DNA from: a virus
Lineage: Duplodnaviria; Caudoviricetes
Strand: one strand, 5' to 3'
Virus record (IMG/VR): IMGVR_UViG_3300047159_000046
DNA length: 64,000 nucleotides
Shown: positions 1-64,000 of the stretch, one piece after another
Position numbering within the stretch: the first letter of the stretch is position 1
How the letters are laid out: each line of letters starts with the position of its first letter
Notes under the pieces: generated by a model
What the model saw: only the letters and a program-made list of their open reading frames with translations
What the model was told of the DNA's origin: nothing
The model's database searches: none
Made by a program: the position numbers and the translations under genes

Positions 1-438
1 TATGCCTCAATCGGTGGGGCTGCCGTTGTTCCTTTGAACGATACAAAGATACGGCAAAGTGTTGAGACTACCAAATAATTTCCCAATTATTTTCAAATTA
101 TTTTACAAATAGCTGAAATACAATAATTTACAAAGATAGATTTTTTTCCGTTATTGTAGGTAGGTAGATAGGATAACGGGTAAAACGTAGGATAACGGGT
201 AACAATGTAAGAAAGGGCAAAATAACGTGAAATAAGGCGTTTTGGGGCACTTTTGTAGGTAGTTGGATAAACCATATCCAAATTTAAATAAAACGCTTTA
301 AAACGCTTTAAAATGAATATCCGACAATTCCAAATATTTCAGCAAGATTTAACAAACTTTAACATTTTGGAAATAGGCAAAAAAATAGGGCTGCCCTATT
401 GAGGATAACCCTATTTTCTTTGTTTTATAAAACGGGGT

Positions 439-804
439 TTAATCCGCCCGTCTTACAAAACAGAAAACCGACTGGACTTGCCCTTTATGCGGTCCGTCCG
501 AAAAGCGTACGCTCTTCGGGTGACTTGTCGCTGGGGCGACCAAGTCGTTTCGGTCCTTGCAAGCGGACAATACCATGCCCGACACTATGTATAGCGTGCC
601 CTCTTGTGGCTCAGGCAAGCCCTCAACAGCCCCGAAGGTAGGGGTGGCGATGCCGTTTTCATCGGGTTCGGTGTAACCCGAAGAAATCCGAGGGCAAACG
701 CCCGAAGGTGGGAACTTTGTCCCGTCATTCAAGCACACCTCATGAGGCGTGCAATTTACAAATGTGATTTTTTCCATGTTTGCTGAATTGTTAGTTGTTG
801 TCAT
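439..804 (-). CDS. Conserved phage hypothetical protein (N-x-TPH...PPSG motif)
   Basis: ITFVNCTPH..FPPSG..RI and GTLYIVS motifs typical of a widespread phage family. Start moved to MTTT, downstream of the TATCTTTG promoter at ~900. Confidence 0.7.
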   Translation of the reverse strand: MTTTNNSANMEKITFVNCTPHEVCLNDGTKFPPSGVCPRISSGYTEPDENGIATPTFGAVEGLPEPQEGTLYIVSGMVLSACKDRNDLVAPATSHPKSVRFSDGPHKGQVQSVFCFVRRAD

Positions 805-1302
805 ACTTACTATGGGCTTAGCCTTTACAGCCCTTAGGTTTAATACGCCCCAATCGGTGGGGCTGCCGTTGTTGATACGTTTTGTTCGTTTCAACACAGC
901 AAAGATACGGCAAAGGGTTGAAACTACCAAACATTTTTGCAATTATTTTTGAAAAATCTGCAAAATAATTTATAAGTATCTGAAAATAAGATAAATAAAG
1001 AATGATGTTTTTTTCGTTTGGTAGAATGATATATATATATTGTTTGCTGATATACATACATTGCGTTCGCTTTTCGTTGTGTTCCCTACAAACATAAAAT
1101 AAGGCGTTTTGGGGCACTTTCTTTGTTGGGGTGGATAACTTATGCCTATTTTGAGCAAAACCGCTTTAAAACGCTTTAAAATGGAAAGTTGAGAAATCCA
1201 AATGTTTTTGAAATATTTAACATTTTTTAACATTTTCAAATACGGCAAAAAAAAATAGGGCTGCCCCTATTTCAAGAGCAGCCCTATTTTTATAGCTTGT
1301 TT

Positions 1303-1518
1303 TTAGTCCCTATCTAAATACCATGGTATCCAGAAACATATTAGGGTTGCTACTATTGTGACACCCGCCATGAATGCGGTGCAATAGTCACCCGCCACAA
1401 GGGCAGCGGGAAGGGCTATAATAGCCACCGCCGTTAGCAGCCCTACGAAACTAAGCAAGAAAACTATTGCCACGTCCTCGATTTCAATACCTTTAAAAAA
1501 ATCTACTACCTTTTTCAT
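1303..1518 (-). CDS. Small membrane protein
   Basis: Two hydrophobic segments; own promoter (~1592-1625) and terminator (~1250-1292). Confidence 0.7.
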   Translation of the reverse strand: MKKVVDFFKGIEIEDVAIVFLLSFVGLLTAVAIIALPAALVAGDYCTAFMAGVTIVATLICFWIPWYLDRD

Positions 1519-1822
1519 TTTACTAATAATTTAAACAGCCCTAATCGGCGGGCTTGCCGTTGTTGAAATACGTTTCGTTTGTTTCAACACAGCAAAGATA
1601 TATCGAAATGTTGAGACTACCAAACAAAAAGTAAATTATTTTTGAATTATTTTATAAGTTGCTGATATATAGCAAAATAGAATTTTATTTTTGTGTTCGC
1701 TGCCCGTCCGCCTGGTGCGCTATTGACAATTCCAAATTTTTTAACATTCTTTAACAAACTTTAACATTTTGGAACAAGGCAAAAAAATAGGGCTGCCCTC
1801 TTTCAAGAACAGCCCTATTTTT

Positions 1823-2158
1823 TTAGAATACACGTCCCCTCTGAACGTGAACCCATGTAGGTTCGTTAGGATTAGGCGCGGGTCTTGTCTCCCACTGCCT
1901 TTCAGATGCGAACCAAACGGGTTCTGTGGTTGTTTTGTTATCAAAACGGAAATGCCCCTGCACCCCATGGGCTTGTATTTGTGTCCGAAGGTAGGCGACC
2001 GCCTCTTCAAATGTTGTCGCCGATGGTACTGCGACAATACACTCAAAGGTCTGCGACCATCCTTGCAGCCATTCTTTAGTAGAAAGACCGCCAAGACGGT
2101 TCATGCCAGTAGTCTTAATGCCTTCAAATCTGCTAAAAATTTCGCTTAAATTACGCAT
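1823..2158 (-). CDS. Hypothetical early protein
   Basis: Lies between a promoter (~2240) and a terminator (~1782-1823); start trimmed to MRNLSE. Confidence 0.6.
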   Translation of the reverse strand: MRNLSEIFSRFEGIKTTGMNRLGGLSTKEWLQGWSQTFECIVAVPSATTFEEAVAYLRTQIQAHGVQGHFRFDNKTTTEPVWFASERQWETRPAPNPNEPTWVHVQRGRVF

Positions 2159-2385
2159 TTTTAAAAGAGGCTTAACCTTTACAGCCGTAGGTTTTAACGC
2201 CTCAATCGGTGAGGCTGCCGTTTGTCTTTCAACACAGCAAAGATAGGGCAAAATGTTCAGACCACCAAATTTTTTCTCAATTATTTTCAAAAAAGTTTTT
2301 AAGTGGCTGATACGCACGCATATACGCATACTGAATTTAGTATGCAGATATATGTAGCTATATCCTATCTTTGCCGAAACGTATT

Positions 2386-2613
2386 TTAATACGTTTCATA
2401 ATAATATTTGGGGTAACTTTTGCCCGTTTCTGTTAGGTAACCCCAATAACCTAAGTCAATAGCAAGGCATTGCATAAACACAACACCCGACAAGCCACAA
2501 AATAGGGCTGCCGTTTTGGGGGTGGTGAAATAGTCACCTAATACTATACCTAAAATCAAAAAAGATACCATAAAGAGGACAACGGCGATAAGATAAAATT
2601 TGTTGAAATTCAT
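2386..2613 (-). CDS. Small membrane protein
   Basis: Two hydrophobic helices; AGTTATG start context downstream of a promoter. Confidence 0.65.
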   Translation of the reverse strand: MNFNKFYLIAVVLFMVSFLILGIVLGDYFTTPKTAALFCGLSGVVFMQCLAIDLGYWGYLTETGKSYPKYYYETY

Positions 2614-3093
2614 AACTCTATATTTTTTAGTCTCCCACTAACATCGGGTGGGCATCCGTTTGTTGGTTAGTTCCAACACAGCAAAGGTATATATAATTTT
2701 TAAAACCGCAAAATATTTTATCAATTATTTTCAATATTTTTTTAACCGCTTTTCGCTTGTCCCCTCTTTGCCGTTTGTTTGTGCCGATATGATACACTAC
2801 ATCGAACGACAACAAGAATGAAAAGATTTTATCTGCATACTCAATATATTTGAAATATTGCATCATACGCATTTTAAGGCGTTTTGAGGGACTTTTGTCG
2901 ATATGAATGTATGTTTGTAGGGACGGGCAAACAAAACCCGTCACAACGAAAAATTCATATTTCAAAACATTATGCAATAAAAATTTCAATCCGCATATAT
3001 ATACGGATACTGAAAATAGTATGTAGGTATAAACACACAAAAAAACCATACATATTCTGCATGGTTTTTTATATAGTGTTTGTTCTTGTTTGT

Positions 3094-3738
3094 TTAGTCT
3101 TCGTCTTCTGCGTACATACAATTCAGAGCGTCCCGTCTGCTAAACATACAATAAACGTGAGTCGGCATATCATGCCTTGAATACATATCGGCGCATACAT
3201 CGCTTGCCTTGAATAGCTGCAAAAATCTGCATCTGCCAATTTGTTTCCATGGTGTCCCAACGTATTTTGAGCAATTCACCATTTTATAGCCCGTATTGAC
3301 AATAGCCCATGATTTTTTGCGCAATTCTTCGGTTGTTTTGCCGAAAAAACTGGCTGGGTAAAATTTGGTTTTTTCAACAATAACCTTTGTAATATGATAT
3401 TTTTCAGGCTCTCCTACTAATTTATCAGTCCGTCCGAACATACCTTGTTCGTCCCTGATTTCAGGAAAACCCAAACAAAAATCGGACTGTCTTGATACCT
3501 CGCCGTTCTTTTCGATTTCGTCATAGTTCTGTTTATAAATTTCGTCCCCTAATTGAGGGGCAAAGAGTCTGCCCGAAAAACAATTTTTTTCCCACAATTG
3601 GGGATAATTATATTTATTATATGGAGAATATTCTCTTGTCATGATAGTCTCCTTCTCACCCGTTTTGTCGTTTGTAACCTCAAAAACGTAGGCAATTTTT
3701 TTGCCAAACTCAAAAATCTTATCATTTAGTTCAGACAT
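3094..3738 (-). CDS. Hypothetical early protein
   Basis: Long ORF; start trimmed to MSELNDK downstream of the promoter at ~3786. Confidence 0.75.
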   Translation of the reverse strand: MSELNDKIFEFGKKIAYVFEVTNDKTGEKETIMTREYSPYNKYNYPQLWEKNCFSGRLFAPQLGDEIYKQNYDEIEKNGEVSRQSDFCLGFPEIRDEQGMFGRTDKLVGEPEKYHITKVIVEKTKFYPASFFGKTTEELRKKSWAIVNTGYKMVNCSKYVGTPWKQIGRCRFLQLFKASDVCADMYSRHDMPTHVYCMFSRRDALNCMYAEDED

Positions 3739-4189
3739 ATCTTTAAAATTTTTAGTAGTCGTTGGGACTATTCCCAAACGCATAACAAAGATAGATAAAA
3801 TATCTGATATAACCAAATATTTTATATGTTTTTTTTATAAAGAAATATTTTTATATTTTGCCCGTTGTTTTGCCGTGAAATTGAATATATACTTTTTTAC
3901 ATATACATTCTTCATACCTTTGCGTTTGTGGACTAACACTACTATATAGTGTTTATAATACAGCAGCCGTAAAAACGACTGAAATTTAAATCTTTTGTAG
4001 CTAATATCCAAAAGATTAACCAATACGAAAAGCCCGAAACAAACATATAATATATTAATATATTGATAATTTTTTAATGTTGGGACAAATATAATGTTAT
4101 TTGCTGATATATCCAAACTTTTTAACACAAAAAAATACCTACCACTTTCACAAGCAGTAGGTATCTGGCTAAAAATATAAAGTATTATG

Positions 4190-4471
4190 TTATTCTTTTT
4201 CTATGTATTTCACGCACTGGATATATGAACTTTCAATGCGTATTTTATACACACCTTTGGGCAACCAATCCCAAACAGGTATGCAAATTTCGCCGTTTAT
4301 AACCTCTCTTTGTTCAACTGATAAACAGCCGAAACAAGTTTCTATGTATAGGGTGGCAAGCCCGTCACAGTTGTCTCCATCTGCAACTTTTGCGCACACC
4401 TCTTCGGGTTGTGCGTTTAAAGAACATAAAGAACAAAGAATAAGGCTCAAAGATGCTATTAACTTTTTCAT
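4190..4471 (-). CDS. Signal peptide plus stand-alone T9SS C-terminal sorting (CTD type A)-like domain
   Basis: MKKLIASLSLILCSLCSLNA|Q signal peptide; C-terminal IPVWDWLPKGVYKIRI...VKYIEK resembles the CTD LxxGxY and KxxxK motifs. Confidence 0.6.
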   Translation of the reverse strand: MKKLIASLSLILCSLCSLNAQPEEVCAKVADGDNCDGLATLYIETCFGCLSVEQREVINGEICIPVWDWLPKGVYKIRIESSYIQCVKYIEKE

Positions 4472-4554
4472 AACTTATAATTTTTAATTGTTGGTACAAA
4501 GATAGTAGTAATATTTGAAAAAAGCAATAGCAAAAGTGTTAAAAAAAAACATTG

Positions 4555-5275
4555 ATCTTTTAACACTTTTTGTTTGGGAAAGTCCCGAAAATTTCGTAAC
4601 TTTGTATGGTGCACTAAACCGAAAATGTTAAAATTGTGTTAAAATCTGCAAAGAAAAAACCTCGAAAATTTAACACTTTTTATTTGCTTTTGTACCGAAA
4701 ATTTCGTAACTTTGTATGGTGCGCTATTTTGGAATGTTAACGAAAGTTAAAATACGTTACAAAAATAGCCTGAAAATTTAACACTTTTTATTTGCTTTTG
4801 TACCGAAAATTTCGTAACTTTGTATGGTGCGCTATTTTGGAATGTTAACGAAAGTTAAAATACGTTACAAAAATAGCCTGAAAATTTAACACTTTTTATT
4901 TGCTTTTGTACCGAAAATTTCGTAACTTTGTATGGTGCGCCAAACTGAAAATGTTAAAACGAAAGTGTTAAAATAAGTGTTGCCGTTTTCTCCTGAAAAT
5001 TTAACACTTTTTATTTGCTTTTGTACCGAAAATTTCGTAACTTTGTATGGTGCACTAAACTGAAAATGTTAAAATAGTGTTAAAAAGTGTTGCCGTTTTC
5101 TCCTGAAAATTTAACACTTTTTATTTGCTTTTGTACCGAAAATTTCGTAACTTTGTATGGTGCACTAAACTGAAAGTGTTAAAATAGTGTTAAAAAGTGT
5201 TGCTGTTTTCTCCTGAAAATTTAACACTTTTTATTTGGAAAAGTCGCAAATTTTGCGTACCTTTGTATGACACCC
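4555..5275 (+). repeat. Tandem array of 7 Bacteroidetes-type promoter units (108-115 bp period)
   Basis: TTTG-N20-TAACTTTG/TACCTTTG boxes at 4597, 4707, 4815, 4923, 5038, 5148 and 5258, each preceded by TTAACACTTTTT. Confidence 0.9.
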
Positions 5276-6231
5276 AAAACTTAACTTTTTACACAACAAA
5301 AAAACAGAATAGTTTTTTGCTATTCTGCTTTTTTATATCTTTTTATATCCTACTTTTAAAAAAGTCGACATAATCTGCCCACTCTTTGAAATTTCGGGTT
5401 TTTTCGTAATCTTGTTTGGAAAGCCGTTTTTTAACTTAGGTGAAATAGTCACCGCCAATCCTATAATCGGCGACAACATAAAAACCCCTTTTGTCCTTGT
5501 TAAAAACCATACAGAGGCACTCAAATTCTTGTTTCATACTACAAAACCGCTTTTTCAACCACCAGCAGTAGGTTCTAAGTTCATTTTCAATACACAAAGA
5601 TAACATAAAAATCTGATACTACCAAATTTTTACCTATCTTTTTTTGGGGTTTTTATATTTCGTTGTTGTATGTAATTGCGTGCGACTTTATAAGCAATAA
5701 CCAACACCAAAAATTTGGTATCACCGCCAAAACCATCCAGACCTCGAAATTGAAGTCTTCATTTGCCCATAACAAGCAACGGACAAATGAAGAATGTCAT
5801 AAACCCGTATGCGAATACAGAAGAAATACGACAAAAACTCTTTCATGAACTTTATAATTTTTAGTAGTACGTAGGGACTATTCCCAAACGCACTACAAAG
5901 ATAAGCCGTTTTTTAGATATATCCAAATATTTTGCCGATTATTTTCAATCTTTTTTTATTGTCCTTTTTGTGTGTGTTTGAATATCCTACAATAACACAC
6001 AATAACGAAAGAAACGGCAAATAAGGCACTTTAATTGCGTTTTGAGGGACTTTTGTATGAAATACGGGTAAACTAACTACAACGGGTCAATAATGCGCTT
6101 AAAACGCTTTAAAATGAATATCCGACAATTCCAAACATTCAGGAGAATTTTAACATACTTTAACATTTTTGAATACGGGTAAAAAAATAGGACTACTTTT
6201 TGTGTAGTCCTATTTTATTTTGTTTTATGAT

Positions 6232-6652
6232 TTAGCCTAAAATTTTTGTTTCTCCGCCATCTACCATATACTCAAAATGTTCTTCATTTGTGTCTATACT
6301 CCAAACGGGTGTATAATATGTAAAAAATCTGTTCACCGTTTGGATAAAAGTATGATAAATATGCCTCTTTTGCATTGTTTAGGATATGTAGTTCCCTATA
6401 TCTGTTAGAGCTATTTTTTCTAAACTCGCCGTTTTTCTTGATGTTTTTGCCATATAGCCACAAAACGCCTTTCACCATCTGCACATTGGTCAATTTGATA
6501 GGCAGAATATCAGCAATTAAATTGCTTATTTCCTTTTCATTTTCCTTACTCTTGTTCATTCTGTTTTTCAGTAACAAAATTTGCTTTTCAGTGGCAAAAC
6601 CTTGTTCTTTAATTGTTGCTACTAATTCTGCATTTGAAATTGTTTTTGCCAT
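6232..6652 (-). pseudogene. Family A early protein (ATEKQI/KKNGEFRKNS) with a single frameshift
   Basis: Paralogue of 12861 and 13434; the C-terminus YYTPVWSIDTNEEHFEY...KILG continues in another frame. Confidence 0.7.
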
Positions 6653-6814
6653 AATACTAATTTTTTTTAATGTTTAAATGTTTTGTTTGTTCCCTTGAAC
6701 AATGCAAAGATACAAATAAAGTTCGGAAAAACAATAGCAAAAGTGTTAAAAATTTAATTATTTTTTTAACACTTTTTGTTTGGTATTGTCGGCAAAAAAC
6801 GTTACCTTTGTAGT

Positions 6815-6984
6815 GTAATTAAAAAAGCAACAATATGTAAAACTAAAAGCCACACTCAACAAGGCAAAACGACAACGGGAAACGGCATCACACCCGATTG
6901 ACAAATAAGGCGGTCGAACAATACGAAATAGGTGTTATAAAGTTACTATTTTGGGAAGGAGGAGACAAAACACGCACTTTTTTT
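6815..6984 (+). ncRNA. Structured ncRNA family, copy 1 (mini-ORF reduced to ATG-TAA)
   Basis: Promoter TACCTTTG at 6803; conserved hairpins; 3' T-tract. Confidence 0.75.
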
Positions 6985-7182
6985 AAAAGTTAAAAAGTGT
7001 TAATTTTTTCCTGCGAACGAAAGTTTGGGGTGTCATACAAAGTTACGAATTTTTTGGGACTTTTCCAAATAAAAAGTGTTAAAATTCTGTTAAAAAATCG
7101 CCTGAAATTTTAACATATTTTAACGAAAAAAAAAACGGGCTCTCCATTTGGAAAACCCGTTTTTTGTTTATGTTAATTTCTG

Positions 7183-7533
7183 TTAAATCCCAATACGTTT
7201 TTCTATTGCTTTTTGCAAATCTGCATTATACCAATCCCGTGCCTTTCCTACAAAAAACGCTTTCATGGTATCAAAGTTTTTAAAATTAGCTTTTATGCCG
7301 TCCGTTATGATATTATTAAAATCGGACTCGTCTTGTGAATGTTTCCCACCCCAATCACGGATATCCCGTAGTTTTTGGTATGTTTCATACAACTTATAAT
7401 AAAATGTTTCACGTGAAACATTTAGTCGTAGCTGAGGTGCTTTATTTTGCCTCTTTTTAAAGTCTTCGGGTAAAAAATAATTGAACATCAAAAGGGAAAA
7501 TCTTTCATTAATCGATAAATTTTCAGTATTCAT
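7183..7533 (-). CDS. Hypothetical protein; gene contains a parS site
   Basis: ORF with its own promoter and terminator; the NVSRET peptide is encoded by the parS palindrome. Confidence 0.7.
   Translation of the reverse strand: MNTENLSINERFSLLMFNYFLPEDFKKRQNKAPQLRLNVSRETFYYKLYETYQKLRDIRDWGGKHSQDESDFNNIITDGIKANFKNFDTMKAFFVGKARDWYNADLQKAIEKRIGI
7405..7420. promoter_or_regulatory. parS: parS site (TGTTTCACGTGAAACA)
   Basis: Perfect 16-bp match to the conserved chromosomal ParB-binding palindrome. Confidence 0.85.
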
Positions 7534-7676
7534 AATAACTTTATTTTAGTAGTACGTTGGGACTATTCCCAAACGCAAAACAAAGGTACAAAATGTTTTT
7601 TGAATAAACAAGAAAAAAAGTGAATATTTTATTAGGATATTCACTTTTTTTGTTTATAGGTTTTTTATATATATTA

Positions 7677-8114
7677 TTATATAGCTGCTGTTTGGGCTCT
7701 TTCTGTCTCCTCAACATCTACCAATGTATTCTTTTTGAGGTCGTTAAAAAGTTCGTCACAAAATTTAACGGACCTCAAAATATTATATCCAAAATAATGA
7801 TATAAGGAACTTTTCCTTTTTTCTAATCTTGTCGCAAATTCATTTCTATATCTATCAGCCTTTTCCAAATCGGCAAGGGTCAATGTTTTATTTTTATCAT
7901 ATAGTTGGGCTGCCCAACATACCATCTCGGTGAATGTTTCACGTGAAACATTTTCATCAAAAATCAAATAGGGTGGTATTTCCTCTGTTGGTACGTTGTC
8001 GCAAAAAGAGGACAACATATTGATGCTGAATTGCATATACTTTGCATACTCAGCATATTCACCCATGTTCATTACACCCTTGTTTGCCCACTTCTCAAAT
8101 CTGCTTAGTTTCAT
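7677..8114 (-). CDS. Hypothetical protein; gene contains a parS site
   Basis: ORF with promoter; contains the NVSRET peptide. Confidence 0.7.
   Translation of the reverse strand: MKLSRFEKWANKGVMNMGEYAEYAKYMQFSINMLSSFCDNVPTEEIPPYLIFDENVSRETFTEMVCWAAQLYDKNKTLTLADLEKADRYRNEFATRLEKRKSSLYHYFGYNILRSVKFCDELFNDLKKNTLVDVEETERAQTAAI
7935..7950. promoter_or_regulatory. parS: parS site (TGTTTCACGTGAAACA)
   Basis: Second perfect 16-bp palindrome, 530 bp from the first. Confidence 0.85.
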
Positions 8115-8466
8115 AACTTTTGTTTTTAGTAGTTCGGCACTATTGCCGTTTGATTATGCCACAAAGATAGACCAAATAAACCATATATCCAAATATTTTA
8201 TCAATTATTTTCAATTTATTTTCAATTCTTTTCTGCTTGCACCCGTGCGTGCGGATACTGAATTTGGTATCGGCTAAATTTAGCTGTTTTTAGCCCCACT
8301 ACGACACTTTCGGGTAAAAGTGGATAAAACTATTCACTTTCCACACAAAACGCTTTAAAATCGCTTAAAATAGCTTGTGTTGCGTTTCTTGATATAGTTG
8401 ATACACACAAAAAACGGCAAGAACATTCTGTTTGTCCTTGCCGTTTCTGTTATGATGTTGTATTCT

Positions 8467-8880
8467 TTATTCTGTTTCTTCCATCTCCAATTCATTTACC
8501 TTGTCCCAATATTCATTCAGTAAATTTTGGGCTTTTGCTATTGTTATTTTGTTGTTTTTTATAAACATTGAATATAGTCCCCAAAAAGCCAATTCTTGTA
8601 TATCTATTTTTTCTGTATTCTCTATATTTGTATTATACGCATTCACGCAAAATTGCAAATTTCCAGATACATAGGAAATTGCAAACTCTTTTGAGTCGCT
8701 GCAATCCATGCACCTGCGCTCTGCCTCTTCCCATGCCAATTGACTATAGTCGCATAGGTAGTTGGCATTCTTTATGCCGTTTTCCAGACCTTCTGTTATT
8801 GTGTTTATATCTGCATATATAGATATAAAAACCTCTGAAATCTGTTTTGCATAGCTGTTTGTCAATTCTGTCTTGTTCAT
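8467..8880 (-). CDS. Family B acidic early protein
   Basis: Paralogue of 15781..16188 (MNKxELT..YA, NLQFC, EYWxKVNELE). Confidence 0.8.
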   Translation of the reverse strand: MNKTELTNSYAKQISEVFISIYADINTITEGLENGIKNANYLCDYSQLAWEEAERRCMDCSDSKEFAISYVSGNLQFCVNAYNTNIENTEKIDIQELAFWGLYSMFIKNNKITIAKAQNLLNEYWDKVNELEMEETE

Positions 8881-9059
8881 AATGTTTAATGTTTTATTGT
8901 TTTTGTTGATGCAAAGTTACAAATAAAATCGGGAAAAGCAAGAGCAAAAGTGTTAAAAATAAAAAGATCTTTTTAACACTTTTTGTTTGGAAAAGTCCCG
9001 AAAATTTCGTAACTTTGTATGACACCCTAAACCGAAAAAATTAACACTTTTTAACTTTT

Positions 9060-9240
9060 AAAAAAAGTGCGTGTTTTGTCTCCTCCTTCCCAAAATAGTA
9101 ACTTTATAACACCTATTTCGTATTGTTCGTCCGCCTTATTTGTCAATCGGGTGTGATGCCGTTTCCCGTTTTCTTTTTGCCTTGTTTTGTGTGGCTGTTA
9201 GTTTATGTTGTATTCATATTGTTTGTTGTTTCTTAATTGC
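9060..9240 (-). ncRNA. Structured ncRNA family, copy 2 (mini-ORF MNTT*)
   Basis: Promoter TATCTTTG at 9245-9252; homologous to copy 1. Confidence 0.75.
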
Positions 9241-9345
9241 ACTACAAAGATACAAAAAAATTTTGAACTACCAAACAAAAAGCAAAAAAAAATTCAAAAA
9301 CCTAAAAAGATTTTTGAATTTTTATTGTCGTGAAATATTGCTACA

Positions 9346-9629
9346 TTATATCAATGTTATATCACTTATCTCCGATAAAAAGATACTTTCTGTGTCGTTT
9401 CCATGTTTTACATATAGTTCATAATTAGTGCCATATTTATCGCTTGGTAGTGACCGCAAACGCAATAAATGTATATCAGTGACTACCATCACAATATCAT
9501 TTTTATTTCGTCAACTACAATTCTTGTCGGCACATCATAATTGTTGCCTTTTAGATATTCAACTATTTTAACATACATTTTCTGATGTTCTCTGCGCTCT
9601 GTGCGCTCAACTTCTGTTTCGTTGTTCAT
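9346..9629 (-). pseudogene. Family E early protein, frameshifted
   Basis: Pieces (NNYDVPTRIV, DKYGTNYEL, SDITLI) match 16307..16657. Confidence 0.55.
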
Positions 9630-9961
9630 AACTTTTTGTTTTTAATTAATAATGTTCGTTATTTTCACTTGCAAAGATACAAAAGATTTTTGATATACCA
9701 AACTTTTTTGCCGTTTTTTTTGCGGTTTTTTTATAAATTTTCGTTTTGTATCAGTATATCAGTCATATATCTTTTTATCTGATTGAGGGTCATATTATCA
9801 AAATCAACATATTTTAACAATATTCTATGTTCGCTTTTGCCGTGCTTTAACCCGTAGCACTTTTTTAGACGGCAAATATTTCATTACAAAAGAGTCTCCT
9901 TTCTCCATATCGAAAATAAACCCTCTTTTTTCATCATAGCGCAAATTTTTGATATAGTTAA

Positions 9962-10234
9962 TCATAGTATGTTGCTCCTTTCCTCAATTTCTTCCAAACA
10001 TTTGGAAAGTGTTTTGTGCCCCAAATTAGGCATATTTAACGTTTCGTAGGGCACACCCGTTGTTTGTCCGTTTACATCAATTATACAAACATTATAATCA
10101 AGATATTTTTCCATCAACCCTATTTCCACTATAATATAGTGGCTCTTGCTGATAGTCGCAATCAGCGTGATTATTGGGGCTTGTGGTATCGTTTCTATAT
10201 GATACCTTTTTGCGACCTTGTATGTATGTTTCAT
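9962..10234 (-). CDS. Hypothetical early protein
   Basis: AAAGTTATG start downstream of a promoter at ~10292. Confidence 0.65.
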   Translation of the reverse strand: MKHTYKVAKRYHIETIPQAPIITLIATISKSHYIIVEIGLMEKYLDYNVCIIDVNGQTTGVPYETLNMPNLGHKTLSKCLEEIEERSNIL

Positions 10235-10601
10235 AACTTTATACGCTTTTTGTAACCATCAGCGTTAGGCTCTTGTTCGTTATTGTTGATGCAAAGATAT
10301 AGCTAAAAATTGATATATCCAAACATTTTTGCAATTATTTTCAATTTATTTTCTGTTTCTTTCTGCTTGCACCCGTGCGTGCGGATACTGAATTTGGTAT
10401 CGGCTAAATTTAGCCGTTTTTAGCCTTGATACGACACTTTCGGACAAAAGTGGATAAACTATTTATCTTTCACACAAAAACGCTTTAAAACGCTTTAAAA
10501 TAGCTTGTATTGCGTTTCTTAATATAGTTGATGCACACAAAAAAACGGCAAGAACATTCTGTTTGTGTCCTTGCCGTTTCTGTTATTGTGTTGTGTTTGT
10601 G

Positions 10602-11033
10602 TTATTCCAATACGCTGAACATTTTTGAGTCCCTTATATCTCTGATATTTTTGGCGTATTTAAGTACTTTAAACGCTTTTGTAATTGTCTCAATATCCTT
10701 TTTATCGATATTTCCGCAATATTGATATATCACTTCGCTATCATTAAATTTCATACGCAAAGTTTCATACGACAAATTTATTTTTATCATATTATATCCA
10801 TATCCATCATAAATCACCTCAAATTCTCCTCTGCTTTTTGAGGTTGTAAGGGATATATCAGTGCAATATTTTATTTCTTGTAACTGAGTCGGGACTGCAT
10901 AAGTCTCTTTTGAAATGTTCTTTAATAAACCTTTCAAAATTCTTACATCGTCTTTTTTTGTGGTAGTCTTGATAAACTTTTTGTTCAAAAGACCATCATT
11001 CAGTTTCAAATAAGAAAAATTTAGCTGTTTCAT
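10602..11033 (-). CDS. Family C early protein
   Basis: Paralogue of 11667..12101 (RGEFxxxYDG, QYC). Confidence 0.8.
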   Translation of the reverse strand: MKQLNFSYLKLNDGLLNKKFIKTTTKKDDVRILKGLLKNISKETYAVPTQLQEIKYCTDISLTTSKSRGEFEVIYDGYGYNMIKINLSYETLRMKFNDSEVIYQYCGNIDKKDIETITKAFKVLKYAKNIRDIRDSKMFSVLE

Positions 11034-11220
11034 AACTTTAATAATTTAATTAGTATTTCTGTTTGTTGATGCAAAGTTACAAATAAAGTCGGGAAAAACA
11101 ATAGCAAAAGTGTTAAAAATTTAATTATTTTTTTAACACTTTTTGTTTGGAAAAGTCCCAAAAATTCCGTAACTTTGTATGGTGCTCTAAACCGAAAGTT
11201 TTAACACTTTTTAACTTTTT

Positions 11221-11400
11221 AAAAAAGTGCGTGTTTTGTCTCCTTCTTCCCAGAATAGTAACTTTGTAACACCTATTCCGTATTGTTCGTCCACCTTATT
11301 TTTGGTTAGGGTGTGATGCCGTTTCCCTAAATGTTTTTGCCTTGTTGAGTGTGGCTGTTTGTTTATGTTGTATTCATATTGTTTGTTGTTTCTTAATTGC
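11221..11400 (-). ncRNA. Structured ncRNA family, copy 3
   Basis: Compensatory stem TAGGG/CCCTA replaces CGGG/CCCG; MNTT* mini-ORF. Confidence 0.75.
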
Positions 11401-11666
11401 ACTACAAAGATAGTCATTATTTTTGATATATGCAAATTTTCAACCAATTATTTTCAAATTATTTTACGTTTCGTTTTTACCCGTTTTTAGCCTCAATACG
11501 GAACTTTCGGGTAAAAGTGGATAAAACTATTCACCTTTCACACAAAACGCTTTAAAAACGCTTAAAATAGCTTGTATTGCGTTTGCTGGTAGTTCTTGAT
11601 GCACACAAAAAAAAACGACAAGAACATTTTGTTTGCCCTTGTCGTTTCTGTTATTATGTTTGTTCT

Positions 11667-12101
11667 TTATTGTAGTACGTTGAACATTAATGAATTTCGT
11701 GCGTCTTGTAGTGTTTGTATATCTTTCAATATGCCAAATACTTTTATCATTATTTCTACATCATGTTTATTGATATGGCTGCAATATTGCGACAATATTT
11801 CTCCGCCGTTGTATTCTATTCTCAAAATGCCATGGGAAAGATTTATGATTATTTGGTTGTCCTCAAAACCATCATAAAAAATCTTAAATTCACCTCTTCC
11901 CTTTGTCGCTTTTAGGGATATATCTTTTCCTATCTTTATTTCTTGTACCTCAACTGGGACACAATTTGTAGCCTTTTTGATGCCCTTTAAAAGGCTTTTC
12001 AAGATAGACAAACATTCTGTGTCTGCTATATCGTTTATAAGCAAATTCTTGTTCAAAAAACCCTCTTTTAGGTGCATACATGAAAAACTCAATCTGTTCA
12101 T
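11667..12101 (-). CDS. Family C early protein
   Basis: Paralogue of 10602..11033. Confidence 0.8.
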   Translation of the reverse strand: MNRLSFSCMHLKEGFLNKNLLINDIADTECLSILKSLLKGIKKATNCVPVEVQEIKIGKDISLKATKGRGEFKIFYDGFEDNQIIINLSHGILRIEYNGGEILSQYCSHINKHDVEIMIKVFGILKDIQTLQDARNSLMFNVLQ

Positions 12102-12309
12102 AACTTTAATGTTTAATTAGTAATTTTGTTTGTTGATGCAAAGATATATCTTTTTTCTTAATCTGCAAAATGTTTTGGGACTTTTTTTGAAAATATTTTA
12201 TGTTCGTATCTTTATGTACTGATACACAAAAAATAGCCGACTTTCACAAGCCGACTATTTCGCATTAAACATTAAATTAGAAATACAAAAATCATTATAT
12301 CATTCTGTT

Positions 12310-12627
12310 TCATTCCGTTTGTTCGCATAGTTCCGTTTGTTCCATTGGTATGCCTACATAATCTTTGTAACAAGCTATATTTTTGTAATAGTCATATTCG
12401 TCTACTACGTTGTCAATCAGTGGTAACCATTGCCCGTAATATTGATTTTCGGGCATCTCTGTATCAATTTCCTCTTCCCGATATGAAATATATCCATCAA
12501 ACAATTCCATAACACAGGTGGGGTCTATCTCAAAACTATTCAAATAGTCCCTTGCAAAAAGAGAATTGAGGGTTATTTCGTTTCTAAGTTTGCCGAATTC
12601 CTCTAATGTTAAAAATCTGTTTGCCAT
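12310..12627 (-). CDS. Family D acidic early protein
   Basis: Paralogue of 22793..23143 (LRxExxxNSL..DYxN..ID..FDxYI). Confidence 0.75.
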   Translation of the reverse strand: MANRFLTLEEFGKLRNEITLNSLFARDYLNSFEIDPTCVMELFDGYISYREEEIDTEMPENQYYGQWLPLIDNVVDEYDYYKNIACYKDYVGIPMEQTELCEQTE

Positions 12628-12860
12628 AACTTTGTTTTTTTAGTTAGTATAATATGTTCTTGTTGTCTTTCAACGCTACAAAGGTAGTTCTTATTTTTGA
12701 TATATGCAAATTTTCAACCAATTATTTTCAATATTTTTTTTATTTTGCTTTTCACGCATACATAAGGCGGATACTGATTTTAGTACCAAGCCGTTTGTAC
12801 TACACAAAAAAAATAGGGCTGCCCTTGTTGAGTAGTCCTATTCTGTTTTGTTTTGCGTTT

Positions 12861-13271
12861 TTAACCTATTATTTTAATATTATTAGCACCAATAATGTAT
12901 TGAAAACCCATAGAATGCGAAAATAAGTCATAAACACAATCATGGTAGGAATTACCATACGCATAAAACGACTTCAAATACAAATATTTTGGATGAGTGA
13001 CAACATATTCATCTTTAATCCCCAAAATACAATTTTTACGACAATCGCCATTTTTTTTGAAATTCTTATCATAAATCCACTTAGCAGCCTTGTTCTTTTG
13101 CTCTTCTGTTAATCGAATAGGCATAACACTATCAAGCAAATTAAACATTTCAGAGGCACTTTCATCGCTTTTGTTTATTCTCCTTTTAATTAGATTTATT
13201 TGCTGTTCAGTCGCAAAGCCTTGTTTCTTGATAGTTTTTACTAATTCAGAATTGCTAATCATTTTTGCCAT
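12861..13271 (-). CDS. Family A early protein
   Basis: MAKxISNxELV..QGFATExQI; paralogue of 6232 and 13434. Confidence 0.8.
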   Translation of the reverse strand: MAKMISNSELVKTIKKQGFATEQQINLIKRRINKSDESASEMFNLLDSVMPIRLTEEQKNKAAKWIYDKNFKKNGDCRKNCILGIKDEYVVTHPKYLYLKSFYAYGNSYHDCVYDLFSHSMGFQYIIGANNIKIIG

Positions 13272-13433
13272 AACTTTTATGTTTTGTTGTTTTTGTTAAT
13301 GCAAAGATACAAAGAAAGTTCGGGAAAACAATAGCAAAAGTGTTAAAATTTCAAAGATCTTTTTAACACTTTTCCAAACACACAAAAATAGGGCTGCCCT
13401 TGTTGAGTAGTCCTATTCTGTTTTGTTTTGCGT

Positions 13434-13859
13434 TTATCCTACTATTTTCGTTTTGCCGTCTTGTTCCATATAATCAAAATATTCTTCATTTTCTGTCTCA
13501 ATACGCCAAACGGGTGTGTATTTGTTGTCTCCTTTGGTATAAAAGCAAGAAAGATAAGCCTCTTTTGCGTTGTTGAGGATATGTAGTTCCCTATTTCCCA
13601 AAGGACTATTTTTTCTAAATTCTCCGTTCTTCTTGATACTCTTGCCATACAAAGATAAAACCATCTTGACCATCTGCATATTGGTCACTTTAATTGACCA
13701 TGGCATTATCTCTGATATATATCCAAGAATTTTCTTTGCGTCTTGCTGATTTTTGTTCATTCTTTGTCTCAGCAACCTTATTTGTTTTTCAGTTGCGCAC
13801 ATATCTTGATGTCTGCTTATTTTCAACCATAAATCATAATTTTCAATTTTCTGTTTCAT
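13434..13859 (-). CDS. Family A early protein
   Basis: ATEKQI and KKNGEFRKNS motifs; start trimmed to MKQKIE. Confidence 0.8.
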   Translation of the reverse strand: MKQKIENYDLWLKISRHQDMCATEKQIRLLRQRMNKNQQDAKKILGYISEIMPWSIKVTNMQMVKMVLSLYGKSIKKNGEFRKNSPLGNRELHILNNAKEAYLSCFYTKGDNKYTPVWRIETENEEYFDYMEQDGKTKIVG

Positions 13860-14021
13860 AACCTTTAATGTTTTGTTGTTTTTGTTGATGCAAAGATACA
13901 AATAATGTTTGAAAAAGCAATAGCAAAAGTGTTAAAATTTCAAAGATCTTTTTAACACTTTTCGCTTAAAATAAATGCCCAAAAGTTTTGCATATTACAG
14001 ATTTTTGCGTATCTTTGTAGT

Positions 14022-14199
14022 GTAATTAAGAAAGCAACAAATATGAATACAACGTAAACTAAAAAGCCACACAAAACAAGGCAAAGATAAAACGGGAAAA
14101 GGCATCGCACCCGATTGACAAAAAGCGGACGAACAATACGAAATAGGTGTTACAAAGTTACTATTTTGGGAAGGAGAAGACAACACACGCACTTTTTTT
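14022..14199 (+). ncRNA. Structured ncRNA family, copy 4
   Basis: Promoter TATCTTTG at 14010; ATG AAT ACA ACG TAA at 14043. Confidence 0.75.
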
Positions 14200-14494
14200 A
14201 AAAGTTAAAAAGTGTTAAAACGTTCATACGAATGGACAGTTTTGGGTGTCATACAAAGTTACGAAAAATTTGGGACTTTTCCAAACAAAAAGTGTTAAAG
14301 TTTTACTTTAAATTATTCACACTAATTAACACTGTTTTAACACTTTAGATTTAAAGTGTCATACAAAGTTACAGAATTTTTTTGAAAAAAACAAACAAAA
14401 AGTGTTAAATTTCTCCTGAACTTTTTAACATTTTTTAACAAAAAAAACGGGTTCTCCGCTTGGAAAACCCGTTTTTCGTTTATGTTAATTTATG

Positions 14495-14831
14495 TTACTT
14501 ATTATACAACAATATCTTGATATATGTTTGTGCGCTGTCTGTGCAATCCCAAAATGATACTACCACCCCACTATCAGATAAATCAAACGGGTGTACCAAA
14601 TTTTCGTTCATTTCGTCCGCACTGCTATCTTGATTGGCGGGACACACCTCAAAATCGTAGTATGTTTTGTCCTCTGCATTTTGAATTAAAAAATGCCTCA
14701 ATTCGTCATTTATTATAGTCTCATTTATTTGCGTTTGCGACTGCGTCATATAATAAAAAGCGACCTCACAACTATCATTTCTGCTCAATTAAGTTAATAA
14801 ACTTTCTTGCACTGATTTTTGTTTTATTCAT
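14495..14831 (-). pseudogene. Hypothetical early protein with a frameshift near the N-terminus
   Basis: MNKTKISARKF... joins NDSCEVAF if one A is removed at ~14780. Confidence 0.55.
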
Positions 14832-14965
14832 AACTTGTATAATTTAATTAATATTGTTTTGTTGTCTTTCAACACTTGCAAAGATACTACTTTTTTTTAA
14901 TATACCAAACTTTTTTGCAAAAAAAATAAGAACTATTTTGTAGTTCTTATATATCTGTCTGAAAA

Positions 14966-15421
14966 TCAGAAATTAGGGTCTCTATAATTTTCGCAATAGT
15001 TGAACATAAAAATAGGGTTAAAAGATGTTCCACCCGTCTTTTCTGTTGGTCGCCATCTATTGTAAGAAAATTTAAAAGTTATTTCCCTTGCTGATAGAAT
15101 AGGAAATCCGTCATCGTCACAGTCCGTTATCGTGATAGTCTTTTTCTTTTCATTAAAAGCCAAAATCCTAAATGCGTACCTATCACTTCCGACAACTTCC
15201 GTGACGCATCCACCCAATTTTGGTGTTCTACCTTTTTCCCACTCCGAAAAACGCTTTTTCACCTCATCTATTTCTTTTTGAGAATAAAACCATTTTTTGT
15301 AAGTGTATTTCCCAAACGGGCAAGAAAATGACACTTTTGCCTCACGCTTTTTCATTCCATGCTCAATTTTCTTCCAATCTGAAAGAAATTCAATAACCGC
15401 TCCGCTTTTTGTGTTTGTCAT
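14966..15421 (-). CDS. Conserved phage hypothetical protein (GSDRYA...YxDPxF)
   Basis: Motifs typical of a common phage family; own promoter and terminator. Confidence 0.75.
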   Translation of the reverse strand: MTNTKSGAVIEFLSDWKKIEHGMKKREAKVSFSCPFGKYTYKKWFYSQKEIDEVKKRFSEWEKGRTPKLGGCVTEVVGSDRYAFRILAFNEKKKTITITDCDDDGFPILSAREITFKFSYNRWRPTEKTGGTSFNPIFMFNYCENYRDPNF

Positions 15422-15780
15422 AACTTTATTGTTTTTAGTTATTAATATTAATTATTGTATTTCAACACCGCAAAGATACAAAAGTTTTTGATAACTGCAA
15501 AACTTTTATCAATTATTTTCAAAGTTTTTTCTGTTTGCGTATGTGCGTGCGAGTACTGAATTTGGTATCGGCTGTTTGAGGCTGTTTTGAGCCACAATAC
15601 GGCACTTTCGGGTAAAAGTGGATAAAACTATTCACTTTTCACACAAAACGCTTTAAGGACGCTTAAAACAACTTGTATTGCGTTTTTTGATATAGTTGAT
15701 GAACATACACACACAAAAAAAACGGCAAGAACATTTTGTTTGTCCTTGCCGTTTCCGTTATTGAGTTTGTGTCCCGTTAT

Positions 15781-16188
15781 TTATTCTTCTTCCAACTCAT
15801 TGACCTTTGCCCAATATTCATCCAATAATTTTTGGGCTTTTGGCATCACAGAAGCAATATAGTTTTCTTCTTGTTGCATCTTTCCCCAATATGCCAAATC
15901 GTCAATCTCAATACAATTTTTTGAGTCGTGCTCATAACTATTTTCGTTGTAAGCATCAATACAAAATTGTAAATTGTTTTTGACAAAATCAAATTCCAAA
16001 TTTGGGTCACTTGATGAAATCATACAATCTGCATCGTCCGCTGCAATTTGATTAAAATCACAAAGTTCATCAGCGGTGACCTCACCCTCTTTCATACTGT
16101 CTGCAATATCGCCAGCATATACATCAATATCCTCAAATAAAGATGAAATACTCATTGCATACTTGTCTGTCAATTCTTGTTTGTTCAT
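15781..16188 (-). CDS. Family B acidic early protein
   Basis: Paralogue of 8467..8880. Confidence 0.8.
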   Translation of the reverse strand: MNKQELTDKYAMSISSLFEDIDVYAGDIADSMKEGEVTADELCDFNQIAADDADCMISSSDPNLEFDFVKNNLQFCIDAYNENSYEHDSKNCIEIDDLAYWGKMQQEENYIASVMPKAQKLLDEYWAKVNELEEE

Positions 16189-16306
16189 AACCTTAAATTT
16201 TAGTTTTGTTGTTTTACACTTGCAAAGATACGAAAGATTTTTGAACTACCAAACGTTTTTGCAAAAAAAAATAAAAAATATTTTAGTGCTGATTATGTAT
16301 CTAATT

Positions 16307-16657
16307 TCAAATCAGCGTAATATCCTCTAATTGACTAAGATAAAAACATTCTTCTTTTGTATTGTGCATCAATATTAATTCGTAATTTTGTCCATAACCA
16401 TCTTGTTTCAACGGGACAACTCGCAAAGATAATGTTTCGATGTTCCCTATAATCTTGATACCATCCGCATTGTTTTTCATTTTCAACACAATACGGGAAG
16501 GAAAAGCATAATTATTTGTTTGCATATAGTCCGTTATCTTTGTTTGCATCCTTTCGATATTTTCCCTAAGTTCCAAATTGGCATTGTGTTCTATTGCCTT
16601 TTTTTCAATATACTGCTCCAAAGGCATATCGGCTTCGTTTCTGATAAAACTACTCAT
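16307..16657 (-). CDS. Family E early protein
   Basis: Intact ORF with promoter; paralogue of 9346..9629. Confidence 0.75.
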   Translation of the reverse strand: MSSFIRNEADMPLEQYIEKKAIEHNANLELRENIERMQTKITDYMQTNNYAFPSRIVLKMKNNADGIKIIGNIETLSLRVVPLKQDGYGQNYELILMHNTKEECFYLSQLEDITLI

Positions 16658-16986
16658 AACCTTGTTATTTAATTTTTGATACGCAAAGATACAAAAGATT
16701 TTTGAACTACCAAACTTTTTTGCAGATTATTTTGATGTTATTCTGTTCTCGCACATATAAGGCGGATACTGATTTTGGTATTCACCCGTTTTTACCCGTT
16801 TATTTGCGTTCTAACGAACTTTCGTATCAAAGTGGTACAAACTATCAACTACTATCAACAAAAGTCCTATAAATAGCTTCTATGCTATCATTTCGGCAAA
16901 TAAGTAGGCACACAAAAATAGCCGACTTTCACAAGCCGACTATTCTACTACTAATCTACTAAAAAGTTATGAATTGAAAAATATCT

Positions 16987-17889
16987 TTAATATATAAAAT
17001 GCACTTGTTCATCATTGTTGAATTCACACAAACAATTCTCGATGAAAAGTTTTTTGTCTTTTATTTCCAACTTCTTTATTTCAGAATATGCCCTAACTGC
17101 ATTTTCAGAGCAAATGATAACTTGTTTTGGCATCCCCTTTTCGTTGATAAGACTAATAAAATGCGTAGTTCTATCATTGAACTTTGCCTTTTGTGTCAAA
17201 TCATCCAAATAGTCTTCCAAACAATCAATAGGAACTGACTCATTATGATTAGTCGTATCTATTAGTATGTGTTCGGTACAATTATATTTGCAACTAATCT
17301 GTGCGGATATGATATCGTCTTTTGTGTCAATTATCCAACATTCGTCATCGTGAATCTGAATAAATCTCATTTCTCCGTCACTTGTTTTTTTCTTACAAGG
17401 ATACACACAATCAGCATTAATATGCATAATGATTTTATTTGCCTTAATATCCAATATGTTAGAGTTCCATATACAATGGTCACTTCCAACTTTTCTCGGG
17501 ATAAATTTGTTTTTTCCAAATCTATCAATGATATTATTTCATCGCCTCTATCATAGGAGAAAAGATTTTCAGATATATCTGTTATTGAATAAAACATAGA
17601 TACGTTATCTATATCCTCGCTAACTTTTTTTCCGTTACGCAAAAGAACTTCTTTATGACCATTTCCCAAATATTCGAATTCCAAAATAGCCATATCGTCA
17701 TTTTCTATCGTATTATGATATTTTAGCATTACGTTATCTATTGCTATTCTTGTATCAAATACAAGGTTACATTCTCCCGTTATTGCGTTCATATACAATA
17801 CGTTTGTATTTCCATCAACACTTCACTACATATAATGTATTTGTAAGCTGTTTCTTGATGTTCTGTGAAAAATCTGTTGCTGTTTTCAT
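16987..17889 (-). pseudogene. Hypothetical protein split by two frameshifts
   Basis: ORFs 17367..17798 and 16987..17454 overlap out of frame; likely start MKTATDF at 17889; C-terminal half resembles 23740-24130. Confidence 0.55.
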
Positions 17890-18047
17890 ATTTACTTTTG
17901 TTTTTAGTTTTGTTATTTATTTACACTTGCAAAGATACAACTTTATTTTGATATACCAAACTATTTGCTGATTATTTTTACAAAAAAAATAGCCTACAAT
18001 TTTTTTACAAATTGCAGACTATTCTAACCAAAAACTATTTTAAAACA

Positions 18048-19070
18048 TTAGTAAATAAATCGCACGCTTACAATATCAATATCATTTATTTCGCAAATAG
18101 TCGTTCTAATTTCATTTCCGTATTCACAAGACAACGTTCCCGAAACCGCTGATATGCCAGCCCAATGGATATCTTTATACGCACTAACAAAATGCTGTTT
18201 TGTCTTGACAATAATCTGAATAGGACACCCTTTTGTTGAAAGCAAATCATTCAGTTCGTCAAATAGAAAATTGTTGTCGTTGTCGTTTGCCCTCACTATA
18301 CATTCTTCTTTATCCTTGTTCATAAGGGTAACAATATCATATAGTTCATCAGTCCTATAATCTTTTGCGTTTATCGTCACCTTGTCTTGCAACTCAATAT
18401 GATTAGGCTGATATTCACATGGGAAGCCGCCACCTTTCTCCTTGTTGTTTTTATCTACCAAATAGATAGTTTCCGAGTCTACAATAAGGATGCTAAAATC
18501 ATTTTCGTTCTCTATGTTCTCAAAACGCAAATAATCAACACTTTCACTCAATAACCATTTGTCTGTATTTACATTCCAAACGTTATAATAAACTTCGTTG
18601 TCCTTATTCTCCATTCTGATAGCATACAAATTTTTCCAATGATACATAATTGTACGTTCCTCTGAGCCATTCCAAAAAGGAATTACATTTGTATTTCCGT
18701 TGATATCTACAATATCTCTTGTTTCGTCAAATCTTTCAATCTGATAGTAATTCTGTGAATTTGTGACCAACTGGAAAAAACATTCTCTTTTATGATTTTC
18801 AGTGACCACCTCACTGCCTTTTAAAATCATATATCCATAAAGACCATCCAACTCTCTATCAATGATAGCCGCTTCGCCACTATTATACACAAATTTGATT
18901 TCCTCATCAGAGGCTTGGTCGTCATCAAAAACCAACTCTCCGTTTTGGGAATTTGTGTCCCTCATAAAAAACACATTATACTTGTTGTCTTTTTTTACCA
19001 CTGCAAAGTGGTTAGATACAACCTTTGCGTTATCGAACGCTGCCAATGACTCAATGTTTTTTGTTTGCAT
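18048..19070 (-). CDS. Hypothetical beta-rich protein (possibly WG-repeat-like)
   Basis: 340-aa ORF; AVVKKDNKYNVF and YYNVWNVNTDKWLLS segments. Confidence 0.75.
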   Translation of the reverse strand: MQTKNIESLAAFDNAKVVSNHFAVVKKDNKYNVFFMRDTNSQNGELVFDDDQASDEEIKFVYNSGEAAIIDRELDGLYGYMILKGSEVVTENHKRECFFQLVTNSQNYYQIERFDETRDIVDINGNTNVIPFWNGSEERTIMYHWKNLYAIRMENKDNEVYYNVWNVNTDKWLLSESVDYLRFENIENENDFSILIVDSETIYLVDKNNKEKGGGFPCEYQPNHIELQDKVTINAKDYRTDELYDIVTLMNKDKEECIVRANDNDNNFLFDELNDLLSTKGCPIQIIVKTKQHFVSAYKDIHWAGISAVSGTLSCEYGNEIRTTICEINDIDIVSVRFIY

Positions 19071-19476
19071 AACTCTATTTTTTTTAATTTAGTAATATTG
19101 TTTATTTCCTTTAACGCTACAAAGATACATCTTTTATTTTGAACTACCAAACTTTTTGCAGATTATTTTTGAATTATTTTATCCGACTTGATGGTATGTT
19201 CCTATCTTTGTTGATGCAAAGGTACAAACAAAATACGACAAAAGCAATAGCAAAAGTGTTAAAAAAAACATTGATCTTTTAACACTTTTTTCTTGTTTTT
19301 ATCCAAAATTTTCCGTAACTTTGTATGGTGCGCAATTTTGGAATGTTAATGAAAGTTAAAATCTGCAAAGAAAAATACCTCGAAAATTTAACGTTTTTTG
19401 TTTGGAAAAGTCCCGAAAATTTCGTAACTTTGCATGACACCCTAAACCGAACAAATTAACACTTTTTAACTTTTTT

Positions 19477-19671
19477 AAAAAAGTGCGTGTTTTGTCTCCT
19501 TCTTCCCAGAATAGTAACTTTGTAACACCTATTCCGTATTGTTCGTCCGACTTTTTTATTTGTTCGGGTGTGATGCCTTCTCCCGAAATATCTTTGCCTT
19601 GTTGAGTGTGGCTTTTAGTTTATGTTGTGTTCATCTTATTTACGTTTTTAGTTTAACTTGTTTCCTTTAAC
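19477..19671 (-). ncRNA. Structured ncRNA family, copy 5
   Basis: ATG AAC ACA ACA TAA; TTCGGG/CCCGAA and GGAATAG/CTATTCT stems. Confidence 0.75.
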
Positions 19672-19775
19672 ACTACAAAGATACAATTTATTCTTGACAA
19701 TACCAAACATAGGGACAAAAAAATAAGAACTATTTTCGTAGTTCTTATTTTCTTTATTGTTATATGTTTTGCTTG

Positions 19776-20966
19776 TTATTGCTCATCCTCAGTTTTGATA
19801 GTAGCTTTCAGACAATACATATCATTAAGTTCATCTATAATTGTCATAAACATACATTTTGAAGAACGTACCTCACAAACAATATCCACATATTTAGAGT
19901 TGATAAGTTCCAAAGTTTTTTGCACCCCTACATTCATTATACATTCATTTGTGTTGTCGTTTGTCCCACCGCACTCAATATTTGCGTTGAAAGATATTAC
20001 GTCTTTGTCCTCGCACTCTCCGAAAAGTCTCAAAGTATGATTTTCAAAACGAAATATTTGTTTATCATATTCATAAATCATTTTGTTTTGTACCTTGATT
20101 TTGTTAATCAAATCCGACTTGTCAATATGAGTGTATGTATTTGTATCGTCAATTTTTTTAGGGAAGAACGACAATACGTCTTGAATACCTCTCGCAATTA
20201 ATTGTTTGTGTTCCAAATTTACAGAAACATTGTTTTTGTATAAAAAGGTGATAGAAAAATCGCTTTGATATTGCGCATCTTTTGCCGACACAGCACTGAT
20301 ATTTAAACCAATACATTCTTTATTGTCTGCATACTCAATGATATTTTCAGTAACCTCTAATGGCAAGGCAAAATCGTTTTTCAGAATTGCGGTTTTGTTG
20401 TCAATAGTTGAAACATTCACATTCACAATTGTGTTGTCGTTTGTAGCCAATAATTGCAAAAGGTCATTATCATTCAGTACCACCATATCGGGATGGTTTA
20501 TAAAGCGGTTGCTTTGTTGTAACGCTTTCGCTTTCTTGATACAGCCGACAAACGTATCTACAATCCACTTTCCATCCAAACTTAGCTGATTATCTGCAAA
20601 TAGATATTTATTGACATCAAATTCGCCACACTGCATATCTGCATCAACATTGTTTTGATACAGACTCAAAACCCATGTTTGTTCTCCGTTTGAAACATAC
20701 AGCTTGTCGTCACCCTTTGTTTCCAACATCAATTCATTATTGCTTGTCGTTTTGATTTTGTTCAGTTCCCGTGCGGATATTTGAACCTTGCCCTTGTCGT
20801 CCTCAATATCTGCGGATATGGCTGAAAAACCATACCACAAATTCTCAATAACACATTTATTGTCGGTCTTGTTGCAACTCAATGCAATAATGTTATTTAC
20901 TTTGTTGTCGGCTGAAAAAAGATTGACAACCTTTTTGAAATTTTCTACACTTACTTTTGCTTTCAT
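19776..20966 (-). CDS. Degenerate DNA polymerase III beta-clamp-like protein
   Basis: Clamp-like size, adjacent to a dnaN-like gene; LLATNDNTIV sits where ATDxHxL is expected. Confidence 0.5.
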   Translation of the reverse strand: MKAKVSVENFKKVVNLFSADNKVNNIIALSCNKTDNKCVIENLWYGFSAISADIEDDKGKVQISARELNKIKTTSNNELMLETKGDDKLYVSNGEQTWVLSLYQNNVDADMQCGEFDVNKYLFADNQLSLDGKWIVDTFVGCIKKAKALQQSNRFINHPDMVVLNDNDLLQLLATNDNTIVNVNVSTIDNKTAILKNDFALPLEVTENIIEYADNKECIGLNISAVSAKDAQYQSDFSITFLYKNNVSVNLEHKQLIARGIQDVLSFFPKKIDDTNTYTHIDKSDLINKIKVQNKMIYEYDKQIFRFENHTLRLFGECEDKDVISFNANIECGGTNDNTNECIMNVGVQKTLELINSKYVDIVCEVRSSKCMFMTIIDELNDMYCLKATIKTEDEQ

Positions 20967-21128
20967 AACTTTAACTTTTAATTTGGTTTTGTTTTACACT
21001 ACAAAGATACAAATAATATTGATAACTGCAAACTTTTCACACAATTATTTTCAATTTATTTAAAAAAAAGCTATCAGCAACATAATAGTCACTGATAGCC
21101 TCAATTTTAAAAGGATATAAAAATATGA

Positions 21129-22292
21129 TTAATTTGCGTACTTGTTATTCAGATAGCAAGGCATCAACATTGCAAAATCTATCTTTTCACCCTCAATACA
21201 TACGGCTCTGTTTGAATAGGACATATTCAATTTGATGTTTGATTTTTTAGGATATGAACTTACAATTTGATTTAATGCTTTCAAAGTGAAACGTATCTGA
21301 TATTCTCCTATTTCATTGTTTAGAATAGGTACGTTTGTGGACTTTTGATTTTCATCCGCAATATTGCTGATTCTTAAATTGTTGTCTGCAATATCGAAAG
21401 TAAGTTGATGGTCATCCAAATTTTTGTCGGTATATCCTTTTAATGCTTTCAAAAGCGCATCAACACTCAAAGTGATACTCTTTGTGTCGTCCTTTGGTAT
21501 TACCAATTCCACGTTTGGAAAATGTTCGTTTGCATCAACAAGAATACTATATGATAACAATTCTGTTTCTCCGTCATAAATCGTGAACACAAAATTTTCT
21601 GTATCTCTTTTGTCCACTGCAATACGGCTAATTTCCATTCGGTCGTATTTGTCAAATTTGGTGATAAGTTTGCATACTTGATTAGGTATTGTTATTTCTT
21701 TGTAGTCCTCATCCAAAGAAACGCTCTCAATATCATTTATCGCCAACACATGGGCATCAGTGGCGGTCATCTTTATCTTTTCGTCCTTTGCTCTGAAAAT
21801 ATCAACACAACACATTATAGGTCGGCTCATATCGTCCGAAACATACGAAGAAAAAAATGTTTTTATTTTGTCGCTCAATTCGGCATCTTTGATAGTACAA
21901 ACACTTTGGCTGATTTTGTCCTCTGCCAATATTTTAAAATGATTGATGTTACCAATTTTTATCTGCATATTCTCTGATTCCATATCCAATATTTCATCAT
22001 ACATACGCATATTAACTTCGGACTTGTTTGATAGAGCCGATACAAAATCATACAATGTATCAAAACCTATCACGGCATCCAAAATGTTTGAATTGGCATC
22101 CAACTCACATTTTGCCGTATTCAAGATATATCTTGCATTGTCTTTGCGGTCTTGCAAACGACAAACGCCATCTTTGTCTATAATCAGTTCACATTCTTTT
22201 GCCTCTTTGTTATTGTTGTCTTTCAACACAATATTCAAAGATTTTACTGCGCTTTTCAACTCCTTTGAAGAAATTTTTACACTTGTTGTCAT
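21129..22292 (-). CDS. dnaN: DNA polymerase III beta sliding clamp homologue
   Basis: SDDMSRPIMCCV, MTATDAHVLA, FPNVELVIP and C-terminal MLMP motifs; 387 aa. Confidence 0.85.
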   Translation of the reverse strand: MTTSVKISSKELKSAVKSLNIVLKDNNNKEAKECELIIDKDGVCRLQDRKDNARYILNTAKCELDANSNILDAVIGFDTLYDFVSALSNKSEVNMRMYDEILDMESENMQIKIGNINHFKILAEDKISQSVCTIKDAELSDKIKTFFSSYVSDDMSRPIMCCVDIFRAKDEKIKMTATDAHVLAINDIESVSLDEDYKEITIPNQVCKLITKFDKYDRMEISRIAVDKRDTENFVFTIYDGETELLSYSILVDANEHFPNVELVIPKDDTKSITLSVDALLKALKGYTDKNLDDHQLTFDIADNNLRISNIADENQKSTNVPILNNEIGEYQIRFTLKALNQIVSSYPKKSNIKLNMSYSNRAVCIEGEKIDFAMLMPCYLNNKYAN

Positions 22293-22470
22293 AACTTTTT
22301 TATTTAGTTTATAATGTTTATTTGTTGTCTTTCAACACAGCAAAGATACATATAATTTTTGATATACCAAACTATTTGCTGATTTTTTTTGAATTAAAAT
22401 GAAAAAATAAAGTTTTCAACAATTAATAAAATTTAACTTAAAAAACTTGCATTGTTCATAACAATTTTTT

Positions 22471-22662
22471 AAAAAAGTGCGTGTGTTGTCTTCTCCTTCC
22501 CAGCATGATAACTTTATAACACTCATGACGTATCGTTCTACCACCTTTTTGTTTGTTCGGGTGTGATGCCGTTTCCCGAAATATCTTTGCCTTTTTGTGT
22601 GGCTGTTAGTTTATGTTGTGTTCATATCGTTTGTGTTTTTAGTTTAACTTGTTTCCTTTAAC
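22471..22662 (-). ncRNA. Structured ncRNA family, copy 6 (most diverged)
   Basis: Stem CATGA/TCATG replaces AATAG/CTATT around the same loop; MNTT* mini-ORF. Confidence 0.75.
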
Positions 22663-22792
22663 ACTACAAAGATACGCATAAATTTATACACTTCCAAATC
22701 TTTTGCAGATTATTTTCAAGAATATTTTAAACACAAAAAAGCGTACGACTTTCACAAGCCATACGCTCCCGTAATTAAAACAACAAACTAAA

Positions 22793-23143
22793 CTAAAAAT
22801 CAAAAGCTATGTATTTTTCGGCAATTTCTGCTTCCCGTATTGTTTCTTTGTCGCAATTAAGGAACATATCATTGTCGGAAGGTGCAATCTGTCTGTAAAA
22901 GTCAATCAGAGCGTTGTCATTGTCGTAATCTACTATCACGTCATACATATCAACACTTGATATATCAACTCCGTCCGCCACGGCATACTCGATGAGGCTT
23001 TCTATGTATCTATCAAAAAAGCGTTTTGTCTTTTCTGCATCTATGTTCAAAGTGTTTCTATAATCAGAAACGTCCAATGAATTGATAACGACCTCTCTCC
23101 GTAATTGTTTCAATTCTGCCGATGTCATATTTCTTTTTGCCAT
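22793..23143 (-). CDS. Family D acidic early protein
   Basis: Paralogue of 12310..12627. Confidence 0.75.
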   Translation of the reverse strand: MAKRNMTSAELKQLRREVVINSLDVSDYRNTLNIDAEKTKRFFDRYIESLIEYAVADGVDISSVDMYDVIVDYDNDNALIDFYRQIAPSDNDMFLNCDKETIREAEIAEKYIAFDF

Positions 23144-23220
23144 AATGATAATGTTTTTTGTATGTATTCTAAATTTATTGTTGTCGCACCCGTATATGTA
23201 CGGGTACTGAAATTAGTATG

Positions 23221-23697
23221 TTATAATATATCTGAGGGTTGCATTTCGTTCATCACAATAATCTTTGCAAATAGCTGTTTTGTCTTAACAAGCGTGATAT
23301 CCTTTTGATAAAATACATACCTATCTTTGATAGTGTAAACCTTGTCTCCGATATGTACCGCAAAACGGGTGAGGAAATCTTTGCCTTTTGAGGTTTCTAT
23401 ATTGTCTATTTTGCCACAAATAGCCATCCAATCCTTGTCGGCTAATGAGGTGATTTTGATATAGTTTCCACACTCGCCACCCCTTGGCGCATCATTTCCC
23501 GTTTCGTACTTGATATTCATTTCTTGCAATAAGGACAAATACTTGTTGGTATTGTTGATATTGCGTGAGTGTCTGCCATTGTGTCGGCATGATACGGGAC
23601 GGAATATCCCGTTTGACAAACCAAGCACCCAATTATGGATATCTTGATATACGTTGTCGTTTTTGGTGATGTGCAACTTCTTTGCTGCATCAATCAT
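23221..23697 (-). CDS. Hypothetical protein (GNDAPRGG motif)
   Basis: 158-aa ORF; start uncertain. Confidence 0.65.
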   Translation of the reverse strand: MIDAAKKLHITKNDNVYQDIHNWVLGLSNGIFRPVSCRHNGRHSRNINNTNKYLSLLQEMNIKYETGNDAPRGGECGNYIKITSLADKDWMAICGKIDNIETSKGKDFLTRFAVHIGDKVYTIKDRYVFYQKDITLVKTKQLFAKIIVMNEMQPSDIL

Positions 23698-24338
23698 TTT
23701 CTGCTCTAGTTCTTGTTTTTTATTTACACTGATACGAATTATTTTTGATGCCGTTTAATAGTCACTTTGATAGAGTATGAACCATCGTCCTCGTTCAAAG
23801 CTATTTGTTTTGCACCATTCTCCTTTGGCAATCTGAATACTTGCTCCGTTAATGTATTGTCAAAATAGTCTTCTAAGGTGGAGAAAGGTATTAGCTCCTC
23901 ATCCGCATTGACTAAGAATTGTTTTTGATTATCACTGATTTACATTTGAATTTTGCCAATACTTTTTGAGATTCTGCCTCAATCTCAATCAGACAGCACT
24001 CATTGTTGAATATCTTAATAAATCTGAACTCTCCATTTTCATGCTTGTAGAAGAAATAACAAGGTGTAACATAATCTACGTTTTCGTCAAACACATATTC
24101 AATAATAGTTATTTCTTTTTTAATCTGCAAATAATATCATTGATTTTTTTCCGAAAGCCTATTGTGCGTTTTTTAACATTTGTTCACACAATACACATCC
24201 AAAAAAAAGGATGACCACATTTCTGTGACCATCCCTTCAAACAACTTTTAAACTATTAAAACATTAAATGGCAATTATATTGTGCGTTTTTTTTTGTTTA
24301 CCAAGACTTGACCATCCCTTCAAACAACTTTTAAACTA

Positions 24339-25169
24339 TTAAAACATTAAATGGCAATTATATTTTTTCAGTTCGTCTATATGACCTACAAATAGTGGCA
24401 ATAAGTAGCGTTCCCAAATAGTCCTCAAATAGTGAGAAAGCAAGTCTATATTATGAAATTCATCCTCTGTATAGCTATATGTATAGTTATTAATCAAACT
24501 CTCTGCATTCAACTTAAAATTCTCTGGGTCGTGACAAATTGCTGTATACAAAGCATCAATAACACAATCTCTAATATCCTCCAAAGAACTATCAATGGTT
24601 ATATTTTCGTTGTCGTGAATATCGACTGCATATCTTTGCAGATAGTTCTTTCCTACCTTTGTCAAGAACTCAGATATGTTGTCTCTGTATTCCTCATCCG
24701 ATACGACTGATAGTGCCAAATCAAGTGCCTCACAATCCTCATCAGATAAATTGTCGCATTTGCCTTTTGAAATAATAACATGATTTTCATCGCTGTTATC
24801 CATGTAATATTTGTCGGTCAGTCCCTCTCTTACTTTTCCACTTTCGATAAGTCGTAGTTTGTCATCATATAGGGTGAACATATCACTTTGTTCCACTACA
24901 ACATATTTTTTATTGGGACTGCAAACAATTTTCCATGCACTCATACATTTGACGCACTCCAATTCTTCCTTGGCATCTTTTCGATAATAGAAAAGCGCAT
25001 CACAAACGCCGTCATGGGCAATAACCCACTTGTCGCTGTAAGCAACAATTCCTCGAACCCAATTGGGCATCATTATTTTATTGGCATCATACAACATATT
25101 GTATACTCTGCCCTCGAACTCGCTTAGTTTGGAAATTACTTCCACTTTTGTTAAATCAATTGTCTCCAT
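24339..25169 (-). CDS. Hypothetical early protein
   Basis: Start trimmed to METIDL downstream of the promoter at ~25216. Confidence 0.75.
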   Translation of the reverse strand: METIDLTKVEVISKLSEFEGRVYNMLYDANKIMMPNWVRGIVAYSDKWVIAHDGVCDALFYYRKDAKEELECVKCMSAWKIVCSPNKKYVVVEQSDMFTLYDDKLRLIESGKVREGLTDKYYMDNSDENHVIISKGKCDNLSDEDCEALDLALSVVSDEEYRDNISEFLTKVGKNYLQRYAVDIHDNENITIDSSLEDIRDCVIDALYTAICHDPENFKLNAESLINNYTYSYTEDEFHNIDLLSHYLRTIWERYLLPLFVGHIDELKKYNCHLMF

Positions 25170-25234
25170 TTTACTTTTGTTTTTAGTTTTTTTATTCTTG
25201 TTTCCTTTAACGCTACAAAGATACAACTTTATTT

Positions 25235-25600
25235 TTAATTCTCCAAATTTTTATTCAATTTTTTTATTCTTTGCTGATATTCTTCCCAACCTTTTACATT
25301 GGCGACTTTTAAGGTCACCTCTCTTTTGAACATATCTCCCTCTCTTGAAACTATAGATAGGTAGATGGTTATTTCAAATTTCTCTCTGTCTTGTCTGAAA
25401 GGATTTTCAGATACAAACGCATCAATGAACTCAGATACATTATACATGGGAATCATTGTCTCCAATGTATTCAGAGGACTTGCTAAAAATAATTCTGCAT
25501 TTGCTTTTGTTGGGGTGCTCTCCGTATAAATGATTGAGCCTTTACATTCAGCAATAATGTTTTTTAGCTCGCTTTCGGTAATTCTCATTTGTTGTGTCAT
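25235..25600 (-). CDS. Hypothetical protein with MRITESELKNIIAE N-terminus
   Basis: ORF with a host-type promoter at ~25631. Confidence 0.7.
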   Translation of the reverse strand: MTQQMRITESELKNIIAECKGSIIYTESTPTKANAELFLASPLNTLETMIPMYNVSEFIDAFVSENPFRQDREKFEITIYLSIVSREGDMFKREVTLKVANVKGWEEYQQRIKKLNKNLEN

Positions 25601-25757
25601 AATTGATAATGTTTAATTGTTTTACACTTGCAAAGATACATATAATTTTTGAACTGCCAAACTTTTTGCCGATTTTTTTACAAAAAAAATAGCCGACTTT
25701 CGCAAGCCAGCTATTTTCCAACTAAATCAAAAGTTATGAAAAAAAATCTTTTCTATA

Positions 25758-26225
25758 TCAATAATTTGCGCCATACACCTCATCCACAAGATGCAACAGC
25801 GTATCATTCTTTTTGATGCTTGTTATAAGCAGATACATTATTACAATGTAGTCGTAATCGGGTCGGTTCTTTTGCCATAATGACTCTATCAATATATCAT
25901 CATTCTTGACTCCGAAAGCTGCCCCCAAATGTTTCTCTATCAGCTCCTCCTTTTCTTTGTCTCCAATGCGGTTGAGAATATAGTCTGCGGTAGAACATAC
26001 GATATCATAATCGAACTTGATATCATTGTTGTCTACATCTATCTCAACCGAACATATATGCTCCTTGTTGATGCTCTCCACCCAAATGCGGTCGGATGCC
26101 ATTTTCATGCTTGTCGCATCTTCCAAGAATATCTCAAGCTCATTAAAATCAGATATTCCCGTTTCTATTGCCAAGTCCTCAATAAGGTTCTTGCACTTTG
26201 TCTCATCAAAATTTGTCTTGTTCAT
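25758..26225 (-). CDS. Acidic hypothetical protein
   Basis: ORF with its own promoter and terminator. Confidence 0.75.
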   Translation of the reverse strand: MNKTNFDETKCKNLIEDLAIETGISDFNELEIFLEDATSMKMASDRIWVESINKEHICSVEIDVDNNDIKFDYDIVCSTADYILNRIGDKEKEELIEKHLGAAFGVKNDDILIESLWQKNRPDYDYIVIMYLLITSIKKNDTLLHLVDEVYGANY

Positions 26226-26433
26226 AATATTGCTGTTTTGTTTTGTTGGGACAAAGATACATCAAAGATTTCAATTATCCAAATAATTTTTCAATTTTTT
26301 TTACACCCGTATATACGGATACTGATTTTGGTATTGGAGACTATACACACAAATGCGCCGAAACTTCACAGCCTCGGCGCATTCAACCAATTAAAAATTA
26401 TCAAAAAAATATATACAATAAAATTTACAAGAC

Positions 26434-26805
26434 TCAAATCTGAATTGAATATTTTTCAAGTTTAACAGCGACAGTGACATCAACCACTTTCTTGTCAAGC
26501 ATACCGAGTCTGTACGCTCCCTCTTCCTCTGCTGATATCTTCTTTCCGTTCTCGTCTGAAAGATATTCGGCAACATAGCATCTTTCCGCCTTGTCGTACT
26601 TCCACCAAAAAGAGAATTTGTTTCCCGTCTGTTCTGAAAGTTTGCGCTCGCACTCTTCAAGGCACTCGCTCACTTTCTTTGACTTGTTGTCAAATACCAT
26701 GTTCTGACGTTTCATGTAACTGCCAGACTTCTGCAAGCCAGCATAAGCCAGTTTCACTCCTCCCATCGCCATCACTGCGGGAACGTACAATTGCTTGTTT
26801 ACCAT
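26434..26805 (-). CDS. Hypothetical protein
   Basis: ORF downstream of the promoter at ~26877; terminator at ~26353. Confidence 0.7.
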   Translation of the reverse strand: MVNKQLYVPAVMAMGGVKLAYAGLQKSGSYMKRQNMVFDNKSKKVSECLEECERKLSEQTGNKFSFWWKYDKAERCYVAEYLSDENGKKISAEEEGAYRLGMLDKKVVDVTVAVKLEKYSIQI

Positions 26806-26910
26806 ATTGCCTAAATATTACTCCTAAGGTGATTTGTATAAGGGCTTCACCTTTTGTCCCTGCCTCATCAGCGATACAAAGATACGCCAAATATTTGAAC
26901 TATCCAAATA

Positions 26911-27420
26911 TTATTGCAGTTTTTTCATATTTATTTTTTCCTTTATTCTGAAACTAAGGTTTTTGTAGCCGTAATTCCACAAGGGAAACCTCATATATAT
27001 ATAGTGGGCATCAAGTATCTCCCTTGCCACCTTGTCGTATCTGTTCAACGGCGTTTTATATATGTAAAAATAGAAACCTCCGAGATGGTTATATACGTCT
27101 GCGTTGAATTCTATCGGCTGTCCACAGTCTGTCCGCATATACACTGGAACATACTCCCGTTCCGTTCCGTAGTCCATTTCGGAGCACACAATCATTGAGC
27201 CAGTATATACCGATACCTTGATGCTGCTGTCCTGTCCCATCATGACGGTCATTGTATATCCGTCTTTGTCCAGCTCGGCTATTCTGACCGCCCTCGCACT
27301 TCCTGCGTCACGCTCCATATAATATCCCCATTCCTGTATTCCTGAATTGGCGGATATATATCCTCCGACAAGCAGGAACAGAAAGGTGACAATGATCGTG
27401 ACAAATGTTTTGTTCTTCAT
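26911..27420 (-). CDS. Exported or membrane-anchored protein
   Basis: N-terminal hydrophobic signal/anchor. Confidence 0.7.
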   Translation of the reverse strand: MKNKTFVTIIVTFLFLLVGGYISANSGIQEWGYYMERDAGSARAVRIAELDKDGYTMTVMMGQDSSIKVSVYTGSMIVCSEMDYGTEREYVPVYMRTDCGQPIEFNADVYNHLGGFYFYIYKTPLNRYDKVAREILDAHYIYMRFPLWNYGYKNLSFRIKEKINMKKLQ

Positions 27421-27661
27421 ATATGATTCTTATTTTTGTTGGCAAATATAAATGTTCTTTCTTTCAAATCCAAACAATTCTGCTGATAATTTCGTTTTTG
27501 CACTCGTATTAACGGGTACTGATATCAGTATATATATAATGTATGGTCACAATAAAGCCTCACCACTTGAGCAAAAGTGTGATGAGGCCTCAACTACTAT
27601 TATATTACATAAAACATCAAAAGCCAATTAGTTTTTACGGCTGTGACCATATTAGTTTTTA

Positions 27662-28228
27662 TCACGCACCATACTTCTTGTACTTGTATTTATTGTTGTA
27701 GGCGTCATGGAACAGACGTACCAGCAGCTGCAGATCGTAGTTGGAATAGTCCGTTTCCATATTCATTGTACATATCATCTTGTCTCCGCTGTCCATCAGG
27801 ATAACCGACTGGTCCCCGTCATAGACAATCTTGGATATCTGTTCTCCGTGATACTTCTCCTCCCTGTCCAGTTTCATCTCCGTGCATATATTAAGCTGTC
27901 TGGCCAGTTCGATGACAATAAGGAATCCAGCCATCTGGCGTTCCTCTGGAAAATTGTCGTCGTCTTTTGACGTTTCGTCTATACGCTCTATCAGATCCTC
28001 GTCATAACTGTTCAGATTGGAATGGGTGAACAGTGTCTTCGGAGTCATCCTGGTAAAGAAATTGAAATAGTATACGGTCACCACGGTCATGATAGCCACT
28101 CCCATTATAAGGCATGTGTTCTCATCCAGATCTGTAAGATATCTGAACTTGGAATTTACCGCCACTGTATATCCTATCATCAGGAGCAGAATGAACGTTA
28201 TTATATGTTGTATTATTGATTTCAGCAT
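27662..28228 (-). CDS. Membrane protein
   Basis: Two N-terminal transmembrane segments. Confidence 0.7.
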   Translation of the reverse strand: MLKSIIQHIITFILLLMIGYTVAVNSKFRYLTDLDENTCLIMGVAIMTVVTVYYFNFFTRMTPKTLFTHSNLNSYDEDLIERIDETSKDDDNFPEERQMAGFLIVIELARQLNICTEMKLDREEKYHGEQISKIVYDGDQSVILMDSGDKMICTMNMETDYSNYDLQLLVRLFHDAYNNKYKYKKYGA

Positions 28229-28372
28229 AATCGTTGTGTTGTGTTTATAAATTGCGTACGTGTAATGCGGGTACTGAATTTAGTATCTGCACGATTGCAT
28301 GTCGCACTTCGTTTTTATGGCTTATCCCGATTGACACCATGGCTATAATGGCCTGTGCCATGATGATCTGTT

Positions 28373-28684
28373 TTATTTTCCGCATATCAGGATCATCAGG
28401 TTGCCCAGTCTGGTATCATTCATTTTCACAAGGACACATCCGTCCGTTTCAACCAGAGGCTCACAGTCCTCGAACAGGCCAATCATTCTGGTCCGTTCGG
28501 TTCCCTCCACCATATCTACCGATGAGGCTCCCTTTGCCAGCCGTTCAAGACTGGACTTTTTCAGATCCTCGTTACTGTCCACTTGAAGCCATACGGTAGG
28601 ATCCTCCTCGTTGGCGATATAGGAGTCGCTGTTCAAACGGCCCATAAACTCTTTTGTTGTCATCTTCTCTTTTAATTGCGCCAC
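28373..28684 (-). CDS. Hypothetical protein
   Basis: ORF downstream of the promoter at ~28727. Confidence 0.65.
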   Translation of the reverse strand: MAQLKEKMTTKEFMGRLNSDSYIANEEDPTVWLQVDSNEDLKKSSLERLAKGASSVDMVEGTERTRMIGLFEDCEPLVETDGCVLVKMNDTRLGNLMILICGK

Positions 28685-28796
28685 AGAATGTTAACGGCTG
28701 AGGCTTCCGCTCTAAATTCAACGATACAAAGATATATATAATATTTCAATTATCCAAATATAATATCAAAAAAAATTATAAAGAAATGTTTTTATA

Positions 28797-29786
28797 TTAT
28801 ATTGGATCATCCAGCACATTGTTCTTATACTCGAACGCCCCGAAATTCGTGAGCGTCTTATATACAGCCAGCACTTTAAGTTTATCAGCTCCCTCCCAGA
28901 GTCCAGCATGAATGGTATTCCAAACGGAATCGTTGTCAAACGGCATGACCACAAATACGGGAGCGGGTTTATTCATATCAAAATCAACGAACCAGATTTT
29001 CCCGTTCTCATCAATATTGACTCCGTCATATTTCTTTGCTGATATCTGTTTCAGTCCTTCCTCTACACTTATCCGCTCTATCTTTGCAAACTCCCCACGC
29101 CAGTCCCCCTCATCACAATTCTTGTTGTCATGTGTCTTGTCATAACTCTTCGCCACGTGGATAACAAAAGAATCAAACGGTACATCTGCAAAATCGTCAT
29201 CTTCTGGAACGGCAGCAAGAGCCTCATCGCTTATCTCCTTTTCCACGCCTGTATGTACGGGTACTGAATTTAGTATGTGGTCACAGTCCGCATTTTCACT
29301 GCCAGCCAGCTTAATCCGCAATTTCTGAAAGCCAGCAAGACGTGACTTGAACAGTTCGTTCGTATCATCGAAATGCCGAATATACTGTTCAAGCGTAGCT
29401 TGATGTTCCCGTATGATGGAGCATCCTCTTTTGTACGCATGAATGTTGGCGTCAAGTCTGGCCAGCCGAATTCCTTTGGCCTCATCAAACTTGTCCTGAC
29501 GGCTGCATTTGGCTCTTCCCATAACATAGAACTCGCATGTCCCGTCACCGTTGAACACCACACCCCTGTGGTGAAGCCTCATCGTGCTGTCCACCGAATA
29601 TTCATTCTTATGCTTGATGAACAGGTGACCGTAACATGACAAGTCAATGGTACATTTATAACATACAGAAACCTCCCTTTGAGACAATATCTCAGGACTT
29701 CCGCACTCTTTCATTTTTATGCGGATATTGTTCATATCGCTGCCCATATATAAATCACTCTTTTCTTTGTTCATCTTGTTGCTCAT
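28797..29786 (-). CDS. Phage protein with AKCxxxDxFDxxxG domain
   Basis: GRAKCSRQDKFDEAKGIRLA; the same motif occurs in 54000..54431. Confidence 0.75.
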   Translation of the reverse strand: MSNKMNKEKSDLYMGSDMNNIRIKMKECGSPEILSQREVSVCYKCTIDLSCYGHLFIKHKNEYSVDSTMRLHHRGVVFNGDGTCEFYVMGRAKCSRQDKFDEAKGIRLARLDANIHAYKRGCSIIREHQATLEQYIRHFDDTNELFKSRLAGFQKLRIKLAGSENADCDHILNSVPVHTGVEKEISDEALAAVPEDDDFADVPFDSFVIHVAKSYDKTHDNKNCDEGDWRGEFAKIERISVEEGLKQISAKKYDGVNIDENGKIWFVDFDMNKPAPVFVVMPFDNDSVWNTIHAGLWEGADKLKVLAVYKTLTNFGAFEYKNNVLDDPI

Positions 29787-30247
29787 ATTTTTTTAAAATA
29801 GATGTTCTTTTTATCTGACCTGCAGTATGTCTGGCATGAGCCGACATAGTCCGCAACTGGAACCCAGTCGTAATGGTTGAGATTGTAATCGTTGCATGTA
29901 TCATTGAACACACAGTCCTTGCACCTGTCATAATCGTCTTTGCCAGTCCATTCGGTCACTGTCACACGCAAAGCCTCATCGCCAAGCACAAGAACATCTC
30001 CAATAGCAGCCTCATCGGCAGGAGCCTTGTCCTCTTTCAGGAATACATCCGTATTGTCCGAACGGTCGTAATCGTTGCACTTCAACATGGCTATCGGAAG
30101 TTCAAGTTCGGAACTTACGTCAAATATCTTGCATAAACTGTGAAGCATGCACTTGTCACATCCTTTGCCATCATCCGACTTTTCAACCTTTCCCGAACGA
30201 AGCCCCACGGTAATCCTGTCTCCTGTTTTGTAATCTGTCATTCTCAT
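29783..30247 (-). CDS. Protein with two tandem Cys-rich (CxxC...C...RSD) modules
   Basis: GCDKC..C..RSDNTDVFLK and RCKDC..C..RSDKKNIYFK. Confidence 0.75.
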   Translation of the reverse strand: MRMTDYKTGDRITVGLRSGKVEKSDDGKGCDKCMLHSLCKIFDVSSELELPIAMLKCNDYDRSDNTDVFLKEDKAPADEAAIGDVLVLGDEALRVTVTEWTGKDDYDRCKDCVFNDTCNDYNLNHYDWVPVADYVGSCQTYCRSDKKNIYFKKI

Positions 30248-30523
30248 TTCCTATATGTTTTATGTTCGCTACAAAGATAATGATAATATTACATATATGC
30301 AAACAAAAAGTGCTGAAACTTTCACAAGCTCCAGCACTTTTCTGTTGATTGTCCTCTACGCCAAGCAGGCCTCAACCGTATTAAACGTGAATAAAAAATT
30401 TAACTACAAAAAAAATTAGTAAAAATGGTAAACTATAAATATCATCAATATTCATTGACACTACAAAGATAGTGTTTGTTTTTTATATATGCAAATTTTT
30501 TATCAATTATTTAAAAATTATTT

Positions 30524-31042
30524 TTAAAATCCGCAAAGATACACTTCTTTCAAAACATAGGTCCCGTGATTGTCCAGCCATGACACCATATCAATATCCG
30601 TCATGATGTTGTCAAGGTCGTTGTCAAACACGAACAGCACGTTGCTGTCAACGGATCCAATCTCATACGGAAGCATGGTGTTGATATCACGGAACATGTC
30701 ATACGCACTCCCACCCAATACGGTCTTGTCCATCATGTTCTGTACGGCATAGCTCAATCCGTCATGCAGCACTCTCAGATAATGCTGGTAGGCTTTTATG
30801 CCGAATGACTTGTCAATGGTCAGCAGGTTATTGATTGGGCTGATATGTATCATTCCTCCCATACCGCTGTTGTCATCCAGATACAGCACCGCTTCGGTCT
30901 GCTCTTTCGCATCGTCAATCCTGTCGGCTCTGGCGATTGACATCATCAACCCTTTCCCCTCGTTCACTATTCTGTCCTCGTTGATGAGGCTCTCTTTGTC
31001 CCTGTTCTCTGCGGAAACAATATGATACAAATATGTGTTCAT
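30524..31042 (-). CDS. Hypothetical protein
   Basis: 172-aa ORF with an A-rich leader. Confidence 0.7.
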   Translation of the reverse strand: MNTYLYHIVSAENRDKESLINEDRIVNEGKGLMMSIARADRIDDAKEQTEAVLYLDDNSGMGGMIHISPINNLLTIDKSFGIKAYQHYLRVLHDGLSYAVQNMMDKTVLGGSAYDMFRDINTMLPYEIGSVDSNVLFVFDNDLDNIMTDIDMVSWLDNHGTYVLKEVYLCGF

Positions 31043-31141
31043 TTTATTAATTTTTTTTTATTTGTTATTTATATTTTAAAAAAATTATAAGCCAGCATTT
31101 GGTACACCGAATGTATATATGCGGAATATCCAATTTGTATG

Positions 31142-32380
31142 TCAAGCCTCATCAATACGTTTGACGTTGTGGCTTGTCATGAGTATATCGATGGCATCCA
31201 ATACTGCCCTTGTGGTTATATCCTCCGCTCTTAATACAATGGCGTTGGATGGATTTCCGTCAAGATAATTGATTAGCATCGTCTTGTCATCGCAGGCAAA
31301 TTCAAGACGGGCCTCATCCTTTTCAAGATTGTGCACTTTGAGGTAAATCTTGTGGGTATTGGCGGTGTCTATCACCTGTGACATGGTAAGCGGATACATT
31401 GCTGGCAAAAAGTAGGTCCACAGATACATGACAATTCCCTGCAATCCGACAATATCCTTGACTGCTGATTCTATGCTTGCTACGTCATAAGGAGCGCACA
31501 CCTCACATGTCTGCATCGCTACATTGTTGAAAGGGTTTCCGTCTGGTGTAACATACAGTCTGTTAATAGATATCTTTCGGTCTCCATTGTCCATATCGAA
31601 AAATATCTTGTCATACAGCAGTGATTTTTTGAATTTGAACTCGATGAATCCTTTTTCTGGCTCTGCAGTACTTAACTCCTTGACATCCTTTTTGTTCTCA
31701 CCCGTGACATCGTACACTTTTTCCATTATGGTATAGATAACGTCTATCCGACTTGGCGTGGTATATTCATATACCTTTTGAAGAGCCTCATCCAGAGTGC
31801 CATATTCATTGCTGACATATCCTCCGTTGCCGTAACCGAATTCTTTGTAGTTGCCGTAGCCGAAAACTTTGTATGTTGCCGAATTGTCCTTGTCGGAATA
31901 GTCTCTGTGCAGATTTATAAGTGCCATGCCGTTCCGTTGGGCTTCAATGGAATATCTGCTTGGTGTCCCGCTCTCCACCATGCTTGTGATGCTCCACTCT
32001 TTCTGGTTGATGTGTCTTTTCATTTCCATGGCATCGTGGACCATTGACGACATGCCGAATGACTGCTTGATTGTTCTGTACCATTCAAGCGTTTTATGTT
32101 TGTCAGCCTCATCAATATTCAATGATACAGTCTGTCCGTCTGTCCCGACTTTATCAATCTCCACTCTGTTTTTCACTGGAAGCAGTTTCATTGTTATGTT
32201 TCTGCAATATGGAAATCCCAGATGCTGAAAATCGAACTCAAGAATACTCATATCATCCTCGTCTACAATCATCTGTGTGGTGTAATTGTATCTGTCGGCT
32301 CCGAATATGGTTGTCATAACGCTTTTCAGCTCCACCGCCATACTGTTTTTCCAAAAAAACTTGTCTTTCTGTTTTTTCAT
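31142..32380 (-). CDS. Hypothetical protein
   Basis: 412-aa ORF. Confidence 0.75.
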   Translation of the reverse strand: MKKQKDKFFWKNSMAVELKSVMTTIFGADRYNYTTQMIVDEDDMSILEFDFQHLGFPYCRNITMKLLPVKNRVEIDKVGTDGQTVSLNIDEADKHKTLEWYRTIKQSFGMSSMVHDAMEMKRHINQKEWSITSMVESGTPSRYSIEAQRNGMALINLHRDYSDKDNSATYKVFGYGNYKEFGYGNGGYVSNEYGTLDEALQKVYEYTTPSRIDVIYTIMEKVYDVTGENKKDVKELSTAEPEKGFIEFKFKKSLLYDKIFFDMDNGDRKISINRLYVTPDGNPFNNVAMQTCEVCAPYDVASIESAVKDIVGLQGIVMYLWTYFLPAMYPLTMSQVIDTANTHKIYLKVHNLEKDEARLEFACDDKTMLINYLDGNPSNAIVLRAEDITTRAVLDAIDILMTSHNVKRIDEA

Positions 32381-32517
32381 ATTATGTCTTTAACTAAGTC
32401 CGCCGTTCATTAGGTCCTCCAACACAAACAAGCCAAACGCCAACCCACATCCAATAAAAAACAGTGCGACAAAACCGCCAATGGCTGCCAATATGTAAAG
32501 AATAATCATCCACATGG

Positions 32518-34533
32518 TTATTTGCCCTCCTGTTTTTCGGTTACCTCAATCTGTCTGATACACTCCTCGCAGTCGTGAATGATTTTCTTGTAGTCCAGCT
32601 TTCTCTGTTCCGCTTCGCTATATCCAGCATCCACTTTCTGTCTCAATACTCGCTTGACAATATCGTGGTCCCAGCTGTTAAGTTCGGGGTAATCAATCCA
32701 TATTGTCCATGGCTGTATGAAGTGCTTTGAGTAGTTGCTTGTTCCTGCGTTGTCGTTTCTTACTCCGCTGTTGTCAATGATTCCAAGTCTTTCAAGCTCC
32801 TTGTATAATCTTGCTGAAATCTGCTTGCACTTACAATCATCCTTGCACATTTCATTTGATATTACCTTGTCGTTGATATCTGAAATATGGTGTTCATTCT
32901 GCATGTTCTCCATAAATTCCTCTATCTGCTCTGGTGTCACATCGTTTATTGATGAGGCTTTTTTCTTTTCTTTCAGGCTCTTTGCGAACTCGTCAATCTT
33001 GTCTCTTGTCTCGTGCATCTTCTGGAATTCCTCCTTGTCCTCTTTTGACAGGTTTTTATCGGACATCACAATATGTTCCTGATCATTGGCCTCATCATAT
33101 ACACGTTTCTGTTTCGCTATCTCCATTGCTATCCATTCTCCAACACCCTCTGGACAATTCAATGGATAACTAATATATGTAATCATTGATGGCTCGCCCT
33201 GTGTGGTATAATTGACTTGGCTTTCTTCTATATAAACCGAATCATCGTTTATTTGGATATCAAAAAACAATTTGTATGGGAACCACTCCAGTTCACAACG
33301 GACTCCCATCCATGTGTAGGTATAAGACAACAATGTCCCTTTGTTATATCGCTCTATCTCTTTTCTGTACTTTTCGATCAAGTTGAGCAGGTCCTCAAAC
33401 TTGTCCGTTGTGTCATCATAGCATCGCTCGACTACAGCTGACTCTTCTTCGCCAAGGTATTCATCGCCTGACTTGACTACAGCTTCTGGCTTTCTTTCTC
33501 CCATGTCTTTCTTTTCTGCCGATATACATCCAGGTCCACCTACAATGATATCCCTGATGTTGTCTGGCACTTCTTTCTGGCTCTCCTCCTGCTCGTTCTG
33601 CATATCGCATGAATTGTCTGCAATCCAACGGCCAAGGTCGAATGATGTCTGGCTGGACATGACGTTGTACGGAACATTGCTGTCTCCAACGTATTTAGTG
33701 CATACATATTCTCCGTATCTCTCGTCAACGGTTATCTTGAATACCTCGTTTCCTTTGGTATTCTTTGCTATAAGCGTGCCTTGGGTGTTCATATCATATT
33801 CAAGATATCCGTATTCCTTGTCTATCTCTGTCTGCAATTTGTTGTCTCTCAGTGTCTGTTTGAGATACTCGTTACGGTTAAGTATCTCTGTCGCATACTG
33901 GCTGTTGATGTACCACTTTTTGGCTTTGTCGTACATATCCTTTCCGACATTGACGAACTGTCTTGGCTTGTCGCAGTCAATACAGATGATGCGACCTGAA
34001 TAGTCGTACGAAATCATAGGATAGGTTGATGAAGGTCTGAATTTGCTGAACGGATTCCTGTATTCAACTCCCACTCCCACGACTGGATTGCTGTTGATGC
34101 TGGCCACAATCTTTAAGCACAACGGCTCCATGGACACGGCCCACTCTTCCCATGAGTCCCACAGACCGTTCCTGTTGTCCTTTGCCCGCAGGTGAATGGT
34201 CGGATCCATGAAATCCTTTAGCTCAAACGCTTTGTAATCTATGTCCTCTATAAACGTTCTATCTTCCCCCCATACTCTGAACTCTTTGAGAATAAGGCAT
34301 TTGTCTTGCTTGTCAAACATGGACACGATAACATCAAAGTACATGTAGCTAATCATAAATTCAGCATCCGCTCTGTTGTACGCTCCTTTGGGATCTATAT
34401 AGGACCTGTCGTTCGCTTCGGGACTATCATCATAACTTACCGTCACCCCTCCGCCAAAATCCTCGTTGACAATTTTTGACAGCTCCTCAAACTTCTCTTT
34501 CAGATTCATCTGATTCTCATCTTTTGTACTCAT
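32518..34533 (-). CDS. Large protein with C-terminal DUF3310-like domain
   Basis: AGTSNYSKHFIQPW...DIVKRVLR...DYKKIIH resembles the DUF3310 pattern; start trimmed to MSTKDE. Confidence 0.6.
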   Translation of the reverse strand: MSTKDENQMNLKEKFEELSKIVNEDFGGGVTVSYDDSPEANDRSYIDPKGAYNRADAEFMISYMYFDVIVSMFDKQDKCLILKEFRVWGEDRTFIEDIDYKAFELKDFMDPTIHLRAKDNRNGLWDSWEEWAVSMEPLCLKIVASINSNPVVGVGVEYRNPFSKFRPSSTYPMISYDYSGRIICIDCDKPRQFVNVGKDMYDKAKKWYINSQYATEILNRNEYLKQTLRDNKLQTEIDKEYGYLEYDMNTQGTLIAKNTKGNEVFKITVDERYGEYVCTKYVGDSNVPYNVMSSQTSFDLGRWIADNSCDMQNEQEESQKEVPDNIRDIIVGGPGCISAEKKDMGERKPEAVVKSGDEYLGEEESAVVERCYDDTTDKFEDLLNLIEKYRKEIERYNKGTLLSYTYTWMGVRCELEWFPYKLFFDIQINDDSVYIEESQVNYTTQGEPSMITYISYPLNCPEGVGEWIAMEIAKQKRVYDEANDQEHIVMSDKNLSKEDKEEFQKMHETRDKIDEFAKSLKEKKKASSINDVTPEQIEEFMENMQNEHHISDINDKVISNEMCKDDCKCKQISARLYKELERLGIIDNSGVRNDNAGTSNYSKHFIQPWTIWIDYPELNSWDHDIVKRVLRQKVDAGYSEAEQRKLDYKKIIHDCEECIRQIEVTEKQEGK

Positions 34534-34661
34534 ATAATATAATTTTATTATCTGCAAATATATGTGTTTTTATTTGTATTCTTTCTTTTTTCAACAAAAA
34601 AAAGCAGCCAGATAACGTTTTTTAACATTTCTGGCTGCTTTATTATGCTGATAGTTTTCCC

Positions 34662-35168
34662 TTATTGCTGTCCGTTGGCGGAGTCCTTGCTTATTCCCGA
34701 CTGTATTCTTTTCAGGTTGTCCATGGCTCCAAGACTCCAGTCGTAGGCTTGTTTGTAATTTCCCTGCTCTATGCACTGGGACATCTTCTCCATCTGGGCA
34801 TTGGCATACTGGCAATACGTCAGGAATGAGTTGTTGTACGCATCCCGTGACTGGTTCTGGCTGTTGCCTCCTGCGTTGGCCTGCGTGAACTGGTACTTGC
34901 CATTCTTGTCCTGCTGCGCATATCCGAACCGCTGCTGTTGTGGCTGCTGTTGCTGCTGCTGTCCGTTCCCGTTGTTCTGCTGTTGCTGTTGTCCGTTATT
35001 GCCTGCTGGATATGGATTGGCTTGGTAACTCTGATTGTTCCCTCCGTTCACAAATCCGTTCCACGCTCCTCGCATGCGGTTCATCATCCCTTCGTTCAAT
35101 GCTCGGCTGATGTTCTTACTGATTATTCTGTCCAGCCTGCGCTCGTTTATCATTCTTCTCATTGTCAT
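34662..35168 (-). CDS. Gln/Asn-rich protein with INE/LNE leader (putative internal head protein)
   Basis: MINERRLDRIISKNISRALNE leader; TATTTATA just upstream. Confidence 0.7.
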   Translation of the reverse strand: MTMRRMINERRLDRIISKNISRALNEGMMNRMRGAWNGFVNGGNNQSYQANPYPAGNNGQQQQQNNGNGQQQQQQPQQQRFGYAQQDKNGKYQFTQANAGGNSQNQSRDAYNNSFLTYCQYANAQMEKMSQCIEQGNYKQAYDWSLGAMDNLKRIQSGISKDSANGQQ

Positions 35169-35843
35169 TTTATTTGTTTATAAATAGTATCTTTTTTCAT
35201 ATACCTTATATATATGACAAAAAAAAATCTTGGCTAACCATACTCCTTTTTTTCGTACAGCCAACCTAAACCGTTTATTTTCAGTGACTTAATTGCAGTA
35301 TATAAATGCAGAATCGCGAGTTTGGCAATGCCGTAGCGGGTCCTTATCTTACCCTGCGTTTTCTACTGCTATCTCATCACTTTATGTCCGAACGGCTCCT
35401 GTCTACTTCGTTCATCGTACCTGTCGGCTTCTGCTAAGCGGGGTCCTAAGACAATGCCCATCGGCTCTATCGGTATCCAGTACTTTCGATTTCTTCCGTT
35501 CACTCTATAAATAGTACCACAATCACTTTTTTCTGCTTTTTTTCGTGTTTTATTTGCTTTTCTTATTCCTTTTCCGTATCTTTGTCCTGTAAACAATTAA
35601 ACAATATGCAGAAAAAGAAAAAACATACAGCTCTCCAGCATTTCCCATGACGGACAGTGGAATTTCGCTGAACGTTTAAGTTTTTTAACATTTAAACTAC
35701 TTGTTTAACTTTAAGTGGTTAAAGCGTTGATACTCAACAATATAAGCATTAAAGTCTAAAGTATCGGTTTAGATGTTAAATTTCCTTAAAATTATTTAAA
35801 CAATTTGTTGAGGTCTTTTGATGCAACTCGCTGATTATCAGGC

Positions 35844-36275
35844 ACGTAAAGAAAGTACGCAATCGACTGGGAAGCGAACGTAGATATAGTACGGTGCCGA
35901 CTTGGGAGCGAACGTAAAACGGTAAAGTGCTTACGGCACTTCCGAGCGGTAGTGTTTAAAGGCGAACGTAGATAAAGTACTCAATCGACTGGGAAGCGAA
36001 CGTAGAGAGAGTACGGTGCCGACTTAGGAACAGGCGTAAAACGGCAAAGTGTTTAGGGCACTTCCGAGCTGGAGTATCAGGGAACAAACGTAAAGAGAGT
36101 ACGCAACCGAATTGGGAACAAACGTAAAAATAGAATAGTGTCGACTGGGGAGCGAACGTAAAACGTTTAAGTGTTTAGGGCACTTCCGAGCGAGAGTACT
36201 TAAAGGCGAACGTAAAGACAGTACGGTGCTGACTTAAAAACGGACGTAAAACGACTAAGTAAAACGACTAAGTAA
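35844..36275 (+). repeat. Hierarchical tandem repeat, 122-bp period (34+34+54 bp subunits beginning ACGTA)
   Basis: Subunit starts at 35844, 35878, 35912, 35966, 36000, 36034, 36088, 36122, 36156, 36210 and 36244; non-coding; at the strand switch. Confidence 0.9.
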
Positions 36276-36299
36276 TTACATAAAAAAACAAAAAAAAAT

Positions 36300-36809
36300 A
36301 TGAGTGAGAATATTATTAGTGAAGCGATTGGTTTTGACTATCGCAGTTGTGTAGGGAATGGGAGTGTATTCAAGTTTCCGTTAGACAGATACAGGTATAT
36401 TACACTGGAGCGGGGTACTGGGAACGTGGTATCGTTATGGGAGGAGCGTAACAATGTCACATGCAGTGGGCTTGTGCCTTGCAGGTTGTGGGAGAAGAGG
36501 ATGGAGACAGAGGGGCCTGATGGGTTGAATTTCTTTGACATGTTGTTTTTTGATGCGATGGGGATAAAGAAGAAGAGGGTGTATATGGAGATAGGTCAAG
36601 ACGGGATAATGGAGTTTAGGAGTGGGGAATATCCACATGAGGGCATTAGGATAAGGATTAACGGCCATGATAATTTAGCCAATAATATATATTGCAGGAT
36701 GGACAAGGATGAGGAGGGAAATGCAGGTATGAGTTGCAGGATAAAGGATGACGGGTGTTGTGACAGCGTGAATGGATTATGGGGGATGATTTCCGAAAAA
36801 AATGTATAG
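36300..36809 (+). CDS. Family G hypothetical protein
   Basis: GLNFFDMLFFDAMG shared with 36879; G-rich codons. Confidence 0.75.
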   Translation: MSENIISEAIGFDYRSCVGNGSVFKFPLDRYRYITLERGTGNVVSLWEERNNVTCSGLVPCRLWEKRMETEGPDGLNFFDMLFFDAMGIKKKRVYMEIGQDGIMEFRSGEYPHEGIRIRINGHDNLANNIYCRMDKDEEGNAGMSCRIKDDGCCDSVNGLWGMISEKNV

Positions 36810-36878
36810 TAAAAAGTTGCATATAAGAAAAGAAACAGTTAACTTTGTGGGGTAAATAAAAAAAAGAAAATAAATAAA

Positions 36879-37355
36879 ATGAAAAAGAAGTATATTGCGG
36901 ATGGGTTCTCAACGATTGAGAATATGGACTGTTTCAGGTTCAGGTGTGGTAGTGGTGTATACATGCAGCTGTCGAGGGATGGGAATAGGATATCGCTTAT
37001 GGTAAAGGAAAAGGGAAAAGAAGCGCATGAGATAATGGGTATCAATATATGTATAAAGTATCCTGTGGGGTTGAATCTGTTTGACCTGTTGTATTACAAC
37101 GCTATGGGATTAAGGTGTAAAAGGGTGACAATGACTATTGGTCATGACGGGTATATTTCATTTGGGACCTTTGGTGGTAAAGGGGAGAATATAAAGATAG
37201 TCATCAGTGACCATGGTTCTTCCAATGTAAAGATATATGGTGGTGGAAATGGGAACTGGGTTGGAGTGACACATTTCTATGATTGTTATTCGGATGAGAT
37301 ATATGCTGTGGAAAAGATCAAGAGTCTCTGGTTGTTGCTAAATGCGATAGGATGA
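36879..37355 (+). CDS. Family G hypothetical protein
   Basis: GLNLFDLLYYNAMG; promoter TAACTTTG at 36840. Confidence 0.75.
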   Translation: MKKKYIADGFSTIENMDCFRFRCGSGVYMQLSRDGNRISLMVKEKGKEAHEIMGINICIKYPVGLNLFDLLYYNAMGLRCKRVTMTIGHDGYISFGTFGGKGENIKIVISDHGSSNVKIYGGGNGNWVGVTHFYDCYSDEIYAVEKIKSLWLLLNAIG

Positions 37356-37449
37356 GAAAAAAGACCATATTACTGGGGGGAGTAAAATGGTCTGGGGTGT
37401 TGGATGGTGGATTATTATTCAGCAATAGAATATATAGATGTTCCCCATG

Positions 37450-37731
37450 TGTTCCCCCTCCTTGTTTTACGGTTAATTGGGGATTACGGGGGAACATTGA
37501 TTAAACAATGAAACAATATTTTTTTAATTATATATATATGATAGACGATAATAAAGATAAAGAAGAGGACAACAAGCAGGGCTTGGATAATAGCGTGGCG
37601 GATATGAGTGATTTGTGGTGTATTCCCTGCGGTATGGTGGTAATAAACAAAACAAAACAATAGATATATGTTTTTTCTCCCTCCCCCCCCCTCCGTGTTT
37701 TACGGTTAATTGGGGATTACGGGGGGGAAAA
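37450..37731 (+). repeat. Two copies of a C-tract/G-tract hairpin with an identical 30-bp core
   Basis: TGTTTTACGGTTAATTGGGGATTACGGGGG at 37463-37492 and 37696-37725. Confidence 0.85.
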
Positions 37732-37763
37732 TATAAATAATAAAATAATAAATAAATAAGAAA

Positions 37764-38339
37764 ATGATACGATTAATTGCAGCTAAAAACGGCAGTTTCG
37801 GATATAATTGGGTGTATATCAAACAAGACGTTTTTAATTTTTATGTTACAGACAAATATGGACATGTGGATACAGAGTGTCCGCTAAGAATTAGCCTTGT
37901 TCACGGGACAGACAACATACTGACACTGGACATGTCCCATGATATGGACAATGTTGATTTGAAAGGACAGGCCAAATACGATGTGACACTGTGGAGCATG
38001 GACATGAGACTTGAGCAAAGCGTAATATTGCGCAACCTTCTGTTTTTCTCAAGTATCAGTGATGCCAATGATGATATCGAAATGAAGATAGAAGCAGACG
38101 GAAAACTTTCCATGGGAATAAAGGGAAAGATACAGATACAGATAATCATCAGCGATGATGATCCGTGGAGTCTGCGTATAGCAACACATGGAGCAAAAAT
38201 GGCAAAAGACAATGTGATACAATGCGACTTTGCAGATAATCATCACATATCAAAAGAAGGTATATGTATCAGGTCCCTGTATGAAATAATGAAAAGTATG
38301 GGAGCCTATGATTCCAATTGCGATGAATCGGATAAATAA
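37764..38339 (+). CDS. Family G-like hypothetical protein
   Basis: LWSMDM...SVILRNLLFF, similar to 38352. Confidence 0.7.
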   Translation: MIRLIAAKNGSFGYNWVYIKQDVFNFYVTDKYGHVDTECPLRISLVHGTDNILTLDMSHDMDNVDLKGQAKYDVTLWSMDMRLEQSVILRNLLFFSSISDANDDIEMKIEADGKLSMGIKGKIQIQIIISDDDPWSLRIATHGAKMAKDNVIQCDFADNHHISKEGICIRSLYEIMKSMGAYDSNCDESDK

Positions 38340-38351
38340 AAATAAACAAAT

Positions 38352-38876
38352 ATGATAGAATTAATAGCGAGTAACAGAAAGCAGATCCTAAGGGATGATT
38401 TATCCGATAATGACTATCTTGTATTCCCTGTAAAAACTGGAGAAAAAAACACAATAGAGCTGGCACTTAAAAGATCAGAATGTGGAATCAACAGATTAAC
38501 TCTGCGTATGAAAAGAAATTTTGACGATGTCGGGAAGTTGCCATCTATCATCAAGTTATGGGAGGTGGATATGGATATGAATTCATCGGTCAATATATGT
38601 GACCTTTTATGTTTTGGCAGTCTTGATGGCAATCAGGATATCTTTGTCAACATAAGCGAAAATGGAGGACTGGTGTTTTTTCTAAAGAACGGAATCCATA
38701 TACATTATCATGACGTTCACACACAAATCAAATTCACATACAACAAAGACAATAAGTTTGATGACGGTCCCAATACCGCAGGTATGACTCTAAGAAATGC
38801 CGATACATATCCAGATTACGACATAAAAGCGTTATATCAAATTCTAAAGGAATTCGGATGCAAGGACAAGGAATAA
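38352..38876 (+). CDS. Family G-like hypothetical protein
   Basis: LWEVDM...SVNICDLLCF. Confidence 0.7.
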   Translation: MIELIASNRKQILRDDLSDNDYLVFPVKTGEKNTIELALKRSECGINRLTLRMKRNFDDVGKLPSIIKLWEVDMDMNSSVNICDLLCFGSLDGNQDIFVNISENGGLVFFLKNGIHIHYHDVHTQIKFTYNKDNKFDDGPNTAGMTLRNADTYPDYDIKALYQILKEFGCKDKE

Positions 38877-39190
38877 TCAATTACATAAAAATATCATGTG
38901 TACCAAAAATAAACTGTTATCTCTCGGTTTTACAGATGATGAAATCAACAATGCCAGATAGACATATCAAAAGAGAGGATCAACGGAAAGATGCATACAA
39001 AGGAATTGAATATATATCTGGACCATACTTTCAATGATGACAAACAGATATGCAAAAAGATGTGGTTTCACCTGTATATGGGCAATAACTATTCACAATA
39101 TTACATGATGACACTGGATGGAGACAAGTTGCATCGTTCTTTGTTCTCCGTTCATAAATCAGCTTTTTTAAATTTCAATATAAAATAAAT

Positions 39191-39454
39191 ATGACCAGAA
39201 AATTAGATTTGGAAGAAGGAGATATTCTGACAACACCATCAGGAACTCAATACAAGTTAATGCAGACGTCAATCGAATACAGGGAATATGGCATAGTTCA
39301 CAATGATGGTTGGCGCAAACAGAGAACCATAAAGCAGTACATCAGAAACAATGAGAAACAACTGCTGATAGGATTCGCATTTGGTATGACATTGACCTTC
39401 GCTGTATGTATAACAATATACCTGTGCTTTTTGAGAAAGAAGAATAAGGAATAA
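39191..39454 (+). CDS. Small protein with C-terminal TM helix
   Basis: LLIGFAFGMTLTFAVCITIYLCF. Confidence 0.65.
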   Translation: MTRKLDLEEGDILTTPSGTQYKLMQTSIEYREYGIVHNDGWRKQRTIKQYIRNNEKQLLIGFAFGMTLTFAVCITIYLCFLRKKNKE

Positions 39455-39462
39455 TAAGAATT

Positions 39463-40236
39463 ATGGTAAAAATAATCAGCAAAATAGAATCTTTGTTTTC
39501 ACAAGAATCTGCAGATGATGTCGATAATGTGGAACCACAATCTGAAAATAGCGAATCGGGAATTTCTGGTTATAGGATTTATAGTCCTTCTCAAAAAAGA
39601 AGAACAATGATAAATGAGTTGCCAGAGTTTTATCCAGACTTTCCCGAAGATAAATATGATATCATTTATTGCGATCCTCCTTGGGACTACGGAGGCAAAA
39701 TGCAATTTGATAAATCAAGCAAAAAATCTGAAAATAAAAATTGGCAAAGGAATATTTTTATCAGCGCAGCCAATTTCAAATATCCCACAATAAAAACGAA
39801 AATAATGGAGAAACTCCCTGTTCAAGATATATGTGCAGATGATTGTCTTTTGTTTATGTGGGTTACCAATCCTCATCTGGCCCAAGGAATAGAATTAGGC
39901 CTGTCATGGGGATTTGAATATAAAACCGTTGGTTTTGTATGGGATAAGTGCAATCACAATCCAGGACAATATACACTATCTAATTGTGAATTGTGTCTGA
40001 TTTTCAAAAAAGGAAAAATTCCCACTCCGAGAGGGTCTCGAAATATTCAGCAATTAGTTAGGATTCCAAGAACCGAGCATAGCAGGAAACCAATAGAAGT
40101 ACTTCACAAAATAGAAGAGATGTTTCCGACACAAAAGAAAATTGAATTATTTGCACGGCATAAACCATTAGGTTGGGATGTGTGGGGACTGGATGTAAGA
40201 GAGGAGACCAATAAAGACAAAAACAAACCAGTATGA
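39463..40236 (+). CDS. MT-A70 family N6-adenine methyltransferase
   Basis: YDIIYCDPPW, LFMWVT, WGFEYKT..FVWDK, HSRKP and IELFAR motifs. Confidence 0.92.
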   Translation: MVKIISKIESLFSQESADDVDNVEPQSENSESGISGYRIYSPSQKRRTMINELPEFYPDFPEDKYDIIYCDPPWDYGGKMQFDKSSKKSENKNWQRNIFISAANFKYPTIKTKIMEKLPVQDICADDCLLFMWVTNPHLAQGIELGLSWGFEYKTVGFVWDKCNHNPGQYTLSNCELCLIFKKGKIPTPRGSRNIQQLVRIPRTEHSRKPIEVLHKIEEMFPTQKKIELFARHKPLGWDVWGLDVREETNKDKNKPV

Positions 40237-40406
40237 TAAAAATATTTAAATTTATATTCAAAACAACAGTGATGATATTGCTCATGATTATTGGTGGAAT
40301 CTCACTGACAATACACATGCTAATAATAATAGCAACATCTTTTTTTGAAGATCTAAAAGATAACATAAATGAACTAATGAATAAAGACAAAAACAAAGAA
40401 GTATGA
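40233..40406 (+). CDS. Small membrane protein (57 aa), paralogue 1
   Basis: Not in the ORF track. MIKIFKFIFKTTVMILLMIIGGISLTIHMLIII...; ATGA overlap with the upstream gene. Confidence 0.6.
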   Translation: MIKIFKFIFKTTVMILLMIIGGISLTIHMLIIIATSFFEDLKDNINELMNKDKNKEV

Positions 40407-40558
40407 TAACGATATTCAACACAACAGTGATGATATTACTAATGATTATTGGGATTGCGCTAACAATACGCATACTAATAATGATGTCAAAATGGTTTCT
40501 TGTGGATCTAAAAGAATTAATAGATAATATCAAGAGACTAAGAAACAAAGACAAATAA
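40403..40558 (+). CDS. Small membrane protein (51 aa), paralogue 2
   Basis: Not in the ORF track. MITIFNTTVMILLMIIGIALTIRILI...; ATGA overlap. Confidence 0.6.
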   Translation: MITIFNTTVMILLMIIGIALTIRILIMMSKWFLVDLKELIDNIKRLRNKDK

Positions 40559-40883
40559 AAACAAAATAAAAAAAAGAACCAGAATGAACACGTTAGAACA
40601 ATTTTTTCAAAGCAGCTTTTTTATAGGAAACCTAAGAGCATGGATTTTCTGTATCACGGTAATGGTAAGTGCGCTCACTCTTTACTGTATCATGAAGCTA
40701 TTCAGATTTATAATGACAAAAATGCTTGAGTTTTAACAACAAAAAAAACAAACAAAATGATAGAACAAAAGAAAATTGAATCATCAATAGAGTTTAAATC
40801 ATCAACCGAGTTATATTATGATTCAGTAATAAAAATGATTATTGAAAACAATGACAACAATTCTAATTCAAACAATTAATAAT

Positions 40884-41306
40884 ATGGATATAGATGTTTT
40901 ATTCAGTTTCAACAGTGAGACTGGTACTGCAGAACAGGCCTGTGCCATTGATAAATGGGCCAAGGAGAACGAAATCGTGTGCAAGTTCAATGACAACAGC
41001 ATGGACAACGGAACACTGCACATAGACAACATGTCAAACAACTGCAATTCTATAACTGAGTTACTGTCAGATGCAGACAAGTATGTCCTAAGGCACTCAC
41101 CGCATTTCATGAAAGACAAGACTGGAATAACTGAGACATTCAGTCTGGATTCGTGCCTTGACAATGAACTGGAAACAGACAACACTGAGATTATAGTGTC
41201 CTCAAAATATACCGTACCTAAAGATGAGCGGCAGTGGCAGGGACAGCAACGGCTGATAGCAGTATTCAGAACAGTGGTGCGACATAATGATACAGAAGAG
41301 TCATAG
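40884..41306 (+). CDS. Hypothetical protein
   Basis: ORF; start trimmed to MDIDVL. Confidence 0.6.
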   Translation: MDIDVLFSFNSETGTAEQACAIDKWAKENEIVCKFNDNSMDNGTLHIDNMSNNCNSITELLSDADKYVLRHSPHFMKDKTGITETFSLDSCLDNELETDNTEIIVSSKYTVPKDERQWQGQQRLIAVFRTVVRHNDTEES

Positions 41307-41407
41307 ACACATGTTTCAAAGAAATATTTTATAAAAATAATTCAAATGACTTTTTGTTGTTTGAATTATTTTTTTTATCTTTGTGTAACAGAATAAATAA
41401 CAATTAT

Positions 41408-42271
41408 ATGAGCAGAATAAGACCATGCATCAAATGGAGCGGTTCCAAAAGGAGCCAGAGCGAGGAAATAGTGAAGCGTATTGACATACAGGACGGAGGA
41501 ACATATTATGAACCATTCCTTGGCGGAGCAAGCGTTTTCATGCAACTGTACAAGGACAAGGAAAAGAATTCCAAAATAAGCAGATTCATTCTAAGCGATT
41601 ATGATCTTGGACTTATGAACCTATGGTTTGCCGTAAGGGATGATTACGAGGACGTTTACAAAAAATACAAATCGGAATGGAACATTCTAAAAGGAATCGA
41701 CAATTGGACCGACAAACGTACCCGTTACGAAAGGATAAGAGAAGAGTACAACAGACTAAGGGAACCAGCATTGTTCATGTTCATCATGAGAGTGACCACC
41801 AACGGAATGCCAAGATACAATCAGAGCGGAGAATTCAACAATTCCCTGCACATACATCGTGACGGAATAAATCCAGAAGAACTGTTAAGCATCATGAAAG
41901 AATGGAGCGCAGTACTGAATGACAAAAGGGTAATTCTTAAAAGCGGTGATTATATAGATATCTGCAAGGACAACAAACAGGGAGATTTCATTTATATGGA
42001 CCCGCCCTATGCACGCACAAAAGGAATGTACGAAGCGGAGGAATTCAACGCCGACAGATGGATGACATGGATGAAACAGGATGTCCGATGCAGTTATATG
42101 TTCTCCTATGACGGAATAAGCGGGAAACACGACAATACAGTTGACACGATAGATCCATCCCTGTATGATACACACGAATATCTTAAAAGCGGGAACTCCT
42201 CTTTTAAAAGAATTAGAATGTCCGACAGAGGTGCTATGGTTTATGAAAGTTTATACATAAAAAGAAAATAA
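41408..42271 (+). CDS. Dam-family (D12 class) DNA adenine methyltransferase
   Basis: IKWSGSKR, YYEPFLGGASV, RYNQSGEFN and FIYMDPPY motifs. Confidence 0.92.
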   Translation: MSRIRPCIKWSGSKRSQSEEIVKRIDIQDGGTYYEPFLGGASVFMQLYKDKEKNSKISRFILSDYDLGLMNLWFAVRDDYEDVYKKYKSEWNILKGIDNWTDKRTRYERIREEYNRLREPALFMFIMRVTTNGMPRYNQSGEFNNSLHIHRDGINPEELLSIMKEWSAVLNDKRVILKSGDYIDICKDNKQGDFIYMDPPYARTKGMYEAEEFNADRWMTWMKQDVRCSYMFSYDGISGKHDNTVDTIDPSLYDTHEYLKSGNSSFKRIRMSDRGAMVYESLYIKRK

Positions 42272-42287
42272 CAAAAATAAAAAAAAC

Positions 42288-42971
42288 ATGAATATGAATT
42301 ATATTAAATTGATTTTTTGCTACTTGATTCCTGTTATATTAATATTGTTGCTGATTTACTCTATGTATGAAATCAGAAAAAACAAAGCACAAAAACATGA
42401 TTTTATTATAAAGAGCAGAATAATGCACATCTTAAAGACGGAAAAAAGTATTTTAAAAATAAAAACATATCAAAATGAATACATATACATTGACACAAAC
42501 AACTATTCTTCCAATAACAGTTCAAGCTGTAAAGATGGAACACATAGCTGTGTAGAGGTAAAAGATAAAGGATTGATCTTACATATATCTACCAATAGTC
42601 AAAATATGTATATAAATAACGACTTAAACAATCATGGAATATCAATTATTTTGATAAAGATACCATACCAAAATATCAAATATATTGGAGGAATCATTGA
42701 CAATGATAACATATCAAAATGTATAGACATCAATATCCTAAAAGAGTTTATAACAGATTGTCAGTCAATAAACAGCGATCTATCTATAAGTTTTTACGGA
42801 TGTAAAGAATATACCATACCATCGCATTGCCTTTCTCAATTCATTACACAAATTGATAATGATACAATACGCATAACAAAAAGCAAATGGGAAACCATAC
42901 AATTAGATACGGTTCAGTTTATATCCATGAAAGATAAATACAACAATTATATACAAATAAAAAATCAATAA
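42288..42971 (+). CDS. Membrane-anchored hypothetical protein
   Basis: N-terminal TM helix. Confidence 0.65.
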   Translation: MNMNYIKLIFCYLIPVILILLLIYSMYEIRKNKAQKHDFIIKSRIMHILKTEKSILKIKTYQNEYIYIDTNNYSSNNSSSCKDGTHSCVEVKDKGLILHISTNSQNMYINNDLNNHGISIILIKIPYQNIKYIGGIIDNDNISKCIDINILKEFITDCQSINSDLSISFYGCKEYTIPSHCLSQFITQIDNDTIRITKSKWETIQLDTVQFISMKDKYNNYIQIKNQ

Positions 42972-43063
42972 AATAATACCAAGATGTTTGCATTTTTGCA
43001 TTAGTAAACTTCTGGTAAAAAATGATTGATTATATAAATTAAACAAAATAAATATTCAATTCT

Positions 43064-43432
43064 ATGGTAGTCGCATTTATAATAGTCATGATTATACTGA
43101 TAGTTTCAATAATCATGTGTTATCTATTAGAAAAAAGAGATAACAGGACATACGCACAAAACATGCGTCAAGCTCAGTATGAGGAACTGGTGGATATATG
43201 GAAAGGACGGATCGAACGGTTTAAATGCGATAAAAGCAGAAAAGCAACATTGATGGTGTATATGAAAGACGGCAATATGTATTGTCTGTATATGCCATAT
43301 TATAAAGACGATTTATATATTGACATTGATGATAAATCATTCAACATCACTTGTTGCAGACAAAAGTATTCACCATATACAATGGTTATCATTTATTTTA
43401 GAAATGTAAAAACAATCAATATAACATATTAA
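43064..43432 (+). CDS. Membrane-anchored hypothetical protein
   Basis: N-terminal TM helix. Confidence 0.65.
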   Translation: MVVAFIIVMIILIVSIIMCYLLEKRDNRTYAQNMRQAQYEELVDIWKGRIERFKCDKSRKATLMVYMKDGNMYCLYMPYYKDDLYIDIDDKSFNITCCRQKYSPYTMVIIYFRNVKTINITY

Positions 43433-43448
43433 TAAAACAAATTTTATA

Positions 43449-43979
43449 ATGGAAATCAAATTATCAAAACAGAGTGCTCTGGATACCATGTATCTGTATA
43501 ATGTGGTACAAATTCCCATATTAGAAGAACTGTATGACAAAATAAAGAATAAACTAACACTTCCTACCGTAATAGATATCAACGGAGATTTGGTCTTGGG
43601 AGTCATTTCCGACATCATACGCAACAAAGCCAAAAATATAAAGATATCCAAAGATAATCTTATTGCATCTCACTGTATATCCTATCAGCTTGACGAACAG
43701 GATATAATGTTTTATGAAGACATAGAACAGACAATAACATCATATTTGATGGATATATTATATTCTCCGACAGGATATATCAACGACATTCCTATGCTCA
43801 AAAATGTATCTATTGTTAATGTGGAAAAAGATGTAACCGATTTGGATAACAGCACTCCCAAAAACATGTTGATATCCGTACTTATGAATGAGTATAAATC
43901 GGAAATAAAATCCGCTTTGTTAGACAAAATAAAACAGACCATAACGGATTATAAAACTAATAAAGAGGAGAATAAATAA
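43449..43979 (+). CDS. Hypothetical protein
   Basis: Operon-like spacing. Confidence 0.7.
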   Translation: MEIKLSKQSALDTMYLYNVVQIPILEELYDKIKNKLTLPTVIDINGDLVLGVISDIIRNKAKNIKISKDNLIASHCISYQLDEQDIMFYEDIEQTITSYLMDILYSPTGYINDIPMLKNVSIVNVEKDVTDLDNSTPKNMLISVLMNEYKSEIKSALLDKIKQTITDYKTNKEENK

Positions 43980-43994
43980 CAAAAAGCATCAGCC

Positions 43995-44378
43995 ATGTCA
44001 ACAGAAGAAATAAAAGCAGACACAGACAATCAGATAGTCAATCATATCATATCGGACCTGAATCGGATTAACATTCACTGTTCGGCATGTTCTGATGAGA
44101 TATGTACATTTTACTCGAACCAGAATGTAATTATAAGACTCTCCAATCAATATTGCAGATTGGATCAGTTCGTCAATGCATTCGGAATGGATATGTTTGA
44201 CAAGAAGTTATTCAGCATAGTATTTTGTGATGACAATACTCCCAATTTCAAGTATTCCAACTTATATATCAAAGATGACAAACTTCCCTATTTAACAGTA
44301 GGTAATAATATACCTGTTGACACTGGCCCCTTTTATGAAAAACTAAAAGCGGCAAAGCCCTTTGTGGCATTGTTTTAA
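43995..44378 (+). CDS. Hypothetical protein
   Basis: Operon-like spacing. Confidence 0.65.
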   Translation: MSTEEIKADTDNQIVNHIISDLNRINIHCSACSDEICTFYSNQNVIIRLSNQYCRLDQFVNAFGMDMFDKKLFSIVFCDDNTPNFKYSNLYIKDDKLPYLTVGNNIPVDTGPFYEKLKAAKPFVALF

Positions 44379-44845
44379 GATACAAGTATAGGATCTTTGT
44401 TAGGAACAATTCTGTAAATTTTTGCGTGCCTTGTTTTGTCATTTTTATAAGGATCATCATATTTTCCACTTATCAGTGCCTTGTGAATGTTTAGATTTAT
44501 GTACAACAAGTCTCTATCATGCAAAGTATCGCAATCATAAACAAACTGTAAGACCTCGAAAGGAGGAAGATTCCAATTTTCCATTTTCATATTCGTTTTG
44601 CATTCTTCTTTATCAAGAATAGCTTCTCCGTGTATAAAAGAGATCGCTATATTTACCGAAGAATACAACTTGGATATACGTTTTTTCCAATTCAATAAAT
44701 GAGTGAGATGGTTGGAAACTCTAAATTCAACTTTTTTATTTTCTATTTTTAAAATTTTGAAATAAGAATCCTTTTCCTTGTCAGATTTCTTTAATCTGTT
44801 ATTATCTTTAATTATCCATACAGCAACATCCTTGTCCATTATCAA
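44375..44845 (-). CDS. Hypothetical protein (FRVSNH motif)
   Basis: 156-aa ORF convergent with the upstream operon. Confidence 0.65.
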   Translation of the reverse strand: MIMDKDVAVWIIKDNNRLKKSDKEKDSYFKILKIENKKVEFRVSNHLTHLLNWKKRISKLYSSVNIAISFIHGEAILDKEECKTNMKMENWNLPPFEVLQFVYDCDTLHDRDLLYINLNIHKALISGKYDDPYKNDKTRHAKIYRIVPNKDPILVS

Positions 44846-45029
44846 TCGTATTTTATTAAAAAATAGTGTTTTATTTCAAAAAATGTTCTTTTATGGAATT
44901 ATTTTCTAAAACAATTTTTCCATTATCTATTGATGAATAAATTCGGATTTTGTGTACAATTTATGCGTTAAAATTTGTTTATGTAATATAAATTTTGTAT
45001 ATTTGTATTGCGTCAAACAAAGAAAAGAT

Positions 45030-45779
45030 ATGGTAAATTTCACGAGATTTGATTCAATAATAAGTCTGGCAAGCTATTTCAGCAATGAGGAGATTTGCCG
45101 TCAGTTCCTCAAAGAGCAGCGTTGGGGAAGCGTGGTGGTTTGTCCCTACTGCGGTTCGGTCCATGTGTATGCCTGTGGTGACGGAAAGAGATTCAAGTGT
45201 GATGGATGCGGAAACAAGTTCAGCGTGCTGGTTGGGACCATATTCGAGAACACCAAGCTGCCCCTCCGCAAATGGTTCATGGCTATGTACCTGCTGTCTT
45301 CGCACAAAAAAGGGGTGTCTTCCCATCAGATTGCAAGGGACATCGAGGTGACACAGAAAACCGCCTGGTTCATGCTCCACAAGATACGCACCCTGCTTGG
45401 TCAGGAGGATAATGTTACGCTTGCTGACGAGGTGGAGTGTGATGAGGCCTACATGGGCGGAAGAGAGAAGAACAAGCACGAGAGCAAAAGGACGGAGGCC
45501 ACACGAGGACGCTCCACAAAGACCAAGACGCCCGTGTTCGGAATGGTGCAGAGAGGCGGGAAGGTAGAACTTCCCAATATTTTGTTTCTTGAAATTTACA
45601 GTGAAGTTAATAACAGAATACAGAATAGTAATTTATTCAAAGATGTCAATAAAAATGACAAAACAAAACAATTGGCAATCTCCCAATATGTGTATTCCGT
45701 AATAACAATGCATTTGTGTACCGATATCAACACAAGTGACAAGATAACACAACATATTAAACAGCTACAGGGCAGTTAA
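45030..45779 (+). mobile_element. Truncated IS1595-family transposase fused to an unrelated tail
   Basis: CPYCG..C..C zinc ribbon, GTIFENTKLPLRKWF, TQKTAWFMLHKIR, VECDEAY and KTPVFGMVQRGG; similarity and high GC end at ~45567. Confidence 0.9.
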
Positions 45780-45827
45780 AAATCAAGCGGAGGAGCGTAA
45801 CAGTTTCTCCGCTTTTTTGTGTAAATA

Positions 45828-45901
45828 TTTTGACATTGTTTTACGTCTGGCACGGTATTTGCGGGGGGGGGGTAAATTCTTGAAATTTTGCAGATATTTA
45901 T
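45828..45901 (+). promoter_or_regulatory. Conserved upstream element with G-tract and TATTTAT putative late promoter (also ~50933-51004, 51495-51568, 54605-54677)
   Basis: GACATTGTTTTACGTCTGGCACGGTATTTGC-Gn-...TTTGCAGATATTTAT recurs before four LTExQLH genes. Confidence 0.75.
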
Positions 45902-45921
45902 CAGTAAAATAACAAAATAAT

Positions 45922-46419
45922 ATGAGAAGAATAAGACTAACGGAGGGACAGCTCCACAATGTAATAAGAGAATCTGTCAATAATATCTTGAACGAAATAA
46001 CAAAGGATCTAAAAAAGAAATGTATGGATAAATCCTACGATTTAGGAAGATATAGCCAAGGTTACAATTTTGCTGATAGTCTATCAAATGATTTGAATAA
46101 TCAGTATGGTTATTCAAATAAAAGAGGTGAGCAGTATTTTGAACCTTCAAACACTGGAAGAATAAAAATGCGCAATAGAACTTATATGGACTCAGATAGA
46201 AGAAATTCGGATTGGTATGTAGATAAAGATGATTACCTATATGGTGATTCTGAGACCAAGTCCTTTGAAAAGTATTCTCCCGCATATGAAAAGATGTTTC
46301 GGCGTTGTCCTGATTACAAGGTTGACGCCCAACTAACCAGCGCAAGTAGGGATAATATTCCTTCATATAGAAACGGAAAACAGGAATTAGATAGGCTTTC
46401 CAATATAACTTATGAATAA
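45922..46419 (+). CDS. MRRIRLTEGQLH-leader protein (putative packaged internal head protein)
   Basis: Conserved leader with LTE/IRE/LNE motifs; unique body. Confidence 0.75.
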   Translation: MRRIRLTEGQLHNVIRESVNNILNEITKDLKKKCMDKSYDLGRYSQGYNFADSLSNDLNNQYGYSNKRGEQYFEPSNTGRIKMRNRTYMDSDRRNSDWYVDKDDYLYGDSETKSFEKYSPAYEKMFRRCPDYKVDAQLTSASRDNIPSYRNGKQELDRLSNITYE

Positions 46420-46423
46420 ATTT

Positions 46424-46460
46424 AAGGCGGAGGAGCTTAACAGTTTCCCCGCTTTTTTTG
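46424..46460 (+). terminator. Conserved AGCGG..CCGCTTTTT terminator of the leader cassettes (also ~45785, 47077, 51448, 54562, 55140)
   Basis: GC stem followed by a T-tract. Confidence 0.8.
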
Positions 46461-46519
46461 TGTATTCAAACCAATAATTAATCTTTTGTATCTATTTATA
46501 TTTAAAAAGAATAATAAGT

Positions 46520-47053
46520 ATGAGAAGAATAAGATTGACAGAGGGACAGCTCCATCGAATAATCATAAACGCAGTCAACGAAGCAAAGAACAAAGGCGGA
46601 AATGGTTTCAATTCAAGAGAGGACATGAGAGAGTATCTGGACCAGTATGACAGAACATCACCTTATGCAGACAAGAGAGGTCCTTATGATAACGAAAATT
46701 TGGTATTCTATAATGATGGCAAAAGCAGGGTGCCAAACAGTGTAATACAGGATTCAAATGCTAAATTATATAAAAGACTGTCTTCCAAAGGTGGTCAGAT
46801 GCAACACGACTGGGAAGAAAACAAACCATTCTGGAGCGGAGCACATAAAGTAAAAGGCGATACCTATATAAACGGTTTTGAGCACGACAGAAATCTTGCC
46901 AATGCGGATTATGATGTTCATAGAGCATATTTATCAGATGCGCCAGTAAAACCATACAACAGGGAATTTTACAGAGATCTGTATGTGGATCATGACGGCG
47001 ATGATGATGATTCTTATGAAAGTCCAATATTGAACGATTACGATTACAGATAA
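46520..47053 (+). CDS. MRRIRLTEGQLH-leader protein
   Basis: Same leader, different acidic body; TATTTATA upstream. Confidence 0.75.
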   Translation: MRRIRLTEGQLHRIIINAVNEAKNKGGNGFNSREDMREYLDQYDRTSPYADKRGPYDNENLVFYNDGKSRVPNSVIQDSNAKLYKRLSSKGGQMQHDWEENKPFWSGAHKVKGDTYINGFEHDRNLANADYDVHRAYLSDAPVKPYNREFYRDLYVDHDGDDDDSYESPILNDYDYR

Positions 47054-47130
47054 CCATAATCATATATAATGAAAAAAGCGGAAGAACAGATTATATTCTT
47101 CCGCTTTTTTTATTATAATTATGGTCTATA

Positions 47131-47832
47131 TCACCATACCTCCACTTTGGTCAATTCCTCATTATCATACTCACATAGAACAGTTTCTCCATTAAAAGAA
47201 TCAGCCTGTTCAATCTTATGGAATTCGGCATCACATTCATCATCATAATATATATATTTGGATAAATACAGTCCCAACATATATTCCAGTTTTGCAGAAC
47301 CTTCTACTTCTATACATTTGATATCCTGTTGGGATAACATATAATCATACAGCAAAGACGTAAGCATTTTTGATACCATTTCTGTATTCCTTACAACAAG
47401 AAGAACATATAAAGCCTGTTTTGACATCATATTCTTTCGTTCTCCATTGGTTGTAATTTCCTTCAGGATATCTCTCAAAGAATTAGCATAATCTTTATCC
47501 ATCAGATTGATAAGAATCTTTCCTTTTGTTGACCTTTTGATATGTTTCTTGTTGACAGAAAAAGTATTCTTATCTTTTTCAACCACAATAAAATCTCCCT
47601 CATCCTTTTCGGTATAAAAGCATACATCAAGATCCGTCAGATAAAATCCGTATTTATCCTTATGATATTTTGATAAGTCACATAGAACCTCAATGTCGTA
47701 TTGTGATTCAAAGTCCAAAGAGCGATAGATATCATCATCATCATTGGGGTTGTCATTTGAAATCCAGCACTCATTCAAAAACATTTTCAAGTTATCAATA
47801 GGGATATCTTTTTTAATTAATATTTTACTCAT
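47131..47832 (-). CDS. Hypothetical protein
   Basis: Last gene of a minus-strand operon; start trimmed to MSKILI. Confidence 0.7.
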   Translation of the reverse strand: MSKILIKKDIPIDNLKMFLNECWISNDNPNDDDDIYRSLDFESQYDIEVLCDLSKYHKDKYGFYLTDLDVCFYTEKDEGDFIVVEKDKNTFSVNKKHIKRSTKGKILINLMDKDYANSLRDILKEITTNGERKNMMSKQALYVLLVVRNTEMVSKMLTSLLYDYMLSQQDIKCIEVEGSAKLEYMLGLYLSKYIYYDDECDAEFHKIEQADSFNGETVLCEYDNEELTKVEVW

Positions 47833-47839
47833 ATTTGTT

Positions 47840-48352
47840 TTATTTTTCAAAATGCGAACTCAAAGATTCCATGAAAAAATATAAATTTTTCATCCACATA
47901 AAAGTTTCCTTTGTTGGAGTAAACTCTACGATTGATGGATTGCTCCTGTCATCATTTATGGTTTCTTTTATATTGCCCTTATCAGTTAAAACATAGGATT
48001 GATACCTATTATCCTCAACCGAAAGAAAAGAAATACCATTCTGGGCAACCTGTATGATTGGAAGTTTTGTCTTGTCCTCAAATATAGATGAAATATCAGG
48101 AAGAACCATCTTAATATCGGAAGCAAAGACCTTCATTCCATAAGAAACGTCATATACAGCATCTTTCGGAAGTCCAACAGGATGCGTATTGGCAAGAATA
48201 TTAAAATTCAAATCTTTATCCGATACGGAAATGAGCAGATTCGCAGATACATATTCCTTGTCTTTTACTATATGATATTTTGTTTCGCATTCATATATCA
48301 TTCGATGATTTTTCTCATTATCATCATATAATTTGATAAAAGAATATTTCAT
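47840..48352 (-). CDS. Hypothetical protein
   Basis: Operon-like spacing. Confidence 0.7.
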   Translation of the reverse strand: MKYSFIKLYDDNEKNHRMIYECETKYHIVKDKEYVSANLLISVSDKDLNFNILANTHPVGLPKDAVYDVSYGMKVFASDIKMVLPDISSIFEDKTKLPIIQVAQNGISFLSVEDNRYQSYVLTDKGNIKETINDDRSNPSIVEFTPTKETFMWMKNLYFFMESLSSHFEK

Positions 48353-48361
48353 TTTCCGATT

Positions 48362-49582
48362 TTAATCTTCAATAAAAGCGGACATATACTCACCTGCAGT
48401 ACTATCTGTGTTAATATTCAGACTCAGTTCGGTTGGGAAAAACTTATCATTTTTTCCATCTACTATAAGAATTCCAAGTCTGTCCGAAGTTTTTAATTCT
48501 GTATTCATTACCAAACGGATATCTCCATTATCCATATCGTCAATATAGTTTAATATATTATAATACCAATTATCAAATCCCTTGACAGTTGGCTTGAAAA
48601 TGTTTCTTATGTTTGAAAAATCCATTTTAAAATTGTCTGGGGTATGGAAAGCATCTTCTATATCCATACTCTTTATTCCATATTCGTTGGAATTCTTCCA
48701 AAACGAATTCAATTCAACCAGTGAAGCAGAACCTATTTCGTTATCAGAAAGCATTCCATATACATCCATGGCATGATCTATTCCATAAACGCATCCTATT
48801 TTCTTAAACCATGAATCATATTCCTTTTTAAAATCACCTATATCTTTTATCAATTCCTTTTTAAAACGACAATGTATCAAATCCCCGAACAGATGTTTAA
48901 AACAGTTCATCTTGTTTTTTCCTACAATTTCCTGTTTCTCCATTTCCGAGCCTATTTCATTATCTGTTAAAACTTCTTTGATATTAAATTTGTTTTCACC
49001 TATGCAATATCCATATAGGTCCTCAAATTTGTATCTGTCATCGTTGATTCTCACCACCTCATTGATATTGTCAATTGTCATTTCAATTCCATATTGATAT
49101 TCATTATGTAGCAACTCGTCATAATGTCTAAAAAAAACATGAATAGGAGCCTGTTTGCTCAAAGTGATATTGTCAATATACATTGCATGAACATCACTTT
49201 TTGTCATTGATACGGATTTTGCATTTGCCGAACTGTACCACTTGTTCCATAATTCTGCAAAATTGCTATTCTTTTTATCCGCATAATGATATATTTTCTG
49301 TGTGGTGATGCTTTTTCCATTAACAAGATTATTGACAGAAATAGACAGACGAAGTGCAGAATCTTTTATGTCCTCTTCATTTTGTTCCATAACAACCTTT
49401 ATGGAAGTATATACATCATAAAATTGAATGGTAAGAGTGTTTTCGGAGGAATCTAATATTTTCAATCTAAAATCAGCAGACACTTCCCTGCGTATGTTTT
49501 TCAGCATATTCTGTATATCAGATAAAAATCCTATACTCTTGAATGTTTCAACCATGTTTTCTGTATTATTCATTTGTGTCAT
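48362..49582 (-). CDS. Hypothetical protein
   Basis: 406-aa ORF. Confidence 0.75.
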   Translation of the reverse strand: MTQMNNTENMVETFKSIGFLSDIQNMLKNIRREVSADFRLKILDSSENTLTIQFYDVYTSIKVVMEQNEEDIKDSALRLSISVNNLVNGKSITTQKIYHYADKKNSNFAELWNKWYSSANAKSVSMTKSDVHAMYIDNITLSKQAPIHVFFRHYDELLHNEYQYGIEMTIDNINEVVRINDDRYKFEDLYGYCIGENKFNIKEVLTDNEIGSEMEKQEIVGKNKMNCFKHLFGDLIHCRFKKELIKDIGDFKKEYDSWFKKIGCVYGIDHAMDVYGMLSDNEIGSASLVELNSFWKNSNEYGIKSMDIEDAFHTPDNFKMDFSNIRNIFKPTVKGFDNWYYNILNYIDDMDNGDIRLVMNTELKTSDRLGILIVDGKNDKFFPTELSLNINTDSTAGEYMSAFIED

Positions 49583-49586
49583 TTTT

Positions 49587-50843
49587 TTATTTTATTTTAC
49601 TTTTACATTCCTCAATAATATCATTGCCAATATTCATATCAAAACATTCCTTAATCTCGTCACAATTAAATGTCCGATATGTATCCTTGTCATTACCAAA
49701 CACAAGAAAATAAGCCTTGTCTGTTTCTTTGACAAAGAAAACATTTTCCAAATGCCCATTGGACTTTTGACAAAAGAAATCATATATCATTCTCATATCC
49801 ATTACTTTGAACAGCAAACAATCAAATGCAAAATCAAGATGGATTTCAAAACTGAAAGTATTGATAAGCGAATATATTATCAACGGGAAGGGATATATCT
49901 GTTTTTCTCCTATTCTTTTCCATACCTCCCCATTCTCCGTCTCATGGAAACCGACTCGGCATGGAATATTATCATTTATAACCTTTTCGGGAAAATACTG
50001 GATATCTGTTTTCTCTGCCTTTATGAAAGATACGGTCTGCTCTATTATATGATCCAGCAGTGGTTCGTTAACGTTTAATCCCATATACCTTTTTATATCC
50101 TGACAATATTTTTGACAATATATATAAAACATTGTTTCTCTTTTTTTGAGTCTGGAATAAAAGGAATGCATATCTTCGTTATTGTCATATCCACGATATA
50201 CCTTCATCGCAAAAGGTGTCAAAGACAAGTATCTGTCTTTTTGAGTATAATATCCAATAATAAATGGAACATCCAAATTTTTACCATTGAAACATACACT
50301 TTGTGCATCCTCTTCACTCCATACCAGCTCATCTGAATGTCTCACATGAAACAAAACAGGACTATAATGTTGATTAATATCTGATTTTTTCAAATAAACA
50401 ATGGTAATATCACTTTTCTTGTTAAGATGATCAAAATACAGATTTTTCGCATCTTCCACGTTCTCCGATCTTAAGAATGGATAATGGTCATAAACATTAA
50501 CCACATATTTGTTCCAGAAATCCTCCGCAATTTTTCCCTCATCCACAAAATCATCGGTTAATTGCAATATAACTGGTTGCCCATTCCTTTTTATATTATA
50601 AGTCCGTTTGCTAATGGGATTGTAAAAATCTATATCCACCACAATATCCCTTCCATTCTCATGATTTGTAAATACAAGCAAACCAGAAACATAAGGAGCA
50701 AAAAACTCTATTTCCATACTATCCGTCCATGCAGATTTGACGTAACACGACATAAAACTTTTTGATACCAGTTCCCTGAACTTCATCATCAGGTTTATTT
50801 TATGGAAATTGACATTATTAAAGTATGTTTCTTTTTCTTTCAT
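49587..50843 (-). CDS. Hypothetical protein
   Basis: Long ORF after the TATATTTG promoter at ~50870. Confidence 0.75.
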   Translation of the reverse strand: MKEKETYFNNVNFHKINLMMKFRELVSKSFMSCYVKSAWTDSMEIEFFAPYVSGLLVFTNHENGRDIVVDIDFYNPISKRTYNIKRNGQPVILQLTDDFVDEGKIAEDFWNKYVVNVYDHYPFLRSENVEDAKNLYFDHLNKKSDITIVYLKKSDINQHYSPVLFHVRHSDELVWSEEDAQSVCFNGKNLDVPFIIGYYTQKDRYLSLTPFAMKVYRGYDNNEDMHSFYSRLKKRETMFYIYCQKYCQDIKRYMGLNVNEPLLDHIIEQTVSFIKAEKTDIQYFPEKVINDNIPCRVGFHETENGEVWKRIGEKQIYPFPLIIYSLINTFSFEIHLDFAFDCLLFKVMDMRMIYDFFCQKSNGHLENVFFVKETDKAYFLVFGNDKDTYRTFNCDEIKECFDMNIGNDIIEECKSKIK

Positions 50844-51019
50844 TTTATATGTCTTAAAATATATTTTCACAAATATAAATGTTTATTTCAACTTATGCAA
50901 ATCAAACAACATTTATTTTATATATATTTATTTTAACATTGTTTCACATCTGGCACGGTATTTGAGGAGGAGGGGCAAATTATGTAAATTTTGCAGATAT
51001 TTATCAGTAAAAGAAAAGT

Positions 51020-51418
51020 ATGAGAAGAGTAAGATTAACGGAGGGACAGCTCCACAACGTGATTAGAGAATCTGTCAGTCAGATATTGAACGAGATTGAT
51101 TGGAAAACGTATGAGAACGCTGCTTATGGAAAACAGAGACGAATGAAGAATCCAGGTGATATGGATGAATGGAAAAGAGAAACAGGGCCTTTACTGGATG
51201 CAGCATATAGAGCTCTACATAGAAAATATCCACATTTACAATCTGCATTGAATAAGAATTACGCCGATGAACCACTCACTCCAGAAGAACAGGAAGAGTT
51301 AGAAGCATACGATGAGGAATATTTTAATTTCAGTAATAATTATTACAAATACGAAAAGGGTGGAAGAGGATATTATTTTGATGATGACGATGATTATCTT
51401 GATGATGAAGATGAATAA
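51020..51418 (+). CDS. MRRVRLTEGQLH-leader protein
   Basis: Conserved leader; very acidic C-terminus. Confidence 0.75.
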   Translation: MRRVRLTEGQLHNVIRESVSQILNEIDWKTYENAAYGKQRRMKNPGDMDEWKRETGPLLDAAYRALHRKYPHLQSALNKNYADEPLTPEEQEELEAYDEEYFNFSNNYYKYEKGGRGYYFDDDDDYLDDEDE

Positions 51419-51586
51419 CACATTCTCATATTTGATATGATAACATTAAGCGGAGAAACGTAACAGTTTTTCCGCTTTTTTTTGTATAAATATTTTTGAC
51501 ATTGTTTTACGTCTGGCACGGTATTTGCGGGGGGGGGGTAAATTATCAAAACTTTGCAGATATTTATAGGAAAAGAAATAAAAATT

Positions 51587-51862
51587 ATGAGTAAAATTAG
51601 ATTAACAGAATCGCAATTACACAGAGTGATTAATGAATCAATGAATCAAATCATCAGAGAGGAATTTGAAGGCGAAAACAATAGATTGGGAGCTATGTTC
51701 GGAGATTTAATAGATGTGTTATATGAAATTAACCAAGATCCAGAAAATGCCTCCCAATTGATACAAAAAGCTCTTGCGGTGATTGGTAAAATGGCTGAAA
51801 AGACAGGAGTTAGATTAAACGGCAATGGAACATTTATGAATCTTTATAACCAATCTTTCTAA
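51587..51862 (+). CDS. MSKIRLTESQLH-leader protein
   Basis: Conserved leader; start trimmed. Confidence 0.75.
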   Translation: MSKIRLTESQLHRVINESMNQIIREEFEGENNRLGAMFGDLIDVLYEINQDPENASQLIQKALAVIGKMAEKTGVRLNGNGTFMNLYNQSF

Positions 51863-52000
51863 GATCACATAGACACATAAAATCCCGACTCAATAATTTG
51901 AATCGGGATTATTTATTTGGTATCTACCAATATGTCTTTTCATACAACAAAAGCGGAAGAATCTTGAATGGTTCTTCCGCTTTTGTGTATATCATTCCTT

Positions 52001-52462
52001 TTATTTGGACTTTATCTCATCTATTATCTCTGGAAGGATATCACTTCTGTATTGTTTCCAATAATCAATACTGTTGATGGATGTTGAGTAATGATATTGA
52101 TATCCATTATTCAGCATCTCGATTTTCCACCTGTATTGTCTGCCGTGATACAACAAAGACGAAGGCTTGATATTTTTATTCCAGTCAATCTGCAGAACCA
52201 ATGGAGAATAAGGCAATAAATTGTTTCTGCTTAGTGAAATTCTTGACTGCGTTTCAGATACTATTGCCGATGTTCTGAAATGAAGAAAAGAGCAATCAGA
52301 ATCATTGACGAATTTAATCCCAAGGCTGCTTTCCATATCTTCGATAATCATTGATATATCGTTTATGGTAAAGCCGTCTTCGTTATTGTTGTATTCCGAT
52401 GCCCAGATCCCAACCAATGCACCTATGACAAAGGATGCTAAAATGAAAATTATAAGCCACAT
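52001..52462 (-). CDS. Membrane-anchored hypothetical protein
   Basis: N-terminal TM helix. Confidence 0.65.
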   Translation of the reverse strand: MWLIIFILASFVIGALVGIWASEYNNNEDGFTINDISMIIEDMESSLGIKFVNDSDCSFLHFRTSAIVSETQSRISLSRNNLLPYSPLVLQIDWNKNIKPSSLLYHGRQYRWKIEMLNNGYQYHYSTSINSIDYWKQYRSDILPEIIDEIKSK

Positions 52463-52467
52463 AAAAA

Positions 52468-52914
52468 CTACATGTTTGATTTTTTATTTATTTTGGATAA
52501 TTGTTTGTTAAAATCGAATCGTTCGAGGTCCTCTCTGGAAGAAAAAGAAAACTCCTTTTTTATACCATTGCAAATCAGAATAACATACAGGAATTTAGAT
52601 GCAGCATAATAACAGACGGTTATTGAAATGTTCTTGTTCTCTCCTAAATAGGTAAGCACTCTTTCCTCATTGGCCATTGATTTCAATATTCTTTTGAACT
52701 TTAAAAGGATATCACATTGGGAATATACAACAGACTGGATATGTTTCATAAAACTTCTGACCATCAGTTCGTTTATGGTTGCATGATATGAGCCAATCTT
52801 AGCCAGTATCTCATAAATTGATATGACACATAAAAAAAGTACACATAAAGAAATCACAATTAAATCTGTATTTGTTATCAACATTAATTTTATCATTTTA
52901 TCTTTTATTATCAT
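52468..52914 (-). CDS. Membrane-anchored hypothetical protein
   Basis: N-terminal hydrophobic segment; start uncertain. Confidence 0.6.
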   Translation of the reverse strand: MIIKDKMIKLMLITNTDLIVISLCVLFLCVISIYEILAKIGSYHATINELMVRSFMKHIQSVVYSQCDILLKFKRILKSMANEERVLTYLGENKNISITVCYYAASKFLYVILICNGIKKEFSFSSREDLERFDFNKQLSKINKKSNM

Positions 52915-52990
52915 GGTACATTGTGGTATCTATCAACGTACAGTCATGATGACATAACCAACAATAAATAGAACCAAAAATATAATAAAA

Positions 52991-53695
52991 TCAAGATAAT
53001 ACATTTCCTTTTATATCCTTGATGGCAGCATACACATCTTTAGTATTGAACACATAGTCCTCTCCAATAACTATTGTATGATGCTTGAAATTTACCCTGA
53101 ATGGGAACATATTGCTCAGCAAGAAATAATGGGTGATATTGATACAATCATCATTGCTGTTCTGTATGTTTATGAATGTCCTTTCTTTTTCCTCCTTTGA
53201 CAATAAAGCCAGTTGGGCAAGTTTTGACACGACTTCCACGTCTCTATTTTCATTATCCCTTTCTTTCAGCATTATATCTATACACTCTTGAAGTTGAGAT
53301 GGATTGCTTATGACTATTGGATCATTGTTAGCCGCCTTTATTCTCATCTGATGCAATATTGGTATAGACCATAATACCTCAATAAAATGGGAGCCTTTCA
53401 TCCAGCCATTCGCCAATTGTATAAATCCGACATTGTCATGGAATGTTTTTAATATATTCTGTTCCCATTCTTCTGCATGCTCAAAATCAAGGCTCTTGGT
53501 ATAATCAAAGATCACATCCTCTTTCCTTCCTGTTACTTGATTAAAAGAAATACAGACATCATGTGGCTGCCCATTATACTCGGAAATTATAGTGCACTCT
53601 TTTTTGCTGTTAAGGTTCAGCATGTGATTGTTTATTTCTATATCATAGAACAGTTTGGAGCCATTTAAGACCTCAACACTTTTTATATCTAACAA
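52991..53695 (-). CDS. Hypothetical protein
   Basis: 234-aa ORF; the true start may lie upstream across a frameshift. Confidence 0.6.
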   Translation of the reverse strand: MLDIKSVEVLNGSKLFYDIEINNHMLNLNSKKECTIISEYNGQPHDVCISFNQVTGRKEDVIFDYTKSLDFEHAEEWEQNILKTFHDNVGFIQLANGWMKGSHFIEVLWSIPILHQMRIKAANNDPIVISNPSQLQECIDIMLKERDNENRDVEVVSKLAQLALLSKEEKERTFINIQNSNDDCINITHYFLLSNMFPFRVNFKHHTIVIGEDYVFNTKDVYAAIKDIKGNVLS

Positions 53696-53999
53696 TCCGC
53701 ATTTTTCCGAAGCAATAACATTTTTTCTTTAGTCTTTTTCATTTATCTTGTTTGTTTTTGATATTACTTAAATCATCTTTTTTGGCAAAAAAGTCATCAT
53801 CTTTATTCCGTTGGTGAAATCGTTCCATGTCTTAATCAGTTGCTCGCCTGATAAGGAATTAAACCATTTCTCCATTTCATCTATAAACGTTTTTTTCATT
53901 TTGTGCTTGTTTTATTTTTCACAAATATACAAAATTATTTTGATAATTAAAAAATATATCATATATTTGTGATTATTAAAATTAATTGTTTCAAACATT

Positions 54000-54431
54000 A
54001 TGAGAATAAAAACGATTCTTAGAAAGACGATTGTCAACAAGGACAAAAGAACATGCGTGGCTGTCTATTATTGCCATGTTTATACCATTCTTCCAGAACT
54101 TGAATTCGATTGTGTGGATCTGGTCGAAAAGAAATCAGAAACCAAACGACTGAATGTGAAAAAATTATGGGATGGATTCGATTTTACGGTTACAGGAATA
54201 GCCAAATGCCATGAAAGCGATACCTTCGATGAAAAGAGAGGACTCGAAATTGCAGAACAAAAGGCATTGATAAAAGCGTATAACAAAGCCGAATCCATAT
54301 TCAAATATGAAACACAAAAGGCACAAAAGATAATGTATGGATATGCCAAACTTACACAAGATATGTACGAAAAAGGACATGCAGCTTGGGTGAAATTAGG
54401 AAAAGCAATGAACGTTCCAATGCCAGATTGA
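54000..54431 (+). CDS. Phage protein with AKCxxxDxFDxxxG domain
   Basis: GIAKCHESDTFDEKRGLEIA; promoter TATATTTG at ~53962. Confidence 0.75.
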   Translation: MRIKTILRKTIVNKDKRTCVAVYYCHVYTILPELEFDCVDLVEKKSETKRLNVKKLWDGFDFTVTGIAKCHESDTFDEKRGLEIAEQKALIKAYNKAESIFKYETQKAQKIMYGYAKLTQDMYEKGHAAWVKLGKAMNVPMPD

Positions 54432-54694
54432 TTTTATCTCTAACATATAAAAAAACGGGATTGATTGTTTTATATCGGTCCCGATTTTTTTAATTTGTAA
54501 CAATACCACTAATCTGGATGATGAAGATGAATAACACATTTTCATATTTGATATAACAAACAAGCGGAGGAACGTAACGGTTTTTCCGCTTTTTTGTGTA
54601 AATATTTTGACATTGTTTTACGTCTGGCACGGTGTTTGCGGGGGGGGCGAATTATCATAATTTTGCAGATATTTATAGGAAAGGAAATAAAAAT

Positions 54695-55083
54695 ATGAGA
54701 AGAGTAAGACTAACGGAGGGACAGCTCCACAGAATAATTAGAAACGCTGTCAACGAGGCAATGTGAGGATGATATGTCAGGGGATGAAGATGTTCAGCAA
54801 AGACGAGACAAAATAGTTGAAACACTAAAAAAAGAAGGATATGATGCTTCGTAGGGATGGATACGGATTTCGAGCACCGAATAAATTCAGTGTATTTAGA
54901 TGTGTATATGACTACATGGATCAAGAGGAGGAGAAATGGGCTCAGGGAATTGTGGATAGATTTCATTTGAAAAAATACATGATTGTGGGATCCATGGCAG
55001 GATTATCAGAGTGGGAGATGGGAAGCAGATTGAAGATGGAGGTTATGCTCCTTATCAATGAGACTTTTATCTTTGATTTATAA
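54695..55083 (+). pseudogene. MRRVRLTEGQLH-leader protein with several frameshifts
   Basis: Leader MRRVRLTEGQLHRIIRNAVNEAM is followed by TGA; the body continues in shifted frames. Confidence 0.65.
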
Positions 55084-55178
55084 CTAATAAAATAAAGATT
55101 AATTGTCTATTTAGGCTTTTATTAATTTGCAAAAAAAACAAGCGGAGAAACGTAACTATTCCTCCGCTTTTTTCATTA

Positions 55179-55463
55179 TTACGAATCACTCTCCATATCA
55201 ATCATTTTATTCAAAGACTCTTTTATTTCCTTGTTGGTAGAGAATGAATGAACAACTCTCTTGAAATCTATCTTTCCATTATTCTCAACAAACAAATCAG
55301 CATCCTTGTCGTTGATATGATATAGATGGATTTTGATGTTCTGTTTTTTATGGGGACAGAATACAATTTCATCAGAACCATCTCCACTAACCGAAACATC
55401 GCCGTAGATGCCATTTAAATTCGTTTTAACGCACTCTTTGATATTGTCAAACCAGTTATTCAT
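55179..55463 (-). CDS. Hypothetical protein
   Basis: 94-aa ORF. Confidence 0.65.
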   Translation of the reverse strand: MNNWFDNIKECVKTNLNGIYGDVSVSGDGSDEIVFCPHKKQNIKIHLYHINDKDADLFVENNGKIDFKRVVHSFSTNKEIKESLNKMIDMESDS

Positions 55464-55473
55464 ATTTTTAAAA

Positions 55474-56329
55474 TTAATCGATTATAAATGAAATTAAAAT
55501 TTGATTTCATTATCTGTTGTTATATTGTTAATTTTTCTTTCTATAAGAGATATGTAATCAGGATTTAGTTCGTAACCTATGGCTCTTACGTCCCAATTCT
55601 ATTGCAGCTTTCATTGTCGTACCAGTTCCCGCAAACGGGTCTAAAACAGTATCTCCCCAAAAGCTATATAAGTTTTATCAGACGTTTGGGTAATTCGATA
55701 GGGAATGGAGCTGGATGACCTTCCAATTTAGCTTTGGCTGGTTGAATATCCCAAATAGAATTAATCGCCCATTTTTGCCATTCTTCTGAAGTCAATTTAC
55801 TTTTAGTCTTTATGTCAACACTTACAGGATCTCTTTTTCCTGCTTTGGAAAATACTGTAATCCATTCGTAAGGATAAGTCGAAAATATATTAGGTGGATA
55901 TGGATAACTTCCAAAAGAGCTGAATCTTCCTACCTTTCTCTTGTCCCATATATAAAGTCCAAACTGAAACATACATCCAGTTGAATCCATGAATTGTTCA
56001 ATATCTCCAAGGACCAGCTTTGTTTCTCTTCTTTCAAATCGTGCGTTTTTACCCGTTAAAAGAAAAGGCATGATATTTATACATATCTTTCCATCTGGTG
56101 CCAATACCCTAACGCATTCAGACCATACATTATTTAATGATTCAATATATGATTCATAAGAAGAACTGCCTTTACCTATTTGTCCTTTAACATCATAATC
56201 TTTCAAGGTCCAATAAGGAGGACTGGTAACAATCAGATTGACACTATTGTCTTGTATTTCTGACATATATGTAGAATCCCCTAAATACAATAGGGAATCT
56301 TTATTTCTTAATTGAATTGCTTTATTCAT
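55474..56329 (-). pseudogene. Beta-class N4-C/N6-A DNA methyltransferase with two +1 frameshifts
   Basis: IVTSPPY and HPAPFP motifs; [13 protein letters not shown] and IGYELNPDY lie downstream in shifted frames. Confidence 0.85.
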
Positions 56330-56437
56330 ATTTTTAAAATTAATCGATTATAAATGAAAATTAAGATTTCAGCCTTATTAAAAACTCAACATAATATTAT
56401 TATGTCTCCAATCTTGTTTAAAGATTTGTTTTTAATA

Positions 56438-56755
56438 CGGCAACAGACCAATAAATACCTATTGTCAATTGTTTAAAGAGCAATTCTGAAACACAGTTCC
56501 AAATACTCTATCAAAAATGCTATTTTTCAAAAAAATAAGAACATAACCATAATGTTACACTCCTCCGTCTTTTACAAGACTTTTTTGAAACGACAACAGA
56601 CCAACAAAGACCTGTTGTCAATTGTTTAAAGAGCAATTCTGAAACACAGTTTCAAACACTCTATCAATTTCATGATTATTTTTCAAAAAGTAAGAACGTA
56701 ACCATAAGGTTACACTCCTCTGTCTTTTACGAGACTTTTTTGAAACGACAACAGA
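56438..56755 (-). repeat. Tandem duplication (153/155 bp) of a putative omegaRNA scaffold at the tnpB 3' end
   Basis: CAACAGA recurs at 56441, 56594 and 56749; each unit has nested inverted repeats. Confidence 0.8.
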
Positions 56756-58320
56756 ACCTCCTTCACCTTATCTCTTTTCATTTTCTTGGGTTCAAAAGCT
56801 CCATTATCACGTTTTTTTAAGAGTGAATTCCGCAACACAGTTACGAGCACTCTGTTTCTTATATTAATGGCTGCGTTGATATCCGCATTCATCTCGTGAC
56901 CGCAATCAACACATTTGAAATGTTCCTGACATTTTCTATTGTCGTCATCTATGCAACCGCATACAGGACACATTTTGGAAGTATAACTGGCATGAACGGT
57001 CGATATGGCAATATTGTATTTTCTGGCGATATGTTCAAACTCATCTTTGAGAGAGGAAATATTCAGAACACTTACAATTCTATTGAAGTTGATGTCTGCA
57101 TTGTCCGAATCGTGTACAAATGATTTTCCGAATCCGTTATCCAGATTTTCCATAACCACTTGACCTATATGCTTATCTTTAAGATACTTGCAAACATCAA
57201 CAATGATACGCTGGTTTTGATGATGTATTTTATAACGTATTTTATCAATCTTTGCCTGTCTTTTCTTTCCTATCTGGTAAGACGGACATCTTGATTTAAT
57301 GGTATCCAGTTTTGTCATTTCGTCACAATAATCTTTAAGAAGTGTTCTGTCATAATCGAATACAGAGCCATCAGACAAAGAAAAAAGATTGTGTTTTATG
57401 TTCACATCAATTCCCATGGTCATTGTGTTATCAGACACTTCTGGCAGATATCTGTCCCCATCTACGCAAAAGAGGATTCTTACCTGCTTCTTGATATCAT
57501 CAAGATGTATTTTATAATATGTCGTATTCAATTTCTCATATCTTTTCATATCTCCATGATAATCAGAAGAATAAGACACTGGAATACTGCATATAACATG
57601 TCTCGATATACAAAGATTTACAAAAGCATTAATATTTGAATTATAATTCTTATTATAAGATATAAGATTGTTCAATCCGCTTTTGATACTAAAAGTAAGA
57701 GATTTAAATACGATAGGATAATGACTATACCGATCCATTACAAGTGTCTTATGATCTTGCGCTATACGGAAAAGTCTGTCAAATCCGAACTTGCCGATAT
57801 GATTCAAAATGTTCTGATAGAACTTCTTCTTGTTTTCATCAGCAGACTTTATTGATGTGTTGATAAAGTCCACGGTTGATTCCCGTCCATATTTAGCCAG
57901 ATAGGACAATGTAATGGAAAGAGGAGTCGTTTCATCCTTTCTGATTATCTTTTTGATTTCACCTATCTTATGTCCGTTGGAAGTTCTCTTGTATCTTTCA
58001 AATCCAGAACACACCGTATGAACAAATTTCATCTTGTTGTTTATGGCCTCAAATTTGTTCTGATAAGCTACATATACCTCATCAATCGCCATTGCATAAA
58101 AAGCGGATTCCAATTCAATCTTATTATAATTGTTTCTTATGAATTTGGAAAACTCAAACTTGTTCATATCCAAAAAATCATTCAGATTGGCATTAACATA
58201 TACCGAAAGCTCATTTTTGAACTTGATAATCTCAATCGCCTTGGCGTGAATCTTGTCATATTTTGAACGTGTAAGAGAATTGCTTACAAAAATTTTGGTG
58301 TATTTGCTATGCTCAATCAT
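56710..58320 (-). CDS. tnpB: TnpB/Cas12f-like RNA-guided endonuclease
   Basis: RuvC motifs GIDVN, VVMENL and NADINAAINI; YTSKMCPVCG...FKCVDCG zinc finger. Confidence 0.92.
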   Translation of the reverse strand: MIEHSKYTKIFVSNSLTRSKYDKIHAKAIEIIKFKNELSVYVNANLNDFLDMNKFEFSKFIRNNYNKIELESAFYAMAIDEVYVAYQNKFEAINNKMKFVHTVCSGFERYKRTSNGHKIGEIKKIIRKDETTPLSITLSYLAKYGRESTVDFINTSIKSADENKKKFYQNILNHIGKFGFDRLFRIAQDHKTLVMDRYSHYPIVFKSLTFSIKSGLNNLISYNKNYNSNINAFVNLCISRHVICSIPVSYSSDYHGDMKRYEKLNTTYYKIHLDDIKKQVRILFCVDGDRYLPEVSDNTMTMGIDVNIKHNLFSLSDGSVFDYDRTLLKDYCDEMTKLDTIKSRCPSYQIGKKRQAKIDKIRYKIHHQNQRIIVDVCKYLKDKHIGQVVMENLDNGFGKSFVHDSDNADINFNRIVSVLNISSLKDEFEHIARKYNIAISTVHASYTSKMCPVCGCIDDDNRKCQEHFKCVDCGHEMNADINAAINIRNRVLVTVLRNSLLKKRDNGAFEPKKMKRDKVKEVLLSFQKSLVKDRGV

Positions 58321-58606
58321 TTGATATTTAATGATATTGTTTTAAATTCGATGCAAAGATACAAAATAATTTCAAAAAAACAATAGAATTTATATAAAAA
58401 AATAAAAACACTACTATTTTTTAATAGAGGAAAGATAAAGACGAGAGGATAAACTGAATGTCCGAGTGGAATATATCAAACTAATATACTACACATAGCA
58501 ATTATATGCAATTCGGTTTTAAAACTCGGACATAATAGAAACTTGATGTTGTGAAACATTCAGTTTTTTTAAACCATGTGGTTCGAGAGAATAGCATGGT
58601 TTTTTT

Positions 58607-59695
58607 TTATTTATCCGATTTCTGTCTGTTACAGGACACACATAACATCTGGCAATTCTCCCTTACCGTATGTCCTCCCTTTGACCATGGAATTTTATGG
58701 TCTGCCTCCATATCCTCTTCCTTGAAATATCCTCCACATATAGGACACATTCCCCCCTGTGCCTCATAGGCAGCCAGACGGTCACCAATACCGAATTTTC
58801 TTATGCTAAGAAATTTCTCTTTCCCTGTTATCAAATATGAATATATTCCGCTCTTAGATGTCACATCGTCATCCACTATAAGACGTTTTACCTCTGATTT
58901 TAAGAATCCCGTATCAAAATCCTTATCACCATAATCATTATACAATATTCCCCATTCAACATTTTTCTGCAACTTGGCTTTCTTTTCAAACAGTGTATCA
59001 ACCCATGTGCATACAGAGTTGAAATATCTGTATAACGGAGCGGCATTCTGGTCATGCTGATGAATGGCCATATAATCCTCTATATCAATATGTTCTTTTG
59101 CTGATGCCCATTTAAGTACCGTTTCAAGATAATCCTGACGTTCCACGGAGCCATTCATATAATCGCTTCCCACCTTATATGCCACACAGTCCTTTTTGCA
59201 AAAGAATTTCTTGGCATCTGTCAACCACTCTCCTGTATATGAAGCATTCCTTAGTTCCTGATCGTTCAATGATTTTCCTGCGATATTGATTACCTTGAAC
59301 CATTCAAGACGCTCTTTCGGTGAACCGTCACAGAAATATATCTGCAATTTATAGTCCAGAATCTGATTCTTCTCCTCTTCTGTAAGATTGCTGAACAGCT
59401 TGTGTTCAAAAGTAAAATCATCATGGACATATCTGCATATACTTATACTGCGTTGCTGTCCGTCAAGAACCTCGTACCTGTCACCATTAACCGCCCAGTA
59501 CATAACATTAAGAGGAAAATTGTTAACAACGGTATTGACCACGGCATCCCTATCAGCATCCTTATATACGAATTCCCTCTGATAGGCAGGTCTGATATCC
59601 AGATTGCCTTTATATCCAAATACTCCCTCTTCGTTCTTGTCAATAAATCCATCTGATAAATCCCTTACAGATATTTCATGCAATGTTATTTTCAT
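58607..59695 (-). CDS. DUF262 (GmrS/ParB-like) plus HNH endonuclease
   Basis: RPAYQREFVY and EVLDGQQR; CPICG..EADHKIPWSKGG...NCQMLC..CN. Confidence 0.9.
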   Translation of the reverse strand: MKITLHEISVRDLSDGFIDKNEEGVFGYKGNLDIRPAYQREFVYKDADRDAVVNTVVNNFPLNVMYWAVNGDRYEVLDGQQRSISICRYVHDDFTFEHKLFSNLTEEEKNQILDYKLQIYFCDGSPKERLEWFKVINIAGKSLNDQELRNASYTGEWLTDAKKFFCKKDCVAYKVGSDYMNGSVERQDYLETVLKWASAKEHIDIEDYMAIHQHDQNAAPLYRYFNSVCTWVDTLFEKKAKLQKNVEWGILYNDYGDKDFDTGFLKSEVKRLIVDDDVTSKSGIYSYLITGKEKFLSIRKFGIGDRLAAYEAQGGMCPICGGYFKEEDMEADHKIPWSKGGHTVRENCQMLCVSCNRQKSDK

Positions 59696-59733
59696 GTTTT
59701 ATTTATTTTATTTGATTGTTTGCTTGTTCTTTT

Positions 59734-60069
59734 TCAGATATTAGGGAAAGTGGTTACACAACAGGAATGTACCTCTGAATATATTCTGTTTTGTATATGT
59801 TCTGGTAAATCGTTGTAATTCTTTATTTTAATATTCATATTGAGATCTTCTCCGTCATATTCCAATTCTGGCTCTTCGTATTCCATGGCAGGACAATCCT
59901 TTTTGATATCAGCCAAAGCGGAATTTACCTTAAAAACCTCCTTCTCGGCTTCTTTTAGAGGAGTGTTTTCTCTTTGTAACTGTTCAAGTTCATTCTTTAT
60001 CGCTTTATTCTCATTGACAATAGACTGTATTTCTTTCATCAATGAAGACGTATGTTCATTATTGTTCAT
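59734..60069 (-). CDS. Coiled-coil hypothetical protein
   Basis: Lies between the MTase and nuclease genes. Confidence 0.6.
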   Translation of the reverse strand: MNNNEHTSSLMKEIQSIVNENKAIKNELEQLQRENTPLKEAEKEVFKVNSALADIKKDCPAMEYEEPELEYDGEDLNMNIKIKNYNDLPEHIQNRIYSEVHSCCVTTFPNI

Positions 60070-60071
60070 AT

Positions 60072-61040
60072 TTATTTTGCCTTATTATTTGTTCTTTTTA
60101 TGAATATTCGTGTAAACGGAAATTTGATATTGTTTTTAGAATCAATTATATAAACATATCTCATGGAAGGAGATATATGAGTTTTATTACCAGATTCCTT
60201 GACTTTATGACAAATATCAGCCCCAATCTGTTCGATACCTAATTGTTTACATATTTCCATATCAGCTGAGTATCCGATAATATCAAATTCAGTATAGTTG
60301 AAATGAAAGAACGATATCGGTACTCCCATGATGCCATCATAATCAACAGGGATATCTTTTAAATTATTTATGTCAATTGCCTTACTATAATTGGCATAAT
60401 GGATATAATTGTATTTACAATAATATTTTATAATTGGCAATTGTTCCTTTTTAGATAAGACTGGGAATGTGGTAAACCATACCACGTTACCAAACTTGAT
60501 ATCCTCATTGGTGATAGACATAAAAGATTTTGCACCATTGTTGAATCCTATAAACAAACGTTTTTGCATCATAAAACGGAATATATCTTTTGAAGAAACC
60601 TGATTCATATTTCCCAAAACAATAAAATCCTTTTTATTCTGCATCATCAATGATACATATTCTCTGAATAAAGAGAAAGGAGGATTAGTAACAACTATGT
60701 CAGCCTGTTTCAACAGATTTATACACTCTTCGCTTCTAAAGTCGCCATTTCCATTTAAAAATGCCGTTGAATTGCAGGAGTCATAACAATAACCTGTACC
60801 TCCACTTCGATAACCAGTGACAATTAATCTTTTCAATTTCAATGTGTTATAATTATTTTTGAAATACAACACGAAATTTGATTGTAAACAATCATCATAC
60901 ACATCACAATTACAATAAACCGTTTTGTCAGCAAAATATTCAGAATAATAGCACAATTCTTTCTCTATGTCTATCATTCTGGTATAGAATTCATCATTCT
61001 TTTCCACTTTTGCTTTTATAAGTGATATATTATGACTCAT
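60072..61040 (-). CDS. EcoRI-family adenine-specific methyltransferase
   Basis: KNDEFYT, YCNCD, GDFRSEEC, VVTNPPFSLFREY and YDGIMGVPISF motifs. Confidence 0.9.
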   Translation of the reverse strand: MSHNISLIKAKVEKNDEFYTRMIDIEKELCYYSEYFADKTVYCNCDVYDDCLQSNFVLYFKNNYNTLKLKRLIVTGYRSGGTGYCYDSCNSTAFLNGNGDFRSEECINLLKQADIVVTNPPFSLFREYVSLMMQNKKDFIVLGNMNQVSSKDIFRFMMQKRLFIGFNNGAKSFMSITNEDIKFGNVVWFTTFPVLSKKEQLPIIKYYCKYNYIHYANYSKAIDINNLKDIPVDYDGIMGVPISFFHFNYTEFDIIGYSADMEICKQLGIEQIGADICHKVKESGNKTHISPSMRYVYIIDSKNNIKFPFTRIFIKRTNNKAK

Positions 61041-61093
61041 TGTTTTATGTTTATAACCACAAATATAATACTATTTTTTATCTTATGCAAATA

Positions 61094-62125
61094 TTATTTA
61101 ATCTTTCTTATCAAAATACGAGCATACAATAGCTTTATATAGCCTTCCCTGTTAGATGATGTATAATATACTTTGCCTGCTGGCTTGTCATTCCACAATA
61201 AACAAGGAGCAGTATTTATTTTGCTTCCGTTAGAAGTGGTCCCATCTGGATTGTTTTGTAACGTATTTTCATACCTAAAAGATGGTCCCATTCCCAAATC
61301 AAAGCGGCCCTGGGTTATTCCCAATATTTCAAACTGTTTGGGGTTGTATTTGTCAAGAAATGTGATAGGTACACCCATAACACCATCATAATCCTCTGGT
61401 ATATCACAAGTCTTGTCAACATTTATGGCGTCATAATTATCGTACTTCGGATATTCCTCTGGTGTGTATTTTCTGAACAATATAAGTTCCTCATTATGTT
61501 TTGATATCGGCAGAGTGGTATACCAAAATATATTTCCGAATTTTTGTTCCGTTCCTGCTGGAGTTTTGAAAGTCTTGTTGCCATTAAGATAACCTAATCC
61601 GATTCTGTTTTCTTTGATATACGGAAACACTTCTTTATACGTTATCGCATTCATGTTCCCCAGTATAACGAAATCTTTATTGTTATCCATAAGTACCTTG
61701 ACATATTCTCGAAACAGAGAGAACGGAGGATTTGTGACCACAATATCCGCCTGCTTCAACAGCTCGATACATTCATCGCTTCGGAAGTCGCCATCGCCGT
61801 TGAGCTTTCTAACATCTTTCTCTATTTCCTTGCTAATATCAATCGACTTCGGATCCACTGTAGCGAAATTAGAATCCCAATAAAGTCCACAACCTACTGA
61901 ATTATAGGCAGTTACAATAATACGCTTTAAGTGTAGAATATTGAACCGCATATAAAATCATTGAACGAAGTTTGATTTTACGGGATCATCGCAGTTGCAG
62001 TATATGGTTTTTCCGACAAACATATCCTTGTAGTGCATCAACTCTTTCTCAATATCTGTAAGTCGTGTAAAGAATTCATCATTCTTGTTTTTCTTTGCAT
62101 TGCTTAAATTTATATTTTTGCTCAT
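61094..62125 (-). pseudogene. EcoRI-family adenine methyltransferase with an internal TGA at a Trp codon
   Basis: Starts MSKNINLSNAKKNKNDEFF at 62125; TGA at 61958-61960 where the paralogue has TGG. Confidence 0.85.
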
Positions 62126-62142
62126 TATTATTATATGTTTTA

Positions 62143-63177
62143 TTATTTTATCTTTCTTATCAAAATACGAGTATAGATAGGATGAATATAACCATCTCTA
62201 TTTGATGCTGTATAATATATTTGATTTACAGGCTTTTCCTTATTCAAGAAACATGGTTCTGTATTTATTTTACTGCCATTAATAATAGATCCGTCTATAT
62301 TATGACATAATGCTTGTTCATATTTAAATGTTGGACCTATTCCAAATTCAAAACGACCACTTGTTTGACCCAATATCTCAAACTGTTTTGGATTATATTT
62401 GTCAAGAAATGAAATCGGCACACCAATCACTCCGTCATAATCCTCTGGAATATCACATAGTTTATCCACATTAATGGCATCATAATTGTCGTACTTTGGA
62501 TATGCTTCTGGAGTGTACTTTCTGAACAATATAAGCTCCTCATTGTGTTTGGAAATAGGGAATGTCGTATACCAACAAATATTAACAGTCTTTTCTTCCC
62601 CATTGGGAATGATAAACGACTTTCCTCCATTTGTAAATCCCAATCCTATCTTATTGTTTTTGATATAAGGAAATACTTCTTTATATTTTAGAGCATTCAT
62701 GTTTCCTATAATTAAAAACTCTTTATTGTTATCCATAAGAACTTTGACATATTCTCTAAACAGCGAGAACGGAGGGTTTGTGACCACAATATCAGCCTGT
62801 TTCAACAGCTCTATACATTCCTCGCTTCTAAAGTCACCGTTCCCGTTGAGTTTCCTGACATCTTTCTCAATTTCCTTGCTGATATCAAGCGACTTCGGAT
62901 CCACTGTAGCGAAATCGGAATCCCAATAATACCCCCACCCATTACAAGTATCTGAATTATAGGCAGTTACAATAACACGTTTCAAATGTAGAATATTGAA
63001 CCGCATATAGAACCACTGAACGAAGTTTGATTTGACGGGATCATCGCAGTTACAATAAATAGTTTTTCCTACAAACATATCTTTGTAGTGCATCAACTCC
63101 TTTTCGATATCCGTGAGCTTTGTATAAAACTCATCGTTCTTGGCCTTGTTGGCTCTATTCAATTTTTGATTGTTCAT
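62143..63177 (-). CDS. EcoRI-family adenine-specific methyltransferase
   Basis: KNDEFYT, CNCDDP, NPPFSLFREY and YPKYDNYDAINV motifs. Confidence 0.92.
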   Translation of the reverse strand: MNNQKLNRANKAKNDEFYTKLTDIEKELMHYKDMFVGKTIYCNCDDPVKSNFVQWFYMRFNILHLKRVIVTAYNSDTCNGWGYYWDSDFATVDPKSLDISKEIEKDVRKLNGNGDFRSEECIELLKQADIVVTNPPFSLFREYVKVLMDNNKEFLIIGNMNALKYKEVFPYIKNNKIGLGFTNGGKSFIIPNGEEKTVNICWYTTFPISKHNEELILFRKYTPEAYPKYDNYDAINVDKLCDIPEDYDGVIGVPISFLDKYNPKQFEILGQTSGRFEFGIGPTFKYEQALCHNIDGSIINGSKINTEPCFLNKEKPVNQIYYTASNRDGYIHPIYTRILIRKIK

Positions 63178-63280
63178 TTTTTATTTGTTTTACAGCACAA
63201 AGATACAAACCAAAAGTCACAAAAGCAAAAAAAACAGACACATTTCTGCATCTGTTTAAGAATTATTAACAAAATTGGTT

Positions 63281-63634
63281 TTATCGTTTCATATCATTGT
63301 CAAATATTATTTCAATATTTGGACTTAAATCGGCACAATTAACAGGACCAATAAGCAAGTCTCCCTCGTATTTTCCGAGAAACTCACTCCACATCTCTGT
63401 TTCGTCTTTCTGATATTCAGGATTGTCTCTTCTGATGCTTTCGGGAGCCACCTCTACCACATGAAATTCAGTTGAGTGGTCATAGTAATATCTGATATGG
63501 ATATCTTTATATTTATTTGACCATTTATCAAGATATGATTTAATAAAAACAGCTTCTGTATCTTTCATTCTACCAATTTGTATTAGGGAAAACCACATTA
63601 TCGGGCCATAAATCTTTCTGTCCGTCTTTGTCAA
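63281..63634 (-). CDS. Hypothetical protein
   Basis: ORF; start uncertain (possibly MKDTEA). Confidence 0.5.
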   Translation of the reverse strand: MTKTDRKIYGPIMWFSLIQIGRMKDTEAVFIKSYLDKWSNKYKDIHIRYYYDHSTEFHVVEVAPESIRRDNPEYQKDETEMWSEFLGKYEGDLLIGPVNCADLSPNIEIIFDNDMKR

Positions 63635-64000
63635 TGCTGAAAATAAGACTATCGTTGTGTGTTATGGCTTCATGAAACAGGAGCTGATTTCCCAGTTCTA
63701 TTTCCTGACGGGCAGAACATGCAATTTGCAAAGCCACTCCTACACAAGAAAACATATTGCCGTAATTATTAAATAATTGCGTGGCAAAATCAACAGCCTT
63801 ACCATAATCCTTTAAAGACATCATTGGTTCATAGCTTCCCATTAATTGTTGAAGTTGCGCCTTGTTTTCATCTTTTGGAACCTTTTTTATTCCCACAACA
63901 GTTAAAGAACTCTCCGCACCATATTTAAATGATTCAAGTTTGGATACTTCATCATCAGTAAGAAGTCTGTATGAATAATCCTTATTAAAAAACTCGCTAT

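Follow-up and report, generated by a model that had tools for sequence, protein, structure and literature searches.

A repeated element with a minimal reading frame and two conserved hairpins, probably a new family of phage small RNAs

The repeated element described here probably represents a new family of phage small RNAs, a conclusion drawn from sequence comparison and whose mechanism we infer. Gene arrangement supports the element as a stand-alone unit rather than the leader of a downstream gene, and its units are located in a host-promoter-driven, presumably early, small-gene region of a Bacteroidetes-type phage. The explanation as a whole, in which paralogous stand-alone units would make a ribosome-loaded small RNA with recognition loops at high early dose, has in our estimate roughly an even chance (0.5) of being right.

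Results

The window, that is the whole 64-kb stretch of DNA analyzed, contains exactly six copies of the element (c1 to c6, Table 1); repeat search, alignment and profile search (E values of 1e-58 to 1e-73) agree on this number and on the positions listed in an earlier note on this DNA. Pairwise identity between the six copies is 75-96%. Sixteen additional distinct variants originate from activated-sludge and wastewater metagenomes, so that window copies and metagenome relatives together make 22 distinct variants; given that a -7 box was required for their collection, its presence in 22/22 is by construction. All members found belong to one phage lineage, at identities of at least 75%. Searches of Rfam, INPHARED and IMG/VR with the element gave no matches, and neither did the 185,579 species genomes of GTDB, in which the 51 matches to 19-mers were scattered, lay near a rough chance estimate of ~35 and never extended past the seed. 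A mimic of a host RNA or of a CRISPR repeat was rejected on these counts, and no homologue of the P2 hairpin described below was found in GTDB genomes.

Table 1. Positions of the element copies, their parts and the modules facing them
Feature	Position	Strand	Detail
c1 sense promoter	6779..6810	+	TTTG 6779-6782, 20-nt spacer, -7 box TACCTTTG 6803-6810
c1 predicted RNA	6815..7010	+	begins ~5-8 nt past -7 box, ends at U-tract
c1 mini-ORF	6835-6840	+	ATG-TAA
c1 P2	6876-6879 / 6893-6896	+	CGGG/CCCG, loop 6880-6892
c1 P3	6924-6931 / 6946-6953	+	CGAAATAG/CTATTTTG, loop GTGTTATAAAGTTA 6932-6945
c1 purine tract	6953-6966	+	GGGAAGGAGGAGAC
c1 AU hairpin	6974-6982 / 6992-7000	+	T-tract 7004-7009
Convergent promoter module facing c1	7012..7086	-	TTAACACTTTTT-TTTG-N20-TAACTTTG, box 7038-7045
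c2	9034..9240	-	MNTT-stop mini-ORF start 9217; -7 box 9245-9252(-)
c3	11194..11400	-	P2 TAGGG/CCCTA; P3 GGAATAG/CTATTCT; -7 box 11405-11412(-)
c3 antisense TTTG-N20-TAACTTTG	11259-11266 (box)	+	complete
c4	14022..14225	+	synonymous ACG codon; loop GGCATCGCA; -7 box 14010-14017(+)
c5	19449..19671	-	P2 TTCGGG/CCCGAA; -7 box 19676-19683(-)
c5 leader insertion			16 nt; carries GTGTTAA at start site
c5 antisense box	19515-19522	+	
c6	22439..22662	-	P3 CATGA/TCATG; -7 box 22667-22674(-)
c6 3' end			unlike others: hairpin ATTGTT/AACAAT + GCAAGTTTTTTA; no convergent module
Equivalent module boxes	9010-9017, 11170-11177, 19425-19432, 19316-19323	+	
Equivalent module boxes	14254-14261, 14364-14371	-	

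A complete TTTG-N19-21-TA(T/C)CTTTG promoter lies immediately upstream of 6/6 window copies, as had been claimed (the upstream TTTG, at 17-23 nt, was scored for window copies only); the extended promoter motif TAnCTTTGTAGTG recurs at some ten further sites in the window. The T-tract said to end each copy is present, but it belongs to a larger signal, a 9-bp AU hairpin GCACUUUUU/AAAAAGUGU followed by UAAUUUUUU, which forms the 3' end of the element. Likewise, the repeated unit of c1-c5 measures ~330 nt rather than the 170-195 nt given earlier, and runs on into a convergent promoter module that each of these five copies faces. No co-oriented gene lies downstream of c1 and c4, which meet convergent genes and terminators instead, and the genes downstream of c2, c3, c5 and c6 carry TAnnTTTG promoters of their own; on these grounds a cis-acting 5' leader or attenuator was rejected. 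A sliding-clamp-like gene adjoins c6, and other non-coding repeat families also fill the region.

The only reading frame common to the copies is a mini-ORF of 1-6 codons, for which alignment confirms the earlier reading: ATG AAT/AAC ACA ACA/ACG TAA (MNTT-stop) in c2-c6 and ATG TAA in c1. Across the variants it takes the forms M-stop, MNTT-stop and MNSNTT-stop (1, 4 and 6 codons), always ending in UAA-A. Its substitutions are all synonymous (AAT/AAC, ACA/ACG) and its indels, of 9 nt and 6 nt only, keep the frame, the former appearing as a net 8 in the alignment because c1-type copies have one extra A right after the stop; indels in the rest of the element are of 1, 2 or 16 nt. The leader, from the -7 box to the ATG, is 24-41 nt long, lacks a Shine-Dalgarno sequence and has an A content of 0.60-0.65, within the range of the leaders of 25 real genes of the phage (22-52 nt, mean A 0.57), although the ATG of the element is not directly preceded by the (A/G)TT found in most of these tabulated genes. 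Comparison of the copies in six frames bears out the absence of a long ORF: open stretches vary in frame and length from copy to copy, and neither strand conserves anything beyond 6 codons.

Downstream of the mini-ORF, two hairpins are conserved. P2 occurs as CGGG/CCCG, as TAGGG/CCCTA (c3) and as TTCGGG/CCCGAA (c5, c6), and P3 as GAAATAG/CTATTTT, GGAATAG/CTATTCT and CATGA/TCATG. In the two stems together six pairs have both members changed and no pair a single one; the paired fraction of cells is 91.4%, compared with 29.6-45.7% in a slid register, and 0/500 shuffles reach the covariation score; RNAalifold recovers the same two hairpins. Within the window the loops keep the sequences GGCATCRCA and GTGTTAYAAAGTTA, as reported, and relatives add a single T>G variant in the second. 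These fixed P2 and P3 loops are 13 and 14 nt long, and the remaining element diverges by up to 25%. Pairs kept by compensatory changes, the generic mark of a structured non-coding RNA, are thus what sequence comparison finds, albeit with few independent events among close relatives. Of the three stems proposed earlier, P2 and P3 covary in the forms described, whereas P1 (GCC/GGC) is invariant, hence neither supported nor refuted by covariation. The claim of structural selection is borne out insofar as P2 and P3 covary around fixed loops, but independent compensatory events are few (three forms of each stem) because the copies are mosaics, in which segments, including whole stem forms, have been swapped between loci by recombination. 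Given this movement of stem forms and the close kinship, sequence counts overstate the covariation support. Against shuffled sequences, c2 shows no gain in folding stability (z -0.57) and c5 only a modest one (z -2.30), and outside the hairpins the RNA would be A/C-rich and barely structured.

Copy number in related strains is 4, or at least 5, at partly different sites, and shuffling of 1-2 kb cassettes moves copies between places; selection for dose, as proposed earlier, is one possible reading of the copy number. Three metatranscriptome runs yielded contigs over the locus, across genes and spacers alike, that carry no strand or end information; their depth peak sits on the most repeated part and is confounded by repeats.

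Comparison with known families upheld the statement that the element does not belong to a described one. Covariance models of Rfam 15 gave no match at the gathering score in the whole window, and a search of 4000-24000 at E<=5 yielded 12 weak matches, all clear of the copies. ARAGORN found no tRNA or tmRNA gene in the window, and a type I toxin-antitoxin locus was rejected for want of a conserved ORF of ~20-60 aa on either strand. A sequence complementary to the loops was not found in the 64-kb window. No similarity to 6S RNA, ToxI or CRISPR repeats was found, and the functions suggested earlier (ribosome engagement, polymerase decoy, anti-defence mimic) stay conjectural.

Discussion

In the explanation that we favor, host RNA polymerase would start at the sense TTTG/TAnCTTTG promoter and make an RNA of ~190-215 nt ending at the AU hairpin and U-tract. 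Its predicted order is the A-rich leader, the mini-ORF, an unstructured A/C-rich stretch, P2, P3, the purine tract GGGAAGGAGGAGA and the terminator. Because the M-stop form has no peptide, the product would work as RNA. The mini-ORF may briefly load a ribosome at the 5' end, which could stabilize the RNA, shield it from Rho or RNases, or hold the ribosome; a partner, protein or RNA, would recognize the invariant loops of P2 and P3, and multiple copies would provide a high dose soon after infection.

Reviewed phage small regulatory RNAs (PMC12197685) resemble the element in being short stand-alone units that encode no protein and combine hairpins with a host-type promoter and a terminator-like end. 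Unlike these, the element, whose RNA is predicted, has four to six paralogues scattered over each genome, carries a 5' mini-ORF and has no Rfam match and no loop target in the window. 6S RNA and other RNA-polymerase decoys, ToxI and CRISPR-repeat mimics share with it the notion of an abundant small RNA titrating a protein, and the antisense P3 loop resembles a -7 promoter box; yet the element has neither an Rfam 6S match nor a long bulged helix, and it lacks tandem 36-nt repeats and a repeat-spacer context. In the type I toxin-antitoxin loci par/fst and txpA/ratA, an RNA of ~200 nt opposes a short convergent transcript with which it has a bidirectional terminator hairpin in common. The element, likewise ~200 nt, faces a convergent unit and shares a bidirectional hairpin, but has no toxin ORF, and the hydrophobic readings in antisense fall in different frames from copy to copy. 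Some bacterial start-stop sites lie in the leaders of genes that they regulate. The ATG-TAA of c1 and its orthologues, behind a translation-type leader, has no downstream gene, but is otherwise similar to the start-stop sites detected in bacteria by retapamulin ribosome profiling (bioRxiv 10.1101/520783).

Could the element act as DNA, or through transcription as such? The face-to-face promoter pair around the shared bidirectional AU hairpin, with its TTAACAC sites, might act in cis, insulating cassettes, titrating RNA polymerase or a factor that binds TTAACAC, or tuning neighbors by transcriptional interference, with the RNA a by-product. The ~330-nt repeat of c1-c5 takes in the convergent module, which also exists alone as a 7-fold tandem array without ORF (4555-5275); TTAACACTTTT occurs 28 times, all at 4.5-19.5 kb and including the terminator hairpin of the element, in a region full of other non-coding repeat families. 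We nevertheless regard a cis-acting unit as unlikely, if credible: a DNA site for a single protein should stay constant, whereas the arms of P2 and P3 change jointly and their forms coexist in one genome, the indels of the mini-ORF keep its frame, and c6 is an element without the module. Rather improbable is a neutral or selfish repeat, in which the promoter, leader and first codons left over from the 5' end of a gene were spread by cassette duplication and homogenized by gene conversion. Real genes, e.g. at 7533, 8880 and 31042, do open with ATGAA(T/C)A.. (MN..), the copies are mosaics whose units move between strains, and between some strains the element is 88-90% identical as against 97-98% for the flanks. 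Gene conversion accounts for similarity, however, and not for three internally compensated P3 forms, the fixed loops beside variable stems are left unexplained, and other strain pairs keep the element better than the flanks (98.6% vs 88.8%; 95.0% vs 85.6%).

The antisense promoter-like site inside the P3 loop and the convergent module leave the transcribed strand less certain than was claimed earlier. The functional RNA might lie on the opposite strand and possibly regulate the sense transcript as its antisense, either as a ~75-nt RNA from the P3-loop site to the P2 hairpin and a U-run or as read-through from the convergent module. TTTG-N20-TAACTTTG is complete in antisense in c3 and c5, after the antisense P2 hairpin c2 and c4 read TTTTCTTTTT or TTTTATCTTT, and the covariation suits both strands equally, G-U pairs aside. 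What makes this quite improbable is that both boxes are present in some copies only: 12/18 variants of the alignment A2 have A in place of the key G in the -7 box, most copies having TAACTTTA without this G, and the -33 box is GTTG in many. The U-run after P2 is missing in c3, c5 and c6, and the antisense fold of c5 is no better than shuffles (z +0.65). The G-U pair of P3, earlier taken to mark the strand, is real and would become an A-C mismatch; both its columns (150/177 of A2) are invariant, so it is weak evidence of strand. An origin-type primer, a purine-rich transcript whose polypurine tract forms a persistent R-loop priming replication, would fit the strongly purine- and A-rich sense strand with its tract and the sliding-clamp-like neighbor of c6. 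It is extremely improbable, given that cumulative GC skew is steady across 4-24 kb, its only turn lying near 36 kb at the switch in gene direction, that six dispersed copies in both orientations ill suit a single origin, and that the fixed loops would be unaccounted for.

It is also highly improbable, judging from sequence features, that the element is a toxic minigene like lambda bar, in which peptidyl-tRNA release during heavy translation of the mini-ORF would tie up tRNA-Thr/tRNA-Asn or a release factor and slow host translation. Lambda bar is not known to be toxic outside Pth-defective hosts, the start-stop form of c1 and its orthologues would be unable to sequester an elongator tRNA, and the conserved hairpins and loops downstream would have no part. 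The frame-keeping ORF with its constant end, in several copies each behind a strong-looking promoter, is nevertheless what such a minigene would look like, and minigenes of 3-8 codons do sequester tRNA as peptidyl-tRNA (PMC2490762). Lambda bar and synthetic toxic minigenes likewise have a very short ORF, phage-borne in bar, then A-rich sequence, and potentially high transcription; the element differs from them in lacking a Shine-Dalgarno sequence, as expected of A-rich leaders in the Bacteroidia style, and in its bare start-stop form and attached conserved structured 3' domain.

A further reading, very improbable as it stands, is that the phage makes an RNA fitted to Bacteroidia ribosomes, which would engage them and trap or sort a sub-population. 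This RNA would offer two handles, the A-rich leader with a start-(0-5 codons)-stop ORF, loadable by ordinary Bacteroidia ribosomes, and the AAGGAGG-type purine tract. In the first 24.5 kb of the window GGAGG is confined to the element, and genes of the phage itself use no Shine-Dalgarno sequence; only ribosomes with an unmasked (bS21-free) anti-Shine-Dalgarno could see such a tract (PMC7797042, PMC9976891). If this were true, an early multi-copy RNA would shift translation toward phage messages.

Results

Copies, promoter and anatomy of the element

The six-copy element described in an earlier, sequence-only note is real and was carefully described. Repeat search, alignment and profile search all find the six copies that it listed (c1-c6); a six-copy profile run against the window recovers exactly these, with E-values of 1e-58 to 1e-73, and their pairwise identity is 75-96%. 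As the note had claimed, a promoter of the Bacteroidetes -33/-7 form, TTTG-N19-21-TA(T/C)CTTTG, lies immediately upstream of six of six copies; its extended form, TAnCTTTGTAGTG, has about 10 further sites elsewhere in the window.

Positions and make-up of the element (sense, the strand carrying the mini-ORF) and of neighbouring repeats and genes
Feature	Position	Strand	Description
Element copy c1	6815-7010	+	repeat search and six-way alignment
Element copy c2	9034-9240	-	repeat search and six-way alignment
Element copy c3	11194-11400	-	repeat search and six-way alignment
Element copy c4	14022-14225	+	repeat search and six-way alignment
Element copy c5	19449-19671	-	repeat search and six-way alignment
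Element copy c6	22439-22662	-	repeat search and six-way alignment
Leader	promoter to ATG	sense	24-41 nt, A-rich, no Shine-Dalgarno sequence
Mini-ORF		sense	ATG-TAA in c1; ATG AAT/AAC ACA ACA/ACG TAA in c2-c6
Spacer	between mini-ORF and P2	sense	A/C-rich, G-poor, contains GCC...GGC
Hairpin P2		sense	stem CGGG/CCCG; 13-nt loop with GGCATCRCA
Hairpin P3		sense	stem CGAAATAG/CTATTTTG; 14-nt loop GTGTTAYAAAGTTA
Purine tract	3' of P3	sense	GGGAAGGAGGAGAC
Terminator-like end		sense	9-bp AU hairpin GCACUUUUU/AAAAAGUGU, then UAAUUUUUU
Tandem unit			2.16 kb; repeat search
Tandem module array	4555-5275	+	seven units of ~110 bp: TTAACACTTTTT, TTTG, N20, TAACTTTG
Second non-coding repeat family	8150-8470, 10280-10600, 11400-11670, 15450-15775, 16680-16990	-	
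Small-gene family	6284-6652, 8467-8880, 10602-11033, 12861-13271, 13434-13901	-	candidate paralogues, 122-155 aa
Small-gene starts (examples)	8114, 11033, 12101, 13271, 15421, 19070, 20966, 22292		AAAGTT-ATG-type context

The leader agrees with those of 25 real genes in length, at 24-41 nt where they span 22-52 nt, and in its A content, 0.60-0.65 where theirs averages 0.57. The (A/G)TT found just 5' of the ATG in most of these genes is absent from the element. In the small genes of the region an A-rich leader gives way to a shared start context, AAAGTT-ATG (or ..ATT-ATG), that the mini-ORF lacks. An SD-like motif precedes 3 of 42 larger phage genes, a scarcity that fits a Bacteroidia host, whose ribosomes normally mask the anti-SD behind bS21 (PMC7797042, PMC9976891). 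Within the first 24.5 kb GGAGG occurs only inside c1 and c2, and 65 occurrences lie in 24500-64000; GC content rises from 31-34% between 4 and 26 kb to 40-43% between 26 and 36 kb.

The alignment agrees with the claim of an MNTT* mini-ORF in five copies and ATG-TAA in the first. Among 22 variants the mini-ORF takes the forms M*, MNTT* or MNSNTT*, its two indels being a loss of 9 nt and a gain of 6 nt (c1-type copies carry an extra A right after the stop, which leaves a net alignment gap of 8 nt), and its substitutions are synonymous only; indels elsewhere in the element are of 1, 2 or 16 nt. Since the M* form makes no peptide, this pattern, in a small sample, fits selection on the reading frame and not on the peptide. 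The opening ATGAA(T/C)AC resembles the starts of several real genes, and the 5' part may therefore derive from a gene start. No reading frame of more than 6 codons is common to the copies on either strand, in line with the reported lack of a long conserved ORF, and a longer ORF through stop-codon recoding was ruled out because TAA, TGA and TAG all stand in frame after MNTT*. The 3' end of c6 carries a different small hairpin and T-run.

Structure and covariation

Pairs were counted in an alignment of 18 sequences under a model of three helices, the GCC/GGC stem P1 and the hairpins P2 and P3. The model pairs 91.4% of cells, and shifting the 3' partner 1-3 columns out of register lowers this to 29.6-45.7%; six pairs are altered on both sides and none on one side only, 0 of 500 shuffles attain the observed covariation score, and RNAalifold finds P2 and P3 independently. 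P2 occurs as CGGG/CCCG with a bulged AA/UU extension, as TTCGGG/CCCGAA and as TAGGG/CCCTA, and P3 in three forms, GAAATAG/CTATTTT, GGAATAG/CTATTCT and GTCATGA/TCATGCT, the last with one U-C mismatch. Of the three covarying stems claimed, P2 and P3 thus hold, with the six two-sided pairs, but P1 is invariant throughout the alignment and so gains no support from covariation; one relative outside it has a G>T change on the 5' side of P1. Orthologous loci of different strains exchange whole stem forms (in contig UOYA01001441 of a metagenome relative the c4 and c1 orthologues carry the c6-type P3), and the independent compensatory events are therefore about 4-5 and not the 35 cells counted.

The RNA as a whole would have no unusual stability (folding z-score -0.57, not significant, for c2 and -2.30 for c5) and is predicted to be mostly single-stranded and A/C-rich, with two short hairpins and the terminator. 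Two pairings of the P3 loop GUGUU, a pseudoknot or loop-loop contact with downstream AACAC and a loop-loop contact with ACACC of P2, were inspected by eye across variants and dropped because a T>G loop variant is uncompensated.

Relatives and genomic neighbourhood

Neither INPHARED (blastn) nor IMG/VR (four pattern scans) yielded a match to the element, the clamp-like protein encoded nearby had no relatives when searched against IMG/VR, and the tRNA and tmRNA scan found nothing. Rfam gives no match even at E<=5, which bears out the remark that this is not a described family. The two-loop pattern has no match in 185,579 GTDB species genomes; the looser P2 19-mer has 51 scattered matches there, which we take as chance because none is longer than the seed. 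One metagenome scan yielded 14 loci, in assemblies from activated sludge and bioreactors, and further ones came from contigs retrieved by means of a neighbouring protein, for 22 distinct variants in total. The carriers are all close relatives of this one phage, with proteins 90-97% identical (the clamp-like protein forms a single 97%-identical cluster, and a 396-aa neighbour has relatives at 90-93% only); as no distant relatives were reached, the alignment is confined to divergence of up to about 25%. According to sequencing-run look-ups, the phage is present in samples of wastewater and bioreactor sludge from at least 13 studies.

In the window the element lies among small proteins of no known family and the sliding-clamp-like protein. 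It does not serve as a leader for a gene on its 3' side: c1 and c4 run towards convergent genes and strong terminators, and each gene 3' of c2, c3, c5 and c6 has a promoter of its own. Copy number and position differ between strains, a 25-kb contig having four copies without the c2 and c3 units, and the small-gene region is pieced together from shuffled cassettes. Related strains reshuffle entire cassettes of 1-2 kb: in UOYA01001441 the c2 and c3 units are missing (contig L014 compared with window 8468-11476), and the c2 unit is relocated in contig L066 (8712-9562, against window 8866-9711).

Other repeats share this region. No credible ORF follows the modules of the tandem array; GTTAA-type motifs follow each module and a hairpin, GCTATTTT...AAAATAGC, follows some, and single or double module copies face c1-c5. 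All 28 copies of TTAACACTTTT lie within 4.5-19.5 kb (4500-19500). TTAACAC has 39 sites where about 14 would be expected, 38 of them in 4-23 kb and often as palindromic pairs directly 5' of promoters (e.g. 6743-6776), and looks like a candidate binding site or UP-like element peculiar to the region. Outside the copies and this motif, 10-mers complementary to the element RNA gave scattered single matches only. Members of the second repeat family consist of a strong terminator, about 190 nt with an invariant hairpin core CCACTTT...CGAAAGT, and the next promoter; CCACTTTTACCCGAAAGTG is the core in 3 of 5 copies, and mean column identity in their alignment is 74%. The 122-155 aa genes, each adjoining an element copy or promoter module, are possibly a paralogous family, judged from DNA by the similarity of promoter and 5' end among them (repeat families D2, D11 and D16). 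Pfam gives no significant match for the four at 6284-6652, 8467-8880, 10602-11033 and 12861-13271, with one sub-threshold DUF7750 match for 12861-13271, and PHROGs none for three. Farther away, 56710-58320 (-) encodes a 536-aa TnpB-like protein with a Cas12f1-like TNB domain (Pfam, E 2e-16).

Discussion

We infer that the element is a family of small RNA genes, a reading to which we give a probability of about one half. The host-type sense promoter would drive transcription, presumably early in infection, the fixed loops of P2 and P3 would bind a protein or RNA partner, and the mini-ORF would load a ribosome for a start-stop cycle while encoding no product.

We favour the sense strand as the one transcribed, because its promoter alone is intact in every variant, because its leader and ATG resemble those of a genuine message and because P3 holds an invariant G-U pair that, read on the opposite strand, becomes an A-C mismatch. 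This third argument, on which the earlier note had relied to identify the strand, is weak: the pair is there, but neither of its columns varies. On the antisense strand the P3 loop and purine tract read TTTG-N20-TAACTTT(G/A), a complete promoter (TTTG-N20-TAACTTTG) in c3 and c5, and the choice of strand is less clear than had been stated. A functional antisense strand is nevertheless improbable; this promoter lacks its -33 TTTG in c4, the last G of its -7 box in c1, c2 and c6, and in c6 the -33 too. Contigs of three metatranscriptome runs (X15-X17) cover genes and spacers alike and do not fix strand or ends; their depth, which sums over copies and strains, peaks at 8919-9132, the most repeated segment. 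A raw-read run (X22) has 0 reads at the locus, and neither data set bears on expression, strand or ends. In c1-c5 the repeat runs about 100 nt further into the convergent module TTAACACTTTTT-TTTG-N20-TAACTTTG, whose transcript would run into the sense RNA where the two share the AU hairpin. A cassette acting in cis, through convergent promoters and a shared terminator or by titrating a DNA-binding factor or polymerase, is unlikely; one genome holds several different compensated stem forms side by side, which argues for a folded nucleic acid over the site of a single DNA-binding protein.

Gene conversion could also keep up a neutral repeat. Between some pairs of strains the element is far better kept than its flanks (98.6% against 88.8%) and between others worse (88-90% against 97-98%), the segment having been replaced from another copy; mosaicism accounts for this mixture. 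With the different compensated forms of P3 and the fixed loops also in view, we think a neutral repeat rather improbable. A ribosome-engaging RNA with two handles would be very improbable, and a toxic minigene of the bar type (mechanism in PMC2490762), its mini-ORF reduced to M* in some variants, slightly more so. An R-loop primer or origin we find barely credible, as GC skew makes no turn within 4-24 kb. The polymerase decoy and the ToxI or CRISPR-repeat mimic offered in the earlier note found no support, though only the lack of any host homologue of P2 in GTDB speaks against them, and its interpretation overall is plausible and only partly supported.

The element matches no described family and probably belongs among phage small RNA genes. 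Closest in kind are phage-encoded small RNAs (PMC12197685), minigenes (PMC2490762) and start-stop sites (bioRxiv 10.1101/520783); type I toxin-antitoxin pairs are alike in layout only, as the element has no toxin ORF.

To our knowledge, small RNAs of Bacteroidetes-infecting phages are almost unknown. If the element is only a spacer maintained by recombination, it warns that covariation over a few mosaic paralogues can mislead. The region of shuffled promoter, RNA and terminator cassettes bears on the annotation of such genomes. With its multiple copies, host-type promoters, start-stop-type mini-ORF and fixed-loop hairpins, the element is a concrete, clonable candidate, and it could help to study how phages use RNA to oppose, or to work with, a host whose translation starts without Shine-Dalgarno pairing.
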